Source: Kiritimatiellia bacterium (GTDB lineage Bacteria; Verrucomicrobiota; Kiritimatiellia; RFP12; UBA1067). From it: a stretch of DNA of 64,000 nucleotides. Numbering within the stretch: the stretch's first letter is position 1; every line of letters starts with the position of its first letter. The stretch spans positions 4,697 through 68,696 of the forward strand of contig JAZOQU010000040.1 of assembly GCA_045656225.1 (NCBI GenBank). Reading direction: 5' to 3'. Below the pieces are notes generated by a model, which was not told the DNA's origin, made no database searches, and was given only the letters and a program-made list of their open reading frames with translations. Below are positions 1 to 64,000 of this stretch, in pieces. The translations under genes were made by a program, and so were the position numbers.

Positions 1-1245
1 TGGCTGAGCCTCGTCAGAGACTCCGGCGGGCGGCGACCCTCCCTGATAATCTGCCCGACAAGTCTTGTCAGAAACTGGGAGGCCGAGTCCGCCAAATTTA
101 CTCCGTGGATGAAAACGCTCGTAATCTCCGGGCCGAACCGAGCGGATGATTTCATTAAAATCGACACTTTCGATATAGTCATCACCTCCTACGCTCTGCT
201 GCAGCGCGATTTCGAAGAGGCCTGGTCAGGGCGCTGCTTCAACGCCGTCGTTCTTGACGAGGCGCAGCACATCAAGAACCGTCAGACTAAAAACGCGAAG
301 GCTGTCAAGATGCTCAACTCCGCCAGGCGCCTTGCTTTAACCGGCACGCCTGTTGAGAATTCGGTGACCGACGTATGGTCGATCTTCGATTTTCTGATGC
401 CGAATTATTTGGGAGAATACGAAAGTTTTAAACTCAACTACGAAGAACCGATAGCCGGAGGAGGCGCGGGGGCGGACGACGCGCTCTGCCGACTTAAACG
501 CAAACTCCATCCGTTCATTCTGCGCCGTGTCAAGAAAACGGTGGCCAAAGACCTGCCCGACAAGATCATTAAAGTCTCTTATTGCCCGATGGACGAAGAC
601 ACCCAGCGGGAATACAACGAAGCTCTTATGAAAACCCGTCGCCAGGCCGGGGACATGATCAAGGCGAAAGGTTTCTCGAAATCAAAGTTCGAAATTCTCG
701 CAATGCTGATGAAGCTCAGGCAGACTGCCTCTCTCGGCAAGATCGGAGCGTTTATGGAGCAGTTGCGCTCGGCTATAGAAGGCGGCCACAAGATTCTGGT
801 TTTCTCCCAATTCGTGAAAATGCTTCAGATAATCGCTTCGCAGCTTCAAGAGGAGGGAATCCCCTTCTGTTATTTGGACGGCTCGACAAAAGATAGAATA
901 GGTGAATGCAACCGGTTTAACCGAGATCCGAAAATCCCGGTATTTCTGATTTCGCTTATGGCAGGCGGAACCGGGCTTAACCTGACGGGTGCGGATATGG
1001 TAATTCATTACGATCCGTGGTGGAACCCGGCGGTCGAAGCCCAGGCGACGGACCGCGCCCACAGGATAGGACAGAAAAAGACCGTTTATGTAATGAAGAT
1101 GATCGCGTCAGGCTCAATTGAAGAACGGGTTCTTGCTCTTCAAAAGAAGAAAGAGGCTATTATCTCGGCGACAGTTTCGACAAGCGACTCCGCGATTATG
1201 GAGAAACTCTCGTCTGAAGACATCGCCTCGCTCCTTGCGATCTGA
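1..1245 (+). CDS. SNF2-family helicase, C-terminal portion (gene starts upstream of the window)
   Basis: Frame open from nt 1 (LIICPTSLVRNWEAESAKF); DEAQHIKN motif II, LTGTPVENS, helicase-C motifs GGTGLNLTGAD and QATDRAHRIGQKK. Confidence 0.85.
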   Translation, partial: WLSLVRDSGGRRPSLIICPTSLVRNWEAESAKFTPWMKTLVISGPNRADDFIKIDTFDIVITSYALLQRDFEEAWSGRCFNAVVLDEAQHIKNRQTKNAKAVKMLNSARRLALTGTPVENSVTDVWSIFDFLMPNYLGEYESFKLNYEEPIAGGGAGADDALCRLKRKLHPFILRRVKKTVAKDLPDKIIKVSYCPMDEDTQREYNEALMKTRRQAGDMIKAKGFSKSKFEILAMLMKLRQTASLGKIGAFMEQLRSAIEGGHKILVFSQFVKMLQIIASQLQEEGIPFCYLDGSTKDRIGECNRFNRDPKIPVFLISLMAGGTGLNLTGADMVIHYDPWWNPAVEAQATDRAHRIGQKKTVYVMKMIASGSIEERVLALQKKKEAIISATVSTSDSAIMEKLSSEDIASLLAI

Positions 1246-1273
1246 TTCGGACGCGAAGCGCACGGCGCCCGGT

Positions 1274-2461
1274 TTAAGCGCCCTTGCGTCCGCCAGCCGT
1301 TTTTTTCATGATGAAGGTCTTCGCGGGCTTTTCGGAGGCGCCGGGATAAAACTCAAGCGCGACTCCGCCGTCGGTTACATAGAGCCTGTAATGACCGGAG
1401 CCGATACTATGATAAAATTCCTTCATTCCGGACTTAAAAAGCGCGACCTCCGACTGACCCATCTTGCCTTTCAACTTATAATCCTCAACCTTGTTGAAAA
1501 TCGGCTCCGCCGTTTCGCGCCTCTTGCTCGAATATACGGAGCTGACCGAAGCTTCGGTAAATCCGCCGTATTCGTTTTCGATGCGGTAATAAGTCGTCGT
1601 ATGGATATGGCCCGAAAGAACGATCGCGTGACGGCGCGAGAGCGCTATGTAAAGGCGCTTGCGGCTCTCTTCGCTGACGTACCTTCCGGCAAGACGCCAG
1701 GCGTAGGGCGATGCGGACGGACAGAGAACAAAAGGACCGTGGGTAACCAGAAATACGTGACGGGCGTCGTCGGCTCCTTCGATGATTTCTGAAATCTTAT
1801 CGATAGCCTTGGTTTCGAAATCGCAGAACACCCAAAGGTCCCCGTTATGACGGAAGGAAAATACGGGATACCTCGCCTTCTCCGGCTTAACGCCAGTAAT
1901 CTTTTCAATCTCCTTATCGTTATAAGGGTTCATATATTCGAAATATGCTTTCCTCGCTCCCTTGCCGCGGAAATCGTGATTGCCGATAACCGTCAGGAAC
2001 GGATACGGCCTTTTATAGTAGGCGATGAATTTCTTTATGCAGTCATCAAGCATCTTCTTATGAACAACAGGGTCGCCGCAGTCGCCCTGAATCAGATCGC
2101 CGACCTGAAGAATGAAATCGGGCCTCTTCTTCTCGGCGATTTTGGCGCTCGCGTTCATAAGCGAAGGGCAAAATTCACGCCACATAACTCCGTTGCGGTA
2201 AAACTCATCCTTTACAACCTTAGCCCATCGGTTGTTGTAATCGTACTTTGAATGATATACGCTCTCAGGCTCGGTGTCGTAATGAGTATCGCCCAGAACA
2301 GAAACGAAATAAGACGACTTCCCGCCCTTCCTCTGCGGAGCCCCGAACGACGGGAGAGTCGCGATTGCAGCACCCGCTGCGGCGCCCGCGATAAACTCTC
2401 TTCTTGTGAAACCGGATTTTTTTTCGTTCATGGCTCCATACTCCTTGTCTTTATATTTCAT
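1274..2461 (-). CDS. Tat-exported metallophosphoesterase (calcineurin-like)
   Basis: Twin-arginine leader FTRREFIAGAAAGAAIA; phosphoesterase motifs GDTHYD, GDLIQGD, GNHD, GHIH. Confidence 0.75.
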   Translation of the reverse strand: MKYKDKEYGAMNEKKSGFTRREFIAGAAAGAAIATLPSFGAPQRKGGKSSYFVSVLGDTHYDTEPESVYHSKYDYNNRWAKVVKDEFYRNGVMWREFCPSLMNASAKIAEKKRPDFILQVGDLIQGDCGDPVVHKKMLDDCIKKFIAYYKRPYPFLTVIGNHDFRGKGARKAYFEYMNPYNDKEIEKITGVKPEKARYPVFSFRHNGDLWVFCDFETKAIDKISEIIEGADDARHVFLVTHGPFVLCPSASPYAWRLAGRYVSEESRKRLYIALSRRHAIVLSGHIHTTTYYRIENEYGGFTEASVSSVYSSKRRETAEPIFNKVEDYKLKGKMGQSEVALFKSGMKEFYHSIGSGHYRLYVTDGGVALEFYPGASEKPAKTFIMKKTAGGRKGA

Positions 2462-2467
2462 TTAAGG

Positions 2468-3148
2468 TTAAACATATAAAATATCATCCGGCGGCTCTGC
2501 GGCGAATTCAACGGACTTGCCGGTAACGGGATGAGGAAATGAAAGCATCACCGCATGAAGCAATGCTCGAGCCGGCCTTATGCGCAGACGACGATCCTTA
2601 ACCGCGTCGCCGTAAAGATCATCCCCGACGATAGGACAGCCGAGATCGGCGGCGTGAACGCGAATCTGATGGGTGCGGCCCGTTTCAATGACGAACTCCA
2701 CGAGCGAAACACCTGACTTTTTGGCGAGAACCGTCCACTCGCTCACCGCCCTTTTCCCGTTCGGGACATCGGCAGCCATACGCTTCGAATCCCACGGCTT
2801 GCGGCCGATCGTGTTTTCGATCCGTCCGGTTTTTGTTTTCGGGGCGCCGTGCAGAACTGCGAGATACGTCTTTCGAATGCGCCCGTGCGACTCGAACGCT
2901 TCGCGAAGCGCGCGGTATGCCCGGGGGGTTTTAGCGAAAACCATCGCTCCGCTGGTGCCGATATCGAGGCGATGGACGACGCCGGGCCTCTCGCGGCTCC
3001 CGCAGCCGTACATTCCATGTCTCGTCTTCGCGAGATTATCCGCAAGAGAATTATCGGTGTGTCCCGGAGCGGAATGAACAATCATCCCCGCCGGCTTATT
3101 GACGACGACAATATCGGGATCCTCGAAAATTATTTCTATCGAATTCAA
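2468..3148 (-). CDS. RluA-family pseudouridine synthase
   Basis: VVNKPAGMIVH, HRLDIGTSG (catalytic Asp), THQIRVH; 4-nt overlap with the upstream permease gene. Confidence 0.85.
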   Translation of the reverse strand: MNSIEIIFEDPDIVVVNKPAGMIVHSAPGHTDNSLADNLAKTRHGMYGCGSRERPGVVHRLDIGTSGAMVFAKTPRAYRALREAFESHGRIRKTYLAVLHGAPKTKTGRIENTIGRKPWDSKRMAADVPNGKRAVSEWTVLAKKSGVSLVEFVIETGRTHQIRVHAADLGCPIVGDDLYGDAVKDRRLRIRPARALLHAVMLSFPHPVTGKSVEFAAEPPDDILYV

Positions 3149-4416
3149 TTTTTAGAGCGACATCTGAATGTACTTACGATCGCGCCGAGAAGAGGCACGG
3201 GGAACGACAGAACATGCGCGAGCGCCGGCCGCATGTCGCATTTCGACACAAGAAGCGCGGCGGCGATGACGTACAAGGCGAACAATACGGTGTAGACTGC
3301 AAAAAGTTTCAGCGTGGCGCGCATTGAGTTATGAAAGAAGAAGACTCCGAGCGCGAGGAATATTAGCGTTGGAACAATCGCAGCGGGTATAGAAGGCATC
3401 AGCGAGCACTTTGCCAGCACCATGCATCCGACATTGAAACCGTGGAACGCAAAGAACAGTCCGACGGCGCCGAGAATCCCGGCGAAGACGGACTGTCTGC
3501 CGGAAGTGACTCCCGCGGGGATCGAAAGAAGCATTACAATGATGCATGACAACGGCGCGAGAGCCTGCGCCCATGCGTCATATCTGAGACTCTCCCGTCC
3601 TTCTTCATTAAGGTCCTTGTTTATCCCGATGTAACGATGCTTCCCCCTCACGGAGATAAGACGGGGATCGCAATTCTGCATGCGAATATCCTCGGGGCGC
3701 TCGCGGTAATCCGTAAATGATCTGAACTCAAGCGAATCAATCTCGGGAGTCGGCGACGCGCAGGGGCGCGTGTTGATGTCATAGTGCAGAAGCTGCGGTT
3801 TGGTGAACCACCACTCTCCGTCAAGATACGAGGCCTTATGGGCGGTTATGCTATAGAGCCGAGAACCATCCGGGCGGTCCTGGGTCACAAACACATCATT
3901 CAGTTCCGAATAATCCCTGTTGGTTCCGCCGCGAACGGTCCACGTTCTGTTGTCGCGCGTGTTGCGGAAAGTGAAACCTTCCGCCTCGGCTATATCCTGT
4001 GCATCAAAACGCTCGGCCTTGATACGCTTAGCCCATTGGGCATACTCGGGCATGTAACACTCACTCACCCACGCGACCAGCACGCCCATAAGAACGGCGG
4101 CAAACAAGAGCGGCTTTACTATCGCAAAAAGGCTTATGCCGCTTGCGCGCATCGCGGTAAGTTCTGAATGGCGGCAGAAATTCCACATCGTGTAAAGCGT
4201 CGCCAGCATCATCGCGGCAGACGCGAGATAATGGAAGAACGGCGAAAGATATCCGCCGAAATAAAGAACGCATTCCTTAAATGACAAATCAGACGTCATT
4301 AAGCGAGAAAACGATCCGAACAGCTCAAAGAGAACATATATCCCGATGAATCCGACGAGACAGTAGAAAAGCGGAACGATAAACTCGCGCAGAATATAAA
4401 GCGTCAACTTCGACAT
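3145..4416 (-). CDS. LptF/LptG (YjgP/YjgQ) family permease
   Basis: N-terminus LTLYILREFIVPLFYCLVGF, multiple TM segments flanking a large soluble insert, typical family architecture. Confidence 0.7.
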   Translation of the reverse strand: MSKLTLYILREFIVPLFYCLVGFIGIYVLFELFGSFSRLMTSDLSFKECVLYFGGYLSPFFHYLASAAMMLATLYTMWNFCRHSELTAMRASGISLFAIVKPLLFAAVLMGVLVAWVSECYMPEYAQWAKRIKAERFDAQDIAEAEGFTFRNTRDNRTWTVRGGTNRDYSELNDVFVTQDRPDGSRLYSITAHKASYLDGEWWFTKPQLLHYDINTRPCASPTPEIDSLEFRSFTDYRERPEDIRMQNCDPRLISVRGKHRYIGINKDLNEEGRESLRYDAWAQALAPLSCIIVMLLSIPAGVTSGRQSVFAGILGAVGLFFAFHGFNVGCMVLAKCSLMPSIPAAIVPTLIFLALGVFFFHNSMRATLKLFAVYTVLFALYVIAAALLVSKCDMRPALAHVLSFPVPLLGAIVSTFRCRSKN

Positions 4417-5370
4417 TTAACCCTCCAGCGCGCCCGTCAGTTCAGACATCGATTTAAACCCGTGACGCTCGCAGTAGGAAACCATTCCGTCGTAAACGTC
4501 ACTCACGGCGGCGGGGTCGGTGAAGAGTACGGTACCGAGCGCGACCGCCGTCGCGCCCGCGAGCATGAACTCGATCGCGTCTTTCGCCTCGTAAACTCCG
4601 CCCATAGCGAGAATCGGAAGTTTAGTCGCCCTATACGCGTCGTAGACGACCTTTACGGCGGCGGGATGGATTCCACGCCCCGAAAGCCCGCCCGTGCGGT
4701 TTGCAAGAACCGGCTTGCGCTTTTCAATGTCGATAACCATCGCAGGGATGGTGTTTATAAGAGCGAGCGCATCGGCTCCCGCATCTTCGCACGCCTTTAC
4801 ATAAGGACGGATATCCGGAACATTCGGAGCGAGCTTCACTATAAGCGGCAATGAAGTCGCCTTTCTTACTGCGGCAACAAGCCCGTTCAAAACCGCCGGA
4901 TCCTGACCGAACGTATGACCGCCCGCCTTTACGTTAGGACAGCTTACATTGCATTCGAGCGCAGCGACGGGAGAGCCGGGATTAGCGAGAGCGTATTCAT
5001 CGAGTCTGCGGGCGACTTCAGCATATTCGTCGACACTCCCGCCCCAGATGTTGACGATCATCGGCGGAGCCTTTTCGCCGACGGCCTCGCCTACCGAGTC
5101 GGCATACCACGGAACGGTAATGTCGAGAAAGTGTTTTACGCCCGTACCCTGAAGGCCGATCGCGTTCACGAGTCCGCCCGGAACTTCACAGTGACGCGGC
5201 ATGGGATTGCCTGGCCATGCATCGACGCGGATACCCTTTGCGGTAACGGCGCCGAGCTTGGAGTAATCGACAGCCCCGACGTATTCGCTGCCGTAACCGA
5301 ACGTCCCGCTCGCCGTCGTGAGCGGAGTTGCCATTTCAAATCCGCCGAGATTAACTTTCGTATCTATCAT
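4417..5370 (-). CDS. pyrD: Dihydroorotate dehydrogenase, class 1B catalytic subunit
   Basis: Start taken at MIDTKVNLGG (ATG 5370). The track ORF to 5601 is an Arg-rich extension overlapping pyrK. Motifs ASGTFGYG, NAIGLQ, CPNV, GGLSG; adjacent pyrK. Confidence 0.9.
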   Translation of the reverse strand: MIDTKVNLGGFEMATPLTTASGTFGYGSEYVGAVDYSKLGAVTAKGIRVDAWPGNPMPRHCEVPGGLVNAIGLQGTGVKHFLDITVPWYADSVGEAVGEKAPPMIVNIWGGSVDEYAEVARRLDEYALANPGSPVAALECNVSCPNVKAGGHTFGQDPAVLNGLVAAVRKATSLPLIVKLAPNVPDIRPYVKACEDAGADALALINTIPAMVIDIEKRKPVLANRTGGLSGRGIHPAAVKVVYDAYRATKLPILAMGGVYEAKDAIEFMLAGATAVALGTVLFTDPAAVSDVYDGMVSYCERHGFKSMSELTGALEG

Positions 5371-5402
5371 TGTTTTCGCTCCCTTGCAGTTCCGCAACAA
5401 CA

Positions 5403-6191
5403 TCATTCCCAGACGAGATCCTCCGCCGCAAAGACGGGACCCTCGACGCAGCAGCGCGAATTGCCGCGAACGGTTTTCTGAATACACGCGTAACACGCGC
5501 CGACGCCACAGATCATGTGGCGATCCATTGAAATCCAGCCTTTTGACTTTGTGCCTGTCGCTCTTAATGCTACCGCCTTTAGCATCGGATCGGGACCGCA
5601 CGCAAAAAGTTCAAATTTTCCGCCCGCCTCACGGATTTTTATAATTTCGTCGTCTAAGGGATCGGTCACGAGACCTTTCACGCCTTCGCTGCCGTCGTTT
5701 GTCGCGAGATAAAGCTCGACCCCGAGCGACCTGAATTCCTCGACGGCCAAAAGATCGGTTTTGGTGCGCCCGCCGACAAAAACCGCAAGCCGCCCCTTCC
5801 AACCCGAAGCGATAAGGCGCTTGGCGAGAAAATAAAGCGGAGCGACTCCATAGCCGCCACCGACAAGCAATGCCGCCCCGTCGCACTTTACGGGGAAGCC
5901 GTGTCCAAGGGGTCCTATTATTTCAAGCGTCTCACCGACCTTGGCAGCGTTGAGCGCGGCAGTTCCTCTACCGACGGTCTTGTAAAGGATATAAACCTTG
6001 CCGTCCTCGGCGTTGAATACCGAGAAAGGACGCCTCAAAGCGCTCTTCTCAAGAGCGGGAACCTTCACGTGAACGAACTGGCCAGGCACAAGCTGCGGCG
6101 CCATTTCAGGAGCTTTGACGACTAAAAGCCGGTAGCCGGCGGAAAGCTCATCGTGAACAAGTATCTCGCATTTTTCGTTCAGCATAAACAA
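5403..6191 (-). CDS. pyrK: Dihydroorotate dehydrogenase electron-transfer subunit
   Basis: Ferredoxin-reductase-type fold (RRPFSV, GGGYGVAPL) and C-terminal 2Fe-2S Cys cluster CGVGACYAC...C; directly upstream of pyrD. Confidence 0.85.
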   Translation of the reverse strand: MFMLNEKCEILVHDELSAGYRLLVVKAPEMAPQLVPGQFVHVKVPALEKSALRRPFSVFNAEDGKVYILYKTVGRGTAALNAAKVGETLEIIGPLGHGFPVKCDGAALLVGGGYGVAPLYFLAKRLIASGWKGRLAVFVGGRTKTDLLAVEEFRSLGVELYLATNDGSEGVKGLVTDPLDDEIIKIREAGGKFELFACGPDPMLKAVALRATGTKSKGWISMDRHMICGVGACYACIQKTVRGNSRCCVEGPVFAAEDLVWE

Positions 6192-6197
6192 AGTCCT

Positions 6198-6821
6198 TTA
6201 TCTTATCTGGGCCGCCCTCTGAGCGACAGCCTTAAGTGAAACCCACATGTCTTTTTTAATTTTCTCGACGGCGGGCGTGACTGTTCCAAATCTTAAAATA
6301 TACTCGGGCGAATAAGTCACGAGGACATCGCACCCGCTGCGTGTCTTAACCCACATTCCCGGAGCCGCCTTTATTTCGGGAAACCACTTTCTGAGAGCGA
6401 GCGCTCCAAGAACTACATATATCCTCGCTTCGGGCAATGGAGCGGAATCTACTACGGGAGCGAACTCGGCGGTAGTCTTCAGCGCAGCGGTAATTTTAGA
6501 AATCATTTCTGCGCCCTTCTGGGAAAGCGGCTTTTCATGAAGAAAAACAAAATCGAAACGCCTTCCCGTCCCGCTCGGCGCCGCATCCGCAACGATTTCC
6601 GCAACACTCGCGGCAGACGGAAGCGGCGCTTTTTCGGGAATTACCGCCGGTACCGCTCTCGCACCGGCGGGTTCGCTCGCCTTAAACTCCGCGCGTGGCG
6701 GAGGCTCGGCGGCGACGGGCTCGAGCACGCTTCTGTCACATTCTACAAAACGGACACCGAGCTCGCGTTCAAGCTGCAGCTCGGCTTCAAGTCCGTTCAG
6801 AATGTAATCAAGCGCCGTCAC
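6198..6821 (-). CDS. Uracil-DNA-glycosylase-superfamily-like protein with degenerate catalytic motifs
   Basis: C-terminal half resembles family-4 UDG (VVLGALALRKW...GMWVK...VLVTYSPEYILRF). The usual GEGPG-type and HP motifs are replaced. Confidence 0.35.
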   Translation of the reverse strand: MTALDYILNGLEAELQLERELGVRFVECDRSVLEPVAAEPPPRAEFKASEPAGARAVPAVIPEKAPLPSAASVAEIVADAAPSGTGRRFDFVFLHEKPLSQKGAEMISKITAALKTTAEFAPVVDSAPLPEARIYVVLGALALRKWFPEIKAAPGMWVKTRSGCDVLVTYSPEYILRFGTVTPAVEKIKKDMWVSLKAVAQRAAQIR

Positions 6822-6853
6822 TTGTTTTCGCCGCTTTTTCTAATATGTACTCT

Positions 6854-7891
6854 TCAAGCCTTTTTGGGCTTATTAAACCCGTAGGGGTTCTTCTTCTGCC
6901 AGCGCCATGCGTCCTTGCACATCTCTTCGATGCCGCGTTCGGCCTTCCAGCCGAGTTCAGCGGCGGCGAGCGAGGGATCGGCCCAGCACTCGGCGATATC
7001 GCCGGGACGGCGCGGGCAGATCTTGTAGGGAACGGGCTTCTTGGAAGCCTTCTCGAACGCCTTGACGATCTGAAAAACGGAATAGCCGTTACCCGTACCG
7101 AGGTTATAAACCTTAAGTCCGAGCTTGGGCTCCTTCTCGATTTTCTCAATAGCCTTCAAGTGACCGATGGCGAGATCGACGACGTGGATGTAGTCTCTAA
7201 CGCCCGTGCCGTCTGGGGTCGGATAATCATTGCCAAAAACGCTGAGCTCTTCGCGACGGCCGATAGCGACCTGGGCGACGAACGGAAGGAGGTTGTTCGG
7301 AATGCCCGCCGGATCCTCGCCGATAAGACCGGACTTATGGGCGCCGATCGGGTTGAAGTAGCGAAGAAGAATGACATTCCACTCGGGATCGGCCTTCTGG
7401 ACATCCTTGAAAACCTGCTCCATCATAAGCTTCGTCCAGCCGTAGGCGTTTGTACAGCCGGGCGTCGGGAAGTCTTCGCGGATCGGCACCGATGCGGGAT
7501 CGCCGTAAACGGTAGCCGAGCTCGAGAATACGATGTTCTTGCAGTTATGGTCTGCGAGACACTTCAAAAGCGTGAACGTTCCGCCAAGATTGTTGTTGTA
7601 GTACTTAAGCGGAATTTTCGTCGATTCACCGACGGCCTTGAGCGCGGCGAAATGGATCGTAGCCTGGAACGGGGCTTCCTTGTCGAGCATCGCGTTGAGC
7701 TTCTTCTCGTCGCGGATATCGATTTTATAGAACGTTACGTCCTTGCCCGTAATCTTCTTTACGCGGGCGAGCGACTTCTTGGAGCTGTTGCAGAGATTAT
7801 CGACTACAACCACGTCATGCCCGGCGTTCAAAAGCTCAACAACGGTGTGACTGCCGATAAAGCCAGCACCGCCGGTTACCAGAATTTTCAT
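6854..7891 (-). CDS. galE: UDP-glucose 4-epimerase
   Basis: MKILVTGGAGFIGSHT Rossmann start (ATG 7891; the track start at 7900 is TTG), SSSATVYG, YGWTK (YxxxK), RYFNPIGAH, DYIHVVDLA. Confidence 0.92.
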   Translation of the reverse strand: MKILVTGGAGFIGSHTVVELLNAGHDVVVVDNLCNSSKKSLARVKKITGKDVTFYKIDIRDEKKLNAMLDKEAPFQATIHFAALKAVGESTKIPLKYYNNNLGGTFTLLKCLADHNCKNIVFSSSATVYGDPASVPIREDFPTPGCTNAYGWTKLMMEQVFKDVQKADPEWNVILLRYFNPIGAHKSGLIGEDPAGIPNNLLPFVAQVAIGRREELSVFGNDYPTPDGTGVRDYIHVVDLAIGHLKAIEKIEKEPKLGLKVYNLGTGNGYSVFQIVKAFEKASKKPVPYKICPRRPGDIAECWADPSLAAAELGWKAERGIEEMCKDAWRWQKKNPYGFNKPKKA

Positions 7892-7927
7892 TCTAAACAA
7901 TCCTTTCGTTATATTTCTATTTTAAAA

Positions 7928-8428
7928 TCAATTCTTCGCCTCTGCGGACGCGGCGGGACGGTCACCGCCCTCGCGAGGACCGCGGTCGCCGCCTTCACGC
8001 GGACCGCGGCGCATACCATCGCGCGGGCCACGGCGCATACCACCCTCGCGCATTCCCTCATAGCGTGCACGGTTCGGACGGTCGTTTACAAAAAGAATGA
8101 TGTTTTTAGGAGACTTCTTCTCACCCTCCTGAGCGGCATAAGCCTTGGCGGCTTCGTCGATCTTGGCGCATACTTCCTTTTTAAACGCCTCGATCTGCTC
8201 GCTCGTGGTCTTCTCGTCTATAGCGAACGTCACGGGTCTCTGGCGGTTTCTCATTCCCTCGCGACGCATACGCTGACGCTGCTGACGCGCCTCTGCGGAA
8301 GGTCTCGACGCTCCCTCTTCAGCCTTGACGCCCGGCTTGTCACCCTCGGCCTTCGCCTTCGGTGCATCTTGAGCGGCACCCGTCAAAGTCAAAGCGACAC
8401 CGCAAAGAATAATCATCAATTTTTTCAT
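7928..8428 (-). CDS. Secreted protein with Arg/Gly-rich C-terminal repeats, unknown function
   Basis: Signal peptide MKKLMIILCGVALTLTGAA; repeats GMRRGPRDGMRRGPREGGDRGPREGGDRP. Confidence 0.5.
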   Translation of the reverse strand: MKKLMIILCGVALTLTGAAQDAPKAKAEGDKPGVKAEEGASRPSAEARQQRQRMRREGMRNRQRPVTFAIDEKTTSEQIEAFKKEVCAKIDEAAKAYAAQEGEKKSPKNIILFVNDRPNRARYEGMREGGMRRGPRDGMRRGPREGGDRGPREGGDRPAASAEAKN

Positions 8429-8495
8429 TTCAGTCTCCTTTTCTAATTGTAGTAAGTTAAAACGAATATTTTATTCTCAAGTTGATTTTACATAA

Positions 8496-9287
8496 TTATA
8501 CCATAAATGCACTATTACAGCGACTTGAAACTTCCTTGGCGAAATCACAGAGTTCATCGACAACTGAGTCGTCGGTAAGTTGCTTTAAGAAGGCGCGGCG
8601 GAATTCGAGATGGCCACGCTCGGCGCAGAGCCTGCGCGATGTGGCGAACTCAAGGCCTAAAATCATCCAGCCTACCTGAATGAGAACGAAATCCGCGAGA
8701 CATTTAATGTTCTGATAATCCACAGTCCTTCGCTCACGGATCGCCGCGACCACTTCGGCGCTCGGGGCGGAATCGGTTTTTAAATTCCAGAACGCCGTAC
8801 TGTCCCTGCGCCAATCGGTCGTTTTAACGCGCTCTTCAAGGACGCGGAAAATGTCGAGCTTGTCGGCGTCGCGCACGGTCTTCGAACACGTAAGCGTCAG
8901 CTCGTCCATCGTCTCCGACGGAATGTCGCGGCGATTGTGGACCAATACCGCCGTTAAGACCGCGTCCTTCAGATCCCAGCCGTCGAGCCACCCTTTGGAC
9001 TTTACGATATCGTGCGAAAATACCGCATGATCGACCGAATCGGCGTCACGAAATGTATTGTAAAGTTTAAGCTGCTCGTAGCGCCCTGTATCATGCAGGA
9101 GCGCAGCCGCCTCGCAGGCGAGACTCGTTCGCCCATCAAAACCCTCACCCTCGGCAATACGCCTCGCCGCCTCGACGACATTCTTCGTATGAACGAGCTT
9201 AAGCTCCATCATCTCCGGAAGACTGCCCGAAGAATCGCGATATGTATCGACATAGGCGTTGTAGAGCGATGTAAGTTTTTCAAGCAT
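8496..9287 (-). CDS. HD-domain phosphohydrolase
   Basis: H...HD signature (LLHDTGR) and second His/Asp cluster (HAVFSHD). Confidence 0.7.
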   Translation of the reverse strand: MLEKLTSLYNAYVDTYRDSSGSLPEMMELKLVHTKNVVEAARRIAEGEGFDGRTSLACEAAALLHDTGRYEQLKLYNTFRDADSVDHAVFSHDIVKSKGWLDGWDLKDAVLTAVLVHNRRDIPSETMDELTLTCSKTVRDADKLDIFRVLEERVKTTDWRRDSTAFWNLKTDSAPSAEVVAAIRERRTVDYQNIKCLADFVLIQVGWMILGLEFATSRRLCAERGHLEFRRAFLKQLTDDSVVDELCDFAKEVSSRCNSAFMV

Positions 9288-9293
9288 GACGAA

Positions 9294-10655
9294 TCAGAAC
9301 TTGAATTCAATCTGCCAACGGATAAACCAGGCGGGACGATCGGTGATAAAGTAATCTCCCGGGCAAAAATGCTCGGCGTGAATATGACCGAAAATCTCAA
9401 ACCTCTCGCCCTTCGACTTATCGGCGAGCATGATCGGAAAATTATAATGTAAGCCGTTTAAATAGCCTTTATAGTGGCCCTTACCGCCGCCAAGACCGTC
9501 ATTCACAGCGGCGAACATCGGTCCCGAAGTCAAAGTAATATTATGCTTCGCGCCAAATTCTATACCCGCCTCGGCCTTAGCGTAATAAAGATTGCTCCAC
9601 CAGCATGTTCCGTAGTGCGTTCCACCGAGGAATATCTCGGAATAACGGACGGAGCGCGACCACATCGGATCCCAGGCTCCGCTTCCGCCCTCGGTCTCGG
9701 CAGTATCCTTAGAACCGCTCAACATCAAAAGTCCAGCCGATGCGAAAGGCTTAATTTCACTTTCCGAAGCGTCCTTCCAGTTAACGCCGGCGTACGACAT
9801 CCAACCGTAAAGCGACTTACCCGCGCCGTTTTCGCCTACCTGACCAGCCGCCTCGAACTGAAGCGACCACTCGTCATCAAGACGCGGCATTAGTTTAAGT
9901 CCGAAGGTTTCACGCCTATTAGAAGGTATCTTCCGACCGCCGCGATGATACGAAGCGACGTTCTTATGAATCGCATAAAGCTGATACGGAAGATCCTCGC
10001 TGAAATCTGACGACCACACCGCTCCGAAGCCCCACTCGTCGCGCTCAGGCTCCGCACCCGAACCGCCAAGTCCCATGAGAGAGCGATGATCGCTAAGTCC
10101 GTTGCCCCACCGGAGATGATTGTCGTCGTGCTGATAAAGGCCGAACACGTCAAGTTTAGACTCCTTGGTAAAATTAAGGGTAAAGCGGATCATATCGGCG
10201 AAAAGCGAGCGCGAACCGTCGTTCGGCGTCCCGTCCTGAAATATCTGCTCGAGCCCGTAAAGGCGCATTATATCCTGCCTGCCGACGGTAAAGTCGAGAA
10301 ACCCGTCAAAATAGCCCTTACCTTCAATAAAAAGGTTATCGAGAAAAACCTCGTCGGGGAATCGCGAAGAGCGCGTCTTAGGGCGGATATTCCAACGGAA
10401 CTCGTCGGTAAAGCGCGTGTAGATTCTAAGGCGCTCTTCAAGCTTTATTTCGCCCCATGCGCGGACGCGGTAACGCATACGGTTCGTATACTTACCGTAG
10501 GGAGATTGACTCGCGAGCCCCCCGCCGGGAAGCCCGGGGACGTTGTCGAAAATCTCCTGTCGTACACGCAAATCGGCACCCGCGTTGAATTCAATCTCAG
10601 CGGATGCCGTGAAGGCGGCCAAAGCCGCCACTGCAGAAACTAAAGCCCTTCTCAT
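9294..10655 (-). CDS. Outer-membrane beta-barrel protein (porin/alginate-export-like)
   Basis: Signal peptide MRRALVSAVAALAAFTASA, alternating amphipathic strands, C-terminal beta-signal ...WQIEFKF. Confidence 0.55.
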   Translation of the reverse strand: MRRALVSAVAALAAFTASAEIEFNAGADLRVRQEIFDNVPGLPGGGLASQSPYGKYTNRMRYRVRAWGEIKLEERLRIYTRFTDEFRWNIRPKTRSSRFPDEVFLDNLFIEGKGYFDGFLDFTVGRQDIMRLYGLEQIFQDGTPNDGSRSLFADMIRFTLNFTKESKLDVFGLYQHDDNHLRWGNGLSDHRSLMGLGGSGAEPERDEWGFGAVWSSDFSEDLPYQLYAIHKNVASYHRGGRKIPSNRRETFGLKLMPRLDDEWSLQFEAAGQVGENGAGKSLYGWMSYAGVNWKDASESEIKPFASAGLLMLSGSKDTAETEGGSGAWDPMWSRSVRYSEIFLGGTHYGTCWWSNLYYAKAEAGIEFGAKHNITLTSGPMFAAVNDGLGGGKGHYKGYLNGLHYNFPIMLADKSKGERFEIFGHIHAEHFCPGDYFITDRPAWFIRWQIEFKF

Positions 10656-11932
10656 TTTACAGGCTCAAGCTTTTCAAGCCCGTTCATGTAAGGACGAAGA
10701 GCCTCGGGGATCGTAATCGAGCCGTCGGCGTTCTGGCACTGCTCCATGAGAGCCACCATCAGACGCGGAAGCGCGACGCCCGAACCGTTAAGCGTATGAA
10801 CGAGCTTCGTCTTGCCGTCGGTGTCGCGGAAGCGGCAGTTAAGGCGACGCGCCTGGTAATCCGTAAAGCACGAGCACGACGAAACTTCGAGCCACTGTTT
10901 CTCGCCGGGAGCCCAAAGCTCGAGGTCGTAGCACTTCGCGGCCGAAAAGCCCATATCGCCAGAGCAGAGCTGAAGAATGCGGTAATGAAGACCGAGACCC
11001 CTCAAAATCGACTCGGCCTCGTCTACAAGAATCTCGAGCTGCTCGAAGCTCTTGTCGGGATGGACGAAGTTCACCATCTCGACCTTGTCGAACTGATGGA
11101 CGCGGAGCATACCGCGCGTCATCTTACCGGCGCTGCCCGCTTCGCGGCGGAAGCAGGGCGTGTAAGCCGTGAGCTTAACGGGAAGATCCTTGGCCTGAAG
11201 GATGTCGTCGCGATAAAAGTTCGTAACGGGAACTTCAGCCGTAGGGATGAGCCAGAAGTCGTCGATCTGGCAGTGATAAAGATCTTCGGCGAACTTCGGG
11301 AGCTGGCCCGTGCCGGTCATCGAGGCCGAATTGACCACGAAAGGAGGAAGCATTTCCGTATAGCCCTGAGTCTGGCAGTGGACATCGAGCATATACTGGA
11401 TAAGAGCGCGCTGAAGCTTAGCGCCCTGACCCAAAAGAATCGGAAAGCCCGTACCCGTAAGCTTAACGCCGCGCGGGAAATCAAAGAAACCGAGCTTCTC
11501 GCCGATAGTGATATGATCGAGAATCGTGTAGTCGGGATCCTTCCACTCGCCGACGGTCTTTACGCAGACGTTGGCGGAGCTGTCCATGCCGGTGGGGATT
11601 TCGTCGGCGGGGATATTGGGAATCATAAGCAACGTGTCGCGAAGATCGGTCTCGACCTGAGCAAGCTCGCGGTCGATCTCGGCGATGCGGTCTCCGACCT
11701 TGCGCATCTCCTCCTTGGCTGCGGCGATATCACCGCCCTCCTTGGCGATCTTGCCGATTTCCTTCGACGCGGCGTTACGCTTGGCCTTCAAAGTCTCGGT
11801 CTCTGCGACGAGCGCGCGGCGCTTCTCATCGAGGTCTCTAGCCTTCTCCAGAACGTCCTTCTCGACTCCGCGACGGGCGAGCTTGGCGGCCGTTGAATCA
11901 AAATCTTCTCTGAGCTTCTTAATATCGATCAT
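10652..11932 (-). CDS. serS: Seryl-tRNA synthetase
   Basis: N-terminal coiled-coil arm, class II motifs FRREAGSAGKMTRGMLRVHQF and GSGVALPR, 426 aa. Confidence 0.95.
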   Translation of the reverse strand: MIDIKKLREDFDSTAAKLARRGVEKDVLEKARDLDEKRRALVAETETLKAKRNAASKEIGKIAKEGGDIAAAKEEMRKVGDRIAEIDRELAQVETDLRDTLLMIPNIPADEIPTGMDSSANVCVKTVGEWKDPDYTILDHITIGEKLGFFDFPRGVKLTGTGFPILLGQGAKLQRALIQYMLDVHCQTQGYTEMLPPFVVNSASMTGTGQLPKFAEDLYHCQIDDFWLIPTAEVPVTNFYRDDILQAKDLPVKLTAYTPCFRREAGSAGKMTRGMLRVHQFDKVEMVNFVHPDKSFEQLEILVDEAESILRGLGLHYRILQLCSGDMGFSAAKCYDLELWAPGEKQWLEVSSCSCFTDYQARRLNCRFRDTDGKTKLVHTLNGSGVALPRLMVALMEQCQNADGSITIPEALRPYMNGLEKLEPVK

Positions 11933-12009
11933 TGCTTTATCTCCAATTGATTATCTTATATTATATCATTTTTTACACCTTCCGGCGCTGTCAATATCAT
12001 CCCCGTCTT

Positions 12010-13566
12010 TTATCTGTCCAAAAAACATCCTCCGCGATCACCTGTGAATTTTCCATTTCTGTACGGCACGGAACCGTTCACGACAACGCATTCCACTCCT
12101 GAAGAAAATCTGTGCGGTGAATCATAGGACGCGCTCGCGTTAAATTCTTTTTCATCCCAAATCGCAATATCGGCAAAGGCGCCCTTTCTGATAACGCCCC
12201 GCGATTTTATCTGAAAGCGCTCTGCCGGCATCGAGGTCATTCGCCTAACCGCCTCTTCGAGCGAAAAACCGAGCGAACGGAGACGGCGGTAAAACTCAGG
12301 CATCGTCGCATACGCGCGCGGGTGCGGAAAGTCGGCGCCAAGCGGTCCCCATGGAGCGCGAAGCGACGCGTCAGAACCCGGCAGAATCCAACTCTTAGAA
12401 AGAATACGGTTAAGATTCTCTTCACTCATCGTAAAAAAGAACGCGCCTGTACGACAAAAATCTTTTTCGAGGATTGTACAAACTATTTCGCCCGGATTAT
12501 CCCCAAGCTCAGTTATACGTTTACCGCCACTAAACTTAGTCTCACCGCTCCACGTTCCGCCAATCATAACCTCCGACCAATCACGCTTAGACGCATTTAA
12601 TTCGTCGACAATTCTATTTCGCGTTGCCGGATCAGCGAGACGGGCGCATTCCGCTTTAGCGGCTCCTTCTTGAGCCCAATCAGGTAATACGACATCAAGG
12701 TCAGTGCCAGCGGCACAAAACGGATAACGGTCACTGCCAATAAGAAAGCCCTCTTCTATCGCAGATTCAATCTTATCTAAAACTCTATCTATCTTAGGCC
12801 AATTATTTTTACCGCTGGTTTTCAGGTGAGATATTTCGGCTCTGATACCAGTTTCTTTAGCGAGCGATATTACCTCCTCTATCGACTCTAAAATTTCATC
12901 CCCCTCGCTGCGCATGTGAGTTGAGTAATAAGCTCCCTTATTAGCCGCCGCGCGCGCAAGCTCTAAAACTTCTTCAGATGTTGCGTATTTACCTGGCTGA
13001 TATATCAGACCGGTTGAAAATCCGTAGCCGCCCTCATCTATCTCCCGCTCTAAAAGGCGCGTCATCTCTTTAATCTCTTCTTTACTCGCCGCGCGTCCAG
13101 AATACCCGACGACTGATGAGCGAAGAGTATTGTGACCTATAAACTGAACCGTATTTAAAGCGGGCTTATTCTCTTCTAAAACTTCACGATATTCCCGCAA
13201 TGAACGCCATGAAAGTTTTTCGCCGAGAAGCGAAGCCCAGTCGGACGAAAGACGCGCCTCGCCGTAACGCGGCGCGATCGATCCGCCGCATTGACCGTTT
13301 ATTTCCGTCGTGATGCCCTGAGTGATTTTAGACGGAGCGTCCGGTTCAAGGATGAGATAAGCGTCCGAATGGGCGTGACAGTCGATAAAACCCGGAGAGA
13401 CGATTTTACCTGCCGCATCCATAATCTCGACATCTCCGCAGGAAGATATCCCACCTGGGACAACACCGGCAATCCTGTCGCCCTCCACGAGAATATCGCC
13501 CGCAAACCCCGCACCGCCCGTACCGTCGATGACCGATCCGCCTTTTATAAGAATTCTCCGAAGCAT
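12010..13566 (-). CDS. N-acyl-D-amino-acid deacylase (D-aminoacylase) family amidohydrolase
   Basis: ILIKGGSVIDGTG...DILVEGDRIAGV, metal site PGFIDCHAHSD, typical ~520-aa length. Confidence 0.8.
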   Translation of the reverse strand: MLRRILIKGGSVIDGTGGAGFAGDILVEGDRIAGVVPGGISSCGDVEIMDAAGKIVSPGFIDCHAHSDAYLILEPDAPSKITQGITTEINGQCGGSIAPRYGEARLSSDWASLLGEKLSWRSLREYREVLEENKPALNTVQFIGHNTLRSSVVGYSGRAASKEEIKEMTRLLEREIDEGGYGFSTGLIYQPGKYATSEEVLELARAAANKGAYYSTHMRSEGDEILESIEEVISLAKETGIRAEISHLKTSGKNNWPKIDRVLDKIESAIEEGFLIGSDRYPFCAAGTDLDVVLPDWAQEGAAKAECARLADPATRNRIVDELNASKRDWSEVMIGGTWSGETKFSGGKRITELGDNPGEIVCTILEKDFCRTGAFFFTMSEENLNRILSKSWILPGSDASLRAPWGPLGADFPHPRAYATMPEFYRRLRSLGFSLEEAVRRMTSMPAERFQIKSRGVIRKGAFADIAIWDEKEFNASASYDSPHRFSSGVECVVVNGSVPYRNGKFTGDRGGCFLDR

Positions 13567-13573
13567 ACCGGTC

Positions 13574-14551
13574 TCAAAGTCCGTCCGTTTTTCTTACGCG
13601 TTCGGAAATGTATACGGCCCGCATAGAACAGCAGCCGAAAAGAATTATTTGCCAGCTTACCACGATCCACGCGAGAATGATCGGCAACAGGGCGAGCGAT
13701 CCGTAAAGCATCGATGAATTGGAAATTCCCACCTGTGCAACCGTGCAGATTTTAAGCCAGAATCCGAATCCAACCGATGTCATCAGACCGCTCCAGAATG
13801 CATGTCTGAAGCGGACTTCGCCTATCGGAAGAACCTTGAACATGAATGCGAAAGTCAAAGACGAGAAAATCAGCGTTACCGCTTTGCGAAGGACGGTCGA
13901 ATCGATCAACCACGCCAATGCGTCGGAAATCCAACGCGTCCAGTCCGTCGCCCCTGCCGTATTGACCACGATGTTCTTCAGCAGCTCAAGAACCGGAACC
14001 GAAACCGAAAGCCCGATCAGCAGAGGAAGCATCAGAAGCACGCCCAAATAAAGCAGGTAGCGTTTCCAGAACACCCGGGGCTTTCTGCGGTTCCATATTT
14101 CGTTGAAGCTGCGTTCTATAACTCCGATTGAACACATGGATGACCACAACAGCATGATAAAGCCGATCCATCCGATGGTTTCAAAATCTATCCTGTCAAG
14201 CGCATCAAACAGGTCCTTCTCCATATTTCTCGCCTCCGCCGCGAACGTTCTGGCCGTTCTGACCTTTTCGACAATAGTGGACTCATCGGCGAGGACACGC
14301 GTGGTTATGCTGTTTTCCGGCGCCTGCTCGAATTCTTCTATAAACATTTCAAACTGCCGATGTATTTTTTCGCGCGCCAAATCATGAACCCCGACCGCCT
14401 TTGCACCAAGCAGAAATATGCATAAAACCGGAACAACCGACAGAATTGAATAATAGGTGAGACTCGCCGCGTATATGGAACAGTTGCTCTTCACAAAAAT
14501 ATCGAGCGCCGTCTTTCCCCACTCGTACAGAGACTTAAAGCGTTTCTTCAT
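13574..14551 (-). CDS. YihY/BrkB family membrane protein
   Basis: AASLTYYSILSVVPVLCIFL signature and about six TM segments. Confidence 0.75.
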   Translation of the reverse strand: MKKRFKSLYEWGKTALDIFVKSNCSIYAASLTYYSILSVVPVLCIFLLGAKAVGVHDLAREKIHRQFEMFIEEFEQAPENSITTRVLADESTIVEKVRTARTFAAEARNMEKDLFDALDRIDFETIGWIGFIMLLWSSMCSIGVIERSFNEIWNRRKPRVFWKRYLLYLGVLLMLPLLIGLSVSVPVLELLKNIVVNTAGATDWTRWISDALAWLIDSTVLRKAVTLIFSSLTFAFMFKVLPIGEVRFRHAFWSGLMTSVGFGFWLKICTVAQVGISNSSMLYGSLALLPIILAWIVVSWQIILFGCCSMRAVYISERVRKTDGL

Positions 14552-14578
14552 ATTCTACCCCTTTCGCTGTCGGAACCG

Positions 14579-15445
14579 CTAAAGCAGAAAACCCGTCAGC
14601 CACCCTAAAACTGCACCGCATACATAAACGGCGATTAAAATCAAAATGTTTTCAAGCAGATTCCTGTTTGTTCTGAAGAGAACAAGAAGTCCCACGCCGC
14701 AACCGGTGAATGAGCTGGCCATCATCGCTCCGGAACTCATCGCTCCTTCCGCATACAGTCTGGCCGACGCGACCGACGCGGCGCAATTGGGAATAAGACC
14801 CAAAAGAGCGCCTATAAGCTCTCCCGCAACGGGAGTGTTGAGCTTCCACGATTCGAACGGCACATGACCGCACTTGTCATGACAGCAGTGACCCGAACCG
14901 AAATATTGGAGACAAAAATGAAGCGCCGCAGAAACGATAAGAATAAAAATGAATATTTCAAACGTATGGATCAGAGCGGGAACTATTATCCCTTTATGTT
15001 TATGGCAATGACACCGGCTGTGATTGCACAGGCTTTCAATGTCAACCTTCCGGCCTTTCTGACGGATGAAATAAACCACGCCGCCGACCGCCGATCCGAC
15101 CGCAATGGCCGCGATAACCTTCATCACGACTATCTTGACGATTATCGAAGCGGAAATCCCGGATGAAATAAGTACGGGAATCAGTTCATCGGATGTTGAA
15201 AGAAAAACGGCCAAGAGAGTCCCGACAGAAACGACTCCTCCGGCATAAAACGACGCCGTCATCGCGGATACGCCGCATTGAGGCACGGCGCCCAATAGGC
15301 CGCCCGCCAGAGGTCCTATAGAACGAGAGCGCTCGAGAAATCTCTCGAGCGCACCTCCCGCATGCGCTTCAACCGCCTCAAGAACCAGATAGGTCACAAA
15401 GAGGAACGGAAGAAGGAGCAGCGTTTCTTCGATAACGTGTATCAC
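14579..15445 (-). CDS. Cys/His-rich polytopic permease (putative heavy-metal exporter, ArsP_2-like)
   Basis: About 10 TM segments; loops CNHSRCHCHKHKG and GHCCHDKCGH. Start reassigned to GTG 15445, which overlaps the ferredoxin TGA (GTGA). Confidence 0.55.
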   Translation of the reverse strand: MIHVIEETLLLLPFLFVTYLVLEAVEAHAGGALERFLERSRSIGPLAGGLLGAVPQCGVSAMTASFYAGGVVSVGTLLAVFLSTSDELIPVLISSGISASIIVKIVVMKVIAAIAVGSAVGGVVYFIRQKGRKVDIESLCNHSRCHCHKHKGIIVPALIHTFEIFIFILIVSAALHFCLQYFGSGHCCHDKCGHVPFESWKLNTPVAGELIGALLGLIPNCAASVASARLYAEGAMSSGAMMASSFTGCGVGLLVLFRTNRNLLENILILIAVYVCGAVLGWLTGFLL

Positions 15446-15612
15446 GCCTGAGCAATAGCTTCGGCGGGGCAGGTACCCGCACAAGCACCGCAATCGAGGC
15501 ACTTCTCAGCATCGATCGTGTAGGGAGCACCTTCGGAAATCGCTTCCGCGGGGCACGAGTCCTTGCAGCATCCGCACGCAACGCACTTATCGGCGGCAAT
15601 AGTATAAGCCAT
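15442..15612 (-). CDS. 2x[4Fe-4S] ferredoxin (56 aa, absent from the ORF track)
   Basis: MAYTIAADKCVACGCCKDSCPAEAISEGAPYTIDAEKCLDCGACAGTCPAEAIAQA, i.e. two CxxCxxCxxxCP clusters; AGGAGG 8 nt upstream of the ATG. Confidence 0.85.
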   Translation of the reverse strand: MAYTIAADKCVACGCCKDSCPAEAISEGAPYTIDAEKCLDCGACAGTCPAEAIAQA

Positions 15613-15634
15613 TTTATTTTCCTCCTTGACTGTT

Positions 15635-15658
15635 GGTTATAACCGTTATATTATAGCA
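15635..15658 (-). promoter_or_regulatory. Extended -10 promoter (TGCTATAAT) plus palindrome GGTTATAACC upstream of the ferredoxin operon
   Basis: Minus-strand TGCTATAAT at 15650-15658; perfect 10-bp palindrome at 15635-15644 between the -10 and the RBS. Confidence 0.45.
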
Positions 15659-15707
15659 CTTCTACGCCGTTTTGTGGTAGAGTAATATTTTGAAATTCCG
15701 ATTTTCG

Positions 15708-15887
15708 TCAGAGAGTCGCAACGATCTCTTTTCTCTTCGCCTCGTACTCTATAGCCGAAATCAATCCCTGCTTATAAAGATGCTGAAGCGTTTTTAGTCT
15801 CTTCGTCGCATCGCCCGCATCGCCATATTCAAGATCTGCACGAGACTCTGATTCCTTTTCCGGCAGGTTTGTCCCTACACGGAAACA
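15708..15887 (-). pseudogene. SHOCT-domain-like 59-codon frame without a start codon, in frame behind the SDR TGA stop
   Basis: Translation ...DATKRLKTLQHLYKQGLISAIEYEAKRKEIVATL matches the SHOCT pattern; no in-frame ATG/GTG/TTG. Confidence 0.4.
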
Positions 15888-16649
15888 TCAGTCGGAGCCC
15901 TTCATCGCGAGCGAACGTCCGCCGTCTATGGCGTACGTCTGACCGGTAACGAAGCGTCCCTCGTCAGAGCACAGGAAAAGTACGACATTGGCGACATCGT
16001 CAGCGAGGCACTTCTCGTGAAGGAAGTTCGTTCCGTGAGTTATATTTTCTCCGGAATTGTCGTCGGGTCTTACCACAATGCCGGGAGCTACGGCGTTAAC
16101 CGTGATTTTGTTTTCTCCCAGTTCTTTAGCGAGCGAGCATATCATCGAGGAGACTCCGCCCTTGGCGGCGGCGTAATCAACGCACTTTTTAAGACCGCAC
16201 CTCGCGACTACCGACGAAAAGCAGATTATCCGGCCGCCCTTACCGGCCTTAATCATTTCGCGCGCTGCAGCGCGGCTCATCCAGATCGCTCCCATCAGAT
16301 TCACGCCGATGATGTTGTTTATGACGTCATCGCTCTGATCGACAAGGTGCGCCATTTTAGCGCGTGCGCTGCCGCCCGCGACATGAACCATGATATCTAT
16401 TCCGCCGAACCTCCTTACGCACTCTGCGACGGCGGCGTCGCAGCATTTCGAATCGCTGACGTCGCCCGCAAAAGCTTCAGCCTCACCGCCGGCCGCCCTG
16501 ATCGCATCGACCGTACGCTGCGCGATCTCCATCGTATAGTCGCATACGAAAACCTTAGCGCCCTCCGCTGCGAACCGTCTCGCGGAAGTGCCACCGATAT
16601 ACCCGCCGGCTCCCGTAAGAAGAGCAACTTTACCTTCAAAACGTTTCAT
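15888..16649 (-). CDS. SDR-family oxidoreductase
   Basis: TGAGGYIG Rossmann motif, catalytic YAAAK, NAVAPG; 1-nt TAATG overlap with the upstream MFS gene. Confidence 0.85.
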   Translation of the reverse strand: MKRFEGKVALLTGAGGYIGGTSARRFAAEGAKVFVCDYTMEIAQRTVDAIRAAGGEAEAFAGDVSDSKCCDAAVAECVRRFGGIDIMVHVAGGSARAKMAHLVDQSDDVINNIIGVNLMGAIWMSRAAAREMIKAGKGGRIICFSSVVARCGLKKCVDYAAAKGGVSSMICSLAKELGENKITVNAVAPGIVVRPDDNSGENITHGTNFLHEKCLADDVANVVLFLCSDEGRFVTGQTYAIDGGRSLAMKGSD

Positions 16650-17998
16650 TATTCTTTCATCCTTTCATAATCGCGTTTAAAGAAAAACACCCGTGCGGCA
16701 ATCAGCAGGAGGACTCCGACAATATAAAAACCGGCAAACGCCGCAATACTGAACTGTACAGCCAGATTATCCTTCATCCAGCCGGTAATCATCGAAGAAA
16801 AAGATCCGAGAAGAAATGAAACCGAAAACGCTATCGCGGCTCCCGCCGCATGATAACGCTGCGGAATCACCTCAAACAGCGCGGCGAAAAGATTCGAATC
16901 GTAAACCCCGCGAAACACGCCGAAAAGCGCCATCGCAATGCAGCAGACCGTAAAGTCGGAAGCGAACGCCATCAGGATAATGAACGGTATGGCGAAAAAC
17001 ATTCCGGCAAGCATCGTTTCAAGACGGACGCTCGGGCGAAATTTCGCAAAACGGTCTGAAACTCTGCTGCCGACCGCCACACCTGCGAATGCACCCGTAA
17101 AATGCCAAAGAAGCGCATTTAGAGGAACCCACTTGGGATCGATCTCCCCGGCGAATTTCTCTCCAAGAAGATCCGGCATCCAATTTCTGTAACTGCCGTC
17201 AACGGCAATGAACATCAAAAGCGAAAGAGCCGTTAAAAGCGCCGAGGGACGGCGGAAAAGAATGGTCGCGGCATCCACAAAAGAACGCTCCTTGACGGAT
17301 CCCTTCTGAACGCCTGACGGGTGTTTGTCGTTGAGCGTGAACACGAGAAGAACCGCAATCGCGAGCCCAGCCAATCCGAACACGCGAAACGGCAAACGCC
17401 ACGCTCCCGCTCCCATATCATCCATTCCGCCGAGATATCCCGAAATCGCAGAAAATGAGATTATGCCGAGATACAGAGCGCTTTGATAAATGGAAAACGC
17501 CGTAGCCCGCGTCTCGACATGATACTGGCTTATCAGGGAGGACGCCGAGGCGCCGACAAACGCCTGACCGGAAGATGTTATTATGCCGTATGAAAGAATA
17601 AATAATCCTATCCCGGATGCGAACGACGACAGAAATGTTCCTAACGAAAAAAGAACGACTCCTGTAATGACTATCCATTTTCGCCTGAGAAAATCTGCGG
17701 CAATACCCGAAAACGGCAGGCATATACCCATCACAACCCCAAACACGGTCGATATAGACCCTATCTGCGTATCATTTATTCCAATACTTAAAAAATCATT
17801 TCTGATCTGCGGAACTGTGGCCCCGAATATCTGGCGTGTTCCTTGAAGAAAAAGGTATGTAAGCCATAAAGCACCTAACAGTACCCATTTGTAGTAGTTT
17901 CTTTTTTTCATTACTGCTTTGTCAATAACCGCTTTTGTTAATATCGTCTGCATCAGTTTAATTATATTATTCCACATGAAATATGTCAATAACATCAT
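16649..17998 (-). CDS. MFS transporter (true start possibly at MKKRNYYKW)
   Basis: 12 predicted TM segments, loop FLRRKW between TM2 and TM3. Confidence 0.75.
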   Translation of the reverse strand: MMLLTYFMWNNIIKLMQTILTKAVIDKAVMKKRNYYKWVLLGALWLTYLFLQGTRQIFGATVPQIRNDFLSIGINDTQIGSISTVFGVVMGICLPFSGIAADFLRRKWIVITGVVLFSLGTFLSSFASGIGLFILSYGIITSSGQAFVGASASSLISQYHVETRATAFSIYQSALYLGIISFSAISGYLGGMDDMGAGAWRLPFRVFGLAGLAIAVLLVFTLNDKHPSGVQKGSVKERSFVDAATILFRRPSALLTALSLLMFIAVDGSYRNWMPDLLGEKFAGEIDPKWVPLNALLWHFTGAFAGVAVGSRVSDRFAKFRPSVRLETMLAGMFFAIPFIILMAFASDFTVCCIAMALFGVFRGVYDSNLFAALFEVIPQRYHAAGAAIAFSVSFLLGSFSSMITGWMKDNLAVQFSIAAFAGFYIVGVLLLIAARVFFFKRDYERMKE

Positions 17999-18224
17999 TC
18001 ACGATGATTACGCTCTTTATTTTAATATGTTGATAACTATTAGATAAATGTTAACATAAGAAGATAAAATTTCTATTGACTTAAATTATTTTTTAGCATT
18101 ATTGTCATTTATCACGGTTTTTTGCATATTTTATATAATTATCTATGTCGCATAAAATTAAGTAAATAAATGTTCACAAGATATCTCATATTTGCTATAA
18201 TTTAGCCAAAATATTATACCTTTT
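17999..18224. promoter_or_regulatory. AT-rich divergent intergenic region at the gene-strand switch; oriC candidate and mnmG promoter
   Basis: Very AT-rich 226 bp; perfect TGTTGATAA at 18028-18036 plus weaker boxes (TTATCACGG, TGTTCACAA). All CDS to the left are minus and those to the right are plus. Confidence 0.45.
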
Positions 18225-20102
18225 ATGCATAATTCCACTATATACGATGTTATTGTAATTGGCGGTGGGCATGCCGGCTGTGAAGCTGCCTTGGCTGCGG
18301 CTCGAATTGGTGTTAACACACTTCTTATCACCTCAGCGATTGACGCCATTGGTAAAATGCCTTGCAACCCGTCTATTGGGGGTCTTGCAAAAAGCCATCT
18401 TGTCTATGAGCTTGATGCACTCGGAGGCGAAATGGGAAAAAATGCCGACGCTACTGCCCTTCAATCTAAAACTCTCAATTCAAGTAGAGGCCCGGCCGTT
18501 CAAGCTACACGCACCCAATGTGCCAAGCTTGAATATTCTCTTAGAATGAAAAATATAGTCTTGTCTCAAGAAAATCTCACAGTAATTCAAGACTCGGCCA
18601 TAAGTATTTTAACTGACAATGATCTAAAAGATAATAAGATTTTATCTACTGGAATTAAGACTGAATTACATGGCGATATATATTCTAAGACTATTGTAAT
18701 TACCTCCGGCACATCACTACGCGGAAAAATCTGGATTGGAAAAGAAGGTATTGAAAGCGCCGGCGATAACCGTCCTGCTGTAAATAAGCTTTCTGAATCA
18801 TTAGAAACACTCGGATTCAAATTAATCCGCCTAAAAACCGGTACACCCCCAAGATTAAGAGCTTCCAGTTGTGATTTTTCAAAGTGTAAGCGCCAAAATG
18901 GTGAAAATCCACGCCCATTGTTCCACGTGGAACATCAAAACAATCGACAATCCTGTCTATTAAATTGTTCCACGTGGAACAAATATAAATCTAATACACC
19001 CCCAGAAGGATGTTCCACGTGGAACAAAAGCCTAAATTTACCTGAATATCCATGTTGGATGACACATACTAACAGTAAAACACATGAAATTATTAGGTCT
19101 AATTTAGATAAGTCTGCATTGTATGGTGGAGCAATTGTTGGTACAGGTGTTAGATATTGCCCGTCTATTGAAGATAAAATCGTAAGATTTGTAACTGCAG
19201 ATTCACATCATGTAATGCTTGAGCCGGAAGATTCTAAAGGTGAAATAATATATCCAAACGGATTAAGCTGCAGTCTACCAAAAAAAGTACAGGAAGAAAT
19301 GGTTCATTCTATTGTTGGTTTGGAGAATGCAGAATTTCTGGCGTACGCATACGCTATCGAATATGATGGTATAGATTCAAGAGAGTTGAAACATTCCCTT
19401 GAATCAAAACGTATAGATGGTCTCTTTTTTGCCGGACAAGTAAACGGCACAACCGGATATGAAGAAGCTGCTGCACAGGGGTTAATTGCCGGAATAAATG
19501 CAGCTCTTCTAACTAAAGGGGAGAATCCGTTAATTCTCAGCAGACAAGATGCTTATATAGGTGTAATGATTGATGATCTTGTTACTAAAGGTACTGATGA
19601 ACCGTATCGAATGTTCACAAGCCGTGCAGAAAGGCGCTTGATACTTCGTCAGGATAATGCAAGATTCAGACTTGTCGATGCAGCTGAAAAAATTGGAATC
19701 ATTTCTAAGGATCAAATAAAAGCAACCCGTCTTGTTTATAACTATATCATAAATGTTAATAACTTGACTGTTGAAGAGTTTATCGAAAATGTAAAATCAG
19801 ATTCCTTTACAGTAGAAAAATGGTTCAGTAAATCTGATATTGAAAATGAGATTAGGATTATGCGTCAATACGCACCGTATATTGAGCAAGAAGAAAAGGC
19901 TGCCCAAAGAGCCAAAGAAGATGAAAACATCAAACTTCCTAAATGGCTTGATTATGACAAGTGTACCGCAGTACGATATGAAAGTCGCGAAAAACTGAAA
20001 AAATACAGGCCGGAAACATTGGCACAAGCTAATAGGATACCGGGAGTGAATCCTGCAGATATCGCTGTTTTGGCAATTATAATTAAAAGAGGTAAGATTT
20101 GA
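18225..20102 (+). CDS. mnmG: tRNA uridine-5-carboxymethylaminomethyl modification enzyme
   Basis: FAD motif [45 protein letters not shown]; carries an extra segment with three parS palindromes. Confidence 0.93.
18919..18934. promoter_or_regulatory. parS-like centromere palindrome TGTTCCACGTGGAACA (copy 1)
   Basis: Perfect 16-bp palindrome matching the parS consensus TGTTNCACGTGAAACA at 15 of 16 positions (one half-site exact, A to G at position 12). Confidence 0.7.
18966..18981. promoter_or_regulatory. parS-like centromere palindrome (copy 2)
   Basis: 16-mer identical to copy 1, 47 bp downstream. Confidence 0.7.
19011..19026. promoter_or_regulatory. parS-like centromere palindrome (copy 3)
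   Basis: 16-mer identical to copy 1, 45 bp downstream of copy 2. Confidence 0.7.
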
Positions 20103-20217
20103 TTTAAATTTTTTATAAAGTTATCAACATAAATTGTTAATAAGTTGATTATACAAGTTGACTACTTATTGTTGATAACTTTCAGCAAAGTATGATATAG
20201 TAATCACGCTGAAACTA
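20103..20217. promoter_or_regulatory. dnaA upstream region with DnaA-box-like sites
   Basis: Perfect TTATCAACA at 20121-20129 and TGTTGATAA at 20170-20178, plus degenerate TGTTAATAA and AGTTGATTA. Confidence 0.55.
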
Positions 20218-21669
20218 TTGAAAGATTTAAAAATGAATAATAACGAGATTGATAATGCCTCCACAGATCTTTGGGAGCGTGCCATAACGATTTATCTGTC
20301 GACTTTACGCAACGATGAAGAACGTTCGCAAGCCGACAATTATTTCGCAATGATCACTTCTATCTCCGTAAATGACAATATCTTTACAATCTTTGTCAAA
20401 AACAAGTTCGCCGCTCAGTATCTCCAGGATAAATATGCCGAAAAACTTAAATTCTCGCTTAATCTCGCTGGAGGAAGCAAAGACAGCATACTTGAATTTA
20501 AAGAAGATCCAAAATCAAATCCTGTTATAATTCAACCTTTCACTCCAAAACCGGTTCCTGAAAATAGTCCGGCTCAAAATTTCAAGGATCAAAAGCAGGC
20601 TACGACACCTTTTATATCGACTCTTCCTCTCGAGGAAAACTACACCTTTGAAGAATTTGTTCAAGGTTCCTCCAACAGCTGGGCCTTCGCCGCGGCTAAA
20701 GGTGTAGCAAATAATCCCGGTCAAAAAAGTTACAATCCTCTGTTTATTCATGGTGGCACAGGATTGGGAAAAACGCATTTGATGCAGGCTATCGGCAATG
20801 AATTGAAGAAAAAAAATCCTTCAATGTCGATATGTTACCTGACCGCTGAAACATTTCTTAATGAATACGTAAATGCTCTTCAGCAGAAGGGTATGGAATC
20901 GTTCCGTGAAAAATACAGATCAATCGATGTTCTGTTGGTTGACGACATCCAGTTTCTTCAAAAAGGTAAACAGTGTCAGGAGGAATTCTTCAACACGTTC
21001 AACGATCTGACATGGAAACATAAACAGATTGTGATGACTTCGGACGTTTCGCCTAAAAATCTTCCGGCACTTGAAGAAAGGTTGATTTCGCGTTTTATCG
21101 GCGGTATGGTCCAGGAAATCGAAGCCCCCGGATACGAAACACGTTTGGCCATTCTGCAAAAAAAGGCCGAAAACCTAACTCCATCCATACCGCAATCCAC
21201 TCTTGAATTCCTGGCCGAGCACATTAAAAGCCATGTTCGCGCGATGGAAGGGGCTCTGGCTAAAGTTCATGTTACAATTTCAATAAATCCCACACAGGAA
21301 TTGACGCAGGATTTTCTTGCGTTAATCCTGAAAGATTTCATAGAAAAGGAACAATCTCTTAAAAAACTTACAATCCGCGAAATACAGGAATGCATCTGTA
21401 AAAAGTACGGCGTCTCGATAGGACAGATTCTTTCGTCGGACAGAACCGCCTCGCTGGTGACGCCACGCCAGCTCGCAATGTACATTTCACGCAAATACAC
21501 AACGAAGAGTCTTCAGGAAATCGCAGCTGAATTCGACAAAAAACACGCTACAATTCTTCACGGTGTAAAGGCAATAGAAAAACGTCTTGATGTGGAAGGC
21601 GAACTTAAAGCCGTTCTCGGTGAGGTTTTAGGAGAGTTTGGCTATAGCATCGCGGATAAAATGGAATAA
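20218..21669 (+). CDS. dnaA: Chromosomal replication initiator protein DnaA (track start is TTG; ATG at 20233 is more likely)
   Basis: Walker A GGTGLGKTHL, Walker B LLVDDIQF, C-terminal DNA-binding region RQLAMYISRKYT...HATILHGVKAIE. Confidence 0.95.
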   Translation: MKDLKMNNNEIDNASTDLWERAITIYLSTLRNDEERSQADNYFAMITSISVNDNIFTIFVKNKFAAQYLQDKYAEKLKFSLNLAGGSKDSILEFKEDPKSNPVIIQPFTPKPVPENSPAQNFKDQKQATTPFISTLPLEENYTFEEFVQGSSNSWAFAAAKGVANNPGQKSYNPLFIHGGTGLGKTHLMQAIGNELKKKNPSMSICYLTAETFLNEYVNALQQKGMESFREKYRSIDVLLVDDIQFLQKGKQCQEEFFNTFNDLTWKHKQIVMTSDVSPKNLPALEERLISRFIGGMVQEIEAPGYETRLAILQKKAENLTPSIPQSTLEFLAEHIKSHVRAMEGALAKVHVTISINPTQELTQDFLALILKDFIEKEQSLKKLTIREIQECICKKYGVSIGQILSSDRTASLVTPRQLAMYISRKYTTKSLQEIAAEFDKKHATILHGVKAIEKRLDVEGELKAVLGEVLGEFGYSIADKME

Positions 21670-21946
21670 ACAATTTAATCTACAGACATGTTTATAAAGT
21701 GTAAAGTTATAAACCTTTATCTTCTTATATGAAAGTTATCAAAGCTATCTTAAAAAAGAATGACAGGTAATCAACACCGGAAAATAAAAAAAGTCCAATA
21801 AAATAAAGCTGAAAATAAGTTATCTACACTGTCTACAATTCTATTAATAATATATACACTCTTTAATTAATCATTATTATTTGATACAATTGATGACAAG
21901 TGAAAAATCGTGAAGTCAAACCTCCAAGATTCAGAAAGAAACAAAA
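21670..21946. promoter_or_regulatory. AT-rich dnaA-dnaN intergenic region; oriC/DUE candidate
   Basis: Degenerate boxes TTATCAAAG, TAATCACA-like TAATCAACA, TTATCTACA; very AT-rich run 21840-21900. Confidence 0.45.
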
Positions 21947-23041
21947 ATGAAATTTAAAATTTTGAGATCAACGTTTATAGACGGGTTGAAGTCTGTTCAG
22001 AATATAGTTGGTTCTAAAGGTTCGCTTCCCATTCTTCAGAATGTGCTTCTTGAAGCCAACGGCAAAGAACTCAAGATGACGACGACCGATCTCGATATTT
22101 CAATCAAGAGTTCGGTTGAGTGCGAAGTTGTTGAGCACGGTGTTTCGACTCTTCCCGTAAAACTTCTTTTCAATTCCGTTTCAAAAGTTGCCGAAGGAAT
22201 TGTCGAAATAGAGATTGATGCCCGCGAGAGCGCTTCTATCACGGCCGGATCGGCGAAATTTAAAATCGCAGGTCTTCCTGAATCCGATTTTCCGCGTCTT
22301 CCGCAGAGCGATGATACATACGCTTATGAGTTAGAGAGCCAGACTCTTAAAGAAATGTTGCGTAAAACGTCATACGCTGCGTCCCAGGATGATACACGCC
22401 GTACTCTTAAGGGTGTATTGATGAGTTTTAAGGACATGAAGCTTACGATGGTCGCTACCGACGGCCGCCGTCTCGCCCTTGTTGAAAAAGAGATGGAATT
22501 TCCCTCTTCCGCCGAAAGGGATATAGTTCTTCCTTCGAAAGCGGTTCAAGAGCTTCAGCGTGCTCTTGGCGGTGAAGGTAATGTAAAGGTTATGGTCCAG
22601 AAAAGTCAGATATGCTTTGAGATAGGTAATATGAAAATCTATTCGAAGCTTATGGATGACGCATACCCGAATTATGTTCAGGTTATTCCGAAGAGTTGCT
22701 CCGAAAGTATTACAGTAGACCGTCAGCTGCTTCTTAACGCTCTCGAACGTGCGAGCGTTATGACGATGGATGAAGCGCATTCAACCAAACTCATTTTTGA
22801 GGATAATCGACTCACTGTGACTTCAGCCGCCAACGAGATAGGTTCTGCAAGTGATGAGGTTCCGATAAAGTTCGGAGGTCAAAAGCTTGAAATCATGTTT
22901 AATCCTAATTATGTGATGGATCCTCTCAAGGCTATAGATGATGATGAGATAAAGATAGAATTGAACAACGGTCATTCACCTGCGGTCATTAAATGTTCGA
23001 TTCCTTTCCTTTATGTTTTAATGCCTTTACGCACTTCGTGA
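21947..23041 (+). CDS. dnaN: DNA polymerase III beta sliding clamp
   Basis: 364 aa, MKFKILRSTFIDGLKSVQNIV N-terminus, three-domain length, C-terminus ...YVLMPLR; directly downstream of dnaA. Confidence 0.92.
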   Translation: MKFKILRSTFIDGLKSVQNIVGSKGSLPILQNVLLEANGKELKMTTTDLDISIKSSVECEVVEHGVSTLPVKLLFNSVSKVAEGIVEIEIDARESASITAGSAKFKIAGLPESDFPRLPQSDDTYAYELESQTLKEMLRKTSYAASQDDTRRTLKGVLMSFKDMKLTMVATDGRRLALVEKEMEFPSSAERDIVLPSKAVQELQRALGGEGNVKVMVQKSQICFEIGNMKIYSKLMDDAYPNYVQVIPKSCSESITVDRQLLLNALERASVMTMDEAHSTKLIFEDNRLTVTSAANEIGSASDEVPIKFGGQKLEIMFNPNYVMDPLKAIDDDEIKIELNNGHSPAVIKCSIPFLYVLMPLRTS

Positions 23042-23077
23042 TTATTTAAAATTATAAAAAGGTCAAAGGGTAGGCCT

Positions 23078-24310
23078 ATGAGACTTTTTACAGACAAGAA
23101 TTATCCGATTATAGTATCATGCGCGAAGGAGCTTTCCCGGTGGGTGGAGATCGAGCTCCTTGATATGGGTTATAAAATCGTAGAGGTTACCGAGAATACC
23201 GTTGTGATTCGCGGTGATATGCGCGATGTAATGAGATTGAATCTCAATTTGCGCTGCGCACATCGTATACTTGTTCCTCTTCTTCGCGCTGACTGCCGTA
23301 ATATTCGCGATCTTTATGAATTGGCTTACAGCATAGATTGGGAAAATATTTTAGAGGCTGACGGTTATTTTTCAGTTTCATCAATCGTTCATAATTATAC
23401 GATTCGCGATACGCGCCTGCCGTCGCTTTATACCAAGGATGCCATAGCCGACAGAATGCGCGATAAGTGCCAACGCCGTCCTGATTCAGGTGGCGCGAAC
23501 ATAGGAGCCGCCGTATTTGTGTATTGGGAAAAAAACCAGGTTATAATTTATCTCGATACTTCCGGCGAACCTTTGTCAAAACGCGGGTACCGTAAAATTC
23601 CCGGATCTGCACCGATGCAGGAAACATTAGCGGCAGCGTGTTTGATGGGAATGGGTTGGAAGGGTGATAAACCGTTTCTTTCTCCAATGTGCGGCAGCGG
23701 AACGCCCGCTATTGAAGCGGCAATGATTGCGCTTAATAAAGCCCCTGGTTCATTAAAGGGTCATTTTGCTTTTCAGTCCATTAAAGGATATAATAGAATA
23801 ATTCCCGGTGAGTCCGCGCCGAATGTCGCTCCGCGTCAGCGTGCCGGCGCATCGCCTGAACAAATCTGGAAAGAAATGATTCTTGAAGCGAAAGCCAAAG
23901 AGAAAAAAGACGGCATTCCCAAGATTATTGCCACCGACATTTCTCCGGAGGCCGTTGAAAACGCTCACTCTAATGCTATAGCGGCAGGTGTTGCCCAGTA
24001 TATAGAATTTAAGGCGTGCGATTTTGCAGATACGCCGATTCCTGAGGGAAAGGGTGCCATTTTCTTCAACCCTGAATATGGTATTCGACTTGGAACATTT
24101 GAAGAGCTTGCTCCGATTTACGAGCGTATAGGAAAATTTCTTTCAGAAAAACTAAATGGTTGGACAGGCGCATTGATTACAGGTAATCCTGATCTTGCCC
24201 GTCTTGTGGATCTTTATTATAAAACTCGCATTCCATTCTTTAACGGGCCGATAGACTGCAGATTGTTTATATATCCCGGTTGCGAGGTGAAAGGGTATAA
24301 TAAACAATGA
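23078..24310 (+). CDS. THUMP-domain class I SAM-dependent RNA methyltransferase (RlmL/UPF0020-like)
   Basis: N-terminal THUMP-like region, SAM motif I PMCGSGT, catalytic-type motif FFNPEYG. Confidence 0.75.
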   Translation: MRLFTDKNYPIIVSCAKELSRWVEIELLDMGYKIVEVTENTVVIRGDMRDVMRLNLNLRCAHRILVPLLRADCRNIRDLYELAYSIDWENILEADGYFSVSSIVHNYTIRDTRLPSLYTKDAIADRMRDKCQRRPDSGGANIGAAVFVYWEKNQVIIYLDTSGEPLSKRGYRKIPGSAPMQETLAAACLMGMGWKGDKPFLSPMCGSGTPAIEAAMIALNKAPGSLKGHFAFQSIKGYNRIIPGESAPNVAPRQRAGASPEQIWKEMILEAKAKEKKDGIPKIIATDISPEAVENAHSNAIAAGVAQYIEFKACDFADTPIPEGKGAIFFNPEYGIRLGTFEELAPIYERIGKFLSEKLNGWTGALITGNPDLARLVDLYYKTRIPFFNGPIDCRLFIYPGCEVKGYNKQ

Positions 24311-25044
24311 GTCAGGGTGCTTTTGATTTTAATGAGTTCATCGAGCCTAAAAAAAATCAGGTAGTTGAAACCGTAGAGGTTGTCGAAGAAAATACAACGG
24401 TAGAGAATGAGCCGGTAGAAGAAACCGTTGAAGAATTTGACGGCAGCGAAGATATCGATGTCCAAAAGGCAGTTGTAGAATCTTTGGCAGCCGATAAAGC
24501 GGCTTTGGATTGTGAACTGGATAATCTTAAAAACACTCTAACTGAAAAAGATTCCAAGCTTGCTGAAAGGGAAAATGAAATAAACTCTTTGAAAGAGGTT
24601 CTTTCGAAAAAGGATTTTGAAATTTCTTTTTTGAAAGTCGAACTTTCAAAGAAGGATTCCGAGCTTACCAAAAATCTCGAAAAGCAGCTGGACGCTCAGG
24701 AAAGGAATCCGAATGCTCTAGCGCTTCTTGATCGTGAGGTTGAACTTCCCGATCGTTTTCCTGGAGAGACGCGCGATCATGTTCTTGAAGTTATAAAAGA
24801 AGCGCGTGACAAAGCCGAATCGGAAGGTCGCCGTCGCCGTGCCCAAATTCTCGAGTCAGTTCTTGTAGCGAATGAGCCTAACGGTACACTCGCTGAAAGA
24901 CGCTTAAGCGTAGAGAAAGTATTTGCTGAAAATAATAATATAATAAGTGGAGCAGTAATTGAAAAGCTGACCGAGTTTGAACTTTCTCACAAGGAAGGTG
25001 AAGAATATTTATTGGCCAGCGAAATTCTACTCCGTAATTTTTAA
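24307..25044 (+). CDS. Acidic coiled-coil protein, unknown function
   Basis: ATGA overlap with the methyltransferase; Glu/Val-rich N-terminus, heptad-like KDSKLAERENEINSLKEVLSKKDFEISFLKVELSKKDSEL. Confidence 0.5.
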   Translation: MSQGAFDFNEFIEPKKNQVVETVEVVEENTTVENEPVEETVEEFDGSEDIDVQKAVVESLAADKAALDCELDNLKNTLTEKDSKLAERENEINSLKEVLSKKDFEISFLKVELSKKDSELTKNLEKQLDAQERNPNALALLDREVELPDRFPGETRDHVLEVIKEARDKAESEGRRRRAQILESVLVANEPNGTLAERRLSVEKVFAENNNIISGAVIEKLTEFELSHKEGEEYLLASEILLRNF

Positions 25045-25055
25045 ATTTCAGAGTA

Positions 25056-28000
25056 ATGCGAAATATACTGACCTTATTCTTTGTCGCTTTTGTATTTAAT
25101 ATTTCACTATTTGCGGAGACGGCATTTGAAGCGGTTGTTAAAGGCTTGGGCGAATTTACCGTTTCGCGCGCTGACGCGGAGAATGCCACTTATAAGATCC
25201 GTTATCCTAATGCTGGCCCTCACAAGGGCGGTGTTCAGGTTTATGAAGATAGGTACATATCGTATTCCGCGCGAATGAATTTAGTTAGGCGCGGCTTAAC
25301 GGATAAACTCCCTAAACGGACTTTATATAAGGATTGTTACGTTTGGATAACGGGTGATGGTATTGAGAAGAATGTTGAATATTCGCAACTTCCTTACTTT
25401 CATTCAGGTTACGGCCTTTATCCGTCTGATGATGTTCCTAAATTTATGAGTGAATGGCGCAAGAAGTATGCTACTGGTAAGGATCGCGCCTATACATTCC
25501 GTTTTCTCCCTGATCACGACGATAACCGTACTCTTGTTTTTATCGACGGATCTTTAGTTGGGAGTATCCCTGGCATCAATCCCGTTATAGATGTGCGTAG
25601 TACGAATATGACGATCGTAAAGAAGGGAACTATTGAAGTTCTCTCTCAGATCGGTATGTATTCTTTACCCGTTCTCGATCCTGCGCGTCCTCATCCTCTT
25701 CTTGCGAAAGGTGCTAAACTCTCAATCGGTTCGGGCGTTAAAAAGTTCGACAATATTTTAATCGACGTTTGGAAGCCTGAGAATTCTGTAGATCAGTCGA
25801 AGATTCGCCAGACGACTCCTCATCGTGATCTTGTGTGGGATCCGATCTTTGCGCGTACGCGTTATCAGACGGGTCCGGAATATATGCATTGGGTAGTTCC
25901 GTGTAAGAGCTGGCTTTATGCGTGGGTAGTCTGCGCTGACATTCCGATGGAAGGCCGTGAACCTATTCTCGGCGTTCAGCTCGCTAAGCTTGGTAGAGGA
26001 TGCAGCCAAGGTAATATCAATATTTCGAAAGATAGGCTCGATGAGGCGTCACCTAATAAAAAAGTGATTGGCGAACTAGAGTATGTGAATAAAGAAGGTA
26101 AGCTCGTTAAGACACCTCTCTATCTCGTTAGACTTACGCTTGATCCAACTAAGCTCGGATCTCGCTTCATGAATAAATTTTCGCTCGACTTTGATTTCGT
26201 AGGTGACGGCGGTAGAAAATGGAATAAGTTGACTTCTGTTCAGATTTTTGGCGCGACTCTCCAAGAAGCTCCATTCTCGTTTAAGATCGTCAATCCTGTG
26301 CGCGGCAATATTTTCGAGCAGGGTACGGATGAAAAGAAGTGTTCAGTAGAAATTGTCGCCGAGACCGACGATGTCGAGGGTACTTTCGAAATTGAAATTA
26401 CCGATCCATATTTTAAGACTCTTAAAAAGTGGTCGAAGAAATTTAATTTCGCTAAGAATGGCGAGAAGCTTAATATTCCGATTAATCTCACTGATTTTGG
26501 AGTCGGCTGGTACGCTATGTTCTATAAGTTTAAGGATGCCTCTGGTTATGTTCTCGCCCAGCATGAAGCGGCGTTTACTGTTCTCGCTCCTGACGACCGT
26601 GAAGCAGGTTACGAGTCGCCATACGCTGGTTGGCCGCTTTTGAACGGTTATCACGGCGCTAACCCGAATCCGATTGAGCAGCTAGATATTATGCGAAAGG
26701 CCGGCTATCGTAAAACATGGGGTCAGTCGCTCCACGTTAAGAGCGAAGAGGAAGGTAAGCCTTGGAAGATTACGATGAGCTCGATTTATCAGCAGCTTCC
26801 GTATAATTCAGGGCGCCCGACTAAAACTTATGATGAGCTCGTGAAAAAATTCGACCGTGGTGTAGAGAAAGCTCGTGAAGCGTTTGAGAAGTTCCCTCAT
26901 TGTAATGTCATTCAGCTTCTCCACGAACAGGGCGGCAGAGATCTCGCTTACGAAGTCGCTCGTGAAAGACCCGCGGTGCGCGGCGAATATCGTGGTTGGG
27001 ATTTTGATAATCCTGGTGATTACGATAAGAGCCAGGAGGTCAGAGCTCGCTGGGAAGTATTCTTCTGTACGGAATTCTGTAAGCGCATGCGAAAGGAATT
27101 TCCCGGTAAGCGCATTATGATCGGCAACGGCTCTTCGGCTTCCGAAAAAATCGCCGCGCTTATTAGTAACGGCTTTGATCTCTCTCTCGTCGATCAGCTT
27201 GGTATTGAATCGAAGGGCTTTCAGGCGATGCCTGAACTTAATGCCAATCGCGAGTCTCCAGGAATGCTCTGGGCTCTTCGCGAGACGGGGCGCGTTTTCG
27301 GTTATACGAACTTTACGCTCAACGCTTGCAACGAATTTGTATTTCGTCCTGAGCGCACCGTTCAGCGTACTTGGTCACGCGATAAGATCATGCAGGTTAC
27401 TGATTTCTCGGTACGCGATTATTTAATCTGCCTTATCTGGGGCTGCGATATCATTTCGACGGGGCACCTCGAAGACGCGAATGACGCGTACTACGACACC
27501 AACTGGGGTGCGGCTGGACAGTGTAAGTTCTATCCGTATTCATACCCGAAGAGAATGTATACGGCGCTTGCGGTTTTGACGCGCGTTCTCGACTGTCCCG
27601 AATTTTTGCGCATGGTTGATTCGGGCGAGAATTCATCATACATAGCGGAGTTTAGGCGCAACCGTAAAACGCCCGATTTCGCGTATGCGCTTTGGACGCC
27701 ACTTTTTGGCGCGACTGCTAAAGTTAAGTTCCCTGTCAGCGCTAAGATTAAGGTCTATGATATTTGGGGACGCGAGTCTACGCTAGCTGAGAATGGTGAA
27801 ATCGACATTGGCTCATCGCCATGCTACATCGTTTCTACTGAGAAGATGGAAGGCGCGAAAATTGTCCGTCACTTCCAGCAAGGGCTCGCGGGCCGCGAAT
27901 ACAAAAAGATATTTGATTGTACAATTGAGAATTCATTTGTTTCATCCGTTACGAATCCGCCTAAGCTAAGCCGCGCTTATGATTCTCCCGTGTATCTCGG

Positions 28001-28556
28001 TAAGTTCGATATATTTATGGAAAAAGATTCTGAGCTTGGCGATGTGCTCGTCGCTAAGCTCGATAAGACGTTCGTTGATTCTCGTTACGGTAATGTAAGC
28101 GGCGTTATCCCCGAAGTCGCCTGGGAATTCGGGGGTATCGAATTTAAGAAGTCAGTTCCGTACATTACATATAAGCCCAACACTCGTCTCGCCGTGAGAC
28201 TTTATGGTAACTCTTCATTCTCAAAACTCTCTGTTATGTTTGAAGACGAGAATGGTAAGATACATTGGAGCGCGTTCGACATATACCGCAGTTACCAGTG
28301 CTTCCACGGCTGGCATACAATTGAGGCCGACTTCCCGAAGGAGCTTCGTGAAGATGGGCGTAAGTTCAGAGTTAAGGCTGTTATGTTCGGCGCGGCGCGC
28401 AAGCAGATCAATCCGAAGGAAATGGTCGAGATTCACGACAACTTTAAGCTTAAGGACGTTTATGTCGTAACCGTTCCCGAAGAAGCGGTGCCGGCTTCCG
28501 ACGAGGCGAAGCATGCGGCCGCTATCATGAAGACGGTAGATGATAAGGATTTGTAA
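25056..28556 (+). CDS. Large secreted protein (1166 aa), unknown function
   Basis: Signal peptide MRNILTLFFVAFVFNISLFAE; long uninterrupted ORF; no motif I can name. Confidence 0.6.
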   Translation: MRNILTLFFVAFVFNISLFAETAFEAVVKGLGEFTVSRADAENATYKIRYPNAGPHKGGVQVYEDRYISYSARMNLVRRGLTDKLPKRTLYKDCYVWITGDGIEKNVEYSQLPYFHSGYGLYPSDDVPKFMSEWRKKYATGKDRAYTFRFLPDHDDNRTLVFIDGSLVGSIPGINPVIDVRSTNMTIVKKGTIEVLSQIGMYSLPVLDPARPHPLLAKGAKLSIGSGVKKFDNILIDVWKPENSVDQSKIRQTTPHRDLVWDPIFARTRYQTGPEYMHWVVPCKSWLYAWVVCADIPMEGREPILGVQLAKLGRGCSQGNINISKDRLDEASPNKKVIGELEYVNKEGKLVKTPLYLVRLTLDPTKLGSRFMNKFSLDFDFVGDGGRKWNKLTSVQIFGATLQEAPFSFKIVNPVRGNIFEQGTDEKKCSVEIVAETDDVEGTFEIEITDPYFKTLKKWSKKFNFAKNGEKLNIPINLTDFGVGWYAMFYKFKDASGYVLAQHEAAFTVLAPDDREAGYESPYAGWPLLNGYHGANPNPIEQLDIMRKAGYRKTWGQSLHVKSEEEGKPWKITMSSIYQQLPYNSGRPTKTYDELVKKFDRGVEKAREAFEKFPHCNVIQLLHEQGGRDLAYEVARERPAVRGEYRGWDFDNPGDYDKSQEVRARWEVFFCTEFCKRMRKEFPGKRIMIGNGSSASEKIAALISNGFDLSLVDQLGIESKGFQAMPELNANRESPGMLWALRETGRVFGYTNFTLNACNEFVFRPERTVQRTWSRDKIMQVTDFSVRDYLICLIWGCDIISTGHLEDANDAYYDTNWGAAGQCKFYPYSYPKRMYTALAVLTRVLDCPEFLRMVDSGENSSYIAEFRRNRKTPDFAYALWTPLFGATAKVKFPVSAKIKVYDIWGRESTLAENGEIDIGSSPCYIVSTEKMEGAKIVRHFQQGLAGREYKKIFDCTIENSFVSSVTNPPKLSRAYDSPVYLGKFDIFMEKDSELGDVLVAKLDKTFVDSRYGNVSGVIPEVAWEFGGIEFKKSVPYITYKPNTRLAVRLYGNSSFSKLSVMFEDENGKIHWSAFDIYRSYQCFHGWHTIEADFPKELREDGRKFRVKAVMFGAARKQINPKEMVEIHDNFKLKDVYVVTVPEEAVPASDEAKHAAAIMKTVDDKDL

Positions 28557-28644
28557 TTTGTTTAAACGATAGATTCGATTAATCTGAAGTTCATTATAGT
28601 GAATAATTTGGGTAAATTCCCTATTGTGTTATTAAGAAAAAGGG

Positions 28645-28652
28645 TGTATAAT
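28645..28652 (+). promoter_or_regulatory. Extended -10 element TGTATAAT for the hipBST operon (near-leaderless)
   Basis: TGTATAAT ends 8 nt before the ATG at 28661; no SD sequence. Confidence 0.4.
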
Positions 28653-28657
28653 TCATT

Positions 28658-28858
28658 TTGATGAATAAATTAGATATAGGAAAGGTGATTGCTGAGAGGC
28701 GCGACACGCTTAATATTACTCAAGCGAGGCTTGCGAAGTTGAGCGGAGTATCAGTGCATACTCTTTCTAATCTTGAGACGGGCGAGGGTAATGTTACGCT
28801 TGATACGCTTCTTAAGGTTGCGGATACTGTGGGCTTTAAAGTGAGGGTCGGGGTATGA
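28658..28858 (+). CDS. hipB: XRE-family HTH protein, HipB-like (ATG at 28661)
   Basis: IAERRDTLNITQARLAKLSGVSVHTLSNLETGEGNVTLDTLLKV; ATGA overlap with the next gene. Confidence 0.8.
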   Translation: MMNKLDIGKVIAERRDTLNITQARLAKLSGVSVHTLSNLETGEGNVTLDTLLKVADTVGFKVRVGV

Positions 28859-29169
28859 AGAGTGCTACGGTATATTATCGTGACATACCAGCTGGTACGA
28901 TAGTTAAGGATGATGAAGGCTATCTTTTTCGTTATGATCCGCTATATTTTGCGGATGCCGCGATGCCAGATATATCGGCTACTTTACCTAAAACGCAACG
29001 TGAGTATCGTTCGAAGGTGTTATTCCCGTTCTTCTTCGGGCTTCTAGCCGAGGGCGCACAAAAAGAGCGTCAGTGCCGCGAACTACACATTGATGAGAAT
29101 GATCATTTTACACGTCTTGTTGAGACGAGCGCATTTGGTGCGATAGGAGCGGTATATGTTAAAGCTTGA
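28855..29169 (+). CDS. hipS: HipS-like protein (stand-alone HipA N-terminal subdomain)
   Basis: 104 aa; VYYRDIPAGTIVKDDEGYLFRYD...LFPFFFGLLAEG resembles the HipA N-terminal (couple_hipA) region; positioned between hipB and the kinase. Confidence 0.7.
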   Translation: MKSATVYYRDIPAGTIVKDDEGYLFRYDPLYFADAAMPDISATLPKTQREYRSKVLFPFFFGLLAEGAQKERQCRELHIDENDHFTRLVETSAFGAIGAVYVKA

Positions 29170-30046
29170 TTTTTCGGTCTCAGATTTAAATCTTCAAGTA
29201 AATAGGGATAAGACGCGTCGTGCGTCTATATCTGGTGTGCAGGATAAGGTGCAGCTAAAGCGCGTTCGCGGCGGATTTACCGTTGTTGAGTCGAATGGTG
29301 ATTATATCTTAAAGCCAGTACCTCGTAATACTTATGCGCAGCTCGCAAGTGATATTCCTGCCAATGAGGCACTGACAATGGATATTGCTGAGAAGGTGTT
29401 TCGAATTAAAACGGCAGAGCATGATCTCGTTGAAATGAAGGATGGTGAATACGCTTATCTTACACGGCGTTTCGATAGACGCGGCAACGAACTTGTTCAG
29501 CAAGAAGATTTTTGTCAGCTGTCGGAGCGCACGATAGAGACTCATGGCGAAAATTATAAGTATGACTCCAGTTATGAAGAGCTAGCTGGGCTTATGCGCA
29601 AGTTTTGTCCAGCAGCTGTTGTAGAGAATCCGAAGGTGTTTTTTCTAATTCTCTTCAATTATGTATTCGCCAATGGTGACGCGCACCTTAAGAATTTTTC
29701 ACTTTATCGAAGCGAGCATGGCGATTATATTCTTACTCCTGCATACGATTTATTGAATACGGCTGTGCATTTTCCTAATGAACCGACAGCAACGGGGTTA
29801 GACTTCTTCGCCGATGGGCATTTTACGCAATCATACGAGAAGCTTGGGTTTTATTCATCGATAGACTTTATTGAACTTGGCGCGGCATTTGGAGTTTTAA
29901 AAGAGGAGGTAAGTGAAATGATTTCGCTTTTTTCTGCTCGCAAGGATAATGTCGAGTCAATGATTGCGGCATCATATCTTTCTGAAGAAGCTAAGTCGCG
30001 GTATTTCTCGAAGTTTGCCGACCGGTTGAGAGCTATCGCGCAGTAA
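29156..30046 (+). CDS. hipT: HipT-like Ser/Thr kinase toxin (HipA core lacking the N-terminal subdomain)
   Basis: Gly-rich loop RASISGVQDKVQL (SIS motif), catalytic GDAHLKNFSL, TPAYDLLNT; 14-nt overlap with hipS. Confidence 0.75.
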   Translation: MLKLDFSVSDLNLQVNRDKTRRASISGVQDKVQLKRVRGGFTVVESNGDYILKPVPRNTYAQLASDIPANEALTMDIAEKVFRIKTAEHDLVEMKDGEYAYLTRRFDRRGNELVQQEDFCQLSERTIETHGENYKYDSSYEELAGLMRKFCPAAVVENPKVFFLILFNYVFANGDAHLKNFSLYRSEHGDYILTPAYDLLNTAVHFPNEPTATGLDFFADGHFTQSYEKLGFYSSIDFIELGAAFGVLKEEVSEMISLFSARKDNVESMIAASYLSEEAKSRYFSKFADRLRAIAQ

Positions 30047-30130
30047 GCATAACTTTGGAGAGTATTTCAAATGATTTCACGCCACCACGCTCACTTCATT
30101 ATTGGGGTCGGATACTCGGACGCTTCTAGA

Positions 30131-31864
30131 ATGCGTCGGATTTTGATTGGATGCATAAGCGCGGTAGTGTTGTTCGCTGTGTCCACTGCGTTCGCGGTCG
30201 AGACATGGCGGGTTGAGGAACTCTCGTTCGAAGCCGCGAAGGATTATACGTCTGGCGGCGGCGATGCCGTCTTGATGGATGTTGCATTCGCCCACTCCTC
30301 CAGCGGAACCGAAATCGTGCGCCCGGCGTTCTGGGACGGAGGACGGACGTTCCGCGTTCGTTTTGCGCCGACTTGCGCAGGCGATTGGAAATGGCGTGTT
30401 AAATGCCCAGATGACGCATCGCTAGACGGAAAAACAGGACTCATAACGTGCGTTCCGTATTCTGGCAAGTTAGAAATATATCGCCGCGGATTCGTCAAGG
30501 CCGAGCCAGGGCGGAAATATTTCACTTATGCTGACGGCAGTGCTTTTTTCTACCTCGGCGATACGCATTGGGGAATGTACAGGGAGGAAATTGATGAGGC
30601 GGGACCTCATGCGCTCGGCGTAAAGACGGATTCGCATTTTAAGTATATAGTAAACCGTCGCGTGGAACAGGGCTTCACCGTCTACCAGAGTGAACCGATC
30701 GGCGCGAAGTTTAAACTGACCGACGGACGAGTAGACGCCGACGACATTCCGGGGTTCCGTCTAGCCGACCGCTATTACAGCTATATCGCTGATGCTGGAC
30801 TCGTTCACGCTAACGCGCAGTTCTTTTTCGCTTCGGCAATGAATAAGGCGCTCGCCGAAGACAAGGCTGCGCTCGAGCGTCTTTCGCGGTATTGGGTGGC
30901 GCGTTTCGGCGCATGGCCAGTCATGTGGACGATAGCGCAGGAGGTAGACAACGATTTCTACGCGGAACGAGGCGACCAGAAGATTTATAGCTGCACGAAC
31001 AATCCGTGGGTAGCGGTTGCGGAGTTTATTCACAAATACGACGCGTACGCGCATCCGCTTTCAGCACACCAAGAATATACTGGCCATACGACCGTGACGG
31101 GGGCTGGGACGAAAAAGGGACAGGCCAATATCAGCGGCGACGGAATATCCGCATTCGCCGATGAGGATGTCGCCAGACGTACTGGGCATAACTGGTGGGC
31201 GGCGCAGTGGAGTCCGAGCCTTGTCGATACTGGCAGTCCGGCGGTCGCCCGCGACTATTGGGCGTCGCGGCGTCCCGCCGTCAATTACGAGGGGCGCTAT
31301 TGCAATCTTTGGACAAAGGATTTCGGGGCGCGTGCGCAAGGGTGGATATCGTTTCTCAGCGGTTTCTGCGGCTATGGCTATGGCGCCGCGGACATGTGGC
31401 TTTATCGCAGCACATACGATATGCATAAAGATTCGCATGACGGAGTCGAGAACATAACTGTCGCCGATAAGGCCGTCTACTGGAGTACTGCGATAGAGTT
31501 TCCCAGCGCAATTCAGATGGGACACATGAAAAGATTCTTCATGTCCTTCGACTGGTGGCGCATGGAGCCCATCCTCGGCAGAAATAACGGCGTCTTCGCT
31601 CCAGAAAGTCATGCGTGGCACGGCGCGGTTATCGACGGTAAACGCCGCATGTTCATATTCTACTTCCATCCAAAGTCGGGCGCGGGGCTACGAACCGGCA
31701 CCATTTTGTCGCTGCCGCCAAACAGCCGTTGGATAGCCAGGTGGTTCAATCCAAGGAGCGGAAAATGGCACGAGGGCGAAATCAAGCTCAATGCCGATGC
31801 CTCTGGACGCCTAAAATTGCCGCCCCTACCGGCCGAGGGAGACTGGACGTTGGTAGTAAATTAA
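30131..31864 (+). CDS. DUF5060/DUF4038 (glycoside hydrolase family 140-like) secreted protein
   Basis: Signal peptide from MRRILIGCISAVVLFAVSTAFA (track ORF begins 60 nt earlier); N-terminal RPAFWDGGRTFRVRFAPTCAGDWKW, catalytic-domain GDTHWGM. Confidence 0.6.
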   Translation: MRRILIGCISAVVLFAVSTAFAVETWRVEELSFEAAKDYTSGGGDAVLMDVAFAHSSSGTEIVRPAFWDGGRTFRVRFAPTCAGDWKWRVKCPDDASLDGKTGLITCVPYSGKLEIYRRGFVKAEPGRKYFTYADGSAFFYLGDTHWGMYREEIDEAGPHALGVKTDSHFKYIVNRRVEQGFTVYQSEPIGAKFKLTDGRVDADDIPGFRLADRYYSYIADAGLVHANAQFFFASAMNKALAEDKAALERLSRYWVARFGAWPVMWTIAQEVDNDFYAERGDQKIYSCTNNPWVAVAEFIHKYDAYAHPLSAHQEYTGHTTVTGAGTKKGQANISGDGISAFADEDVARRTGHNWWAAQWSPSLVDTGSPAVARDYWASRRPAVNYEGRYCNLWTKDFGARAQGWISFLSGFCGYGYGAADMWLYRSTYDMHKDSHDGVENITVADKAVYWSTAIEFPSAIQMGHMKRFFMSFDWWRMEPILGRNNGVFAPESHAWHGAVIDGKRRMFIFYFHPKSGAGLRTGTILSLPPNSRWIARWFNPRSGKWHEGEIKLNADASGRLKLPPLPAEGDWTLVVN

Positions 31865-31868
31865 GGGG

Positions 31869-31972
31869 CCATTAGCGATAAGTGCTAGAAAATAGCGAAA
31901 AACGCGGCGGATTGAGGATTTTGGGTGCGAATTCCCGCGCTTTTATTTTGCGGGTAGAAGTGGTATGATTGC
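31869..31972 (+). repeat. Direct repeat R1a (terminator-like hairpin plus TGGTATGAT promoter)
   Basis: About 104 bp, aligns nearly base for base with 33510-33612. Confidence 0.8.
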
Positions 31973-32003
31973 AGTAATATTTTGCTGTAAGATGCTAAAA
32001 TCA

Positions 32004-32032
32004 TTGTTTACAGCAATATATTATGGTAAAAT
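32004..32032 (+). promoter_or_regulatory. Promoter of hipBA (-35 TTGTTT, 17-bp spacer, extended -10 TGGTAAAAT)
   Basis: -10 ends 1 nt before the first ATG and 6 nt before the second (32039), implying a leaderless transcript. Overlapped by inverted repeat TTGCTGTAA-N17-TTACAGCAA. Confidence 0.45.
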
Positions 32033-32383
32033 ATGAGCATGAATTTAAATATTGAATCTTCAATACATTTGATAAGTCCAACGGATGTATTATCTACATT
32101 GCGCGAATGGGTAAAGCTTTCTCGTCAGCGTTTGGGGCTTACTCAAGAAGAGTTGTCGAAGAAATCTAATGTTCCAGCGACGACTATTTCGCGCTTGGAG
32201 CGTACTGGGCTAGCTTCAACTGATTCCTTAAGTCGCGTTCTTTTTGCGCTTGATCAATTAGATTCGTTTCATGAATTTCTCAAGGCGCGGTTACGTTTCG
32301 CGTCTTTCCCAAAAACTCTTGAAGATGAAGTTTCTAATAAGAAAATATTGCGCGTACGGCATAAAAGAGGGAACGAAAAATGA
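32033..32383 (+). CDS. hipB: XRE-family HTH protein, HipB-like
   Basis: LREWVKLSRQRLGLTQEELSKKSNVPATTISRLERTG; 4-nt overlap with hipA. Confidence 0.75.
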   Translation: MSMNLNIESSIHLISPTDVLSTLREWVKLSRQRLGLTQEELSKKSNVPATTISRLERTGLASTDSLSRVLFALDQLDSFHEFLKARLRFASFPKTLEDEVSNKKILRVRHKRGNEK

Positions 32384-33522
32384 AATTGAATGTATCATTC
32401 AGATTCTCGCCCGATCGTGTTATTCGCGTTGGAACTTTATATCAAAACGGTAGAGATTCGGCATTTGAATATGCCCAGCCCTTTTTTGCGGAAAAACTTA
32501 ATCCCGCGCCGTTTCGTCTACCTGTAAAAGAGGGTGTAAATATTTTCGATTGGTCTGGTGGTATGGAGACATTCGGCATGTTTGAAGATTCATTGCCGGA
32601 TGGTTGGGGTAGGCGGCTTGTTGATGTGATGTTTAGAAAAAGGAATGGGCGGCTACCTACTGTGTTAGAACGGCTATCTTGTGTTGGAAGCTCAGGGATG
32701 GGAGCTTTAGTATATGAACCTGAAGATAGCCCGGTTCAGCAGTATACTGAATTTGATTTAGCGGCTATTGCATCTGATGCTATGAACTTCGAATCTGGTC
32801 TTGCGGAGGATGTCCTGCCGCAAGTGCGACGAGCGGGCGGTAGTTCCGGCGGCGCAAGACCAAAAGCATTTATTGGCTATAATCCGAATACAGGCGAGGT
32901 TTGTGCCGAATCGGAGACTCTGCCAGATGGATTTGAGCATTGGCTCGTCAAGTTTTATACGAAGCGTGACGGTGATTGCGCCGGCGAGCTTGAGTATCGC
33001 TATTATAAGGCGGCGTTGGCTGCGGGAGTAGATATGTCGCCATGCCGATTATTAGAGACCTCTGCTGGAAAGTTTTTTGCAACAAAGCGATTTGATAGAA
33101 CGGACAATGGCGGGCGTTTGCATTTAGCTTCAATCGCTGGTTTATTGTATGCAAATTTTAGGATACCTGGTGATGAATATGAGATAATATTTAAGTTGAC
33201 GGATGCATTGACTCATGATTATTCGGCCAAGAAGGAACTTTTTAGGCGCGTTGCATTGAATGTTTTTGCTCACAATAGGGATGATCATCTAAAAAATTTC
33301 GGATTTTTAATGGATGCAAATGGTGTTTGGAAACTCGCGCCATTTTACGATTTTACTTATGCTGAAGGGCCGAACGGATGGCATACACTTTCAATTGCTG
33401 GAGAAGGGGCGAATCCGAGAGAGGATGATCTGCTAAGGTTAGCTGATAGTGTTGATCTATCGGTGAAAGACGCAAAAGAAGTCATAGAGATAACGAAAGA
33501 GGTTTCTCCCCATTGGCAATAA
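32380..33522 (+). CDS. hipA: HipA-family Ser/Thr kinase toxin (full length)
   Basis: N-terminal couple domain (FEDSLPDGWGRRL), P-loop-like GGSSGGARPKAF, catalytic NRDDHLKNFGF, APFYDF. Confidence 0.85.
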   Translation: MKLNVSFRFSPDRVIRVGTLYQNGRDSAFEYAQPFFAEKLNPAPFRLPVKEGVNIFDWSGGMETFGMFEDSLPDGWGRRLVDVMFRKRNGRLPTVLERLSCVGSSGMGALVYEPEDSPVQQYTEFDLAAIASDAMNFESGLAEDVLPQVRRAGGSSGGARPKAFIGYNPNTGEVCAESETLPDGFEHWLVKFYTKRDGDCAGELEYRYYKAALAAGVDMSPCRLLETSAGKFFATKRFDRTDNGGRLHLASIAGLLYANFRIPGDEYEIIFKLTDALTHDYSAKKELFRRVALNVFAHNRDDHLKNFGFLMDANGVWKLAPFYDFTYAEGPNGWHTLSIAGEGANPREDDLLRLADSVDLSVKDAKEVIEITKEVSPHWQ

Positions 33523-33612
33523 GTGATAGAAAATTGCGATAAGCGCGGCGGATTGGGGATTTTGGGTGCGAGCGCCGCGTTTTTATTTTATGCGTTAAAG
33601 TGGTATAATTGC
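33510..33612 (+). repeat. Direct repeat R1b (terminator CGCGGCG...CGCCGCG-T run plus TGGTATAAT)
   Basis: Second copy of R1; starts inside the last codons of hipA. Confidence 0.8.
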
Positions 33613-33736
33613 GTAGTGATGATGATGGATGATTATAAAATATCAGAAAACTTCCAATGCGGGGCGGGTTGTAAAATGATTTCACCCCACCACTCTCACC
33701 CCGCCAATGGGGTCAGTCCCGTTCCCCATTCCCCAC

Positions 33737-34855
33737 TTACAACTTAGACATGTTAGTTGTGTAAGTTCCATCGGCTTTAATCTTAAATACTCTTACTTGG
33801 CCCCAATTGAAAATCGCGGTTGCGCCGAGACGCATACCGTTATTGTCTATCGTATCGAATGAATTGGAGTGGTCGTGACCGAAGAAAGCGCCTTTCATAG
33901 TGCCTGATTTGCGCCAAGCCTCATAAAGAGTAATCCCATCTACAGTATGCTCCTTATTTTCGTATATTGACCATTGCGGAGGGCAAGGGCTCTCACGAAC
34001 TTGGCCAGCGATAAGCTTAGAGGCGACGGGCTTAATATTGAAAAGCTTTCTAGGGTTCTTCTTATCTATTCTACCTTTAATTTTAACCTTGCCGACCTCT
34101 TCAGTAGTCTCGAATACACCGTTCGTAATGATATCGGGTACAATTATGTGCTGAATCCAAAGATGAGGAACTTTATCGGCTGAATCACGCATATACCATG
34201 CGATTTGATCGCTATGAGGGTTATCCCAACCGCTACTTGGAATGGGCGAGCCATCTTCTCTAAACCTAACGTATGATCCAGAATCAGCTAAGTATACCTT
34301 AAAGGATGGTTTTTTAGTGTCTTTAGAATAAATATCTATAACGCCTGTACCAACGCCAGTTAACTCAGGTATATCATAATCAATAAATAAATCGCCTAAT
34401 TGCTTTTTAAACCAATCATATTGAGCCTGGCGCGAGAAATACACCGAATCATCAGGTGCGTGTTCAGAGTCGTGATTACCGAATGTAATAGCGAGTGACG
34501 TATTTGTGCGCTTAAGAGCCTCGACTAAAGGCGTCATAAGTATTGGGAATTTTTCAATCGTGTTTTCCCGCGTGTTTACATTATCGCCCGAGAGGACGAC
34601 GAATGACGCGTTAAGCGCTTTTATTTTCTTTTCTAACTTGTCAACAATGGCTGTGTTTGGCGGCTTGTCCTTCATTCTAAGGTGCCAGTCAGCTATCATA
34701 AAAAAGGTAATAGTTCTATCATTTGCAAAATTGAATGAGGGGGATTTGCTTTTTGCGGTATCTGTTGGCGCACTATAAAGGGAATTGAGCGGGCTCAGGC
34801 CAGCCAGTGTCGTAAGAGAACAGAATCCGTTGATAAATGATTTTCTACTAATCAT
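33737..34855 (-). CDS. Secreted metallophosphoesterase
   Basis: N-terminal hydrophobic leader; motifs IADWH, GDNVNTRE, GNHDSEH, GHDHSN. Confidence 0.7.
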   Translation of the reverse strand: MISRKSFINGFCSLTTLAGLSPLNSLYSAPTDTAKSKSPSFNFANDRTITFFMIADWHLRMKDKPPNTAIVDKLEKKIKALNASFVVLSGDNVNTRENTIEKFPILMTPLVEALKRTNTSLAITFGNHDSEHAPDDSVYFSRQAQYDWFKKQLGDLFIDYDIPELTGVGTGVIDIYSKDTKKPSFKVYLADSGSYVRFREDGSPIPSSGWDNPHSDQIAWYMRDSADKVPHLWIQHIIVPDIITNGVFETTEEVGKVKIKGRIDKKNPRKLFNIKPVASKLIAGQVRESPCPPQWSIYENKEHTVDGITLYEAWRKSGTMKGAFFGHDHSNSFDTIDNNGMRLGATAIFNWGQVRVFKIKADGTYTTNMSKL

Positions 34856-35221
34856 AGTAATTAAATATTATGAAGTTAACTTACTCACAGTATATCAAAG
34901 TCACTGAAAGCGTACAACGCACCTTTTACGGCAACAAACTGCGTCGCGAGAAAGAGAAGAACTTCAATTTGACGGTGGGTTTTAATTATGGTATTATTGA
35001 GGTGTTGTCATTAGCCTAAAAGGGTCACATTAGGAGAATGAAGCGAAGGTTCACTTGCAATATTATTATTGTTTCTACGCGTATTTAGCGCGTAGCGTGT
35101 TACCTTTGTTTTGTTGGTTTTTAGTGCGTACCTTTTTCGCGGTGAATTTAACAGGCACTCGCTGTTTAGGGGATAAAATCTTAAGCGGCAGGTGCAAAAC
35201 CAAAAAAAAAAGGGCACAATA

Positions 35222-38083
35222 ATGAAACAAATACTAAGTAAGTGCTTCAGTAAGATGAAGTGTGTTGCGCTTACATTGTTCGCCGCGCTTTGCGTCGGAT
35301 CAGTGTGGGGTGCGTCTGCAGAGTTAGAGAATAGTAATGCACGGATAGAGGACGGTGACTTTAAGTTCACAACCCTAATTACGCAAATAGGTTCAACATC
35401 AACCAGATATGGATATTTAGATGCTGAAGTATTGAATGCTAATGATGAAGTTGTAATTTCTTCTACTAGGCTTATTGATGGGCAAAAGTTTGCGAACAAG
35501 GATACCAGTACTTATCAACAATCGTTTGATTGTGTTTTCGAGGGTGTTGGAACTACGACTGAATGTTTTACGATTCAAGAATTTTATGATAAGGGCTATT
35601 GTGTAAAATTAACCTTCAATGGTACAAAGAAGACGTCGTACACAGAACTTGATTGCCCAGGCCATGGAGAGATTGTTATTTGGAGAGATACAGGGGTTAA
35701 TTCAAGCGAGATGAAGTTCGCTGAATCTTCATCGATTGTTGATGGTAAGCTTGTTGCCCCGTCGTATCCTTATGTATCGGGCGAGTATGATACGACAAAG
35801 GGTATTACTAAAATTGTAATAAGATATTCAATTAATGATAAATTATTTGCAAATGCAGTCACTAAAGAAGCGACTCTTAATAATAGTGATGGTACTTACA
35901 GGTGCGAGATACCCGCGGAATATGCGAGCGACATCATAAATTGGGAAGTTATCGTATATGCTGGAGCAGAGAGTGTTGTATATTATCGTGATCCAGGTAC
36001 TGCTTTGCAGAAACAGTCCGCAGTAATGCAAGAGGATAATCTAGAATTTACATGGTTAGGAACAGTTGATAATAAGTGGGATAGCCTTGGTAATTGGAGT
36101 TGGACTGGGCGCAGTGGATGCGGATATCCAGGTAAAAAAGCTTATTCGTATTATGTAACGAAAGCTAAGTTTACTAAAAATGCTGAGGTTGATTTAAACA
36201 GCGGTGCATATTATCTTTGGGATAATAACCGTGGTTTTGAGATGACAGAGGGTATTACGGTTAAGCTTAAAAATGGTACGCTCGGCTTTCAGCCTCATAA
36301 TGATGGTAGTAGGGCTACGTTGAATTTTGGTAAGGCCAATTCTACTCTTATTTTAAATAACGTGACTATGCCATATATGCCTAGTAAAGCTGATACTTGG
36401 TATTCTTTAAAGCCAGTTGATAGCTCTACTGTTGTTGTAGAAGGGACTAAGAATTACTACTGGAGATTTAACCCCGGCAATATAAATACGAAATTTAAGG
36501 TAATGGACGGAACGGTGCAGTCGGGCTATACCGCAGCAACTCCTGGTTCTGGCTCGCAGCTTGAAATTGAAAACGGAGTCTACATTGTAAAGGCTGATGC
36601 TGAGTCTGGGCTTGCTGCGACAACAACCTTCCGTGATGGACCAGATAGACAGGCTCGCTTATGGTTGCGTAATTCGAGCTCGGGGAGTACGTATTATAAA
36701 TTTAAGCTTTATGGAAAATATAACATAAAGATACCTGCAAGTCCTTATACTAGTGCGTATATTGCTTGCTCTTATATAAGTGCGGTTGACAATAATGCTC
36801 AGTTTGTTCTTGATGTAACTGATTACAAGGGCGGGGAAAGGGTTTTGCTTCTTAGCCAGCCAAGTGCAGGTGACGGAACGAATACTCGTATGGAAGACTT
36901 TTTAGCAAAAAGTTCATCATTAGTAATCAAAGTTAATGGTCAAACAGTTGAAAATTCTACGCGTAATGCTCGACTTGTGTGGGATTATTCGGAAAAGAAA
37001 CTTTATTATCAGCAGGATTCGTTAAACGCCGCGAAGATTGGTAATACTGAGTACGCGACGCTTGGCGCAGCGCTTGAGGCTGCGGCAGATGGTGCAACCA
37101 TTAAGGTTCTTAACAATGTTGAGATTACTTCTTACTTGCAGATCACTAAGTCTCTTACGCTTGACTTGAACGGCAAGTCGATTACGCGTACAGATTCTAC
37201 AGACAACTCCACAGCCCTCTTTGTGAATGCTGCTGACGCGATTGTCACGATTACAGGCGATGGCACTGTCACAGCTGATCATGCTGTGTATGTCAACGCA
37301 GGTAAGGTGGTTATTGAAAATGGTACATTCAGTGCTGGTACCCATGCCGTTTACGTGATCAATAATGGTAATGCCGAGATCAAGGGCGGTACATTCTCCA
37401 GTGAAGATGGTCAGTATCATTACGTTCTCAACGAGTACGATCAGACGCGTGATGCTACATCGATTGTTGTTACGGGCGGTACATTCGTTGGCTTCAATCC
37501 TGCTAATAACGGAGCTGAAGGTGAAAATACAAACTTCTGCGCCCTTGATTATGAAGCTGTCGCAGGTGATGTTGATGGGACATGGGTGGTTCAGAAAGCG
37601 ATCTCTGAGCTTAAGCCTGGCATCCCGGTAACTAACATTTCCGCTACGACTGAAGAAGAGGCAATCAATAAGGTAGAACTTAAGGTTGAAGTTCCTGAGA
37701 ATGCTAATATCACAAAAGATGAATATGCTGAATACTTCAAGATTGTCGCTACCGAAACTTCTGAAGGTTCGGGCGTATGGGAAGTAGCGGTCGTTCTTGA
37801 TGACACAAAGGTTAAGCCTGTAATCGCTGAGACGACGGCAGATGACACCACCAAGGAAGCGTTTGTAATTGACGATGACGGTAATGTTACGCTCAATATC
37901 AGCAATAAGAAGCCTGGTCTTTACTATGGTGTTCAGGTTCTTGCAGAACTTGGCGCTGATCCTGTAGCTGTCGTTCCTGAGACAGAAGCTGGCGCTCTCG
38001 TTGTTACTGCGGATGATATTCCCGACGGTAACGCTGCGTTCTTCAAGGTCGTTGTTGACTTTAAGCCGATTGTAGCTGAGTAA
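35222..38083 (+). CDS. Paralogous secreted surface protein P1 (about 953 aa from ATG 35222)
   Basis: Family signal peptide KCVALTLFAALCVGSVWGA, conserved core YYQQDSLNAAKIGNTEYATLGAALEAAADGATIKVLNN, beta-helix-like G-rich repeats, C-terminus FFKVVVDFK shared with P2. Confidence 0.8.
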   Translation: MKQILSKCFSKMKCVALTLFAALCVGSVWGASAELENSNARIEDGDFKFTTLITQIGSTSTRYGYLDAEVLNANDEVVISSTRLIDGQKFANKDTSTYQQSFDCVFEGVGTTTECFTIQEFYDKGYCVKLTFNGTKKTSYTELDCPGHGEIVIWRDTGVNSSEMKFAESSSIVDGKLVAPSYPYVSGEYDTTKGITKIVIRYSINDKLFANAVTKEATLNNSDGTYRCEIPAEYASDIINWEVIVYAGAESVVYYRDPGTALQKQSAVMQEDNLEFTWLGTVDNKWDSLGNWSWTGRSGCGYPGKKAYSYYVTKAKFTKNAEVDLNSGAYYLWDNNRGFEMTEGITVKLKNGTLGFQPHNDGSRATLNFGKANSTLILNNVTMPYMPSKADTWYSLKPVDSSTVVVEGTKNYYWRFNPGNINTKFKVMDGTVQSGYTAATPGSGSQLEIENGVYIVKADAESGLAATTTFRDGPDRQARLWLRNSSSGSTYYKFKLYGKYNIKIPASPYTSAYIACSYISAVDNNAQFVLDVTDYKGGERVLLLSQPSAGDGTNTRMEDFLAKSSSLVIKVNGQTVENSTRNARLVWDYSEKKLYYQQDSLNAAKIGNTEYATLGAALEAAADGATIKVLNNVEITSYLQITKSLTLDLNGKSITRTDSTDNSTALFVNAADAIVTITGDGTVTADHAVYVNAGKVVIENGTFSAGTHAVYVINNGNAEIKGGTFSSEDGQYHYVLNEYDQTRDATSIVVTGGTFVGFNPANNGAEGENTNFCALDYEAVAGDVDGTWVVQKAISELKPGIPVTNISATTEEEAINKVELKVEVPENANITKDEYAEYFKIVATETSEGSGVWEVAVVLDDTKVKPVIAETTADDTTKEAFVIDDDGNVTLNISNKKPGLYYGVQVLAELGADPVAVVPETEAGALVVTADDIPDGNAAFFKVVVDFKPIVAE

Positions 38084-38112
38084 TCAGTAAAAAACTGAAA
38101 ACTAAACTAAAA

Positions 38113-38137
38113 GGCTCGGGGCAACCCGGGCCTTTTT
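38113..38137 (+). terminator. Rho-independent terminator of P1
   Basis: GGCTCGGG-gcaa-CCCGGGCC followed by TTTTT. Confidence 0.8.
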
Positions 38138-38189
38138 AGTCGTTAGTGATTAGTCGTTAGTGATTGGTGATTAGTCGATAGTCGCTAGT

Positions 38190-38534
38190 TTATATTTTAA
38201 GCTGTTTTGCGATTGTTGTATTAAATTCATCGCGCACTTCAGCTTGGGTCGCAAAATTGGACCATTGATGTACAGCGTCTTTAACTTCATCTAGAATGGC
38301 TCTCGCCTTGCGCTCGCGTATATTCGCGAAGCTCGCGGCAGCGATTATGTCTTCGTCTGTTATGCCGATTCGCTTTCCGTTTACTGACATTTGATGCTGG
38401 CTCGTCCAATCTCCTTCGGGGTTGTAGGCATAGCATTCATCATAAGCTGGAGCGAGGCTCCATTTGCCATTACGATCCATTAGGTATGCAATGTTCTTTA
38501 CGTGATCATCACAGTTCCAACATGAGTTCCCCAT
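38190..38534 (-). pseudogene. Truncated hipA (C-terminal third only)
   Basis: NCDDHVKNIAYLMDRNGKWSLAPAYDECYA aligns with the catalytic loop and C-terminus of HipA 32380-33522. The P-loop and N-terminal roughly 270 aa are missing; only 44 nt separate it from the HTH gene. Confidence 0.6.
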
Positions 38535-38578
38535 AGATAAACATTGGCTGTGTTATGCATAGCGTTTTTCTTTCGAGA

Positions 38579-38989
38579 TTATTCTATCGGTACTCCATCG
38601 CCCCAGACTCGTTTTGGAGGAGTATTATTTTTGGTACGAACGCGTTTTGGCTCAGGCTTGTTAAATTTATTCAGTTCAGCGATTTGAAGCGGCGTCAATG
38701 TTGGTGGTGGAAGCACTAAAGAGATTTTATTAAGAACATTTAGGCATCGTAGTATTGACATAAATGATTCAAGGTGAATTCCACCAGCGCCATTTTCAAG
38801 GCGTGAGAGCGCATAGCGTGAAAGACCAGCCTGTTGCGCTAATTCTTCTTGTTTCATTCGTGAGCTAATGCGAAGATAAGCTATTCGTCGGCCTATTTCT
38901 TTTAACAAAGCGATATTAGGGAGTTCATTTGTTATGTCCATAGTGTGTCGTTTTTGTGTTGTTAGACTATGATTAATAGATTTACGCAT
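38579..38989 (-). CDS. XRE-family HTH protein with Pro/Lys-rich C-terminal extension (likely start MDITNEL at 38941)
   Basis: IGRRIAYLRISSRMKQEELAQQAGLSRYALSRLENG; tail KFNKPEPKRVRTKNNTPPKRVWGDG. Confidence 0.7.
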   Translation of the reverse strand: MRKSINHSLTTQKRHTMDITNELPNIALLKEIGRRIAYLRISSRMKQEELAQQAGLSRYALSRLENGAGGIHLESFMSILRCLNVLNKISLVLPPPTLTPLQIAELNKFNKPEPKRVRTKNNTPPKRVWGDGVPIE

Positions 38990-39057
38990 TAGATATGTGA
39001 CATATTAAACCATATTTTAATGAGAGATGCAAGTGCTTCGATATTTTAAAGTAAATA

Positions 39058-39179
39058 AGAGGTTGTTGTCGACTTTAACGAGATTAAGTAATCAGTAAAA
39101 AAATGAAAGCTAAACTAATAGGCTCGGGGTAACCCGGGCCTTTTTTAGTCGAAGGGCGGTTTTGGGAGTTAGCCGCAAA
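39058..39179 (+). repeat. Orphan 3' end plus terminator of a surface-protein family member, with 33-bp tail repeat
   Basis: GGTTGTTGTCGACTTTAACGAGATTAAGTAA matches the last codons of P2 (VVVDFKEIK*). Then GGCTCGGGGTAACCCGGGCC-T6, then AGTCGAAGGGCGGTTTTGGGAGTTAGCCGCAAA, repeated at 42845-42877. Confidence 0.75.
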
Positions 39180-39431
39180 GGTATAATGTAGAGGACGCAA
39201 AGGTGGTCGTAAAGGACCTTCAGTTAATACGACTGCGGTATCTTTCAAAATACTCATATAAATGTGTGAAAGCAAAATGTCGGCAGAGTTGGCGATTTGC
39301 AATTGACTTTGAGCGGGGTTAGATGATAATGAGCCATTAGAACGTGAAGTTGAAGGAGTTTTGATTCTTCAGTGGAGAGTTTTTATTGATCGACTTTGGG
39401 CGGGTGAATTATTTTAATTGAACATTTTCAC

Positions 39432-39460
39432 TTGTAATATTTTACGGAAAAGCATATACT
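39432..39460 (+). promoter_or_regulatory. Candidate sigma70 promoter of P2 (-35 TTGTAA, 17 bp, -10 TATACT)
   Basis: Positionally homologous to the stronger P3 promoter. Confidence 0.45.
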
Positions 39461-39548
39461 TCAAATTACAAGATGAGGATTGGGTCGCTAGTTATGCATA
39501 AGAATTGCGATTTAACCGCGTTTAACGACTGCGGATGTAATTCTTATA

Positions 39549-39561
39549 CCCCCCCCCCCCC
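39549..39561 (+). repeat. Poly-C tract, 13 nt, in the P2 leader
   Basis: Counted directly; the homologous position upstream of P3 has C10. Confidence 0.95.
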
Positions 39562-39695
39562 GCAGCTCTAAGAAACTTAATACGCGCCAATTCTGGCGCG
39601 ATAATTCCACTAAAATTTCAAACGATATGTCACTATGGAGATTCTCTCTATAGTGCGCTTTCGTTTATTTAAAAACCTAAGAAAGAAGGTCACAA

Positions 39696-42605
39696 ATGAA
39701 ACAAAAATTAATAAGTAAATTAAAGCGAGTAGCGCTCGCGCTTTTCGCCGCGCTTTGCGTCGGCAGCGTGTGGGGAGCCGAAATCTACACAGGAGGCGAT
39801 CCGATCTGTACATTTGATGTTCAGACAAAGAAGCTATATTTTAAACGTGGATTTACACCGTTTGAAAAAGGAACATATTGCATTTATTGTACTTACTCAT
39901 ATAATAATCAATCGGGTGAACAAATTTCAGGGGAAGGGCGAGCGCAAATAACAGCTACCAAAACTTATTGGAATGATGATAACTATTGGCCGAGTCTTAC
40001 CAAGGAGTTTGTATTGTCAGATTTTCCTGTCGGTGGAGTTTTAACGGCGTCAGTAGCGTTTCAGAAGCAAAATGGTAGTGAATGGGTAAATTGCGAAGAA
40101 TATGGCGATAGCCCCATTGTATTAAATTATTCGTTTGATACGGGTGGCGTCCTTTCTTCGGACTGTATCTGGCAAGTAACGCCAGAGAAAAAGTTTATCA
40201 TTTCGGGTCAGACTTCTGGTGGAAATATAAAGTCGGTTAGAGTGAGATATGTCGTTGGAAATTCAGAATATGCGGAATTGTCGAATGAAGCACAGTCGGT
40301 TGATGCAGAATACGACCCAACAACAGGAGCGTACAGAGCAGAAATTCCGTTTACGGAAAACGGGATCTTTTTATCATATAGTGTTTTTGCCGTATATGGT
40401 GATGCGACTGAAAAAATATACACTGATGCTCAAAGTTCAGACAATGTTTTTAGTACACAATATAAAGAAAAAGCATCTTGCACTTATACATGGCGGGGAG
40501 AAGGAGAAGATGATATATGGACAAATTTTGCGAATTGGAATATGGAGGGATTAGGTTTTGGTTACCCTGGATTAAATTACGACAATATAACTGGCGAATA
40601 TGTTGCTGGTACAGACGGTGCAAGAAGTACTGTTCGCTTTGTTGGGAATGCGGAAATAGATCTTGAAGGGAAAGCATATGAGTTTTATGAGCAGAATGAT
40701 AGTACTTCTGCCCAAAATACGCCGTATCGCGGGCTTACTTTTGAGAAGCCCGATGAACTTGATAAAATGTTTGTTGTTCTTAAAAACGGTACAATTGGAA
40801 CTAAAGTACCTGCTGATAGATATGGGCCGCTTCTTCTTGGCGCGGCAGGTGTGGAGTTGGAATTCCGCAACGCTGAGTTTAAGATAAGAACCGCTAGTAA
40901 TTATCTTCGTCTTAACAAAGACGCTACGATTGTATTTTCCGGCGATGAAGGTCGGTCTAAGAATCAAGCGTGGTATTTCGCGCCGAAGAGCGATATGACG
41001 AATAGCCGTTTAGTATTTCGCAACTTCATTGGTTATACGTATTATAGCGCGGCTAATACATCAATTGCTTCTGGTTCAGTCGTTGAGATTACAAATTCGG
41101 TCTGGAAAGTTAGAACTGGAACGTCGGCTGATTCTTCCGCAAGTAACGGCTTTGCCGAGAGGGTGGTTTTCCGTGATGGTGATGATCGCCAAGCTCAGTT
41201 GAAGTGTGTTGCGTATTATAAGGTTGGAAATACGACTGATGATCAATGGGCTAATATCAATCTCAATAATACATACGATATTAAGATTCCTGCCGCAGGT
41301 CATGAAGACGCAAGTATTTTCGCAAAGAACTTAACTGCGGGTCCCACGGGTACTTTCGAGATTGATGTAACTGATTATGTGACGGGAGAAAGGGTGCCTG
41401 TTGTGGAATTAATGGGTACACCTGCGTATACGACACTTCCAAAGCTTGTGGCCAAAGCGAACGGTGCTGATGTTACTGATGCCCGCAACGCCAAGCTGGT
41501 GTGGGACGGCAACTTTATGTATTATCAGCAGGATTCGCAGAACGCAGCTTCGATCGGTGCTACTGAGTACGCGACGCTCGGCGAGGCGGTTGAGAAGGCG
41601 GCTGACGGCGCTGCGATTAAAGTTCTTAACAATTGCACCGCTGATACAGCTTGCGTAATCGCTAACAAGACGCTTACTATCGACTTGAACGGTAAGACGG
41701 TTAAGGCGAATGATACTGACGCGGCGACCGATGGCAATGGCGTATTCTGGGTTCAGGCTGGCGGCGTACTTACGCTTGAGGATTCGAGCGAGGATAAGAG
41801 CGGTACTGTAGACGGTAATGGCGGCAATGGCTATAAGATGGCCATTTGGGCTGATGGTGGTAAGGTTGTAATTAATGCCGGTAATTACGTCAATGATAAT
41901 GATGGTACTCATAATCAGTACGATCTTATCTACGCTAAGAACGGTGGCGAGATTGTAATTAATGGTGGTACCTTTAAGTGCGATACTCCCCGTTGGACGC
42001 TCAACAGTCACAATACGAAGCCGGGTACGTTCGTAGTTACGGGTGGTAAGTTCTATCAGTATAATCCTACTGACTTCGATACCGACGAAGCCGTTACGAC
42101 TTGGTGCGATGCTAAGTATCGTGCTGAGGCTGATGGTGATTGGTATATCATTAAGGAGGGCTACACTGTTACTGAGGAATCGGCTGCTACTGTTACCGCT
42201 GATACCGAGGCTGAAGCTTTGGCGCAGGTCGACTTTAGTGTTACTACCCCTGATGGCGTAGACGCTACCGCTTATAAGAACTACTTTAAGCTTGTTGCGA
42301 CTGAGACCGCCGAGGGTTCCAAGACTTGGACAGTTGCTCTCGCTCTTAAGGACGAGCTTAAGCCTGTAATCGCTGAGACGACCAATGATGATGGTACGGT
42401 TACTCCCGCTCTCACCTTTGAGGATGGTAAGGTTACGGTCAACATCGAGAACGAGCTCCCTGGTCTTTACTATGGCGTTCGTTATGCTACGACAGTTGAG
42501 GCGGTAGATGCCGCGGAGATTGTTCCTGGCTTTACGGTTACGCCCGCTGAAGGCGATACGGCCGGCTTCTTCAAGGTCGTTGTCGACTTTAAAGAAATTA
42601 AGTAA
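39696..42605 (+). CDS. Paralogous secreted surface protein P2 (969 aa)
   Basis: Signal peptide LKRVALALFAALCVGSVWGA. N-terminal and central regions collinear with P3; C-terminal ~150 aa collinear with P1. Confidence 0.85.
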   Translation: MKQKLISKLKRVALALFAALCVGSVWGAEIYTGGDPICTFDVQTKKLYFKRGFTPFEKGTYCIYCTYSYNNQSGEQISGEGRAQITATKTYWNDDNYWPSLTKEFVLSDFPVGGVLTASVAFQKQNGSEWVNCEEYGDSPIVLNYSFDTGGVLSSDCIWQVTPEKKFIISGQTSGGNIKSVRVRYVVGNSEYAELSNEAQSVDAEYDPTTGAYRAEIPFTENGIFLSYSVFAVYGDATEKIYTDAQSSDNVFSTQYKEKASCTYTWRGEGEDDIWTNFANWNMEGLGFGYPGLNYDNITGEYVAGTDGARSTVRFVGNAEIDLEGKAYEFYEQNDSTSAQNTPYRGLTFEKPDELDKMFVVLKNGTIGTKVPADRYGPLLLGAAGVELEFRNAEFKIRTASNYLRLNKDATIVFSGDEGRSKNQAWYFAPKSDMTNSRLVFRNFIGYTYYSAANTSIASGSVVEITNSVWKVRTGTSADSSASNGFAERVVFRDGDDRQAQLKCVAYYKVGNTTDDQWANINLNNTYDIKIPAAGHEDASIFAKNLTAGPTGTFEIDVTDYVTGERVPVVELMGTPAYTTLPKLVAKANGADVTDARNAKLVWDGNFMYYQQDSQNAASIGATEYATLGEAVEKAADGAAIKVLNNCTADTACVIANKTLTIDLNGKTVKANDTDAATDGNGVFWVQAGGVLTLEDSSEDKSGTVDGNGGNGYKMAIWADGGKVVINAGNYVNDNDGTHNQYDLIYAKNGGEIVINGGTFKCDTPRWTLNSHNTKPGTFVVTGGKFYQYNPTDFDTDEAVTTWCDAKYRAEADGDWYIIKEGYTVTEESAATVTADTEAEALAQVDFSVTTPDGVDATAYKNYFKLVATETAEGSKTWTVALALKDELKPVIAETTNDDGTVTPALTFEDGKVTVNIENELPGLYYGVRYATTVEAVDAAEIVPGFTVTPAEGDTAGFFKVVVDFKEIK

Positions 42606-42633
42606 TTACTAATTACTGAATAGTTAAACTAAA

Positions 42634-42659
42634 AGGCTCGGGATACCCCGGGCCTTTTT
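42634..42659 (+). terminator. Rho-independent terminator of P2
   Basis: GGCTCGGG-atac-CCCGGGCC followed by TTTTTT. Confidence 0.8.
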
Positions 42660-42794
42660 TGTTATTAGTGTTTTTTGTGGCTGTGGAGCATTGGGTTGGC
42701 GCCTACCTTCTTAATAATCCTAGGGTTTTGGGATTGAAATCCAAAAAAAATATAATAAAACGGGATTGAAATCCTTATTATATTTCTCATTTTA

Positions 42795-42877
42795 TAAAGT
42801 AATACTTGAAGTGATAAAAGGCTCGGGGCATCCCGAGCCTTTTTAGTCGAAGGGCGGTTATGGGAGTTAGCCGCAAA
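42795..42877 (+). repeat. Second orphan family terminator plus 33-bp tail repeat
   Basis: AAAAGGCTCGGGGCATCCCGAGCCTTTTT, then AGTCGAAGGGCGGTTATGGGAGTTAGCCGCAAA. Confidence 0.7.
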
Positions 42878-42898
42878 TTGCGATCTTTGGGTTCTTTG

Positions 42899-43036
42899 CG
42901 GTAAAAAAAGTGTGTAAAGTCACAATTATTTTCCCTTCATATTGCTTTTAGAGGTAAATCTGTAGTATAATATGTATAAACGAAGGTAAAAAAAATGTGT
43001 AAAGGCGCAATTATTTTTCCTTCATAATGTTGTTTT
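42899..43036 (+). repeat. Two ~50-bp direct repeats upstream of the AAA ATPase gene
   Basis: GGTAAAAAAAGTGTGTAAAGTCACAATTATTTTCCCTTCATATTGCTTTT (42899-42949) vs GGTAAAAAAAATGTGTAAAGGCGCAATTATTTTTCCTTCATAATGTTGTTTT (42985-43036); GTAGTATAAT lies between them. Confidence 0.8.
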
Positions 43037-43042
43037 GATGAA

Positions 43043-44353
43043 ATGGAGGTTGTTATGCAGGTTAAAAGAGATGTGTTTTTAAATAGGCTTATTGCGCGTA
43101 AAGAGAATGGGATGGTTAAGATTATAACCGGTCTTAGGCGATGCGGTAAATCATATCTTTTAAGTGTTCTTTATAAAAATTACCTTCTTTCACAAAATGT
43201 GGCTGACGATCATATAATCGAGATAGCTTTGGATGAAGCTGAAAACTATAAATATCATAATCCGTTGAAGTTAGACTCTTTTATAAAAGAAAAGATAAAG
43301 GATAATGATACATATTATGTCTTTATTGATGAGATACAATATGTAAAAAAGATAAAAGTTAAAGATGAGCAGCTTGATGAGGCCGAAGAGATAACATTTT
43401 ATTCAGTTTTAAATTCCTTAATGCGTCGGTATAATATCGACTTATATGTGACAGGGTCGAATTCAAAAATGCTTTCCAATGATATCAGGACGGAATTTCG
43501 CGGGCGAGGTGATGAAGTTCATATTACACCTTTTACATTCTCGGAGTTTATGCAAGTATATGATGGTGATGTTCGGGATGGATGGGAAGAATATTTGGTT
43601 TATGGAGGTTTACCCTTGGCTGTTATGGCTTTGGATCACGAATCTAAGAGTAGATATCTTAAAAATCTTTTTGAAGAGACATATCTTAAGGATGTTGTAG
43701 AGCGCAATAAAATTCGTAAACCAGAAAGTCTTTCTGAGGTTCTTGATGTTTTGGCTTCAAGTATCGGGTCATTGACAAATCCATTAAAGATAGAAAATAC
43801 ATTTAAAACAGTTCGACATACGATATTGAAGTCTAAAACAATTTCTTCATATATTGCTAAATTAAAAGACTCATTTTTAATAGATGAGGCGCGAAGATAT
43901 AATATAAAAGGGCGAAAATATATATCCGCGCAGACAAAATTTTATTTTTCGGATGTTGGTCTTCGCAATGCACGGTTAGGTTTTCGCCAGTTGGAAGAAA
44001 CCCATATTATGGAGAATATTATTTATAATGAACTGAAGGTTCAAGGATTTGATGTAGATGTTGGTATCGTAGAAAAGCACGAGAAGAATGAAGAAAAGCA
44101 TGGATGTAAAAGACAATTGGAAATTGATTTCGTAGCGAACCGTGGTAATAAAAGGTTTTATATTCAGTCAGCTTTATCAATTGATGACTTAGAAAAAGCT
44201 CAGCAAGAAAAAAGGTCTTTGAGTAATATAGATGATTCTTTTAGAAAGTTGATAATTGTTGGTGGGAAAAAGCCGGCATATATTGACGAAAGTGGATATG
44301 TAATTGTAGGAGTTATAAATTTTTTACTGAATTCGAACGAATATTTGATATAA
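43043..44353 (+). CDS. AAA+ ATPase of the COG1373 / DUF4143 type
   Basis: Walker A GLRRCGKSYL, Walker B YYVFIDEIQY, typical ~430-aa length. Confidence 0.75.
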   Translation: MEVVMQVKRDVFLNRLIARKENGMVKIITGLRRCGKSYLLSVLYKNYLLSQNVADDHIIEIALDEAENYKYHNPLKLDSFIKEKIKDNDTYYVFIDEIQYVKKIKVKDEQLDEAEEITFYSVLNSLMRRYNIDLYVTGSNSKMLSNDIRTEFRGRGDEVHITPFTFSEFMQVYDGDVRDGWEEYLVYGGLPLAVMALDHESKSRYLKNLFEETYLKDVVERNKIRKPESLSEVLDVLASSIGSLTNPLKIENTFKTVRHTILKSKTISSYIAKLKDSFLIDEARRYNIKGRKYISAQTKFYFSDVGLRNARLGFRQLEETHIMENIIYNELKVQGFDVDVGIVEKHEKNEEKHGCKRQLEIDFVANRGNKRFYIQSALSIDDLEKAQQEKRSLSNIDDSFRKLIIVGGKKPAYIDESGYVIVGVINFLLNSNEYLI

Positions 44354-44412
44354 GATTAATTAGCGTTTCGCTTACTTTGTGACGTGTACGATCTTACCCC
44401 CCTCGTTTCTCC

Positions 44413-44441
44413 TTGCAGAATTTTATCAAAAAGCGTATAAT
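44413..44441 (+). promoter_or_regulatory. Near-consensus sigma70 promoter of P3 (-35 TTGCAG, 17 bp, -10 TATAAT)
   Basis: Spacing counted directly; about 230 nt upstream of the P3 ATG. Confidence 0.55.
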
Positions 44442-44529
44442 AGAAATATACTGATGAAGGGGATTATGACAGATACGCTTGAGAATTGCGTTTTAACCGC
44501 GGCTGACGGCTGCGGACGTGATTCTTGTA

Positions 44530-44539
44530 CCCCCCCCCC
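44530..44539 (+). repeat. Poly-C tract, 10 nt, in the P3 leader
   Basis: Counted directly; homologous to C13 at 39549-39561. Confidence 0.95.
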
Positions 44540-44673
44540 AGTCCTCTAAGAATACAAGATAACGCTGTTTTAAGAGCGTTAATCTCATTAGATTTCAAAC
44601 CCAAGTCCATTATGGGGATATGCTCCATAGTGGGCTTTCGTTTATTCATAAATAACCTAAAAAGAGGAGTAAT

Positions 44674-47600
44674 ATGAAAGAAACAAAAAAACTCAAGTGC
44701 TTCAGTAAATTGAAGCGAGTAGCGCTTACATTGTTCGCCGCGCTTTGCGTCGGATCAGTGTGGGCGGCGAATCCAACCGTATACCTAGAGGCAAGTTGTT
44801 CTTTGTCAGCTCAAGGCGTAATATCAGTAAATGATTCATTTGCATATTTTGGAAAAACAAGTGCTCGCACCTTTACGACTAAGGTGTCATATAAAATTAA
44901 TGATGGGGAGATAGTAACTGTATCGCTTAATACGACAGACTCACTTACGCCATCATCCACAAGTTCGTCCGCAGCTATCTGGAGAGGTGGCGAATATACT
45001 ACCAATGTAGAAGGCTTTGTTCCTGGCGATGTAGTTTGGGTTAAATATGAATTGGAGTATAGTGGAGAGGTAGGAGGCAAAACGAGCCAGTCTAAGGAAT
45101 ACACTTTTGATACGAATGGTGTTGTTGAAAGTGCTGGCAGTTGGGCGTTTTCTCCGAATAGGTTTTTAGTAAAAGGTAGTGTGCCTCTTGGCAAGGGTAT
45201 TGAGTCTGTTAAAATTCGCTATGCTATGAATTCAGATTTATTTTCTAATGAAGAGGCTACAACAGATACGTTATTAGCGACAGAATCGGCTCAGGAAAAT
45301 ACTAAGAGTGTTGACGCAGAAGGAAAGTTTGTTTTTGAGATTCCTTTCGTTGCAGAGCATAGTACATTAGTTTGGAGTTTGTGGGCGGTATTTAATGATG
45401 GAACTGAGAAGTTATATGTTAATGCTGCTGAAGAGACATCGTTGTTAAAAATGGAGCGTAAGGAAGAAGCGTATGTTAAATATACGTGGAATGGCGAAGG
45501 AGGCAATAACTCTTGGGATAATCCTTTAAATTGGACTATGGAAGGCTTGGGTTGGGGCTTGCCTGGCCTTGTTGTTAATAATACTGATGGTGTGTATGTT
45601 GCTGAGACCGATGGTGCAAGAAGTACGGTTTGCTTCGCAGGTAACGCTGAGATAGATCTTGGTGGTAAAACATATGAGTTTTATGAGCAAGATGATAAGG
45701 GTATAAAATATGTTCCCTATCGTGGTTTGGAGTTTGAGAAGCCAGCTGATATGGAAAGAATGGAAGTTGTCTTAAAGAACGGAACTCTTGGAACTAAAGT
45801 TCCTGGTGATTCCAATGGTGAACTTCTCTTGGGTGCCGAAGGAGTAAGCCTGGAGTTTTCGAATGCGACTTTCGCTATTAGGGGTGCTAAACAACTTATC
45901 GTTCCTAATGCAGGAGCAACTATTGTATTCTCAGGGATTAAGAATCATTCGTGGTATTATGCCCCTAGGGCGAGTTATAGTAAGAATTCACAAGTTGTGT
46001 TCAGGGACTTTTCTGGCTTAGCGTATTACGATACTAGTTTAGGAGTAGCGGATGGTTCAGTACTCGAAATTGCGAACTCGCTTATTAAGTTTAGAGTTGG
46101 TACTAAGAATACTCACACAGCTAGTAAAGGTTTTGCTAAGCGAGTCATTTTCCGAGATGGACCAGATAGACAGGCTATTATGAGAGTTTGTTATTACGCA
46201 TCAGGCGATGACTCGTATGCTAATATTAATCTTAACAATACATACGATATTAAGATTCCTGCTGAGGGGCATGAAAATGCGAGTATTCAGGCTCGAAATT
46301 TAACAGAGAATCCGACGGCGACTTTTGAGATTGAAGTAACGGATTATCTTAAGAGTGATCGAGTTCCTCTCATTAACTTAAGCCAAACTCCCACGTATAA
46401 AACGTTGCCCACTTTGGTTGCTAAGGCTAATGGCGAGGATGTAACTCAAGTTCGTAATGCGCGTCTTTTCTGGGATGGAAAAGTTCTTTATTATCAGCAA
46501 AATAACCAGCATGTTGCTTCAATCGGCAGTGTTGAGTATGCTACGCTCGCCGATGCGTTCGCCGCGGCTGAGGCTGGCGCTACGGTTAAGCTCCTCAACG
46601 ATGCAACGCTCGCTGAAAAGATCACTGTTAAGAAGGCTGTAACGCTCGATCTTAATGGTTGCACGCTTAGCGAGACTGTCACTGACAGCTATGGTGCAAT
46701 TTATATCGGAACGGCCGGTAATCTCACCATTACCGATTCTGCTACGGGCGGTAAGATCGCGACGGATGGTGGCATCGTTATTGGTAACTATGGTACTGTT
46801 ACCGTTGCGGGCGGCACGATTGAAGCTGGCGCGGTAGCTGAGGAAGACACCTCTGTCTATAACTTCTACTATAACGGCTCGACTTACGGTAAGTTGACTG
46901 TTAATGGTGGTAAGGTTGGTCGTATTTGGAACTGCGGTAATGCGAATATCACAGCTGGCGAAGTTGTCGATATCGACAATAGCGGCGCTATGACGATCGC
47001 TGAGGCTGCGACTGTTTCTGGTACTGTTATCATTAAGAATGGTTCTGACGCGGCTGATGTTCCCGGCGCTGGTACGCTCACTGCTCCTGAGAGCCTCACG
47101 GTTCAGGTCGGTAACGATGGTGCTGAGGCATTCTACGTTGATGGTAAGTGGTTGGTCCAGGTCGTTGTCGCTACTATCGGTGAAGCTAAGTTCGCTTCGC
47201 TTGATGCTGCTATCGCGGCGGCTGGTGCTGAAGATGAAGTTGTTGTTGTAGCTGATATCGCTACGGATGCCGCATTTGAGATTACTAAGAAGGTTGCCAT
47301 CAACTTGAACGGTAAGACGATCGCGACGACTCAGGCCGATACAGAAGGTAACGGTGTATTCTGGGTTAAGGCCGGTGGTGAGTTCACGCTTAACGGTGAG
47401 GGTACGGTCAATGGTGTTGGCGGTAACGCTTATAATATCGCTATCTGGGCTGATGGCGGTAAGGTTATCATCAACGGCGGCACTTATACGAACGAGGGTG
47501 CTCAGGATGACGGTCCTGACGGCGCTCACTTCGACCTTATCTATGTTAAGAACGGCGGCGCTGTTGAAATCAACGGAGGTACGTTCAAGTGCCAGACGCC

Positions 47601-48165
47601 AGAATGGACTCTTAACAGTCATGATACCAAGAAGGGTACAATCGTTGTCAACGGCGGCCTCTTCTATCAGTTCAATCCTAGCGATTGCGCTACTGAAGGC
47701 GCTGGCACCAACTGGTGTGCAGAAGGCTTGAAGGGCGCTGAGAGCGCCGAGAATGCAGGCTATTACGAAATCGTCGTTGCTTGGACCGCGCCTATGCCTA
47801 AAAAGGACGGCGACTCTGCGATCACCGAGGAGTATACCTCTGATGTTCTCGCGGCACTTCAGGCGGCGGTAGCGACGAGCGTCGATGTTAAGGTTAATGG
47901 CACCGAATTGAAGGGTAATGAAGCTGTTAAGGCTCTTAACACTGCCGTTAAGTGCTTCGACGGTGCGCTTACTTTTGATGGTACTGCCGCCAGCGTTGAC
48001 ATCGTAATTGAGGTAATCGAGGTTAATACCGAGGATCCTGCCGCTTCTACGGTCGTCGTCAAGCGCGGCGAAACCGTTCTCAGCGTCAAGACCGGCATTA
48101 CGCCTACGGTCAAGTACATTGACCTTGGCTCTGATGCCGTCGTTTTCAAGCTTGTTTTTGAGTAA
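44674..48165 (+). CDS. Paralogous secreted surface protein P3 (1163 aa)
   Basis: Signal peptide LKRVALTLFAALCVGSVWAA; collinear with P2 through the central region; extra beta-helix-like block; divergent C-terminus. Confidence 0.85.
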   Translation: MKETKKLKCFSKLKRVALTLFAALCVGSVWAANPTVYLEASCSLSAQGVISVNDSFAYFGKTSARTFTTKVSYKINDGEIVTVSLNTTDSLTPSSTSSSAAIWRGGEYTTNVEGFVPGDVVWVKYELEYSGEVGGKTSQSKEYTFDTNGVVESAGSWAFSPNRFLVKGSVPLGKGIESVKIRYAMNSDLFSNEEATTDTLLATESAQENTKSVDAEGKFVFEIPFVAEHSTLVWSLWAVFNDGTEKLYVNAAEETSLLKMERKEEAYVKYTWNGEGGNNSWDNPLNWTMEGLGWGLPGLVVNNTDGVYVAETDGARSTVCFAGNAEIDLGGKTYEFYEQDDKGIKYVPYRGLEFEKPADMERMEVVLKNGTLGTKVPGDSNGELLLGAEGVSLEFSNATFAIRGAKQLIVPNAGATIVFSGIKNHSWYYAPRASYSKNSQVVFRDFSGLAYYDTSLGVADGSVLEIANSLIKFRVGTKNTHTASKGFAKRVIFRDGPDRQAIMRVCYYASGDDSYANINLNNTYDIKIPAEGHENASIQARNLTENPTATFEIEVTDYLKSDRVPLINLSQTPTYKTLPTLVAKANGEDVTQVRNARLFWDGKVLYYQQNNQHVASIGSVEYATLADAFAAAEAGATVKLLNDATLAEKITVKKAVTLDLNGCTLSETVTDSYGAIYIGTAGNLTITDSATGGKIATDGGIVIGNYGTVTVAGGTIEAGAVAEEDTSVYNFYYNGSTYGKLTVNGGKVGRIWNCGNANITAGEVVDIDNSGAMTIAEAATVSGTVIIKNGSDAADVPGAGTLTAPESLTVQVGNDGAEAFYVDGKWLVQVVVATIGEAKFASLDAAIAAAGAEDEVVVVADIATDAAFEITKKVAINLNGKTIATTQADTEGNGVFWVKAGGEFTLNGEGTVNGVGGNAYNIAIWADGGKVIINGGTYTNEGAQDDGPDGAHFDLIYVKNGGAVEINGGTFKCQTPEWTLNSHDTKKGTIVVNGGLFYQFNPSDCATEGAGTNWCAEGLKGAESAENAGYYEIVVAWTAPMPKKDGDSAITEEYTSDVLAALQAAVATSVDVKVNGTELKGNEAVKALNTAVKCFDGALTFDGTAASVDIVIEVIEVNTEDPAASTVVVKRGETVLSVKTGITPTVKYIDLGSDAVVFKLVFE

Positions 48166-48197
48166 GATAAAAGCTTAAAAACTGATAAAGCATTTTT

Positions 48198-48249
48198 GCT
48201 GCCCGTGAAGGAGTTTTGTGACCCCTCCTCGCACGGGCAGCATTTTTTT
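48198..48249 (+). terminator. Rho-independent terminator of P3
   Basis: GCTGCCCGTG...CACGGGCAGC stem followed by ATTTTTTT. Confidence 0.8.
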
Positions 48250-48438
48250 GTGATAGAGAGCGAAGGGGGACTCCTAACCTCTTCCGTTAATTGTTATAAA
48301 AGCGGTATTTTATAGTGGGCGCATTTCCGTTTTTCACCGTCCCTTCTTTGTAATGAAACAACTAAAACTTATTCTTTATGCACGATGGGTTGTGTATGGA
48401 TGGTGGAAATGGTATAATAACGGCATCTAAGGGATGGG

Positions 48439-48744
48439 TTGCAAATTATGTGTATGCTTGACGATATACGAGCGAGGCGCGATGAGATATACGCTGTCGC
48501 AAGAGCGCACAAAGCCGAAAAACTTTGGGTGTTCGGTTCGTGTGCACGTAAAGAGGAAACGCCTGAAAGTGATATCGATTTTCTGGTGGAATTTGTTCCC
48601 GCGACAACAATATTCGATTATGTAAAACTTAAGGACTCACTTTCGCTAATTTTGGGACGAAATGTGGATATTGTGGATTCGTTTGTGTTGGAACGGGGAG
48701 ATAGATTTTCTGAAGAAGTTGCAAAGGATAGGGTTGCTGTATGA
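48439..48744 (+). CDS. MNT-type nucleotidyltransferase antitoxin (MntA-like)
   Basis: GSCARKEETPESDIDFLV (GS...DxD motif); extended -10 TGGTATAAT at 48410-48418. Confidence 0.8.
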   Translation: MQIMCMLDDIRARRDEIYAVARAHKAEKLWVFGSCARKEETPESDIDFLVEFVPATTIFDYVKLKDSLSLILGRNVDIVDSFVLERGDRFSEEVAKDRVAV

Positions 48745-49082
48745 TGCGTGATGCTCAGAGAATCGATCATATGCTTGGATTTGTCAGACGTTGTCTGGAA
48801 ATCCTTGACGGTGTAGATGAAGAAATGTACCTATCTTCATTGGATAAACAGGAGCAGGTCGAATTAAATATGCTGCATCTTGGTGAGGCTGCCGCCCGTA
48901 TTTCAGATGAGGTTAAAGAATTGCACCCAGATTTACCATGGAATGAAATGGTAGGAATGAGAAATGTTCTGACGCATGAATATTTTCGTGTAAAACCGAT
49001 TGTATTATACGAAACCGTAAGATCGGAATTTGTGACAATGGAAAAGAAGTTTGAAGAATTACAAGGGGAGTATCCGTTGTAA
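48741..49082 (+). CDS. HepT-like HEPN (DUF86) toxin
   Basis: RNVLTHEY (Rx4H HEPN motif); ATGA overlap with the MNT gene. Confidence 0.8.
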   Translation: MMRDAQRIDHMLGFVRRCLEILDGVDEEMYLSSLDKQEQVELNMLHLGEAAARISDEVKELHPDLPWNEMVGMRNVLTHEYFRVKPIVLYETVRSEFVTMEKKFEELQGEYPL

Positions 49083-49493
49083 ATTGATTTTCACATCAAT
49101 AACTATAGAATGAAAGGAAGAAACGAGAACTGATTGAAACTTTTATATCGGTCATGGTATTGAAGATGGCCGACTTCTCCACTTGCGTAGATGTTAGCAG
49201 TTAATCGATAGTAGCCAAGGAGTGAGAAGGTGTATGGGGTGGGAAACCTAACCTATGCAACGTACGCAATCTTGCGTATTTGGCTTTGTCTGAAAACGAC
49301 CAAATCTTCAATGAATAAAGCTGGATATGTAAGATGCGCTACGTGGAGTATTCCGCGTGGCGTGTCTTTTATTCGTGTTTTATTCAGGGCGCTTGGTCGT
49401 GCCTCAGACAAGACATGGATTTACAGGCACGCCACGTTTTTTTCGTCAGCGAGGCGTGTTGAAAGTAATGACGAAAATAATTAAAGGAGTAAA

Positions 49494-50102
49494 ATGAAAA
49501 TACCCAAAATGATGATTGCCGCACTCTGTGTAGGCAGTGTTATTACAAAAGTCATCGCTAATGATGATTTTGGCATTGAATCGGCCTCGCCTGTTGCTAT
49601 TGCCAATCCGGTTAATCCTCAGCCCGGAATGCAATTTTCTGGGTACAAAGCAAAGAAGACCTACTGGAACGACGAATGGCTTCAAGGTAGTATTGCTGGA
49701 CTTATAAAAGCGCCTGCTATTAGAACTATTGTTGATAAATCAGAATGTTACACTCTTAAAACCTTGGGGGACACTGACGCGAATGCCGGATTGTGGACAG
49801 GATTTTTAAAATGCAAAAGAACAGGTGTATACACTTTTACAATTACTGCAGATTCCCACACAGGTTATTCGTTGCGTGTGAACGGTAGACTTATCTTGCC
49901 TGCTGCGTCAAAGCAGACAAGTGTAGATGTTGCGTTAAAGACTGGATGGAATAAAGTTGAGTTCGCTTCTCATTTTTCTGTCAATCCATTACGCAAAAAA
50001 CCGATTAACATCGTTTATAAGCCAAAAGAGTCTTTGTCAGATGCGCGTCCGCTTACACCTGCGATGATGTTTCATGACAGGAAGGTAGAAGAGGCCTGGT
50101 AA
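49494..50102 (+). CDS. Secreted PA14-like domain protein
   Basis: Signal peptide with the family core AALCVGSV; TGVYTFTITADSHTGYSLRVNGRLIL resembles the PA14 core. Confidence 0.5.
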   Translation: MKIPKMMIAALCVGSVITKVIANDDFGIESASPVAIANPVNPQPGMQFSGYKAKKTYWNDEWLQGSIAGLIKAPAIRTIVDKSECYTLKTLGDTDANAGLWTGFLKCKRTGVYTFTITADSHTGYSLRVNGRLILPAASKQTSVDVALKTGWNKVEFASHFSVNPLRKKPINIVYKPKESLSDARPLTPAMMFHDRKVEEAW

Positions 50103-50120
50103 TATTGAAAGGAGTAGAAA

Positions 50121-50375
50121 ATGGACAAGAAAGATTTTAAAAAGTTAATAGGGTTTACAAAACTCGGAATATCATTTGCGGCTATAGCACCTTTTGTTGG
50201 ATGGGCACTAAGTGGGTTAAATGATATGGGTATGTATTTTAAGCATGCTCCCGAAAGAGCGTTCGTTTGGGCTATGGTAGGAATGGCGATTGGTAATGTT
50301 ATTACAGTATTTTTGGAAAAGCAAGAGTCTGCAAATAAAAAAGAGGAGGAGAAAGAATCACGGAATGATAATTAA
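50121..50375 (+). CDS. Small membrane protein, unknown function
   Basis: Two hydrophobic segments, Lys/Glu-rich tail; GGAG-type RBS. Confidence 0.45.
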   Translation: MDKKDFKKLIGFTKLGISFAAIAPFVGWALSGLNDMGMYFKHAPERAFVWAMVGMAIGNVITVFLEKQESANKKEEEKESRNDN

Positions 50376-50417
50376 ATATATTTGGTTGTAATTCAATTTT
50401 ATTTTAACTTTTCACAG

Positions 50418-50508
50418 TTTGGGGGTTGGGAGATATGGCGTTTAGGAGATGAAAGCGGAAATGCCTTTCTAATTATTTTCTCCATTCGCCTATCTCCAAG
50501 CCTCCAAA
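50418..50508 (+). other. Long imperfect hairpin (about 21 bp outer stem plus 5-6 bp inner stem)
   Basis: TTTGGGGGTTGGGAGATATGGCG pairs with CGCCTATCTCCAAGCCTCCAAA, hand-paired with G-U wobbles, one mismatch and one bulge. Confidence 0.6.
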
Positions 50509-50878
50509 TTTATTAGTGATTAGTATTGCTGCGTGCATATTTTTAGCGGTTAAGTGCGAGGTTTGCTCAGAGGTACAGGTGCGGGTATTTTTGCGACGAA
50601 GCGCGGGTTGTTCGTGAGTGATAGGCGAGTGTGCCAGAAGTATTTACTGGGGGAAATAAGAAGTTCTTGCTGGAGAAGGCTTGAGACACAGGAGTGAGTC
50701 GAGGTAAGACACAGGTGTACTGGTGTATTTTATTTCAGGCGACAGGTGCAGCAATAACAGTGCTATAAGTTTGTCATAAAACTTGCAAATTTGTCACTTC
50801 CGCTCTTAAAGTTTCTTAATCTTGGATTTAAATAATGTTGTGGTCGGTAGGTCGAGGTCAGCGTCTGGTATTGTGAAC

Positions 50879-50940
50879 TTATCAACAATATTATCAACAA
50901 CTGTTGATAAGTTGATAAACCTGTTGATAACTGTTGATAA
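50879..50940. promoter_or_regulatory. Cluster of six TTATCAACA / TGTTGATAA (DnaA-box-like) sites
   Basis: Forward at 50879-50887 and 50891-50899. Reverse at 50902-50910, 50910-50918 (8/9), 50922-50930 and 50932-50940. Abuts the -35 TTGTTA (50949) of the downstream HTH gene. Confidence 0.6.
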
Positions 50941-50984
50941 CTTCTCCCTTGTTAAATCCTGAATAATAGTCCATAATATATGCC

Positions 50985-51461
50985 GTGACAAATCTACATC
51001 CAGATATTTGCAGAAAAATTAAAGATGCTCGCAGAGAACGCGGCATCTCTCAGAGCCTGCTTGCTAAAGAAGTAGGTTGTAAACAATCTGCACTGTCGAT
51101 GTTTGAACAGGGTGACGGTACTAAGCTTAATGATGAAGTTATTAAAAAGCTTTGCGATAAGTTCGGTATTAAGTTATCTACAGAGAACGCAGCGGTAGAA
51201 ATTCCGGTTGTTCCTGCCCCTCAAAGAGTTTTTGAAGTTGAGAAGGGTTTTTGCCCTAATCCCAATTGTCCTTCTCATACAGCCTACGAGGTTGACGGGC
51301 GAAGATTCTTAAAGCCCGACCGCCGCATTCAGGATCCTGTCGGCGGCAAATTCTGCGCGATATGCGGTGAAGTCCTTGAGAAGCGTTGCCCTAATTGCGG
51401 CTCACTTGTTCATGACGGTGCCGTCTGTTCCATTTGCGGCGAGAGTTACGTCGCCATATAA
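50985..51461 (+). CDS. XRE-family HTH regulator with C-terminal zinc-ribbon domain (GTG start)
   Basis: IKDARRERGISQSLLAKEVGCKQSALSMFEQG; CPNPNCPSH...CAICG...CPNCG...CSICG. Confidence 0.7.
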   Translation: MTNLHPDICRKIKDARRERGISQSLLAKEVGCKQSALSMFEQGDGTKLNDEVIKKLCDKFGIKLSTENAAVEIPVVPAPQRVFEVEKGFCPNPNCPSHTAYEVDGRRFLKPDRRIQDPVGGKFCAICGEVLEKRCPNCGSLVHDGAVCSICGESYVAI

Positions 51462-51517
51462 ACGGCGGGGATATCTCAGACGAACGGGACGACAGCAAAT
51501 ATGGTATAATACCATAT

Positions 51518-51790
51518 ATGAAAAAAGCGATTATAACAGTTGTCGGTAAAGACGTCGTCGGCATCATCGCCAAGACGAGCGCCTATCTCGCCAAGAACAA
51601 CATCAATATTCTTGATATCTCCCAGACGGTTGTTCAGGAATATTTCAATATGATGATGATTGTCGACATCACGTCCTGCCGCAAGAGTTTTGAGGACGTT
51701 GCGGCCGGTTTGGGTGAACTCGGCCAGGCGATGGGACTTAAGATCCGCTGCCAGAAGTCCGAGATTTTCGAGAAAATGCACCGCGTATAA
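51518..51790 (+). CDS. ACT-domain protein (UPF0237 family)
   Basis: MKKAIITVVGKDVVGIIAKTSAYLAKNNINILDISQTV; extended -10 TGGTATAAT at 51502-51510; conserved pairing with UPF0210. Confidence 0.8.
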   Translation: MKKAIITVVGKDVVGIIAKTSAYLAKNNINILDISQTVVQEYFNMMMIVDITSCRKSFEDVAAGLGELGQAMGLKIRCQKSEIFEKMHRV

Positions 51791-51799
51791 GGGGGCGAG

Positions 51800-53164
51800 A
51801 TGATTAACATCACCGAAGTTCTCGAGACGAACAAAATGATTCTCGAGGAGAATCTCGATGTCCGTACGATCACGATGGGCATTTCGCTTCTCGACTGCGC
51901 GGACGCGTCGCTCAAGACGACGTGCGACAACATCTACGCGAAACTCACGACGTACGCGAAGGACCTCGTGAAGACGGGCGACGAAATCGGACGAGAGTTC
52001 GGCGTTCCCGTGGTCAACAAGCGAATTTCGATCACGCCTGCGGCCATCGTCGGTTCGGCATGCTGCAGGAAGCCTTCCGATTTCGTAAAAATCGCGAAGA
52101 CTCTCGACCGCGCGGCCAAGAAGGTCGGCGTCAACTTCATCGGCGGATATTCCGCGATCGTCTCGAAGGGTATGACCAAGGCCGATGAGCTTTTAATCCG
52201 ATCCATTCCCGAGGCTATGGCCGTGACGGAGCGGATCTGCTCTTCGGTCAATGTCGGCTCCACCAAGACGGGCATTAATATGGACGCCGTCCGTCTTATG
52301 GGCGAGATCATAAAGGCGGCCGCCGAGCGCACGAAGGATCGCGATTCCATCGGATGCGCGAAGATAGTCGTTCTTTGCAACGCCCCGGACGACAATCCGT
52401 TTATGGCAGGCGCGTTCCACGGCGTGAGCGAAGCCGACGCGATCATCAATGTCGGCGTATCGGGGCCCGGCGTAGTCAATCACGTTTTAAAGTCGATTCG
52501 CGGAGCCGATTTCGAGACTCTCTGCGAGACGATTAAAAAGACGGCGTTCAAGATTACGCGCGTAGGTCAACTCGTCGCCCAGGAGGCGTCGGCGCGTCTC
52601 GGCGTTCCGTTCGGCATTATCGATCTTTCGCTCGCGCCGACTCCCGCGATCGGTGACTCGGTAGCCGATATTCTCAAGGAGATCGGTCTTGAGCATCCGG
52701 GCGCACCCGGCACGACGGCGGCGCTCGCGCTTTTGAACGATCAGGTTAAAAAGGGCGGCGTGATGGCTTCGAGTTATGTCGGCGGTCTTTCAGGCGCGTT
52801 TATCCCCGTATCTGAGGATCAGGGCATGATCGATGCAGTGAACGCCGGCGCTCTTACGATCGAGAAGCTTGAGGCGATGACGTGCGTCTGCTCCGTGGGT
52901 CTCGATATGATCGCGATTCCGGGCGATACTCCCGCTACATCGATTTCGGGAATTATCGCCGACGAGGCGGCTATCGGCATGATCAACCAGAAGACGACGG
53001 CCGTAAGAATTATTCCTGTCGCCGGCAAGACGGTTGGCGATACGGTTGAGTTCGGCGGACTTCTCGGGTATGCGCCCGTGATGAAGGTGTCCAAGTTCTC
53101 TTGCGCCGATATGATCGCTCGAAAGGGCCGTATTCCCGCTCCGATCCATTCGTTCAAAAACTGA
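51800..53164 (+). CDS. UPF0210 (DUF711) family protein
   Basis: [72 protein letters not shown]: near-collinear with the family as I recall it. Confidence 0.9.
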
Positions 53165-53171
53165 TGTCGTT

Positions 53172-54266
53172 ATGAACGCGTTTTTCGCCGCAATCTGTTA
53201 CTGTATCGTCGGATCTAACCCAGGCTCGCCCAATAAAGAGGCTCTCCATGTTTTAGAATGCGACGATGCAACAGGCGCGGCGAAAATCGTTCAGACCGTA
53301 AATGGCGTTGAAGGTACTACGTACTTTCAGGTCAACAAGAAGGGCGATATGCTTTACAGTTTTATTTCTGAAAAGCGCGACGGTAAAAAGCGCGGCGCGG
53401 CGGTGGTATTCGATATAAAGGATAACCGTATAGGCGAGATGACTAAACTCGCCGCGCTGCCTTGCGAAGTCCCGTGCCATGTAGCGATTTCGCCTGATGA
53501 AAAATCATACGCATTCGCGGCATATACTTCCGGATGTTTTGGGTTAATGTCGTTTACTGAAGATGGTGGGATATGTAACTTTGTTTCAACTAGATTGGCT
53601 AATATAAATATGGGTCCTCGTAAGGATCGCCAAAAGAAGGCTTATGCCCATTGTATGGTTTATACGCCAGATGGAAAGATAATTGGCGTAATTGATTTAG
53701 GATGCGATGCAATTTTCTTTTATAATTACCCGTTCACCATTCACTTTTCCCCCTTCCCCTTTCCCCCTTTCCCATTCCGCATAAAATCCGATCCCGGTGA
53801 TGGCCCGAGGCACGCTATATTTTCGAGATGCGGTAAATATTTCTTTGTATTAAACGAGTTATCCTCGTCGGTTACGAGTTACGCGTATGACGGCGAAGAG
53901 AAGTTTACCCGCGTCGGAAAGTGGTCTATGTTGCCGAAGGGGACAGACCCCCTTACTACTAAGGCGGCTGCGATTAAGCTTACGGCTGACGGTAAGGTTT
54001 TAATGGCATCCAATAGGGGATGTGATTCGATCGCGTTTTTTGATGTTAAAGACAACGGGGAGCTTGAGCTTAAGAATATCGCTCCACTTAAGGGTAAGTT
54101 CCCTCGCGATTTTGAACTTATGCCGGGCGAAAAGTTTATGGTCGTCGGACATAAGATGTCGAACGAGATTCAGGTATATTCGTTCGACCGCGCCAAGTAT
54201 ACGCTTACCCCGGTCGGTGACGCGATACCGTGCTACCGCCCCCTATGCTTTAAGTTCCTGCCGTAA
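53172..54266 (+). CDS. Lactonase, 7-bladed beta-propeller family (Pgl/YbhE-like)
   Basis: GDGPRH motif, repeated blade pattern, 364 aa; contains a low-GC patch and a CT-rich tract. Confidence 0.6.
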   Translation: MNAFFAAICYCIVGSNPGSPNKEALHVLECDDATGAAKIVQTVNGVEGTTYFQVNKKGDMLYSFISEKRDGKKRGAAVVFDIKDNRIGEMTKLAALPCEVPCHVAISPDEKSYAFAAYTSGCFGLMSFTEDGGICNFVSTRLANINMGPRKDRQKKAYAHCMVYTPDGKIIGVIDLGCDAIFFYNYPFTIHFSPFPFPPFPFRIKSDPGDGPRHAIFSRCGKYFFVLNELSSSVTSYAYDGEEKFTRVGKWSMLPKGTDPLTTKAAAIKLTADGKVLMASNRGCDSIAFFDVKDNGELELKNIAPLKGKFPRDFELMPGEKFMVVGHKMSNEIQVYSFDRAKYTLTPVGDAIPCYRPLCFKFLP

Positions 54267-54304
54267 GGTTTTAAGTAGTCAATTAAAGAAGAAGGAAGAA
54301 GAAT

Positions 54305-55081
54305 ATGATTTACTCTTTTAAGTTTCGCAGAATTGTTGCAGTCGCGGCGATTGTACTGGGAGCGACGGCGTATGGCGCTAAGATTGATCCGTTTGATGCG
54401 GAATTATTAGAGCCAAGGTATTTTGCTGATGATGATCATCCTAACGGCGTGGAGTTTCTTCCTCCTCCTCCAGGATGGACGTCTGATCTTTTTACAGGCG
54501 ACTATGTCGGTTATCTTTGGGGTAAGACCGTTCGCGGAACGGAGCGCGGCAAAAAGGCGGTTGTTCAATCCACATTTCTTGTAGATGATTTCATAGCGCT
54601 ATTTAATGATGCGTTCGGTTATGAAATTTCACGCGAAAAGACGCCTGCGATTTATAAGGTTCTGCGTAAAAGTCTTATAACCGCCCGTCTTTCTTCATTG
54701 AAGCCAAAGAGAAGTTTTAAACGCACGCGCCCCTATGTCAGATATAATGAACCCACTCCCGTTCCCGAGACTGAAGAGAGGCTGCGCAATAACGGTTCAT
54801 ATCCCTCGGGCCACTCTCTTCGCGGATGGTGCATGGCGCTGTTACTTCTTGAAATCAATCCGGAATGTCAGAATAAGGTTTTAAAGCTTGGTCACGAGTG
54901 GGGAGAGAGCCGTGTAATTATCGGGTATCATTGGAAGAGCGATGTCGAGGCGGGTCGCGCATTGGCGAGCGCCGTTTACGCCAGACTCCACACCTCTGAG
55001 GAATTTCTTTCGGATATGGCCGCCGCGCGCGAGGAATTCAAGCGGATAAAAAATAAATCTGAAAAAGCAGACAAGAAATAA
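54305..55081 (+). CDS. Class A acid phosphatase (PAP2 superfamily)
   Basis: Signal peptide; KRTRPY, YPSGHS, SRVIIGYHWKSD signature triad. Confidence 0.8.
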   Translation: MIYSFKFRRIVAVAAIVLGATAYGAKIDPFDAELLEPRYFADDDHPNGVEFLPPPPGWTSDLFTGDYVGYLWGKTVRGTERGKKAVVQSTFLVDDFIALFNDAFGYEISREKTPAIYKVLRKSLITARLSSLKPKRSFKRTRPYVRYNEPTPVPETEERLRNNGSYPSGHSLRGWCMALLLLEINPECQNKVLKLGHEWGESRVIIGYHWKSDVEAGRALASAVYARLHTSEEFLSDMAAAREEFKRIKNKSEKADKK

Positions 55082-55096
55082 TTGGAGAGAAAAATC

Positions 55097-57718
55097 ATGA
55101 AGAGAGTTTTACTTGCTTTCGCTTTTGCGGTCGTTTCGGTTTTTGGCGTATACGGTGCGGATAAAGGTGTTCATACTTTTGAGGTCGGCGAAGGAGCGTT
55201 TCTTCTTGACGGAAAGCCATTCGTCATTCGTTGCGGTGAGATGCACTTCGCGCGTGTACCTAAAGCTTATTGGCAGCATCGTCTTAAAATGATTCGCGCC
55301 TGCGGCTTTAATGCCGTCTGCGCGTATATGTTCTGGAACTATCACGAGATGACGGAAGGTAAAATCGACTTTACCGGCGATCGTGATGTCGCTGAATTCT
55401 GCCGCCTCGCTCAAGCTGAAGGTTTGTGGGTTATTTTGCGTCCGGGTCCATACACCTGCGCGGAGTGGGATCTCGGCGGCCACCCCTGGTGGCTATTGGC
55501 CAAGGACGGCATTCATCTTCGCTCGACCGATCCTAAATACTTAGGCCCCGCCAAGCGTTATCTCGCGGCGGTAGGGCGCGAGCTTGCGCCGCTTCAGATT
55601 ACGAAGGGCGGACCGATCATCATGGTTCAGGCCGAGAATGAATACGGCAGCTACGGCGACGATCCCGTTTACATGCGCGAAATCTGGAAGGCCCTTAAAG
55701 ACGGAGGATTTGAAGTTCCGCTTTTTGCGTGCAATGGGCGTGGCGCGATAAAGAAAGGCTACATTCCCGAGTTGCTTCCTATTGTAAATTTTGGATCCAA
55801 CCCCGAGGCCGCTTTCGCGGAACTTAAAGAGCTCTCTCCCAAGAGTCCTTTGATGTGCGGCGAGTTTTATCCCGCGTGGTTCGATTCGTGGGGGAAGATT
55901 CATCACGTTAAGAGCGCTGATGACTGCTTGAGGGATCTTAAGTACATGCTTGAACACAAGGCGAGCTTCTCGGTTTATATGGCTCACGGCGGAACTACGT
56001 TCGCCTGGTGGGCGGGGTGCAATTGGCCGTTCGTACCCGAAGTATCGAGCTACGACTACGACGCGCCCATTTCTGAAGCCGGTTGGACTAACGAAAAGTT
56101 TTTCGCGATGCGTAATCTCTTCGCGCAATTCTTAAACTCAGGCGAGACAATTCCTGAGCCGCCCGCTCCGATTCCGCTTCAAAAAGGATCGGCGAAGTTG
56201 ATTGCAAAGACGGCGAACATTTATGATCTTGCTTCAGCGTCAAAGAGACTTGAAAGCGACTCACCCGTAATATTTGAAAAAGCGGGTCTCGGTTACGGTC
56301 TCGCGGTTTATGAAACTGAGATTCCCGCGAATATGGGCGGCGAGCTAAAAGCGGATGTACGAGACTTAGGTGTAGTTAGAGTTGATGGTGTAGAGAGGGG
56401 TTTTCTCGATCGCCGCGATCCTAAGGTCACCGTTAAAATTCCGGTTTCTTCAAAACAGCGCAAACTCGAAATTCTCGTCGAGCCGATGGGGCGCTATAAT
56501 TTCTCCGAGAAAATGCATGAAGGCATAAAGGGAATTGTCGGCGACGTTAAACTTGACGGTAAAGTTCTCAAGGGTTGGAAGACGGCTTACTTCACTTACG
56601 ATGAAGCGGTTGATTCTCCGAAGTTCGGCGAAGAGCGTGATTTAGCGTCGCTTAAGTCGACAAGCGCCGGAAGCGTCCATAAAATTAAAGTCAATCTTGA
56701 AGCCGGCAAGGATACGTTCCTTGATATGAGCGGATTCCGTCGCGGGCTCGTAAGACTTAACGACCGCTGGCTCGGCCGCTATTGGGCCATCGGACCGACT
56801 CAGACTATGTATGTTCCAGGCTGCTGGATTAAAGACGGCGAGAATGAACTTACGATAATCGATACGGTCGGCTCGTTCATGAAGCCCAAATCGAAACTGA
56901 TCTGGCGCTCGGAGCCGATACTCGACGTCAATTGCGTCGAGAATGATTACTTCAAACATGAACTGCGGAAAACGAGAGTAGGGCTAGACGCGTGGAAGGG
57001 AATGAAAGTCGCATTCCTCGGAGACTCCATTACCGATCCCGCCCACATCGCCTGCACGAGCAACTACTGGAATTTCATGATTGACGATCTCAATCTCGAC
57101 GCGAAGGTATACGGTGTAAGCGGCTGCACGTGGAAGGGACTTCCCGATCAGATTAATCGTATTCACGAATCGATGGATACGGATTTAGATGCGATTTTTG
57201 TTTTCCTCGGAACGAACGATTACAACGCTAACGTTCCGCTCGGCGAATTTTATGATTACCGAGAAGAGGAGACGAACCGCAACGGAAAGAAGGTTGTTTT
57301 GAAGCGCCGTTATTTCAACCGCGACGTTTCCACTTTTGCGGGCCGGATCAATTTCGCGATGAACCGCCTAAAATCGGAATTCCCGCAGTCGCAGATTATT
57401 CTCTTAACTCCGCTTCATCGGGCATTCTTCAAATATAACGCCACTAATGTTCAGCCGCCGGAGTCGTTCCCGAACGAGCTTGGACTTTATATTGACGAAT
57501 ATGTCGATATGCTTAAACGCGCCGCACAGATATGGTCGGTCCCGGTCATCGATCTTTTCGGCGAGTCTGGTCTCATTCCCGAGAACGACAGTTACGGAGT
57601 TCTCTATTTCGGAAACTCAAAGACCGATCGTCTTCACCCGAACACGAACGGCCATAGACGCATCGCCGATCTTATCGAGGCCAAGCTCAACGCGCTCCCC
57701 GCATCGTTCCGCCGCTAA
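55097..57718 (+). CDS. GH35 beta-galactosidase fused to a C-terminal SGNH/GDSL hydrolase domain
   Basis: Signal peptide; FLLDGKPFVIRCGEMHFARVP, QAENEYGSY (GH35 acid/base region); C-terminal VAFLGDSITD, GTND, DRLHPN (SGNH blocks I, III, V). Confidence 0.8.
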   Translation: MKRVLLAFAFAVVSVFGVYGADKGVHTFEVGEGAFLLDGKPFVIRCGEMHFARVPKAYWQHRLKMIRACGFNAVCAYMFWNYHEMTEGKIDFTGDRDVAEFCRLAQAEGLWVILRPGPYTCAEWDLGGHPWWLLAKDGIHLRSTDPKYLGPAKRYLAAVGRELAPLQITKGGPIIMVQAENEYGSYGDDPVYMREIWKALKDGGFEVPLFACNGRGAIKKGYIPELLPIVNFGSNPEAAFAELKELSPKSPLMCGEFYPAWFDSWGKIHHVKSADDCLRDLKYMLEHKASFSVYMAHGGTTFAWWAGCNWPFVPEVSSYDYDAPISEAGWTNEKFFAMRNLFAQFLNSGETIPEPPAPIPLQKGSAKLIAKTANIYDLASASKRLESDSPVIFEKAGLGYGLAVYETEIPANMGGELKADVRDLGVVRVDGVERGFLDRRDPKVTVKIPVSSKQRKLEILVEPMGRYNFSEKMHEGIKGIVGDVKLDGKVLKGWKTAYFTYDEAVDSPKFGEERDLASLKSTSAGSVHKIKVNLEAGKDTFLDMSGFRRGLVRLNDRWLGRYWAIGPTQTMYVPGCWIKDGENELTIIDTVGSFMKPKSKLIWRSEPILDVNCVENDYFKHELRKTRVGLDAWKGMKVAFLGDSITDPAHIACTSNYWNFMIDDLNLDAKVYGVSGCTWKGLPDQINRIHESMDTDLDAIFVFLGTNDYNANVPLGEFYDYREEETNRNGKKVVLKRRYFNRDVSTFAGRINFAMNRLKSEFPQSQIILLTPLHRAFFKYNATNVQPPESFPNELGLYIDEYVDMLKRAAQIWSVPVIDLFGESGLIPENDSYGVLYFGNSKTDRLHPNTNGHRRIADLIEAKLNALPASFRR

Positions 57719-57769
57719 ATGCGGCGCCATTCAGAAGCATATCCTTCGACTCAAAGAAGGAAATAATAA

Positions 57770-57886
57770 ATGAAATTAAATAAATTGCTTTTTAGTGTGA
57801 TTTGTTGCATATTCCTATCGGGATGTTTAGGGAATAATGAAATTAGATATGAAGATAAGATTTGCTATAATTCAACAATCCCGTAG
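57770..57886 (+). CDS. Possible 38-aa lipoprotein (not in the ORF track)
   Basis: MKLNKLLFSVICCIFLSGCLGNN... with lipobox LSGC; AAGGA 8 nt upstream; sits in an AT-rich patch. Confidence 0.35.
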   Translation: MKLNKLLFSVICCIFLSGCLGNNEIRYEDKICYNSTIP

Positions 57887-57899
57887 GTTAGGAGGTAAA

Positions 57900-58628
57900 A
57901 TGCTGAAAGGCGAGTATATTTTCAAGGTGAGGTCGTATGAATGTGGAGCCGACGGCTTTGCATCGTTGCCGAGTATATGTAATTATCTGCAGGAAGCCGC
58001 GAGCCTCAATGCTGAAGAACTTGGTTTTTCAAAGTCGAATTTTGATGCGCAAGGCGAGAATATTTCATGGGTTTTGACTCGCCTGGCCATAAAAATGAAG
58101 CGGTATCCGGCCTGGGAGGAGCCGATAACGGTCGTGACATTCCCTCGCGGCGGACGTAAAATAGTCGCGTGGCGCGATTTTGAGATAAAATCATCGGACG
58201 GAGAGACGATAGGTCTTGCAACGAGCGAGTGGATGCTTATTGATTTGGCTACACGCAAGATTGTCTCGATTCCCGAAAGCGTTCTTAATGCGTGTGAGTT
58301 CGGTTTGGAAAGTGTTTTGGGTGCTGAGCCTTTTACTGCGCGGCTGAAGTTTCCCGCCGACGCGCCAGTAGAAGCGTCAGGGCCCTATAAGGCACAATAT
58401 TCGCACATAGATCTGAATGGCCATGTAAACAATGTTCATTATGTCGAGTGGCTTTTGGAGCCGTTAAAAGCCGGGCGGCCCTCAAGTATTGAATTTGTAT
58501 TCAGAAGTGAGACTTTGGCGGGTGATGAGATTATGGTTGAGACCGCCCGGAAAGACGGGCAGGAGTTTTATCACAGGGTTTTTTCGGCGGACGGCAAAGA
58601 TCATGTAGTCGCGTTTTCCCGAAGTTAA
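57900..58628 (+). CDS. Acyl-ACP thioesterase family protein
   Basis: Start at MLKGEYIF behind AGGAGG; double hot-dog layout, ISWVLTRLAIKMKRYPAWEE, HVNNVHYVEWLLE. Confidence 0.7.
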   Translation: MLKGEYIFKVRSYECGADGFASLPSICNYLQEAASLNAEELGFSKSNFDAQGENISWVLTRLAIKMKRYPAWEEPITVVTFPRGGRKIVAWRDFEIKSSDGETIGLATSEWMLIDLATRKIVSIPESVLNACEFGLESVLGAEPFTARLKFPADAPVEASGPYKAQYSHIDLNGHVNNVHYVEWLLEPLKAGRPSSIEFVFRSETLAGDEIMVETARKDGQEFYHRVFSADGKDHVVAFSRS

Positions 58629-58630
58629 TT

Positions 58631-59221
58631 ATGCAGAACGTGATATTGGCGGCGGGAGCCTTCCCTAAAAAAGGCGGTGAAGCGCGGCGCATCCTTGATG
58701 CCGCCGGGCGCGTCATCTGCTGCGACAGCGCGGCTGATGCGTTCAGACGGAATTGCGCTCGCGAGCCTTTCGCGGTCGTCGGGGACTGCGATTCCGTCAA
58801 GGGCAGATTTGGGAACGTCGTCAGAGTCGAGAAGCAGGATACCAACGATCTCGCCAAGGCGGTAAGATTCTGCCGCGAGAAGGGCATCGGAAATCTCGTC
58901 ATCCTCGGCGCGACGGGTAAACGGGACGATCATAGTCTCGGCAATATTTTCAGGGCGCTCGATTTCGCCATCGACGTGGTTACGGATTATGGGCGGTTTA
59001 CCGTTCTTGAGGGAACTAAAACCTACCGGGTTAAGCCGGGTTCGGGTATGTCGGTTTTCGCCGTCGATCCTGAAACGGAAATGACCTCGATGGGCCTTAA
59101 ATGGCCGCTCGACGGGGTCAGGTTCGAAAACCTCTATTGCGCGACACTCAACAGGGCCGTCGGCGCCGAAGTGACTTTAAGTTCAACCAAACGTGTTTAC
59201 GTATATTTCCCTTTCAGATGA
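58631..59221 (+). CDS. thiN: Thiamine diphosphokinase
   Basis: VVGDCDS, DTNDLAKA, ILGATGKRDDHSLGN. Confidence 0.75.
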   Translation: MQNVILAAGAFPKKGGEARRILDAAGRVICCDSAADAFRRNCAREPFAVVGDCDSVKGRFGNVVRVEKQDTNDLAKAVRFCREKGIGNLVILGATGKRDDHSLGNIFRALDFAIDVVTDYGRFTVLEGTKTYRVKPGSGMSVFAVDPETEMTSMGLKWPLDGVRFENLYCATLNRAVGAEVTLSSTKRVYVYFPFR

Positions 59222-59742
59222 AAATCGTTCTTGCCAGCGCGAGCCCGCGGAGGGCCAAAATCCTTGAATCGTTAGGTGTTGATTTCATAGTCGTGAAAAC
59301 CGACGCGAAGGAAGTCGCATACGACGACGATCCATGCCGCACGGTCAGCGAAAACGCCCTTGCGAAGGGCGTCGCCGCAAAACGCTCTGATGTTCTCTCG
59401 GCGGATACGATCGTCTGGTATAACAACCGCATTTACGGAAAGCCGCGTTCCTTCGACGAGGCAAAAGAGTTTCTGCGTACGTTAAGCGGCGAGGTTCATT
59501 CGGTCTTTACGGGTGTCGCTTTCAATGGTGAGGTAAAAGTCGTGGAAAGCAAGGTCAGGTTCCGCGAGTTGACCGACGAGGAGATAGACGTGTATGTCGA
59601 GCGCGTCAGGCCGCTGGATCGGGCAGGCGCGTATGATATCGACGAGTCCGGCGATCTTATCGTCGAATCGTACAGCGGAAGTTACGAGAATATCATGGGT
59701 CTTCCGGTCGAGCCGCTCAAGGAGTGGGGTGTTGTCGAATGA
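59218..59742 (+). CDS. maf: Maf-family nucleoside-triphosphate pyrophosphatase
   Basis: MKIVLASASPRRAKILESLG, GKP, AGAYDI; ATGA overlaps on both sides. Confidence 0.88.
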   Translation: MKIVLASASPRRAKILESLGVDFIVVKTDAKEVAYDDDPCRTVSENALAKGVAAKRSDVLSADTIVWYNNRIYGKPRSFDEAKEFLRTLSGEVHSVFTGVAFNGEVKVVESKVRFRELTDEEIDVYVERVRPLDRAGAYDIDESGDLIVESYSGSYENIMGLPVEPLKEWGVVE

Positions 59743-60473
59743 ACCGAGGCGCGGTAGGATTTTTCGATTCAGGCTTAGGCGGTCTCTGCATTCTTGAAGC
59801 CTTTAAAAAGGAGTGTCCCTTGGAGTCGACCGTATATATCGCCGACAGCGCGAACTGTCCTTACGGCAACAGAAGCGCGGAGGAAATCATCGTGCTTTCC
59901 GACGCGAACGTCGAAAAGCTTCTTGAGGCAGGATGCAAAATGATCGTCGTAGCCTGCAACACGGCGAGCGCGGCGGCGCTTGAATTTTTGCGCTCGAAAT
60001 ATTCCGATGTGCCCTTTGTCGGAATCGAGCCGGCCATCAAGCCCGCGGCGATGGAATCTAAAACCGGCGTGGTTGGAGTCCTCGCCACGGCGGGTACTTT
60101 CGGCGGGCGTCTCTACAATGAAACCAAGGCGAAGTTCGCGAAGAACGTGACGGTGATCGCGACGGTCGCCGACGAGTTCGTCGATCTTGTTGAAAGAGGC
60201 GAGACATCAGGCGAAGAGGCCGAGCGGATCGTCCGCAGAAAGATCGAGCCCTTGATTGCGGCGTCTTGCGATAAGATCGTTCTCGGCTGTACGCACTTTC
60301 CGCATTTAAGGTCTTTAATTGAAAAGGTCGCCGCTGGTCGCGCCGAAATTATTGAACCTTCGCAGGCGGTTGCCCTCAGAGCGAAAAGCGTTCTCGAGAG
60401 TCGGGGCCTCGTAAATGTCGGCGGAGGCGAGGCGAAACATGTTTTTATTTCAACCAAGAGGGGAGATTTGTGA
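59739..60473 (+). CDS. murI: Glutamate racemase
   Basis: GFFDSGLGG, VVACNTAS, LGCTHFP. Confidence 0.9.
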   Translation: MNRGAVGFFDSGLGGLCILEAFKKECPLESTVYIADSANCPYGNRSAEEIIVLSDANVEKLLEAGCKMIVVACNTASAAALEFLRSKYSDVPFVGIEPAIKPAAMESKTGVVGVLATAGTFGGRLYNETKAKFAKNVTVIATVADEFVDLVERGETSGEEAERIVRRKIEPLIAASCDKIVLGCTHFPHLRSLIEKVAAGRAEIIEPSQAVALRAKSVLESRGLVNVGGGEAKHVFISTKRGDL

Positions 60474-60946
60474 TGACTCAACAGGCCGTTAATTTAGTAG
60501 AACTTCTGAAAGCGAACGGCAGAACGTGCGCGACGGCGGAGAGCTGCACGGGTGGGATGATCGGATCTCTTATTACGGCCGTTCCCGGTTCGAGCGAAGT
60601 CTATCTCGGCGGAGTCGTAAGTTACGCCAATTCCGTAAAGGCGGGCGTTCTTGGAGTTTCGAGCGAGACCATAGATACTTTCGGAGCCGTTTCCGAAAAG
60701 TGCGCGGCGGAAATGGCCGAGGGCGCAAGGCGCTTGACGGGGGCTGATGTCGCCGTCAGCGTGACCGGCATCGCAGGTCCGGGCGGCGGAAGCGCCGAAA
60801 AGCCCGTCGGTCTCGTCTGGTTCGCTGTCGCGACTAAAAGCGGAACTCGCTCCGAAAAGGCGATTTTCGCGGGTTCGCGCGAGGATGTCCGCAGATCTGC
60901 CGCGATGCACGCCGTAGGTATGTTGACCATCGGCGCATTGTCGTAG
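60470..60946 (+). CDS. pncC: CinA C-terminal-domain / nicotinamide-nucleotide amidase (PncC-like)
   Basis: TCATAESCTGG, GGVVSYAN, AVSVTGIAGPGGG, KPVGLVW. Confidence 0.8.
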   Translation: MMTQQAVNLVELLKANGRTCATAESCTGGMIGSLITAVPGSSEVYLGGVVSYANSVKAGVLGVSSETIDTFGAVSEKCAAEMAEGARRLTGADVAVSVTGIAGPGGGSAEKPVGLVWFAVATKSGTRSEKAIFAGSREDVRRSAAMHAVGMLTIGALS

Positions 60947-61044
60947 TTGACAGGCGATTACTTGCGGCATTGTGAGTAATTTGATAAAATCTTTCATGTA
61001 TGGAAATTTTTAATTTCTGAAAACAAAAATTAGGAGAAACTGAG

Positions 61045-62493
61045 ATGGCGAAGAAATGCTGCAAGGGTAAGGGCGCATGTACGTGCGACACCGAGTTCGT
61101 AGCGCCTATGAGCGTGTTGTGGGAGCTTTACGGCGGTATCGGCGAGAAGGCCGACATCGTTGCCGTCGCGTGGGAGCGCGAGGACGGCAAGGTCTACCGC
61201 TACGATCTTCCGATCCCGTCGAATCTTAGCGCCGCCGCCGCCAAGGAGGTCTCCTATGTCGTCGAGCGTATTGCTAAGTTCATCGTCTGGTCCGCCGGCG
61301 GCTGGAAGCTTTATCTCGCCGGTCCCGACGCTGTCGTAAAACCCGTCGCAAAGGCCTACACGAAGAAGGGCGCGCGCGCGTTCGATTACGATTTCTTCAC
61401 TTCCATCTACGGTCGTCCCGTCGAGGCGGTTATTCTCCCTCTCAACAAGATGCCCGAGATGAACGAGACTCCCGCTCTCGTCAAGACGGTTGCCGACGGC
61501 TGCCGCATCGGTTTCGACCTTGGCGCCTCCGATTTCAAGATTTCCGCTCTTAATAAGGGTAAGGTCGTATTTTCCGAGGAGTTCCCGTGGGATCCCCGCA
61601 ACAATGCGGATCCCGAATATCACTATCAGAAGCTTACAGAAGGTCTTAAGGCCGCCGCCGCCGCTCTTCCGCGCGTCGACGCCATCGGCGGCTCGACGGC
61701 CGGTACGCTCGTCGGTCAGAAGATGGGTATCGCTTCCTTGTTCCGCGCCGTTAAGGAGAAGAATCCTTCGAAGTTCGAAACAGCTCAGAATATGTTCTTC
61801 CGCATCGAGAAGGATTGGGGCGTTCCGTTCGCGATCTACAACGACGGCGACGTTACCGCTCTCGCCGGCATGATCACCATGAACAAGAAGGGTATTCTCG
61901 GTGTTGCGATGGGCTCTTCCGAGGCTGTCGGCTATGTCGATCCCAAGGGCCGCATGACGGGCCGCATTTCCGAGCTCGCGTTCGCTCCCGTCGATTTCAA
62001 TCCCAACGCTCCCAAGTGCGAGTGGTCGGGCGATGCGGGCGTAGGCGCGATGGCGTTTTCGCAGCAGGCCGTCAACTGGCTCGCCGAGAAGTACGGCTTT
62101 AAGTTCCCGAAGACGATGGCTCTTCCCGAGCGTCTAAAGGTCGTTCAGGCCGCGATGGAGAAGGGAGACGATAAGGCTCTCAAGGTCTACATCCAGATCG
62201 GCCGCTTCCTTGCTCATGCGATTCCGTGGTACAACGAGTTCTACGATTACGAGAATATGATGATTCTCGGTCGCGTAACCTCCGGTCTCGGCGGCGAGGT
62301 TATTCTCGAGACGGCCAAGACTATGCTCAAGGACGTTTATCCCGAATGGGCCGAGAAGATCGACATCTTCATGCCCGACGAGAAGGCCCGCCGTCTCGGC
62401 CAGTCCGTCGCCGCGGCTCAGATTCCCGTCATCGCGAAGGGCAAGTGCGCGGCTAAGTCCGCCTGCTGCAAGGCAAAGGGGAAGATGAAATAA
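61045..62493 (+). CDS. ASKHA/ROK-like sugar kinase homologue with Cys/Lys-rich termini
   Basis: IGFDLGASDFKISAL, AIGGSTAGT, IYNDGDVTALAG; termini MAKKCCKGKGACTCD and KGKCAAKSACCKAKGKMK. Confidence 0.45.
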   Translation: MAKKCCKGKGACTCDTEFVAPMSVLWELYGGIGEKADIVAVAWEREDGKVYRYDLPIPSNLSAAAAKEVSYVVERIAKFIVWSAGGWKLYLAGPDAVVKPVAKAYTKKGARAFDYDFFTSIYGRPVEAVILPLNKMPEMNETPALVKTVADGCRIGFDLGASDFKISALNKGKVVFSEEFPWDPRNNADPEYHYQKLTEGLKAAAAALPRVDAIGGSTAGTLVGQKMGIASLFRAVKEKNPSKFETAQNMFFRIEKDWGVPFAIYNDGDVTALAGMITMNKKGILGVAMGSSEAVGYVDPKGRMTGRISELAFAPVDFNPNAPKCEWSGDAGVGAMAFSQQAVNWLAEKYGFKFPKTMALPERLKVVQAAMEKGDDKALKVYIQIGRFLAHAIPWYNEFYDYENMMILGRVTSGLGGEVILETAKTMLKDVYPEWAEKIDIFMPDEKARRLGQSVAAAQIPVIAKGKCAAKSACCKAKGKMK

Positions 62494-62518
62494 TTTCTGC
62501 GGAGGGATTACCTCCTAA

Positions 62519-63583
62519 ATGGAAAGAGGAGTTTTTACCGCAGAAGAAATCGACTCCATATTAGAGTCGATGGAAATAACCGGCCGTACCGCGATTACGC
62601 GGTACGGTTCGGGTCATATTAACGACACGTTTAAAGTCGACACGCGCTCAGGCGAAAGCTATATTCTGCAGCGTGTCAACACGACGATCTTCGATCCGCC
62701 GTCCCAGGAACTTTTAAAGCGCGTTCTCTTGAGGGTAACGTCGTTCTTGAAATCAAAGGGCGTGACGACGATTGATTTCATCGGATACAATGCGCCGTGG
62801 CGTCTTTACAGATTTTACGGCGGATGTACTGTAAACGAAGTCGTTTCCTCTCCTCGTCAGGCCTACGATATCGGCAGGGCTTTCGCTAAATTTCATGATG
62901 ATCTTTCGGATTTTCCGGCTCCGCGCTTAGAAGAGGTCCTGCCGAAATTTCATGATACGCCCGATCGCATCAAGGCCCTCGATGAGGCCGTGCGGAACGA
63001 TGCCGCAGGTCGCGCATCTTCCGTCGCGCGCGAGCTTGAATTTGTAGAGAAGCGTCGCCTTGAGGCGGGGCGCATAGTTTCACTTATGGCCGATGGCGTT
63101 ATACCCGAGCGCGTCATCCACAACGACAGCAAGATAAACAACGTTCTGGTAATGCCCGACGGTTCGGCTGTGATAATCGATCTCGATACCGTTATGCCCG
63201 GCAGCGCCTTGAGCGACTTCGGCGACATGGTAAGAACTTCGACGGCTGCCGCGGTGGAGGATGAGGCTGACCTTGCGAAGGTCTATTCGAAGAGTGAGTT
63301 TTTCGAGGCGCTTGCCCGCGGATATATCGAACGGGCAGAGTTTTTGACGCGCGCCGAAATCGACAATCTCGTTTTCGCGGGCCGGCTTTCCACTTTCGAG
63401 GTCGGCGTAAGGTTTTTGACCGACTATCTCAACGGAGATACTTATTTCCATACCGCCTATCCCGATCACAATCTGGTCAGGGCGCGCAACCAGTTCAAGA
63501 TGGTCGAGTCTCTCGAGGAGAATTCCGAGGCTTACGGAAAAATCGTGAGCGAACTTTCCTCTCGCGTGCCGCATATAAAATAA
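62519..63583 (+). CDS. APH-fold kinase, N-acetylhexosamine-1-kinase (NahK)-like
   Basis: GSGHINDTFKV, ILQRVN, VIHNDSKINNVL, IIDLDTVMPG. Confidence 0.55.
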   Translation: MERGVFTAEEIDSILESMEITGRTAITRYGSGHINDTFKVDTRSGESYILQRVNTTIFDPPSQELLKRVLLRVTSFLKSKGVTTIDFIGYNAPWRLYRFYGGCTVNEVVSSPRQAYDIGRAFAKFHDDLSDFPAPRLEEVLPKFHDTPDRIKALDEAVRNDAAGRASSVARELEFVEKRRLEAGRIVSLMADGVIPERVIHNDSKINNVLVMPDGSAVIIDLDTVMPGSALSDFGDMVRTSTAAAVEDEADLAKVYSKSEFFEALARGYIERAEFLTRAEIDNLVFAGRLSTFEVGVRFLTDYLNGDTYFHTAYPDHNLVRARNQFKMVESLEENSEAYGKIVSELSSRVPHIK

Positions 63584-63608
63584 TAATGGAATTTACGGAG
63601 AAACAAAA

Positions 63609-64000
63609 ATGAAAATAAAAAGAATATTGACTGTTTTGATTTGTGCGTTTGCGGCAACGGCGCTGTTCGCTTCAGAAAGGGAGATTCCGCCGTATCCGAA
63701 TTTCGGCTGGCCACGCGTTGTTGAGATGATGTTTCTTGTACTTCAGATCGGCGTCATAATTTTTGCGGCGCGTCTCGGCGGCGCGATAGCGTCCTTGCTT
63801 AAGATGCCGTCGATTCTTGGAGAACTTGTAGCCGGTATAGTAATAGGCCCATGGGCGTTGGGCGGTATTGGCTTCGGAGAGAGTTGGCTTCTTCATGACG
63901 GAAAACCTTTATTTGCGGACGGGCTGTTCAACGGTGCCGGACTTAAGGCTATTACCGCAAAAGGAGGTGTTATAGATGCAACCAGCCCGGCTCTCTACGG
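63609..64000 (+). CDS. Cation:proton antiporter (CPA2-type), N-terminal fragment running off the window
   Basis: Hand-translated open frame from ATG 63609: signal-like start, then PSILGELVAGIVIGPWALGG. Confidence 0.65.
   Translation, partial: MKIKRILTVLICAFAATALFASEREIPPYPNFGWPRVVEMMFLVLQIGVIIFAARLGGAIASLLKMPSILGELVAGIVIGPWALGGIGFGESWLLHDGKPLFADGLFNGAGLKAITAKGGVIDATSPALY

Follow-up and report, generated by a model that had tools for sequence, protein, structure and literature searches.

The mnmG gene of a Kiritimatiellia bacterium carries, within an expanded loop of its coding sequence, three exact copies of a 16-bp perfect palindrome, TGTTCCACGTGGAACA, which are probably (with a likelihood of roughly 80%) functional chromosomal parS sites that together form a ParB loading array near the origin, carried within coding sequence. 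The DNA analyzed, hereafter called the window, was a stretch of 64,000 nucleotides (GCA_045656225.1 JAZOQU010000040.1:4697-68696). The palindromes occupy positions 18919-18934, 18966-18981 and 19011-19026 (no strand assigned), with start-to-start distances of 47 and 45 bp; these are the only exact copies in the 64-kb window, and all three fall inside the mnmG open reading frame. An exact-match scan returned the same three positions and spacings that had been listed in an earlier note on this DNA. No fourth match to TGTTCCACGTGGAACA was found at up to two mismatches on either strand of the 64-kb window, and at up to three mismatches one further match was observed, at 24082 with three mismatches. 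Matches of this looser kind were expected 0.15 times, and none of 100 dinucleotide-preserving shuffles gave four of them. In the mnmG reading the first copy begins at codon position 2 and is translated as (L)FHVEH, and the second begins at codon position 1 and is translated, as is the third, as CSTWN(K). Relative to the 16-mer the reading frame is +1 for the LFHVEH copy and 0 for both CSTWNK copies. Translation of mnmG thus reproduced the peptides reported earlier, FHVEH once and CSTWNK twice.

Both parS sites and their occurrence within genes are textbook knowledge. The three copies in the window match the ParB/Spo0J consensus TGTTNCACGTGNAACA and agree with canonical chromosomal parS at 16 of 16 positions. 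The earlier proposal that the palindrome is the symmetric form of the ParB/Spo0J site was borne out, in that TGTTCCACGTGGAACA has the same sequence as two experimentally validated sites of Pseudomonas aeruginosa, parS2 and parS3 (PMC4368675, Table 1). A single site of the parS2/parS3 type is necessary and sufficient for proper segregation in P. aeruginosa, and nine of the ten parS sites in strain PAO1 are intragenic (PMC4368675). The parS of P. putida carries the identical 16-bp word (PMC7022226).

The host open reading frame (18225..20102, plus strand) is intact, encodes 625 amino acids, has 39% GC overall and 28% GC3, and is identified by its matches as MnmG/GidA, the tRNA U34 carboxymethylaminomethyl-modification enzyme. 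It matched Pfam GIDA (2.8e-146) and SAM_GIDA_C (6.8e-22) and the PDB MnmG structure 2zxh (1.5e-154), and its product has the GIDA FAD-binding catalytic region, a C-terminal helical domain and the GGGHAG motif. The parS copies lie in an expanded variable loop (18840..19073, plus strand) that extends from GTPPR to THTN and measures 74 amino acids from motif start to motif start, equal to 69 residues between the motifs, which is the value that the earlier note had given. The same interval is 45 amino acids in E. coli-like gammaproteobacteria, so that the loop in the window is longer by about 29 amino acids, close to the excess of about 30 residues over E. coli MnmG given in the earlier note. A typical loop has 44-48 amino acids: measured from GTPPR to T[HY]T[NT], 62 non-PVC loci fell within this range, and parS was present in none of these 62. 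The comparison was based on a MAFFT alignment of 81 MnmG sequences, comprising 80 loci from one-genome-per-species contigs and the window, with loop boundaries taken by alignment or by BLOSUM-anchored extraction. Within this alignment, parS copy 1 stands where MnmG usually has a P-F-S-F/W motif. In the HMMER alignment to E. coli MnmG a break fell between query residues 234 and 267. Against Aquifex MnmG, gaps appeared in the same region, and the Pfam GIDA match split at the expanded loop. An AlphaFold2 model was built from a 27-sequence alignment whose relatives were 70-95% identical to the window protein (mean pLDDT 61, pTM 0.55). Residues 224-282 had pLDDT values below 50 and formed no secondary structure, in a model that was poor overall and in which conserved regions were low too; this hints that the parS-bearing loop may be exposed and disordered.

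The gene order around mnmG is that expected near a replication origin. Minus-strand genes upstream of mnmG (MFS transporter, SDR, ArsP-like, BrkB and amidohydrolase) give way to the plus-strand genes mnmG, dnaA (20218..21669; Pfam Bac_DnaA 1e-63, Bac_DnaA_C 2.5e-22), dnaN (21947..23041; Pfam DNA_pol3_beta, three domains) and a gene for an RlmL-like methyltransferase. The switch in gene strand occurs at 18.0-18.2 kb, in a divergent, AT-rich intergenic region (17999..18224, no strand assigned) between the MFS gene on the minus strand and mnmG on the plus strand. The cumulative GC skew has its minimum near 18-19 kb, at this switch, and the region contains a DnaA-box-like GTTATCAACA at 18028-18037. 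An inverted pair of GTTATCAACA at 20120-20129 (plus) and 20170-20179 (minus) is found in the mnmG-dnaA intergenic region (20103..20217, no strand assigned) and is a candidate oriC or dnaA-promoter element; the AT-rich spacer before dnaN (21670-21946) contains GTTATCTACA at 21819. For the DnaA-box-like motif GTTATCNACA, eight matches were observed in the window against 0.34 expected, and four of the eight (at 18028, 20120, 20170 and 21819) lie in the spacers that flank mnmG and dnaA. The skew minimum, the strand switch, the mnmG-dnaA-dnaN order and the DnaA-box-like motifs together place the parS array close to the origin, about 0.7-1.1 kb from the likely oriC elements.

To judge from the sequences compared, parS in the MnmG loop is widespread in the PVC group, in Kiritimatiellae, Verrucomicrobia and Lentisphaerae. 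The loops of 13 out of 15 PVC-type sequences contained one to four parS copies, exact or with one mismatch. These 15 were the window, two Verrucomicrobia MAGs (L001, L022), two Akkermansia (L002, L017), Kiritimatiellae (L003), L004, two Opitutia (L005, L065), two Verrucomicrobiales (L013, L030), Rubritalea (L020), Chthoniobacterales (L034), Victivallales (L042) and Akkermansiaceae (L070). The two exceptions, L017 and L070, show FRMEQ and FQVKQ in place of the FHVEQ of their relatives; these peptides are recognizable as decayed parS relics, and in both loci parS is found elsewhere, which suggests that the loop location is dispensable when parS lies elsewhere. Although the loop makes up 1.3% of the 293 kb of DNA in the 15 PVC sequences, it holds 23 of their 29 exact parS sites. 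In 66 non-PVC loci (1.2 Mb) there were 28 parS sites, none of them in the loop. The MnmG loop was short in the Planctomycetota, Parachlamydiaceae and Omnitrophica of the sample. In Chloroflexi it was 61-63 amino acids long with parS absent, which suggests that this loop is intrinsically tolerant of insertion. A larger set was drawn from a HMMER search of 1.84 billion cluster representatives (50%-identity clusters), among which the 144 best anchorable matches were analyzed. One to five parS-encoded peptides were seen in 22 of the 144, in loops of 49-453 amino acids; nearly all of the remaining representatives had loops of 42-49 amino acids, and several had loops of 66-319 amino acids without parS peptides. 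Some MnmG sequences among these representatives were 1,041-1,169 amino acids long. Insofar as long loops without parS occur in Chloroflexi and in some representatives, parS is not always the driver of loop expansion. The earlier suggestion that MnmG tolerates an insertion of centromere DNA held with one qualification: the parS copies do occupy an in-frame extra segment, but the Chloroflexi loops, the Akkermansiaceae relics and the 66-319-residue loops without parS indicate that the tolerance is a property of the loop and not of centromere DNA.

No ParA or ParB was detected in the window by a motif scan, by phmmer searches of all six-frame open reading frames of at least 60 amino acids (queries: four ParB, three ParA), or by Pfam on 40 open reading frames, in agreement with what had been noted before; nor did the motif scan, phmmer and Pfam on the 40 open reading frames find an SMC encoded in the 64 kb. 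In none of the PVC relatives examined was parA or parB found within 10 kb of mnmG, and in the window's clade this interval held only mnmE and the series mnmG-dnaA-dnaN-rlmL. The ancestral arrangement is mnmG-rsmG-parA-parB, with mnmG a conserved origin-adjacent gene. This order, which the earlier note had described as common in other genomes, was indeed encountered in many non-PVC loci of the sample, where parS of the same family lies beside mnmG and parA-parB follow mnmG-rsmG. When a ParB query from an Omnitrophica locus (L047) was searched against a collection of 5.8 billion proteins, the best 120 matches were all from Omnitrophota. ParABS homologues have been reported in all twelve OMM12 genomes, including that of the verrucomicrobium Akkermansia muciniphila (PMC10197239). 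PMC7203096 and PMC12704722 offered nothing usable about ParB in the PVC phyla.

The palindromes might instead serve a binder unrelated to segregation, for instance a transcription factor or an orphan clamp of the ParB-like type, that regulates expression of mnmG or dnaA, or replication initiation. The gene that holds the sites is transcribed, and dnaA lies 1.1 kb downstream of them. ParB-like CTPases that act as orphan regulators are common (PMC12704722), and ParB itself is reported to regulate near parS (PMC5521831). A binder of this kind is nevertheless unlikely: the sites match canonical parS at every position in a form common to several phyla, parS of the same type lies near mnmG in many non-PVC loci with adjacent parAB, and no candidate regulator is encoded nearby. 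Canonical ParB is the favoured candidate ligand, given the complete match and the occurrence of the sites across phyla.

Comparison of the window with its relatives indicated which property of the sites is conserved. Within the MnmG loop of relatives, each of the three frames is used for the palindrome, which is translated as FHVEH/Q, CSTWN or VPRGT; in one relative (L087) LFHVEH occurs three times together with TVPRGT, every one from an exact 16-mer. Residues beside the parS peptides complete the DNA word, with codons ending in TG (for L, M or V) before FHVE, CAN codons (for H or Q) after it, and a codon starting with A after CSTWN. Outside the loop, mnmG of the window uses CAC for none of nine His, GTG for one of 29 Val and ACG for none of 30 Thr residues, and the parS copies use all three codons. 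The probability of the parS spelling given the peptide is 1.5e-4 for LFHVE and 2.6e-4 for CSTWN, and the joint probability is about 1e-11. A close relative, L081, has an mnmG with 95% nucleotide identity to that of the window, in full synteny. Identity along the gene, per 60 nucleotides, is 97-100%, but in the spacers (18945-19004) it drops to as low as 53% and it recovers only by about 19240; the 16-mers persist. Copy 2 of L081 has a single G>A change (ACG>ACA) that is silent in the protein but a mismatch to parS, and copy 3 is exact despite its diverged flanks. Among protein relatives, those at 95% identity keep the parS peptides unchanged between spacers that are scrambled, and those at 70-85% identity have two, three, four or five parS copies. 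Copy 1 was kept in L081-L087, L001 and L022. No parS match at up to two mismatches was found outside the loop within 10 kb on either side of mnmG in L081-L087. The use of three frames, the anti-preferred codons and the hypervariable spacers around retained 16-mers show selection at the DNA level: purifying selection keeps the DNA word and not the peptide. The role of this DNA in segregation appears in turn to have shaped the MnmG protein, and the overall interpretation of the earlier note, that parS is embedded in mnmG, is supported.

The same comparisons bear on whether the sites are relics, inherited from an ancestor with ParABS and now unused, for example after the loss of ParB. The absence of parAB from the window, and from the 10 kb flanking mnmG on each side in every PVC relative examined, would fit such a history, as would the decay of loop sites seen in the Akkermansiaceae loci L017 and L070. 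Unused sites should decay, however, and in the window all three copies are perfect although the spacers have fallen to 53% between genes that are 95% identical; rare codons are maintained in the parS copies, and relatives are still gaining copies by duplication. That the palindromes are unused remnants is therefore quite unlikely.

The manner in which copies multiply was evident in two relatives analyzed with TRF. L022 has a 66-bp tandem unit repeated 2.5 times (85% matches), and L002 has one of 90 bp repeated 2.5 times (81% matches); every unit contains a single parS. Since the two unit lengths are divisible by three, the pattern indicates in-frame tandem duplication followed by decay of the spacers. 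TRF found no tandem repeat in the array of the window or in that of L083, where the spacers are unrelated. In the window's clade the sites recur at regular intervals of about 45 bp (15 codons), as would be expected of old duplications, an origin for the parS copies that we infer from L022 and L002 only.

A selfish or structural palindromic element, REP- or MITE-like, or a recombination hotspot could also have become inserted in mnmG by chance, and the array region does form a divergent mosaic tract between close strains that suggests recombination. Yet only the 16-mer is conserved and its flanks are unrelated, no other copies are present in the 64 kb, and across phyla the copies are restricted to an origin-proximal gene. 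With no dispersed copies, no shared flanks and no tandem unit in the window, a REP/MITE-like element was rejected, and an origin of this type is very improbable. A protein-level motif in MnmG, for example metal-binding His/Cys-rich repeats with the palindrome as a by-product, would suit peptides that are rich in His and Cys and recurrent in the loop, but the frame and codon tests in effect refute it and it was rejected, given that one DNA word yields three unrelated peptides in the same loop, that synonymous positions are fixed against the codon bias of the gene, and that the relics FRMEQ and FQVKQ of L017 and L070 show the peptide to be unconstrained. An assembly artefact was likewise rejected, since dozens of assemblies made independently of one another share the feature.

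If the palindromes act as parS, the established scheme for ParABS systems (PMC13438810, PMC10197239) suggests how they would work. Dimers of ParB would recognize each palindrome, bind CTP and close into clamps, which would slide off the sites and spread, so that a partition complex would form over mnmG, dnaA and oriC. This complex would be moved by ParA and would recruit SMC, as in other bacteria. The presence of a ParB in this genome, its binding at the candidate mnmG-loop sites, and their role in segregation and SMC loading are inferred from the sites and their setting. Because none of its frames contains a stop codon, the 16-mer can be translated as part of a coding loop, as FHVEH/Q, CSTWN or VPRGT. 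Tandem duplication and loss in frame would change the number of parS copies, and the loop would lengthen or shorten accordingly. Embedding parS in the indispensable mnmG beside dnaA may have kept the centromere linked to oriC after parAB had moved away. In a broader and more tentative form of this proposal, which we regard as possible but somewhat doubtful, the MnmG loop would be a dedicated, evolvable centromere cassette in Kiritimatiellota, Verrucomicrobiota and Lentisphaerota. It would hold the principal, perhaps the only, ParB loading array; selection on copy number at the DNA level would drive in-frame expansion of this essential enzyme, with loops of as many as 453 amino acids, and the position of the array in a transcribed gene directly upstream of dnaA would couple assembly of the segregation complex to the origin after parAB left the mnmG-rsmG-parAB arrangement. 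If true, nature would here offer a clear example of a protein sequence dictated by a cis-acting element for chromosome maintenance.

Intragenic parS and clustered parS are already known, and a conserved, expandable in-frame harbour in the MnmG loop is apparently undescribed. The parS1-4 cluster of P. aeruginosa and P. putida resembles the array of the window in having the identical 16-bp word in several origin-proximal copies that are mostly intragenic (PMC4368675, PMC7022226), but its sites are in different genes, 10-20 kb from parAB, and none is in gidA (PMC13438810). The Pseudomonas sites fit existing coding sequence, whereas the in-frame array of the window lengthens a protein loop, and parAB follows gidAB in Pseudomonas but is not near mnmG in the window. 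In Bacillus subtilis, parS lies within the coding region of spo0J (parB). This and other intragenic parS sites (treated in general terms in PMC10197239) share with the window a ParB loading site in an expressed gene near the origin. They differ from it in being single sites that fit existing protein sequence, with parB itself as the host gene in B. subtilis, and they show no sign of having multiplied or of occupying a variable loop set aside for them. Clusters in Myxococcus, Corynebacterium, Streptomyces and Caulobacter (PMC7022226, PMC7083940) similarly have several close parS sites acting as one centromere in the vicinity of parAB and oriC. Those sites are distributed over kilobases, in several genes and spacers by parAB, whereas the PVC arrays have two to five sites at intervals of about 45 bp in one protein loop. 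Insertion-tolerant loops and expansion segments in other conserved enzymes are, like the MnmG loop with its 44-453 amino acids, lineage-specific, low in complexity and fast-evolving, but the conserved content in MnmG is a cis-acting DNA element and no peptide feature. In the searchable literature, a scope that did not include the survey of Livny et al. 2007, reportedly the classic one for parS, there was no description of a parS harbour in the MnmG loop with in-frame copy expansion, use of three frames and a spread over Kiritimatiellota, Verrucomicrobiota and Lentisphaerota.

To our knowledge, almost nothing has been established experimentally about chromosome segregation in PVC bacteria, and the MnmG-loop array amounts to a sequence-level prediction of the centromere position in these organisms. 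It would also be an unusually clean instance of dual coding, in which a fixed DNA word yields an arbitrary peptide and all three frames are used, and it illustrates how a conserved protein can be lengthened and reshaped by a non-coding function. In metagenome-assembled genomes of PVC groups, the MnmG peptides FHVEH, CSTWN and VPRGT can serve as a marker of the origin region, and parS-bearing loops account for the puzzlingly long MnmG annotations, which extend to about 1,170 amino acids.

The mnmG allele of the window is a mosaic over 18945-19240. Identity to the mnmG of L081, a relative from the same clade, is 53-85% within this tract, against 97-100% in the remainder of the gene. The C-terminal half of the loop, the variable MnmG segment between the GTPPR and THTN motifs that hosts the parS palindromes, has the same amino-acid sequence as in two homologues, P0016 and P0017, whose overall identity is only 84-85%. 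This pattern suggests that diverged lineages recombined at the parS array.

Loop length and parS content varied among the MnmG homologues. In some of them the loop spans 220-453 amino acids, with two to four parS peptides spread through low-complexity sequence; the cluster representatives concerned are P0251 (protein length 1041 amino acids), P0258 (protein length 1169 amino acids), P0250, P0257 and P0260. Further long loops of 66-319 amino acids contained zero parS peptides. Degenerate parS peptides in the homologues included RSTWN, CFTWN, CATWH, FHMEH and FHVER. The Chloroflexi-type MnmG of three comparison loci (L028, L032 and L066) has an independent version of the loop, 61-63 amino acids long, that lacks parS and carries the conserved proline-rich sequence …PNP.YP…W[RP].QLPCY.

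A second recurrent internal harbour for parS was observed in the variable linker directly ahead of the conserved C-terminal helical domain of MnmG (L021:11584, L026:2422, L039:11584 and, in Akkermansia, L017:11577). This position corresponds to about residue 530 of the window protein, at about 19800-19830, and no parS was present there in the window mnmG. In Desulfuromonadales and Geobacterales the site is TGTTTCACGTGAAACA, read as VSRET, and a SAR11 genome carries a copy with one mismatch. In an Akkermansia that has lost the loop sites it is TGTTCCACGTGGAACA, read as MFHVEH. Verrucomicrobiales and Rubritalea have, besides the loop site, additional parS shortly upstream of the mnmG start (Rubritalea L020:9867 and 9906; L030:4413; L070:4381; L013:4918), and in Gemmatimonadota mnmG is flanked by parS at both ends (L027 and L050, both at 9953 and 11874). 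It seems that mnmG is a general parS anchor in several phyla.

In the wider clade of the window (L083-L086), mnmE (trmE) is found on the upstream side of mnmG in divergent orientation; L085 and L086 have the two genes directly adjacent, and in L083 they are 7 kb apart. The divergent neighbour in the window is an MFS transporter gene, and mnmE was not found among the scanned window ORFs.

GC content is strongly heterogeneous (1-17500 versus 18000-22000): 31-40% in mnmG-dnaA and their spacers, 50-56% in the 17 kb to the left, and from 39 to 57% on the right side. The region from about 25000 to 50900 is probably a genomic island. Within it are four large ORFs that lack Pfam matches (25056-28556, 35192-38083, 39696-42605 and 44674-48165), two HipA-like kinase genes (29156-30046 and 32380-33522) and an AAA_14/DUF4143 ATPase gene (43043-44353). 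In L083, the 245-amino-acid ORF behind rlmL leads almost directly, with a single 41-amino-acid call intervening, into the HTH_3/double-zinc-ribbon, PAP2 and GH35 genes, which in the window occupy 50985-57718. A second cluster of the DnaA-box-like motif GTTATCNACA, with three copies, is located far from dnaA at the right-hand border of this putative island: an adjacent pair at 50922-50941 and a third at 51173-51182, lying at and shortly upstream of the HTH_3/double-zinc-ribbon gene (50985-51461).

Follow-up and report, generated by a model that had tools for sequence, protein, structure and literature searches.

Beside the replication origin of a gut bacterium lie three related genes for secreted proteins, and their arrangement raises a question: does this locus vary the bacterial surface, or do its proteins diversify for some other reason? 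An earlier note, made from the DNA letters, had proposed recombination-driven, phase-variable surface antigens or adhesins. We lean, with somewhat more confidence than doubt, toward a related answer: a strain-variable island encoding three lineage-restricted, Sec-exported modular proteins (P1, P2 and P3) that are diversified by recombination, with P2 and P3 probably under the control of poly-C-containing leaders.

A strain-variable island beside oriC

The stretch analyzed here (the window, 64 kb) comes from a gut bacterium of the Kiritimatiellae and represents its oriC region; gidA, dnaA and dnaN lie at 18-23 kb, together with a GC-skew switch. A blastn comparison of the window with a related locus, L001, delimited the following feature:

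28565..50868, no strand: strain-variable genomic island, ~7 kb downstream of dnaA/dnaN, with conserved flanks

The flanks were 96.7% (19604-28564) and 94.2% (50869-52990) identical to L001. Between them lie 22.3 kb in the window vs. 12.4 kb in L001, and the gene sets differ. The island occupies the same chromosomal site in related genomes, and its GC content is 39-44%, vs. ~53% in the flanks. All homologs and loci came from Kiritimatiellae MAGs of sheep rectum or yak caecum, and P3 occurs without P1 or P2 in other gut metagenomes. The host is thus a Kiritimatiellae bacterium of the ruminant gut, and the strain-variable island with the P1–P3 locus sits next to its oriC. The island also contains an apiosidase-like glycosidase gene, and a GH35 gene is close by.

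Three paralogous genes and their neighbors

The family genes and the features between and after them are as follows:

35222..38083, +: P1, 953 aa from ATG (ORF 35192/35222-38083; ORF list, translation, alignment)
38052..38138, +: shared 3' module, the last P1 codons and an intrinsic terminator (direct-repeat family D2, 3 copies)
38190-38534, −: HipA C-terminal fragment (Pfam HipA_C, profile positions 133-213 only)
38579-38989, −: HTH antitoxin-like gene (HTH_3 match)
39060..39146, +: remnant of a lost family member, an orphan 3' end with its final 11 codons (...VVVDFNEIK*) and a terminator (repeat D2)
39696..42605, +: P2, 969 aa (AlphaFold, homologs, mosaic identity profile)
42631..42658, +: P2 intrinsic terminator, 12 pairs, 7 of them G-C (terminator scan)
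about 42818..42877, +: a further orphan module, comprising terminator and downstream part but no coding sequence (repeat D12, 85% identical to 39127-39179)
43043..44353, +: gene for an AAA_14/DUF4143 ATPase, in the P2–P3 interval (Pfam)
44674..48165, +: P3, 1163 aa, with two beta-helix cassettes and a tail unlike that of P1 or P2 (alignment)
48439..49082, +: MNT/HepT nucleotidyltransferase toxin-antitoxin pair (Pfam NTP_transf_2, HepT-like)
49494..50102, +: gene for a small secreted protein that has a PA14 domain and whose signal peptide (MMIAALCVGSV) is related

The three ORFs are where the earlier note had placed them; its term "giant" overstates their products, which at 953-1163 aa are large. 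They are paralogs: tblastn identities were 44% for P2/P3 (E 1e-164), 32% for P1/P2 (E 1e-88) and 30% for P1/P3. The alignment bore out most of the resemblances that had been described. All three proteins share an invariant signal peptide, ...VAL(T/A)LFAALCVGSVW(G/A)A, and its near-identity extends to the DNA (75 nt, repeat D3), where P1 and P3 are 91% identical to each other and 71% identical to P2; the DNA just 3' of this block is not alignable. The core motifs RDG(P/D)DRQA, Y(D/N)IKIPA, YYQQ(D/N), IGxxEYATL and LDLNGK are all present. Similarity is modular, in that P1 and P2 share a tail of ~150 aa ending in FFKVVVDFK, and P3 has an additional cassette and another tail. Conservation is lowest in the N-terminal ~250 aa (16-30% identity in 50-aa windows).

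Searches of Pfam, NCBIfam and PDB sequences with the P1–P3 family returned no match, and the full architecture is confined to a few dozen proteins, all from Kiritimatiellae. Metatranscriptome contigs span the conserved C-terminal modules, showing that family members are transcribed in vivo.

Toxin-antitoxin and ATPase genes do separate the family genes, as had been noted. The minus-strand segment 38190..38989 between P1 and P2 is a toxin-antitoxin remnant; the presence of the ATPase gene varies within a sample, as one contig of run X25 skips 42939-44278. Orphan 3' ends of further family members also exist, but they are tiny: one comprises 11 codons and a terminator (74-82% identical to the P1 and P2 3' ends, with non-coding sequence upstream), the other only a terminator and downstream module. 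A tblastn search of the window found no more family fragments.

Predicted architecture and location

What kind of proteins are these? Confident AlphaFold models show a signal peptide and two Ig-like domains, then a long right-handed beta-solenoid, and finally a C-terminal domain of ~150 aa; for P2 the pLDDT was 81 over the whole protein and 86 in the core. In a structure search, the N-terminal domain pair matched FN3/Ig tandems. The core matched right-handed beta-helix proteins only (PL6 lyase, CBA120 tailspikes, Ag43, pertactin and Hap), and these Foldseek matches were weak (best E 3.5e-3, TM 0.1-0.2). With matches this weak, the proteins may instead be enzymes, such as polysaccharide lyases or hydrolases. 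Each protein would thus comprise the signal peptide, two hypervariable Ig-like domains, the beta-solenoid core, at least one beta-helix cassette of ~200 aa and the C-terminal domain of ~150 aa.

The signal peptide and predicted fold agree with the description of the proteins as secreted and beta-helix-like, and we regard P1–P3 as predicted Sec-type secreted beta-helix proteins. No recognized anchor or outer-membrane secretion signal was found in them. The signal peptide suggests a surface location, as does the fold, which is of a kind typical for adhesins and for glycan-active proteins; most likely, P1–P3 are adhesins or glycan binders, acting as binding proteins at the cell surface or outside the cell.

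The tailspikes among the Foldseek matches, the neighboring toxin-antitoxin modules and DUF4143 ATPase, and the lower GC content of the island would also suit remnants of a prophage or mobile element (tailspikes, depolymerases) or defense-island cargo, rather than host surface proteins. We consider this highly improbable: no genes for phage structural proteins, an integrase or tRNAs occur in the window, the proteins bear Sec signal peptides, which tailspikes do not have, and the island keeps its chromosomal site in related genomes.

Mosaic genes among relatives

Comparison with homologs uncovered abrupt changes in identity along the proteins. P2 is 12-50% identical to P0002, P0004, P0012 and P0014 over aa 50-600 and 76-100% identical, mostly >90%, over aa 650-969; P0012 and P0014 have a wholly different Gly_rich_2 body between the shared signal peptide and the shared C-terminal half. 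Summarized for P2 and its relatives, identity is 16-36% in the first of these stretches and 92-100% in the second. The C-terminal ~100 aa of P1 are 82% identical to P0026, from a Kiritimatiellae MAG, and the remainder is 14-46% identical. P3 and P0003 are 84-100% identical over 1000 aa, beyond which P0003 has a P2-type tail; P3, P0003 and P0006 differ by insertion or deletion of cassettes and by tail swaps. At the DNA level, comparison of P2 with L003 gave 95% identity for the leader, only 39-57% for the middle part and again 88-96% for the 3' half, and the divergence of P3 in other samples rises from 0.8% to 4.7% at ~46810. Metagenome contigs from other samples connect paralog segments in different combinations, although joints in Logan contigs are weaker evidence than comparisons of full-length proteins, because such contigs can be chimeric at repeats.

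Judged from these alignments, the mosaicism is strong, and family members have exchanged tails and cassettes. Between strains, too, the family is strongly mosaic, and the sharp breakpoints in identity coincide with conserved junctions. The exchange proceeds by ordinary homologous recombination, among paralogs as well as across strains, and uses a small number of conserved joints: the block of promoter, leader and signal peptide; the YYQQD / IGxxEYATL junction; and the C-terminal domain with the terminator. Entire modules are exchanged, duplicated or deleted in this way, and the orphan 3' stubs are footprints of module losses.

The proposal of recombination-driven variation therefore holds as mosaicism between strains; neither a silent-cassette array nor programmed gene conversion within a clone is supported. 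A programmed antigenic-variation system like pilE/pilS, vlsE or msp2 would use gene conversion from silent cassettes to rewrite a single expression site in the course of clonal growth, and here the orphan 3' ends would be the donors. The stubs at 39060-39146 and 42818-42877, a lone 152-aa C-terminal-domain ORF in another MAG (L014:3563-4021) and the mosaic genes across samples fit such a scheme. Nonetheless, it is highly improbable, as the window contains no array of promoterless cassettes and no recombinase, and a separate promoter and terminator serve each full-length gene. Moreover, the stubs hold the conserved rather than the variable gene end and therefore could donate no diversity.

A hypervariable region in a binding-type protein also calls to mind a diversity-generating retroelement. 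This source of the variability is exceedingly improbable: the window has no reverse transcriptase and no template/variable repeat pair (the direct repeats are all paralog-to-paralog), and whole modules diverge instead of showing adenine-specific changes. The earlier note had seen no dedicated recombinase, reverse transcriptase or secretion partner in the window, and Pfam scans covering all of its large ORFs likewise detected none of these three, nor an invertase or a transposase.

Leaders, promoters and poly-C tracts

The regions upstream of the three genes contain these features:

34856..35221, +: P1-type upstream region, with a promoter-like site (TTGACG-N17-TATTAT) at 34969-34997 and A10 at 35202-35211 just before the ribosome-binding site
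39432..39460, +: P2 promoter-like site (TTGTAA-N17-TATACT)
39461..39695, +: structured P2 leader, with a possible uORF at 39473-39571 (32 aa, TPPPP), C13 at 39549-39561 and a terminator-like hairpin at 39631-39655 followed by a U-rich tail
44397..44441, +: P3 promoter region, with C6 at 44397-44402 just upstream of TTGCAG-N17-TATAAT at 44413-44441
44442..44673, +: structured P3 leader, with a possible uORF at 44454-44549 (31 aa), C10 at 44530-44539 and a terminator-like hairpin at 44603-44637

Promoter and structured leader (~225 nt) are common to P2, P3 and 13 relatives, and all 15 copies precede a gene with the family signal peptide. The hexamers and their 17-nt spacing are kept in the 10 aligned leaders; the spacer sequence is variable. 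Two of the three genes had been credited with homopolymer-containing leaders, and indeed the C13 of P2 and C10 of P3 belong to a tract whose length differs between copies (five of 10 nt, four of 11, two of 12, one of 13, two of 14 and one of 18) between invariant flanks. The C6 tract at the P3 promoter is C12 in L001. The P1 upstream region is 91% identical to that of P0006 (L001/L002), but the A-run is interrupted there; A10 is thus unlikely to be a switch, as it is not kept as a homopolymer in the orthologous leader.

Apart from C13, C10 and A10, no C/G run in the window reaches 9 nt and no A/T run reaches 10 nt. In the ~225 kb examined, all 17 C/G runs of ≥9 nt lie in family leaders or promoters or, in the case of L008:574, ~145 nt ahead of a family gene. 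Assembled contigs with C11 or C12 occur beside C13 in the same run; their possible sources are paralogous leaders, other strains or assembly error.

Does the leader RNA respond to tract length? With RNAalifold on leader alignment A3, 97.9% of cells pair, vs. 38-51% after sliding of the partners; G-U changes preserve 14 base pairs. The poly-C tract lies within the possible uORF, ahead of the terminator-like hairpin. Folding with varied C-run lengths predicted no structural switch, the run being unpaired at any length, and a codon-position test of the uORF gave no support for selection on its peptide. Tract length may have a regulatory effect. Every gene would be under its own promoter, with P2 and P3 further controlled through the structured leader, where the hypermutable tract probably sets each gene separately on, off or to a given level.

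The same data can be read differently, with P1–P3 as fast-evolving secreted glycan-active beta-helix enzymes or binding modules that diversify to match substrates, and the poly-C as a mutational hot spot or structural leader element (e.g., a Rho loading site) that switches nothing. Kiritimatiellae are polysaccharide degraders, a glycosidase and a GH35 gene lie in or near the island, the top Foldseek matches include PL6 alginate lyase, fucoidan lyase and GH87, and a C-run predicted to be unpaired at any length is what a Rho-binding site would show. We deem this reading unlikely, albeit a serious contender. The proteins have no CAZy-type Pfam domain, and no catalytic motif was identified in them; variability is greatest in the Ig-like N-terminal domains, not in a catalytic groove. 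Module swaps behind a conserved expression block, with a homopolymer of at least 10 nt and varying length in every copy, are likewise atypical of metabolic enzymes.

Comparison with known systems

In its sequence features, the layout of the recombination-diversified island resembles that of a variable-surface-protein locus. The Vlp system of Mycoplasma hyorhinis and the similar Vsa and Vsp systems are clusters of variable lipoprotein paralogs. Like Vlp, the present locus has clustered paralogs with a conserved 5' block (homopolymer-containing promoter region and near-identical signal peptide) followed by divergent, modular mature regions, and its poly-C leaders suggest that the genes may likewise be individually switchable. 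Unlike the Vlp poly-A, which lies between −35 and −10, the poly-C lies ~80 nt into a structured, transcribed leader. The products also differ, being beta-helix proteins of ~1000 aa with a type I signal peptide rather than small repetitive lipoproteins, and the host is a diderm PVC gut commensal.

Experiments have established that transcription depends on tract length for the C-stretch promoters of Bordetella pertussis fim2/fim3, the 5' UTR poly-G of Moraxella catarrhalis uspA1 and the poly-G of Treponema pallidum subfamily II tpr genes. The likeness is a C/G homopolymer of ~10-15 nt upstream of a (here putative) surface-protein gene, differing in length between strains or copies. The tract's position relative to the promoter is different: here, it lies between RNA hairpins, inside a possible uORF. 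Leader-peptide attenuators offer a further parallel: in Escherichia coli pyrBI, the leader ORF extends across the terminator, and mgtP of the Salmonella mgtCBR leader has consecutive proline codons. The putative leader ORF here likewise reaches or crosses a terminator hairpin, and its consecutive proline codons could be a stalling site; unlike in those attenuators, the proline run would be the hypermutable tract itself, and a change in its length would shift the frame and therefore the position of the uORF stop.

P1–P3 share the right-handed parallel beta-helix fold class with E. coli Ag43, pertactin and Hap (PDB 7koh, 2iou and 3syj), although the match is weak (E at least 0.017). They lack a C-terminal beta-barrel translocator and so are not autotransporters. 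Ag43 is phase variable through Dam/OxyR; the candidate switch here is instead a simple-sequence repeat. Finally, giant "right-handed parallel beta-helix repeat-containing" proteins of gut Clostridia, which do not have the Kiritimatiellae N-terminal core, signal peptide, leader or C-terminal domain, contain the same ~200-aa cassette (IGxxEYATL...LDLNGKT...GGKVxINGGTF; E down to 1e-187); with lengths of 2-7.6 kaa, they can have as many as 24 copies of it.

Three paralogous genes and the sequences between them

The earlier note described three mosaic paralogous genes for large secreted proteins (P1, P2 and P3) that share a signal peptide. This observation is real and robust. The genes, and the two stubs that lie between them, are:

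35222-38083, + strand: P1, open reading frame of 953 aa
39060-39146: stub 1, last 11 codons plus terminator
39696-42605, + strand: P2, open reading frame of 969 aa
~42818-42877: stub 2, terminator plus downstream module only
44674-48165, + strand: P3, open reading frame of 1163 aa

Comparison with tblastn and MAFFT bore out the paralogy, with identities of 44% for P2/P3, 32% for P1/P2 and 30% for P1/P3. The shared signal peptide is essentially invariant, and its conservation at the DNA level, also pointed out earlier, takes the form of a 75-nt repeat that is 91% identical between P1 and P3; the DNA of these two genes beyond the repeat is not alignable. Every conserved motif named in the note was found in the P1-P3 alignment. 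As had been stated, windowed identity places the greatest divergence in the N-terminal ~250 aa, and the tail (the C-terminal domain) ending in FFKVVVDFK is common to P1 and P2, with P3 having a different tail and one more cassette, a ~200-aa beta-helix module.

Pfam identified the genes between the paralogs, earlier called toxin-antitoxin or ATPase genes, as a HipA fragment with an HTH gene, an AAA_14/DUF4143 ATPase gene and an MNT/HepT pair. The orphan 3' ends of further family members that the note had reported are indeed present, but they are mere stubs. Pfam scans of all large ORFs of the window agreed with its remark on missing machinery: no recombinase, reverse transcriptase, invertase, transposase or secretion partner was found.

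Protein architecture and predicted fold

Searches of P1-P3 against Pfam and NCBIfam returned sub-threshold noise only, a sequence-profile search of the PDB gave no match at E up to 1, and none of the family's homologs bears a functional name. Structure prediction, which had been proposed as a check, gave models of good confidence: AlphaFold2, run with a 30-sequence family alignment, yielded a P2 model with a pLDDT of 81 for the whole protein, and a pLDDT of 86 with a pTM of 0.83 for residues 256-800. The predicted parts of P2 are:

Residues 1-26: signal-peptide helix
Residues 36-255: two beta-sandwich domains
Residues ~260-800: extended solenoid of beta structure throughout, capped by a helix at the IGxxEYATL motif
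Last ~150 aa: small domains of mixed alpha/beta type

In Foldseek, the full model matched generic FN3/Ig tandems only, and such tandems were also matched by the N-terminal pair of domains. The core matched almost exclusively right-handed beta-helix proteins (a PL6 lyase, the CBA120 tailspikes, Ag43, pertactin and Hap), all of them weakly (E of at least 3.5e-3, TM 0.1-0.2). The family thus probably belongs to the beta-helix fold class. We consider these proteins to be probably exported and of a binding type, with a likely destination at the cell surface or outside the cell.

According to an exhaustive profile search, the full architecture is restricted to a few dozen Kiritimatiellae proteins, and the C-terminal domain, with its tail ...FFKVVVDFKEIK, was found in no group but these Kiritimatiellae. 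The cassette alone (profile positions 585-790) retrieved 14,943 cluster representatives, and in proteins of 2-7.6 kaa it is repeated in tandem up to 24 times; one of these clusters includes members from gut Clostridia to which NCBI gives the name "right-handed parallel beta-helix repeat" proteins. The cassette corresponds to residues ~615-800 of P2 (window 41540-42095), and its relatives among the homologous proteins are P0055-P0185. Pfam has no model for it, an annotation gap that extends over about 15,000 protein clusters.

Mosaic relationships within the family

The breakpoints in identity along the family proteins are sharp. Windowed identity between P2 and four homologous proteins (P0002, P0004, P0012 and P0014) is 12-50% over residues 50-600 vs. 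76-100%, mostly >90%, over residues 650-969. In two of these, P0012 and P0014, the family signal peptide and the family C-terminal half enclose an unrelated Gly_rich_2 body. Another homolog, P0026, is 90% identical to P0002 in its centre only and 82% identical to P1 in its tail only. P3 and P0003 are 84-100% identical along 1000 aa, after which P0003 continues with extra cassettes and a P2-type tail. The same pattern is found in the DNA: P2 and its counterpart in the related locus L003 share 95% identity in the leader (the region between promoter and gene) and 88-96% in the 3' half, vs. 39-57% in the middle. Within this 3' half, third codon positions are 84% identical; thus, its similarity reflects recent shared ancestry and not protein constraint alone.

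Sequencing runs, 41 in all and represented by assembled contigs, provided a further view. Four samples of a single study contain the N-terminal half of P3 at 99-100% identity, and the N-terminal sequences of P1 and P2 are missing from three of them (X18, X19 and X24). In X18 and X19, the divergence of P3 rises abruptly from ~0.8% to 4.7% near 46810. Other samples contain contigs in which the paralog segments are combined differently, although such contigs can be chimeric. Three joints recur, namely the leader with the signal peptide, the YYQQD / IGxxEYATL junction, and the tail with its terminator; natural members of 600 aa terminate precisely at the YYQQD junction. On our best reading, the family diversifies by ordinary homologous recombination at these conserved joints, inside a variable island.

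An alternative source of mosaicism is gene conversion from silent cassettes, as in the antigenic variation of pilE/pilS, vlsE, msp2 and tprK. The two stubs might have been taken for donors, but what they carry is the conserved 3' end or just the terminator, not the variable region; promoterless donor cassettes covering that region are absent from the window. Moreover, each of P1-P3 has its own promoter, and tblastn of the window returned three full genes only, with no additional members or fragments. We therefore dropped this explanation, which we judge to be very unlikely. A diversity-generating retroelement (DGR) acting on these genes is even harder to credit and may be practically dismissed, as a reverse transcriptase domain is absent from all large ORFs of the window and no template/variable repeat pair was found.

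Leader, promoter and poly-C tract

An upstream block of ~280 nt is common to P2 and P3 (window 39432-39695 and 44413-44673) and to 13 copies in related loci (L001 and L003-L012), and all copies precede a gene with the family signal peptide. The block starts with a sigma-70-like pair, TTGnnn-N17-TATAnT, in which the hexamers and the spacing are conserved and the spacer sequence varies. The leader that follows is ~225 nt long and contains conserved helices: standard pairs occupy 97.9% of pair cells, and this share falls to 38-51% if the partners are slid. In 14 pairs, one side only is altered and pairing is kept via G-U, which argues for RNA structure on this strand. Relatives of these genes are transcribed in vivo. 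The last helix is terminator-like, with a U-rich tail after it, and lies ~35 nt ahead of the start codon.

Between the helices is a poly-C tract. The homopolymers that had been noticed in two of the leaders were located as C13 for P2 (39549-39561) and C10 for P3 (44530-44539), and the P1 leader has an A10 run (35202-35211). These three, one per paralog leader, are the sole C/G runs of at least 9 nt or A/T runs of at least 10 nt in the 64-kb window. In the ~225 kb examined, there are 17 C/G runs of at least 9 nt, every one of them in these leaders or promoters except for that at L008:574, which lies ~145 nt ahead of a family gene; the leader of this gene escaped our search pattern. A second tract, immediately upstream of the P3-type -35 element, is C6 in the window (44397-44402) and C12 in L001 (15161-15172).

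Tract length varies between copies. Among the 15 leaders it is 10 nt in five, 11 nt in four, 12 nt in two, 13 nt in one, 14 nt in two and 18 nt in one, and the columns flanking the tract are invariant. The closest pair of leaders, with flanks 95% identical, differs as C14 vs. C10. The tract thus has two properties by which contingency loci are recognized, i.e. a homopolymer of slippage length (~8-9 nt or more) and polymorphism between copies with conserved flanks. Variants of C11 or C12 were also found alongside C13 within the same run in Logan contigs, for which paralogs, other strains and assembly error are possible sources; these contigs fragment near the tract. Each gene is probably controlled separately by its hypermutable poly-C leader, in which tract length would affect expression.

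We considered other roles for this region. The notion that the poly-C tract serves as a -35/-10 spacer was rejected because no hexamer pair other than the one upstream is conserved at a fixed spacing, and the G-U-kept changes argue for transcription of the region. When the leader was folded with C0 to C20, no length-dependent switch appeared, and the tract remained unpaired. A family of glycan-active enzymes (the PL6 lyase is one of the structural matches of the core) preceded by a leader that does not switch is a rather unlikely alternative. Rfam gave no match at gathering score in the window and none for the leader, and hence no known cis-regulatory RNA; the only match with E <1 within 34800-50500 was that of the P2 terminator to STnc40 (30 bits, cutoff 45). 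A tRNA search of the window found none.

A possible upstream open reading frame

In all 15 copies, an invariant ATG lies exactly 76 nt ahead of the poly-C tract, in a frame in which the tract would encode prolines. The resulting upstream open reading frame (uORF) depends on the tract length:

C10 and C13 (P3 and P2 here): uORF of 31-32 aa, with TAA 7 nt past the tract
C11 and C14: uORF of 65-68 aa, crossing the terminator-like hairpin, with the stop ~20 nt ahead of the main ribosome-binding site
C12 and C18: uORF of 61-69 aa, in the third frame

Codon-position entropy in the uORF is 0.29 at position 3, the least variable, vs. 0.50 and 0.55 at positions 1 and 2; selection on the peptide is therefore not apparent. 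Open frames as long as those observed occurred in 15-27% of dinucleotide shuffles. The dependence on tract length suggests a frame-dependent attenuator, although this reading is unlikely: the leader would be a phase switch of a new type, its poly-C tract being read as prolines within a near-leaderless uORF. Under such a scheme, ribosomes passing over the hairpin would keep the transcript from terminating or make the ribosome-binding site accessible and so switch the gene on, and the short frame (C10, C13) would leave it off. Slippage in the tract would flip the attenuator, and the proline run would add dependence on EF-P.

Relation to known systems

The earlier interpretation of the locus as encoding variable surface antigens or adhesins is partly supported: the mosaicism and the differences in poly-C length between copies favor it. 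Nearest in layout are the Vlp-type families of Mycoplasma, in which a conserved block of promoter, homopolymer and signal peptide is followed by divergent bodies. Bordetella fim, Moraxella uspA1 and Treponema tpr are nearest in the homopolymer, and Ag43-like beta-helix adhesins in the fold. The locus brings together an unannotated protein family specific to the lineage and a leader that is conserved, structured and furnished with a poly-C tract.

Several export and toxin classes were compared as well. For a type Va autotransporter, there is no Pfam or NCBIfam match, and the C-terminal 150 aa were modelled as too short for a barrel. For TpsA of two-partner secretion, the N-terminus consists instead of paired Ig-like sandwiches, and no POTRA/TpsB gene occurs in the window. 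No NCBIfam or Pfam sorting domain of T9SS cargo or PEP-CTERM proteins was matched at E up to 0.1. In comparison with polymorphic toxins (CDI-Rhs), the polarity is reversed, the N-terminus being variable and the C-terminus conserved, and the orphans represent the conserved tail.

In pathogens, contingency loci and mosaic families of surface proteins are textbook traits. For Kiritimatiellae, our literature searches, including one of full texts that combined the name of the group with "phase variation", returned no paper on loci of this type; to our knowledge, they are undescribed in the PVC superphylum more broadly. If our reading is correct, strains of an abundant ruminant hindgut lineage would differ chiefly in a set of exported beta-helix proteins that recombines and can be switched, which would indicate selection by phages, host immunity or glycan niches. 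This work defines an unannotated protein family, and the leader is a compact, conserved and structured 5' element that is directly testable.

A strain-variable island near the replication origin

The genes gidA, dnaA and dnaN lie at 18.2-23.0 kb of the window. Because the GC skew changes sign there, we conclude that the window spans oriC; GC content also dips to 37% around these genes (18000-22000). All homologs and related loci derive from Kiritimatiellae MAGs or from gut metagenomes of sheep, yak and cattle.

A comparison between strains, another check that had been proposed, was made with the related genome L001. Its flanks are 96.7% (window 19604-28564) and 94.2% (50869-52990) identical to those of the window, and the interior differs: the segment between the flanks measures 22.3 kb in the window vs. 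12.4 kb in L001, where it holds one family member, a PDDEXK gene and a gene for a 1911-aa Gly_rich_2 protein. From this fixed-flank comparison, it follows that the family occupies a strain-variable island (28565-50868) at a constant chromosomal site. That the genes are phage or mobile-element cargo seems highly improbable.

The island contains three HipA-type toxin-antitoxin loci (28855-30046, 32033-33522 and 38190-38989). In one, HipA is split into an N-terminal ORF of 104 aa and a C-terminal ORF of 296 aa; a second is an intact HTH plus HipA pair; the third, on the minus strand, retains a truncated HipA next to an HTH gene. The AAA_14/DUF4143 ATPase gene (43043-44353) is skipped in one contig of run X25, which joins 42939 to 44278. 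The full form is also present in this run, which makes the gene a presence/absence polymorphism. A small secreted PA14-domain protein (49494-50102) has a signal peptide, MMIAALCVGSV, resembling that of the family. Just beyond the island, a gene whose DNA is 96.7% conserved in L001 encodes a 1166-aa protein (25056-28556) that has no match in Pfam and whose N-terminus includes a hydrophobic, signal-like segment.

In L001, an insertion of ~600 bp (9075-9680) that is absent from the window splits a P1-type upstream region; it is bounded by long inverted terminal segments, ggaggtggccggagctcctcc ... ggaggactccgctccacctcc. Finally, a stand-alone ORF of 152 aa, 82% identical to the P2 C-terminal domain, was found at L014:3563-4021 (and L013:4051-4500). 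It has neither signal peptide nor body, adjoins a secreted protein of 498 aa whose cap motif is the same and whose tail is related, and is located at another chromosomal site, near rpsB and tsf.

Follow-up and report, generated by a model that had tools for sequence, protein, structure and literature searches.

A length-variable poly-C tract in the leader of a Kiritimatiellae secreted-protein family is most likely a random on/off switch

A poly-C tract in the leader of a family of secreted-protein genes is most likely a random on/off switch, working possibly through a reading-frame shift of a small upstream reading frame. The cassette that carries the tract, consisting of a promoter and a leader, occurs twice in the 64,000-nt stretch of DNA from a Kiritimatiellia bacterium analysed here (the window), in front of the genes referred to below as P2 (cassette at 39432–39695) and P3 (44413–44673); coordinates are positions in the window and all features are on its + strand. 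We are confident that a repeat-based switch resides in the transcribed leader. The whole explanation, in which this switch includes a leader open reading frame (ORF) that reads out tract length, falls in our judgement just short of an even chance.

The two cassettes were approximately 80% identical over the entire stretch, which bears out the homology proposed in an earlier sequence-only reading of this DNA, including the positions of the individual elements. Full homologous copies in related genomes numbered 23, and the range of the cassette was a narrow clade of ruminant-gut Kiritimatiellae. A scan of 185,579 species genomes for C10-N5-TCTAAGAA returned no copy beyond the same few Kiritimatiellae MAGs, a metagenome scan yielded only 4 loci, and exact-sequence look-ups (the window's neighbouring genes, P0035) gave no match. 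Directly 3′ of every copy lay a gene for a large secreted protein (345–2124 aa), and the cassette is the common promoter and ~230-nt 5′ leader of this paralogous family. The leaders were far better conserved than the proteins that follow them, with 80–95% identity between copies vs ~30–50%. In P2, the Shine-Dalgarno sequence GAAGG (39685–39689) and the main start codon (together spanning 39685–39698) open a main ORF at 39696–42605 that encodes a 969-aa secreted protein, while in P3 the Shine-Dalgarno sequence GAGGAG (44664–44669) and the main ATG (44674–44676) open an ORF at 44674–48165. Sequence searches of Pfam, NCBIfam and PDB with the P2 and P3 proteins assigned no function; a Gly_rich_2 domain was present in some members of the family. 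Leader modules were mosaic among copies, which indicates recombination among paralogues. The claim that no described leader or riboswitch has such a layout was upheld, as no Rfam family was matched: the whole window gave no match in Rfam 15 at the gathering score, and in E-value mode both leaders gave chance-level matches only (E about 3).

Each cassette begins with a predicted sigma70-type promoter, and both promoters were found where they had been described, namely TTGTAA (39432–39437), 17 nt and TATACT (39455–39460) in P2 (span 39432–39460), and TTGCAG (44413–44418), 17 nt and TATAAT (44436–44441) in P3 (span 44413–44441). Of 19 copies, 18 had the pattern TTGCnn-17-TATA[CA]T. Homology within the family started ~15 nt 5′ of the -35 element, with identity at background level just beyond. 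Transcription presumably starts a few nt 3′ of this promoter, which lies ~83 nt from the poly-C tract, and the tract would therefore be part of the RNA, ~83 nt from its 5′ end. One family member (L054) had the same promoter and the same upstream AUG (see below) yet no poly-C module; since such members exist, the module is not obligatory baggage of the leader.

The tracts were C13 in P2 (39549–39561) and C10 in P3 (44530–44539), each following hairpin 1 as previously noted. These were the only runs of at least 9 C in the window, and as many matches were obtained in 0 of 100 shuffles. Across copies, tract length ranged from 10 to 19 nt with none shorter; single interruptions occurred in two of ~25 copies (L011, L037), and there was no decayed tract below 10 nt. 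The immediate flanks, UUCUURUA and CUCUAAGAA, were invariant, and the invariant CTCTAAGAA (39566–39574 in P2) includes a UAA that closes one frame 7 nt after the tract. The C-rich tract was predicted to be mostly unpaired (P unpaired 0.25–0.9), but it is short and has hairpins on both sides.

The suggestion that the tract varies in length was confirmed on contigs, both between paralogues (10–18) and between near-identical genomes. In short-read metagenome assemblies, a type of data prone to errors at long homopolymers, tract lengths were 11, 11, 11, 11, 10 and 12 at one locus (P0029), and 15, 15 and 18, plus 16–19 or more at contig ends, at another (P0013). Contigs L055–L072 originate from gut samples of yak and sheep (ENA analyses ERZ27297620-663, ERZ28633492-693, ERZ27316771-7004 and ERZ28593666-4298). 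One pair of contigs (L067 and L071) had 0 mismatches over 3730 nt and a single C as their sole difference, while a second pair (L055 and L056) had, over 5910 nt, 1 mismatch and two indels, both of them inside poly-C tracts. The poly-C tract was in fact the only indel site between near-identical contigs from different samples, whereas a control, a P1-type leader that has no poly-C, showed no difference over 330 nt among 10 contigs drawn from overlapping samples. It is unlikely that the differences of 10, 11 or 12 C in otherwise identical 3.7-kb contigs are sequencing errors. Furthermore, 5 of 10 contigs were broken in or beside the tract, so that metagenome-assembled genomes systematically split this gene family into fragments. 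Two hallmarks of a contingency locus were thus observed, namely a homopolymer of slippage-prone length (at least about 8 nt; here C13 and C10, and 10–19 nt elsewhere) and, in short-read assemblies, a difference in its length between near-identical genomes. Tract lengths were not enriched in any class of n mod 3 (about 9/6/5 among 20 loci).

The leader around the tract is highly structured, and the sequence-only reading was largely correct in this respect. Hairpin 1 is two-tiered (outer AAGAAUUGCG/UGUAAUUCUU, inner CCGCG/UGCGG) and occupies 39498–39547 in P2 and 44481–44526 in P3, with the previously recognized AGAAT/ATTCT outer and CCGC/GCGG inner pairings present in both; it folded in every copy (-13 to -27 kcal/mol) and its changes were of wobble type, some of them compensatory. 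Hairpin 2 is CGCGCCA-AUUC-UGGCGCG in P2 (39583–39600) and UAACGCU/AGCGUUA in P3 (44560–44581). It had been stated that these differing stems both pair, which they do, and that the hairpin stands 21–22 nt from the tract, which was not quite accurate since we measured 21 nt in P2 and 20 nt in P3. At least six different hairpin 2 stems were found across copies, all of which pair. The third hairpin was likewise present in both cassettes, as an 11-bp stem with a U-rich tail that is extended by an outer AACGA:UCGUU helix in P2 (39631–39655) and as a stem of 15 pairs with the tail UCGUUUAUUC in P3 (44603–44637). The conserved segment reported to lead to the ribosome-binding site was also found, with the invariant motif GCTTTCGTTTATT at 39657–39669 in P2 and 44634–44646 in P3. 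On the + strand, hairpin 3 and its U-rich tail were flagged as terminator-like in both window copies, a resemblance that the earlier reading did not mention; judged by its AU-rich stem and an interrupted U-tract partly paired to the upstream AACGA, it is a moderate terminator only.

All three hairpins folded in every copy, and 97.7% of helix cells were paired, vs 38–50% when the partners were slid by 1–3 columns. Five pairs had changed on both sides, a number matched by 0 of 500 shuffles, and G-U combinations outnumbered A-C combinations 76 to 3 in hairpins 1–3, which indicates constraint on the sense RNA and led us to reject a DNA cruciform or an antisense RNA. Other structural candidates fared less well. 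RNAalifold predicted a long-range helix, GAUGAGG:UUUCGUU, of 7 bp with four G-U pairs and one-sided changes only, which would compete with the outer helix of hairpin 3 and is unproven. A helix between a 5′ G-run and the poly-C tract was predicted in most copies (0.2–6 expected bp); it was not accepted as a defining feature because it is absent in copies of one type (L004/L055/L095). No covariation was found between the pentanucleotide after the tract and the 5′ end, and no antiterminator alternative pairing was found in the leader. Sequestration of the Shine-Dalgarno sequence and AUG of the main gene was inconsistent among copies (P unpaired for the AUG 0.01–0.78). A hammerhead-like CUGAUGA near the 5′ end was rejected, as other copies have AAGAUGA, AUAAUGA or CUAUGA and Rfam gave no match.

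A candidate leader ORF starts at an AUG that is invariant and lies 12–13 nt 3′ of the -10 element in all copies. In P2, in its C13 state, this ORF runs from the AUG at 39473–39475 across hairpin 1 and the poly-C tract to a UAA at 39569–39571 (39473–39571, 32 codons), and in P3, in its C10 state, from the AUG at 44454–44456 to a UAA at 44547–44549 (44454–44549, 31 codons). The upstream AUG, its frame through the tract and the invariant UAA that follows 7 nt later were not part of the sequence-only reading. The distance from AUG to tract was 76 nt with no indels, despite 40–50% diversity in codons 2–9, and not one of the 20 distinct stop triplets found at 12 sites before the tract was in the AUG frame. 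After the tract, 33 stop contexts were distributed as 23 at offset 1, 9 at offset 2 and 1 at offset 0, the last in a copy with a 2-nt deletion. By site counts, the tests before and after the tract gave roughly p = 0.01 and 0.007, respectively (combined about 1e-3).

A single frame is thus open after the tract, crossing the terminator-like hairpin 3 and reaching just 5′ of the main ribosome-binding site, and its stop always falls between the invariant motif and the Shine-Dalgarno sequence. The pattern of stops implies that tract length (n) would set the end point of leader translation. When n mod 3 = 1, as in both window copies, the frame ends 7 nt after the tract, at the invariant UAA; when n mod 3 = 0, it ends at a UAG within hairpin 3 or at an earlier stop; and when n mod 3 = 2, it passes hairpin 2, hairpin 3 and the invariant motif GCUUUCGUUUAU, and either stops 17–31 nt short of the main start or overlaps that start as AUGA. 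For P2, this long-frame stop would be a TAA at 39670–39672, directly after GCTTTCGTTTATT (span 39657–39672) and 26 nt 5′ of the main ATG; for P3, it would be a TGA at 44675–44677 that overlaps the main ATG as ATGA (region 44634–44677). As assembled, the upstream ORF had 59–71 codons in 17 of 23 copies and 31–35 codons in the other 6. The P2-like and P3-like subfamilies differed in their frame with respect to the conserved 3′ motif. No Shine-Dalgarno sequence was found at the upstream AUG, although the main genes have clear ones, and the AUG lies only about 4–6 nt from the predicted 5′ end. The long frame showed no selection at the amino-acid level (synonymous/non-synonymous changes 8/34, third codon position least variable), and therefore translation itself, not the peptide, could be what matters.

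We tentatively propose, at somewhat less than an even chance, that the cassette contains a phase-variable regulatory leader ORF whose frame, set by slippage, controls the secreted-protein gene by attenuation or translational coupling. The poly-C tract would be a hypermutable simple-sequence repeat that drifts in length through slipped-strand mispairing, and each gene of the family would therefore switch independently, as a contingency locus. A ribosome starting at the invariant AUG would read hairpin 1 and the tract as poly-proline, and the length of the tract would fix its frame further downstream. A ribosome that crosses the leader would block formation of the terminator-like hairpin 3 or shield the C-rich RNA from Rho, and would arrive beside the main Shine-Dalgarno sequence, so that expression is favoured. 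After an early stop, about 125 nt of structured leader would stay untranslated, which would favour premature termination or poor initiation. We infer both that the leader ORF is translated and which frame is ON. The possible use of the tract as a Rho-loading (rut) site, raised earlier, is compatible with this proposal.

An alternative that we consider rather unlikely, albeit the strongest of those weighed here, is that the tract acts at the RNA level only, by loading Rho (in which case longer tracts would give more premature termination), as a variable spacer or pairing partner, or as the target of a G-rich sRNA. The location of the tract in a transcribed leader, where it is predicted to be mostly unpaired, agrees with such a role, as does the pairing predicted in most copies, by up to 6 bp, between the tract and a G-rich stretch just after the 5′ AUG. 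The wide range of lengths, all at least 10 nt (10–19), would suit a graded effect rather than one on frame. The lack of enrichment in any n mod 3 class and the missing Shine-Dalgarno sequence at the upstream AUG also speak for this alternative, and there are precedents in RepG/tlpB (PMC8295292) and in the hairpin formed by the hmw 5′-UTR repeat (PMC12721329). However, a role of this kind leaves unexplained why an invariant AUG is kept at a fixed distance, why indels and AUG-frame stops are lacking before the tract and why a single frame is open after it; in addition, copies of the L004/L055/L095 type have no G-run, the pentanucleotide after the tract does not covary with the 5′ end, and no partner sRNA is known. 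Less probable still is that the tract has no regulatory role and is a slippery homopolymer in a gene-converted leader, its length differences being neutral or assembly noise. Recombination among paralogues, evident from the mosaic modules, the origin of all data in short-read metagenome assemblies and the similar frequency of the three frame classes would all be expected under neutrality, but long homopolymers mutate fast and yet 0 of ~25 copies had a tract shorter than 10 nt, the immediate flanks are invariant, sequencing error is an unlikely source of the 10/11/12 variants of 3.7-kb contigs that are identical in all other respects, and members without the module exist (L054).

It had also been suggested that the tract lies in the spacer of a second promoter, TTCTTA...TAAGAA, as in the Bordetella fim type of phase variation. 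Poly-C spacer tracts are a known mechanism (Bordetella fim2/fim3, Neisseria opc) and the invariant flanks would fit it, but the suggestion was not supported, because the tract lies ~83 nt 3′ of a conserved promoter at the 5′ edge of the homology that is also used by L054. With tracts of 10–19 nt, these hexamers would be 19–28 bp apart, which in almost all copies falls outside the working range; both hexamers are poor, TAAGAA being a -10 element in which the conserved final T is missing; and a consensus scan around the tract found no conserved promoter. Hairpin 1, which is 5′ of the tract, evolves by G-U wobble changes, and is therefore transcribed on this strand. Spacing, hexamer quality and the presence of a conserved promoter further upstream were the grounds for rejecting a promoter that straddles the tract, which we regard as highly improbable. 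Equally small is the chance that the upstream ORF is a genuine phase-variable gene for a poly-proline small protein of about 65–70 aa that is co-transcribed with the large gene. Its open frame of 59–71 codons in 17 of 23 copies and the stop-free pattern are what such a gene would show; against it, the synonymous/non-synonymous changes (8/34) give no sign that the peptide is under purifying selection, the third position of the codons varies least, the C-terminal third is in different frames in the two subfamilies, a Shine-Dalgarno sequence is absent, and conservation tracks the RNA hairpins rather than codons. A functional small protein was rejected because codon-type selection is absent.

Repeat-based phase variation has been well studied in a few pathogens and is almost unexplored in uncultured gut commensals; our literature search found no description of it in Kiritimatiellota. 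The cassette is thus a sequence-defined candidate for the within-population diversification of a family of large secreted or surface proteins. If the leader-ORF proposal is true, it would join slipped-strand switches to uORF-controlled attenuation, a combination for which we found no description in the literature, and it predicts that expression varies with a period of 3 in tract length.

Among known systems, poly-C tracts in the promoter spacer control Bordetella pertussis fim2/fim3 and Neisseria opc. The cassette shares with them a poly-C of similar length, slipped-strand variation and the control of surface proteins; however, its tract lies ~83 nt 3′ of the promoter, and it is therefore not a member of that class. 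In Mycoplasma hyorhinis, the vlp genes encode paralogous variable surface proteins and share a conserved 5′ region (promoter, leader and signal peptide), and, as proposed here, each gene has its own homopolymer and so switches independently, but the vlp poly(A) occupies the promoter spacer, and the mechanism involves neither a structured leader nor a uORF. Closer in layout are Moraxella catarrhalis uspA1, with a poly(G) in its 5′ UTR, and Helicobacter pylori tlpB. In the latter, a G-repeat is targeted by the sRNA RepG (PMC8295292). As in the cassette, a homopolymer of variable length lies 3′ of the promoter, within the mRNA leader of a gene for a surface or secreted protein, and expression is set after transcription initiation. 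In contrast to uspA1 and tlpB, the repeat here is poly-C, is flanked by three conserved hairpins, lies inside a conserved open reading frame and belongs to a cassette common to an entire paralogous family, and, unlike for tlpB/RepG, no sRNA partner is known. Haemophilus influenzae hmw1A has a heptanucleotide repeat in its 5′ UTR, within a hairpin processed by RNase III (PMC12721329). There, too, the repeat is transcribed within the structured 5′ UTR of a gene for a large adhesin, and the switch works in part through RNA structure, as we suppose for the cassette. However, the hmw repeats themselves pair with a G-rich arm to make a long hairpin (PMC12721329), whereas the poly-C tract is predicted to be mostly single-stranded between hairpins, and not all copies are predicted to pair it with the 5′ G-run.

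The proposed read-out has relatives among leader-based regulators. Attenuation by a uORF with proline codons operates in mgtL/mgtP, and a stochastic leader switch in C. difficile cwpV. There are precedents for uORF-controlled Rho termination and attenuation (tnaC, speFL, cruR) and for stochastic switches through leader termination by Rho or terminators (E. coli fim, C. difficile flgB) (PMC12360218). As in the uORF attenuators, translation of the leader ORF would decide progress into the main gene; the known attenuators of this kind sense a metabolite, whereas the input proposed here is the frame set by a repeat inside the uORF, of which we found no described example in the literature. As in the stochastic leader switches, a heritable random switch would stand between promoter and gene, but those known use DNA inversion where the cassette would use a repeat tract.

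Alignment of the leaders of two secreted-protein genes, P2 (39380–39720) and P3 (44360–44700), revealed ~80% identity with long invariant blocks; the homology claimed in the sequence-only reading was thus real, every leader element that it listed was found, and the observation is solid. Each leader comprised a promoter (P2, TTGTAA-17-TATACT, 39432–39460; P3, TTGCAG-17-TATAAT, 44413–44441), a two-tiered hairpin 1 (closing AAGAAU/AUUCUU, inner CCGCG/UGCGG stem), a poly-C tract (C13 at 39549–39561; C10 at 44530–44539), a hairpin 2 whose stem sequences were unlike in the two leaders while pairing was kept in both, and a hairpin 3 followed by the block GCTTTCGTTTATT and the ribosome-binding site. 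The two tracts were the only C-runs of at least 9 nt in the 64 kb, and 0 of 100 shuffles reached an equal match count. The downstream ORFs (P2, 39696–42605, 969 aa; P3, 44674–48165, 1163 aa) and a third paralogue, P1 (35222–38083), had near-identical signal peptides and no relatives in Pfam, NCBIfam or PDB.

These genes lay in a strain-variable island (29156–51461, cf. 8952–22274 in L093, a related genome with another gene set within the same flanks) bordered by a conserved 1166-aa gene (25056–28556) and DZR/ACT/DUF711 genes (50985–53164), a few kb from mnmG-dnaA-dnaN (18225–23041). Within it, secreted-protein genes were interspersed with toxin-antitoxin-like genes, including three HipA-like ORFs (29156–30046, 32380–33522 and 38190–38534), HTH proteins, MNT/HepT (48439–49082) and an AAA_14/DUF4143 ATPase (43043–44353). 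P1 had a different conserved leader lacking poly-C (34990–35221), also found at 1170–1500 in ten contigs (L073–L082) and at 9680–10000 in L093; an A10 run directly 5' of its Shine-Dalgarno sequence (35202–35211) was interrupted in homologues (AAAAACAAAAG, AAAGATAAAAG).

Public genomes and metagenomes were scanned for the conserved leader motifs, and contigs encoding P2 homologues were also fetched, yielding 23 full leader copies and several truncated ones. A few Kiritimatiellae MAGs (yak and sheep hindgut) or related gut metagenomes were the source of all copies, and a C10-N5-TCTAAGAA scan of 185,579 species genomes returned no copy beyond the same clade. In every copy, the gene directly 3' of the leader encoded a large secreted protein (345–2124 aa) with one of three signal-peptide types and, in some, a Gly_rich_2 domain. 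Because the leaders were 80–95% identical while their proteins shared only ~30–50% identity, and because leader modules were mosaic among copies, the cassette is under either strong constraint or recombinational homogenisation, the latter also occurring in other variable surface protein families.

RNAalifold recovered all three hairpins from 17 copies, with standard pairs in 97.7% of cells cf. 38–50% when partners were slid by 1–3 columns. Five pairs had changed on both sides, a number that 0 of 500 shuffles attained; helix variation was otherwise mainly one-sided and of the wobble type (U-A to U-G, G-C to G-U). The excess of G-U over A-C cells in hairpins 1–3 (76 vs only 3), together with 97% pairing in plus-strand RNA vs only 84% on the opposite strand, points to a folded sense transcript and argues against both a DNA cruciform and antisense RNA. 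Taken singly, every hairpin was predicted to fold in each copy, at −13 to −27 kcal/mol for hairpin 1, −6.5 to −13 kcal/mol for hairpin 2 (six or more distinct stems) and −13 to −22 kcal/mol for hairpin 3. In both window copies hairpin 3 and its U-rich tail were flagged as terminator-like on the plus strand, although it is no more than a moderate terminator. Rfam returned no family match, whether at the gathering score or at a permissive E-value, in keeping with the earlier statement that no such leader is known to have been described. The invariant 5' GAUGAGG, which holds the upstream AUG, was weakly complementary to UUUCGUU within the invariant 3' motif (7 pairs, including four G-U; alignment columns 13–19/213–219, window 39472–39478 with 39660–39666). 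In P2-like copies that motif has a second possible partner, AAAUGAAA, at the main start. The complementarity may be an anti-start element or coincidence.

A promoter of the form TTGCnn, 17-nt spacer, TATA[CA]T was present in 18 of the 19 copies with enough upstream sequence, and homology started there, since pairwise identity reached background (0.25–0.28) from ~15 nt 5' of the −35. In contig L054 (minus strand, about 3560–3900), the same promoter and upstream ATG ran straight into the hairpin-3 region, with hairpin 1 and poly-C both absent, which shows the gene to be served by the upstream promoter and the poly-C module to be an addition inside the leader. Another variant lacking this module, L053:1–205, retained just the leader's 3' third, preceded by unrelated sequence. 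From this layout and the start of homology, the tract probably lies ~83 nt into the transcript, counted from an inferred start. The suggestion that it occupies the spacer of an alternative TTCTTA/TAAGAA promoter was rejected, as the observed tracts would give spacers of 19–28 bp, the −10 is poor (its final T is missing) and the conserved promoter lies farther 5'. A second C-run (C6, 44397–44402) preceded the P3-type promoter's −35 by ~10 nt; it measured C12 at the corresponding site of L093 (15161–15172) and may be another length-variable tract in promoter-upstream DNA.

Among paralogues the tract was 10–18 nt long and never shorter, with single interruptions in two copies, L011 and L037 (the latter T+C10). 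L011 (about 900–925) had CCTCCCTA ahead of C14, like a longer run broken by point mutations, and in L096 (about 1760–1780) the flanking A and GC were gone (TTAT-C12-AGCTC). A stricter test compared contigs of different samples encoding exactly the same protein. At one such locus (P0029) tracts were 11, 11, 11, 11, 10 and 12 nt, and two contigs (L067 and L071) differed over 3730 nt by one C and 0 mismatches; at another (P0013) they were 18, 15 and 15 nt, and at least 16 to 19 nt at contig ends. Two P0013 contigs (L055 and L056) differed over 5910 nt by one mismatch and two indels, both within poly-C tracts, the second in the following gene's leader. As a control, the P1-type leader, which lacks poly-C, showed no difference across 330 nt among ten contigs drawn from overlapping samples. 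Short-read assemblies may miscount long homopolymers, making the 15–19 values soft, but the 10/11/12 series is not easily explained away; hypervariability of the tract, as anticipated in the sequence-only reading, is therefore supported by these near-identical contigs, and its length is not fixed between populations. Public short-read assemblies often broke in or beside the tract (5 of 10 P0013 contigs; starts of L057–L064, L066 and L072), in some cases with obvious errors (L058), and MAGs probably contain the secreted-protein family in fragments and at too low a count.

Every copy, including L054 (upstream ORF of 25 codons, ending at TAG in hairpin 3), had an ATG 12 nt past the −10 (13 nt in two copies), and the distance from ATG to tract was exactly 76 nt in all copies, with zero indels despite 40–50% divergence at codons 2–9. 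Before the tract, 20 copies held 20 distinct stop triplets at 12 sites, 0 of them in the ATG frame. Beyond it, up to the invariant motif, 33 distinct stop contexts fell 23, 9 and 1 by frame, the lone one belonging to L053, which bears a 2-nt deletion; this pattern was kept despite a 1-nt indel that offsets the P3-like from the P2-like subfamily. The bias was estimated at p ~0.01 before and ~0.007 after the tract (near 1e-3 combined), counting homologous sites once and allowing for frame choice in the second segment. The open frame always stopped between invariant GCTTTCGTTTAT and the Shine-Dalgarno sequence, 17–31 nt 5' of the main ATG, except in window P3 and L052 (TGA overlapping the main ATG, ATGA); the second was closed 7 nt past the tract by the invariant TAA in CTCTAAGAA, and the third usually by TAG in the 3' arm of hairpin 3 (TGG in L096, removing that stop). 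As present, the upstream ORF had 59–71 codons in 17 of the 23 copies and 31–35 in the other 6, both window copies (C13, C10) being in the short state.

We propose, as the best-supported reading, a slipped-strand contingency switch within the transcribed leader, in which tract length would be read as the frame of the leader ORF. In the long frame, leader translation would run on through hairpins 2 and 3 to a stop beside the main ribosome-binding site, opposing hairpin-3 termination or Rho action and permitting coupling; in the short frame the ribosome would be released 7 nt past the tract, leaving ~125 nt of structured untranslated leader before the gene. Which frame would be ON is judged from the analogy of polarity and of uORF-controlled attenuators (PMC12360218). 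Against translation, the upstream ATG lacks a Shine-Dalgarno sequence and would lie only ~5 nt from the 5' end, the peptide is not conserved (8 synonymous vs 34 non-synonymous variants), variation is lowest at the third codon position, and no class of tract length modulo 3 is enriched. The ORF, if relevant, would act via translation itself and not via its product.

A serious rival is a purely RNA-level tract acting in Rho loading, spacing, or pairing with a 5' G-run or a small RNA; such roles have precedents (PMC8295292, PMC12721329), and pairing with the 5' G-run was predicted in many copies, though not universally. The proposed leader-ORF read-out makes sharp predictions, in that the outcome should follow tract length with period 3 and should depend on the upstream AUG. 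Neutral hitch-hiking of the tract is less probable, since 0 copies had a decayed tract and the flanking sequences were invariant.

Literature searches returned no report of phase variation in Kiritimatiellae and no described switch with its outcome set by a repeat lying within a regulatory uORF; Rho-dependent regulation was reviewed recently, and that review covers metabolite-sensing uORFs and invertible-DNA switches, with no repeat-in-uORF case (PMC12360218). The proposed leader switch resembles the repeat-based switches that control other surface proteins. It falls outside the promoter-spacer class, and the nearest cases are those with the repeat in the 5' UTR, such as uspA1, tlpB and hmw1A.

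Follow-up and report, generated by a model that had tools for sequence, protein, structure and literature searches.

Introduction

In Bacillus subtilis, clusters of DnaA boxes mark a set of DnaA-regulated promoters, those of sda, ywlC, yydA and thdF-jag among them (Ishikawa et al. 2007, PMC2533591). Whether DnaA binds these clusters stably depends on the density of the boxes and on their affinity, and the bound protein either activates or represses transcription (PMC2533591). Boxes located at a distance can also act through looping, as described for the boxes upstream in B. subtilis incC (PMC6669920). The basal unwinding system (BUS) of replication origins consists of a DnaA-box pair and a run of DnaA-trios (Pelliciari et al. 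2021, PMC8287927). In Escherichia coli, the essential boxes of datA, a DnaA-titrating and DDAH locus, share one orientation and have an IHF site between them (PMC5742627). The core of DARS-type elements is made of three boxes at fixed spacing and promotes ADP release. Repeated sites next to a promoter may also call to mind the operators of XRE-family regulators, which are commonly autoregulated. A search of the literature on Kiritimatiellota origins found no report.

Here we describe an array of DnaA-box-like 9-mers in DNA from a gut/rumen Kiritimatiellia bacterium. The array lies within a 64,000-nucleotide stretch (the window) and abuts the promoter of a gene encoding a protein with an XRE-type helix-turn-helix (HTH) and zinc ribbons, denoted XRE-ZnR. 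With a probability that we put at roughly 0.6, the array would be a DnaA-box cluster of high affinity, through which DnaA controls this regulator and may also be titrated.

Results

Six tightly packed 9-mers adjoin the promoter of an XRE-type gene

Direct reading of the window sequence between 50879 and 50940 identified five perfect TTATCAACA sites and a sixth carrying one mismatch, all within 62 bp (Table 1); the definition of a cluster used here was at least four own-consensus sites within about 100 bp. The window as a whole contains 10 perfect sites against 0.51 expected by chance (sd 0.78), a figure that none of 100 shuffles reached. Five of the 10 fall within the array, where box density is the highest in the region. 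The remaining perfect copies are at 18028, 20121, 20170, 35512 and 49730, the last two inside open reading frames. Boxes F2 and R1 together make a 20-bp palindrome, TTATCAACA-ac-TGTTGATAA. The overlapped arrangement seen in R1 and R2 is also present in relatives and at the dnaA promoter. Since some adjacent boxes overlap (8-bp period), simultaneous occupancy of all of them is impossible.

The array ends 8 nt upstream from the -35 hexamer of a TTGTTA-17-CATAAT promoter, and the GTG start codon of the XRE-ZnR gene follows 7 nt after the -10 hexamer. A first-pass annotation of the same DNA had proposed the six DnaA-box-like sites at these positions, the promoter pair with its spacing relative to the GTG codon, and a 158-aa HTH-zinc-ribbon product downstream from the array. 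All of these assignments were borne out, the product being composed of an HTH_3 domain and, at its C-terminus, a double zinc ribbon that carries four CxxC pairs. In an AlphaFold2 model of the protein (pTM 0.35), the HTH alone is confidently predicted; the linker appears disordered and the zinc-ribbon domain is poorly defined.

Table 1. Coordinates of the array, its target promoter and surrounding features in the window
Feature	Position	Strand	Remarks
Element upstream of gidA	18026-18058		TGTTGATAActattaGATAAaTGTtaACA / TGTTGATAActnttnGATAAnTGTnnACA, one perfect box; conserved in at least 8 distinct relatives
gidA	18225-20102		
dnaA-promoter box set	20121-20178		TTATCAACA-N5-TGTTAATAA-GTTGATTAT ... 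TGTTGATAA
dnaA	20218-21669	+	
Origin unwinding module (BUS)	21820-21855	+	dnaA-dnaN spacer; conserved across clade
dnaN	21947-23041	+	
rlmL	23078-24310	+	RlmL-like THUMP methyltransferase
orf245	24307-25044	+	245 aa; last gene of dnaA-dnaN-rlmL block across clade
Lineage-specific insertion, left	~25045-33736		nucleotide comparison with close relatives L002 and L003
Metallophosphoesterase gene	33737-34855	-	between the two insertions
Lineage-specific insertion, right	34856-50868		nucleotide comparison with close relatives L002 and L003
Box F1	50879-50887	+	TTATCAACA, perfect; forward box at equal offset from -10 in relatives
Box F2	50891-50899	+	TTATCAACA, perfect
Box R1	50902-50910	-	TGTTGATAA, perfect
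Box R2	50910-50918	-	AGTTGATAA, one mismatch (position 9); one base in common with R1
Box R3	50922-50930	-	TGTTGATAA, perfect; belongs to -50 position class of relatives
Box R4	50932-50940	-	TGTTGATAA, perfect; promoter-proximal; best conserved position across clade
XRE-ZnR promoter	50949-50977	+	TTGTTA-17-CATAAT; -35 at 50949-50954, -10 at 50972-50977
XRE-ZnR gene	50985-51461	+	158 aa; HTH_3 (~residues 6-60), linker 65-87, C-terminal double zinc ribbon

The promoter keeps its shape in relatives (TTGnnn-17-CATAAT), with a 17-nt spacer in 89 of 96 cases and 7 to 9 nt between the -10 hexamer and the start codon in 83 of 96. A Shine-Dalgarno-like sequence is absent before XRE-ZnR in 97 of 102 relatives, as it is in the window. 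This absence and the short distance from the -10 to the start codon suggest that the XRE-ZnR mRNA is leaderless. Metatranscriptome contigs from the Logan collection, short and of low depth, span the array into strain-specific upstream DNA and give no indication of where transcription starts. Within the promoter spacer, the sequence AAATAAAGTC (window 50955-50977 region, before CATAAT) is unusually conserved. It is retained even in promoters devoid of boxes and, for this reason, could constitute a separate operator or an element intrinsic to the promoter.

The XRE-ZnR family comprises 885 clusters in our searches, with a nearly invariant HTH region (SQSxLAxEVGCKQSALSMFEQGDGTKLN). NCBIfam has no family for XRE-ZnR or for orf245. 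The HTH and the 9-mer are both invariant across the sampled clade, which makes covariation between protein and motif unusable.

The array accompanies the gene next to the dnaA block

Two scans with XRE-ZnR yielded 160 loci, nearly all labelled Kiritimatiellia (or, under older names, Lentisphaerae or Verrucomicrobia) and derived from ruminant and human guts. Mapping the window proteins onto these loci identified gidA-dnaA-dnaN-rlmL-orf245-array-XRE-ZnR as the typical order, found in most of them, L002 and L003 included. Nearly every locus, including those with a protein identity as low as 43%, has boxes resembling TTATCAACA upstream of XRE-ZnR, with a median of five boxes per array once near-duplicates are removed and one mismatch is allowed. 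As to whether relatives keep the array beside the regulator, a check that the first-pass annotation had called for, the answer is yes. Linkage of XRE-ZnR to the dnaA block was seen in 87 non-redundant loci, and every one of them carries the array, which is intergenic and adjacent to the promoter, with boxes at fixed positions relative to the -10 hexamer. Where the gene is unlinked, five of 11 loci, L008, L013, L016, L031 and L074, are box-less; their promoters retain the core, including AAAGTCCATAAT. The persistence of the core promoter without boxes suggests that the latter form a separable input module.

The layout of the array is also fixed, with forward boxes distal and reverse boxes proximal to the promoter. 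With the -10 hexamer as reference, forward boxes start at about -95 and -85 and reverse boxes at -70/-65, -50 and -40; in many lineages one further reverse box lies at -20, within the -35/-10 spacer. The pattern found in the window, FFRRRR, is the commonest, and FFRRR, FRRRR and FFFRR occur as well. Gaps between neighboring boxes are mostly -1 to 3 bp, the periods within arrays being 8 to 12 bp, and a forward-to-reverse gap of 2 bp (producing a palindrome of the F2-R1 type) is seen in 27 arrays. Array and gene are inverted as a single unit in five loci (L007, L018, L024, L027 and L040). In L053, the array lies between dnaA and XRE-ZnR, which are divergently oriented. A count of perfect sites over 1.27 Mb of related loci gave 299 upstream of XRE-ZnR and 45 upstream of dnaA; a further 23 are in the dnaA-dnaN spacer and 26 lie elsewhere. 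In two loci (L028, 6909-6935; L029, 6761-6787), a pair of perfect TGTTGATAA boxes spaced at an 18-bp period was also noticed 2.4 kb downstream from XRE-ZnR, in GC-rich DNA.

The 9-mer matches a clade-specific DnaA box

EM refinement yielded over-broad motifs for the dnaA-promoter set and for the dnaA-dnaN set, and positionally defined pairs were used in its place. The DnaA-box consensus of the clade was thus derived independently of the array, from 61 origin box pairs that abut DnaA-trios. It reads TT[A/G]TC[A/T>G>C]ACA, with A and G about equally frequent (~50:50) at position 3 and a distribution of 47% A, 33% T, 13% G and 7% C at position 6. The canonical box, TTATCCACA, is the rarest form among origin boxes and TTATCAACA is a consensus form. 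Inclusion of TTATCAACA in the origin-pair consensus makes it a consensus DnaA box in this clade, and the description of the array sites as DnaA-box-like fits the boxes that abut the trios at the clade's own origin.

Array and origin boxes differ in stringency. The former are stricter at position 3 (A 0.97 vs the near-even A/G split) and at position 6 (A 0.90 vs 0.47) and laxer at position 9, where T reaches a frequency of 0.33 in arrays and origin boxes are strict. Overlap with the preceding box or with the -35 hexamer accounts for part only of the T excess. The strictness of the array boxes possibly reflects selection for top DnaA affinity, or the action of a second protein with its own specificity. 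In Caulobacter, the highest-affinity DnaA boxes are reported to occupy regulatory sites and weaker ones the origin.

The DnaA protein itself was inspected by aligning its domain IV (window 21298-21666) to its E. coli counterpart (PDB 1J1V). Two reports name six residues as making base-specific contacts, R399, P423, D433, H434, T435 and H439 (PMC2533591, PMC7561715). With respect to the residues so named, D433 is replaced by K, S or T and T435 by A throughout the clade, R399 and H434 are kept, and H439 is mostly kept. P423 is variable (Q in the window), and a one-residue deletion falls just before the positions of D433 to T435. The substitutions fit recognition of a non-canonical box.

Besides the array, the 9-mers occupy the dnaA promoter and the region upstream of gidA (Table 1), which is the usual geography of DnaA boxes. 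At the dnaA promoter of relatives, a palindrome, TTATCAACA-N5-TGTTGATAA, is conserved and followed by an overlapping degenerate box.

The origin unwinding module lies in the dnaA-dnaN spacer

A BUS was defined as a single or paired box with three or more NAN trios (lower strand) starting within 16 bp beyond its ACA end, and AT-rich DNA after these. Such a module was found in the dnaA-dnaN spacer and not at the array. In the window its two boxes, TTATCTACA and CTGTCTACA, abut, and a 3-nt spacer (att) leads to the trios CTA TTA ATA ATA TAT, after which come AT-rich DNA and a conserved TATTTGATACAAT. The corresponding spacer of relatives likewise has two abutting forward boxes, a 3- to 4-nt spacer and CTA/ATA trinucleotides (3′-GAT/TAT-5′ in the lower strand), with T peaks at offsets 4, 7, 10 and 13. 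No DnaA-trios or AT-rich unwinding element were found beyond the ACA ends of the array boxes; trios are lacking because the boxes converge, each ACA end facing another box. Cumulative GC skew reaches its minimum at 18-19 kb and the genes change orientation at about 18.0-18.2 kb, the array (50.9 kb) coinciding with neither. The suggestion that the array might be the real or a second origin was not supported, given the canonical BUS in the dnaA-dnaN spacer and the missing trios in the convergent array.

Two insertions separate the array from dnaA

Homology between the window and the close relatives L002 and L003 (whose XRE-ZnR proteins are 94% and 91% identical to that of the window, respectively) extends through 21295-25040, reappears over the metallophosphoesterase gene and resumes at 50869. 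In L003, L004 and L082, this metallophosphoesterase gene is the immediate upstream neighbor of the array. In relatives, the dnaA-dnaN-rlmL-orf245 block (20218 to 25044 in the window) stops 100 to 250 bp short of the array. The distance of about 30 kb between array and dnaA, noted in the first-pass annotation, is therefore a derived state brought about by the two insertions and not a meaningful feature. Ancestrally, the array was about 2.3 to 3 kb from the end of dnaA and 2 to 3 kb from the origin unwinding site. The first-pass annotation had also placed the array at the right boundary of the low-GC segment. Homology to island-less close relatives begins at 50869-50877, so that the right end of the inserted segment falls precisely at the array. 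The junction between island and array is confirmed by L081, an independent contig of metagenome origin with 98.9% identity over 48115-52329. The possibility that the sites are phage or plasmid iterons, or otherwise part of the island, was discarded, island-free homology starting to the left of the first box and the array being conserved with a chromosomal gene. At the junction, Rfam gave no matches and no tRNAs were found.

Several features of the neighborhood were recorded along the way. Neither tRNA nor integrase genes are seen at the insertion junctions. The 25-51 kb cargo encodes a 1166-aa protein, an apiosidase-like hydrolase, an AAA_14/DUF4143 ATPase, a PA14 protein, two HipA-like kinases (29156-30046 and 32380-33522) and an MNT/HepT toxin-antitoxin pair (48439-49082). 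It includes three very large secreted proteins (~960-1160 aa), and the two that were checked have a near-identical signal peptide. In every comparison between genomes with differing upstream neighbors, homology starts 2 to 10 nt to the left of the first box (50869-50877 in the window; also L001, L002, L003, L004 and L082), so that the orf245/array junction looks like a recurrent insertion hotspot. The orf245 product has an acidic, coiled-coil middle portion and a conserved C-terminus (...NGEEYLLPSEIIKRNY) and matches no Pfam family. In every relative examined, the G+C content of dnaA is about 10 percentage points below that of the nearby DUF711 gene (window 18000-25000 and related loci), suggesting that part of the low-GC segment of the window is native origin DNA and not island. 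The genes for ACT-domain, DUF711 and lactonase proteins, which come after XRE-ZnR in the window (51462-54373), are absent from this location in L002 (4478-4628), and in L110 and L040 they are on the opposite side of the origin block. Rearrangements around the origin appear to be frequent. Finally, in three short contigs (L119, L139 and L147) XRE-ZnR lies about 156 bp after the 3′ end of gidA, the dnaA block not being between.

Discussion

The most economical reading of these data is that, within the origin region, no locus would bind DnaA more strongly than the array, which forms part of the XRE-ZnR promoter. DnaA-dependent control of the regulator and a DnaA-titrating cluster were among the roles initially considered, and it is these that the findings favor, the array being tied to the promoter wherever the gene adjoins dnaA. 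DnaA monomers would occupy the tightly tiled boxes. Measured from the likely start of transcription, the box centers fall at about -48, -58, -78, -97 and -107, roughly one per helical turn. XRE-ZnR transcription would then track the level or activity of DnaA. Boxes upstream of the -35 could activate, as they do at B. subtilis sda, and the extra box that many relatives have in the -35/-10 spacer would repress. Since the cluster is copied right after initiation and would hold many DnaA molecules, it could double as a local DnaA sink. Any role in the control of initiation must be dispensable or adjustable, given that the array is 29 kb from the origin here and was lost in five lineages. The strictness of the array at positions 3 and 6, together with its laxity at position 9, is not obviously predicted by a single DnaA preference.

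In the main alternative, the 9-mers are operators of XRE-ZnR itself, mediating autoregulation as well as control of dnaA through the sites at dnaA and gidA, and their likeness to DnaA boxes is competitive mimicry or coincidence. We consider this less likely. Several observations lend it substance. The array travels with the gene, the inversions described above moving both, and insertions leave it on the XRE-ZnR side; the recognition region of the HTH is as nearly invariant as the motif core, TATCAAC; the stringency of arrays is the reverse of that of origin boxes, which vary where arrays are strict (positions 3 and 6) and are strict where arrays are lax (position 9); and the perfect palindrome recurs in 27 arrays. 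A confident HTH followed by a disordered linker, as in the structural model, would permit flexible spacing. On the other hand, half-site spacing is inconstant (2 bp in arrays vs 5 bp at dnaA) and most boxes are direct repeats with periods of 8 to 12 bp, a variability that makes boxes bound by monomers likelier than a rigid operator for a dimeric HTH. In the window, moreover, the boxes stop 8 nt before the -35 and do not cover the core promoter, and five translocated XRE-ZnR genes encoding the same HTH have the core promoter without boxes. The motif is the consensus of the boxes that abut DnaA-trios, so DnaA binding is to be expected in any case. A combined scheme seems doubtful but draws some weight from positions 3 and 6, at which array boxes are strict and origin boxes vary. 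In it, XRE-ZnR would be an origin-linked regulator that reads a strict subset of DnaA boxes (core TATCAAC) and that, on its own promoter, on that of dnaA and in the region upstream of gidA, competes or cooperates with DnaA.

Other explanations fare worse. That the array is part of a replication origin, whether a second or the true one, or a distal subregion of boxes looping to the unwinding module, is very improbable. The array is indeed the densest box cluster in the region, ancestrally 2 to 3 kb from the dnaA-dnaN spacer, and arrays were lost exclusively when the gene left the dnaA neighborhood. Against this, the array lacks DnaA-trios and an AT-rich unwinding element, its boxes converge, a complete and conserved BUS is present elsewhere, and the GC-skew minimum is near 18-19 kb; furthermore, insertions between array and origin are tolerated (26 kb here and other sizes in relatives), and the position of the array is locked to the XRE-ZnR promoter. 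Least credible of all is a purely structural role as hairpin, cruciform, terminator of the dnaA operon or recombination site. The strand does fold into a long hairpin (-19.8 kcal/mol, z = -4.7) and insertion junctions recur at the left edge of the array; yet relatives keep the 9-mer and its position relative to the promoter and not the pairing register, no T-run follows the hairpin, and at gidA, dnaA and the origin the 9-mer is single or otherwise arranged. No compensatory changes were seen that keep pairing and alter box sequence. The hairpin or terminator was accordingly dismissed, the fold being a trivial result of convergent boxes.

These findings provide a first sequence-level picture of the origin region in an uncultured class, the gut and rumen Kiritimatiellia. 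The picture comprises the non-canonical DnaA box, TT[A/G]TC[A/T]ACA, matching substitutions in domain IV, a canonical module of box pair plus trios, and a strongest DnaA-box cluster that sits on the promoter of a conserved XRE-zinc-ribbon regulator. If DnaA does control this regulator, a clade-wide link would exist between replication status and gene regulation, comparable to that provided by sda in Bacillus. If the regulator itself binds the boxes, it would represent a new kind of origin-region regulator. Should XRE-ZnR read DnaA boxes, it would amount to a DnaA-box-mimicking controller, not described before, that acts on dnaA expression or replication initiation and is conserved across gut Kiritimatiellia.

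Judged from its sequence, the array is a member of the known class of DnaA-box clusters. What is unusual is its combination of a non-canonical box, a convergent and fixed layout, a probably leaderless XRE-zinc-ribbon gene as predicted target and clade-wide synteny with the origin. Similarity is greatest in outline with the B. subtilis clusters, which also consist of closely packed intergenic boxes beside a promoter and are conserved among related species. In both cases one cluster drives a small regulator (sda there and, by prediction, XRE-ZnR here) and further clusters are found upstream of a gidA-type operon and of dnaA. Unlike the B. subtilis clusters, however, the array is built from TTATCAACA, with A/T and not C at position 6, and is accompanied by an altered DnaA domain IV; its layout is fixed and convergent, its target is an XRE-zinc-ribbon gene on a presumably leaderless mRNA, and it is physically within the origin gene block.

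The E. coli loci offer partial parallels. Like datA, the array is a DnaA-box cluster near the origin that is duplicated early and could lower the amount of free or active DnaA after initiation. It departs from the datA type in that its boxes have mixed orientation (FFRRRR) and it overlaps a promoter; no IHF site was identified in it, and gaps of -1 to 3 bp leave no room for one. The F2-R1-R2 trio of boxes and the dnaA-promoter set resemble the DARS1/DARS2 core (box I opposite II and III) in orientation pattern, and the array differs from these elements by its additional flanking boxes and its promoter. With the BUS, the array shares 9-mers of the same box family and, on the promoter-proximal side, a tandem pair; it differs from it in having no trios beyond the ACA end of any box. 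As with autoregulated operators of the XRE/Cro type, an HTH_3 gene lies directly downstream from repeated sites, which include one perfect 20-bp palindrome. Unlike such operators, the array consists mostly of direct repeats of an asymmetric 9-mer at variable spacing, located for the most part upstream of the -35 and absent from some orthologous promoters.
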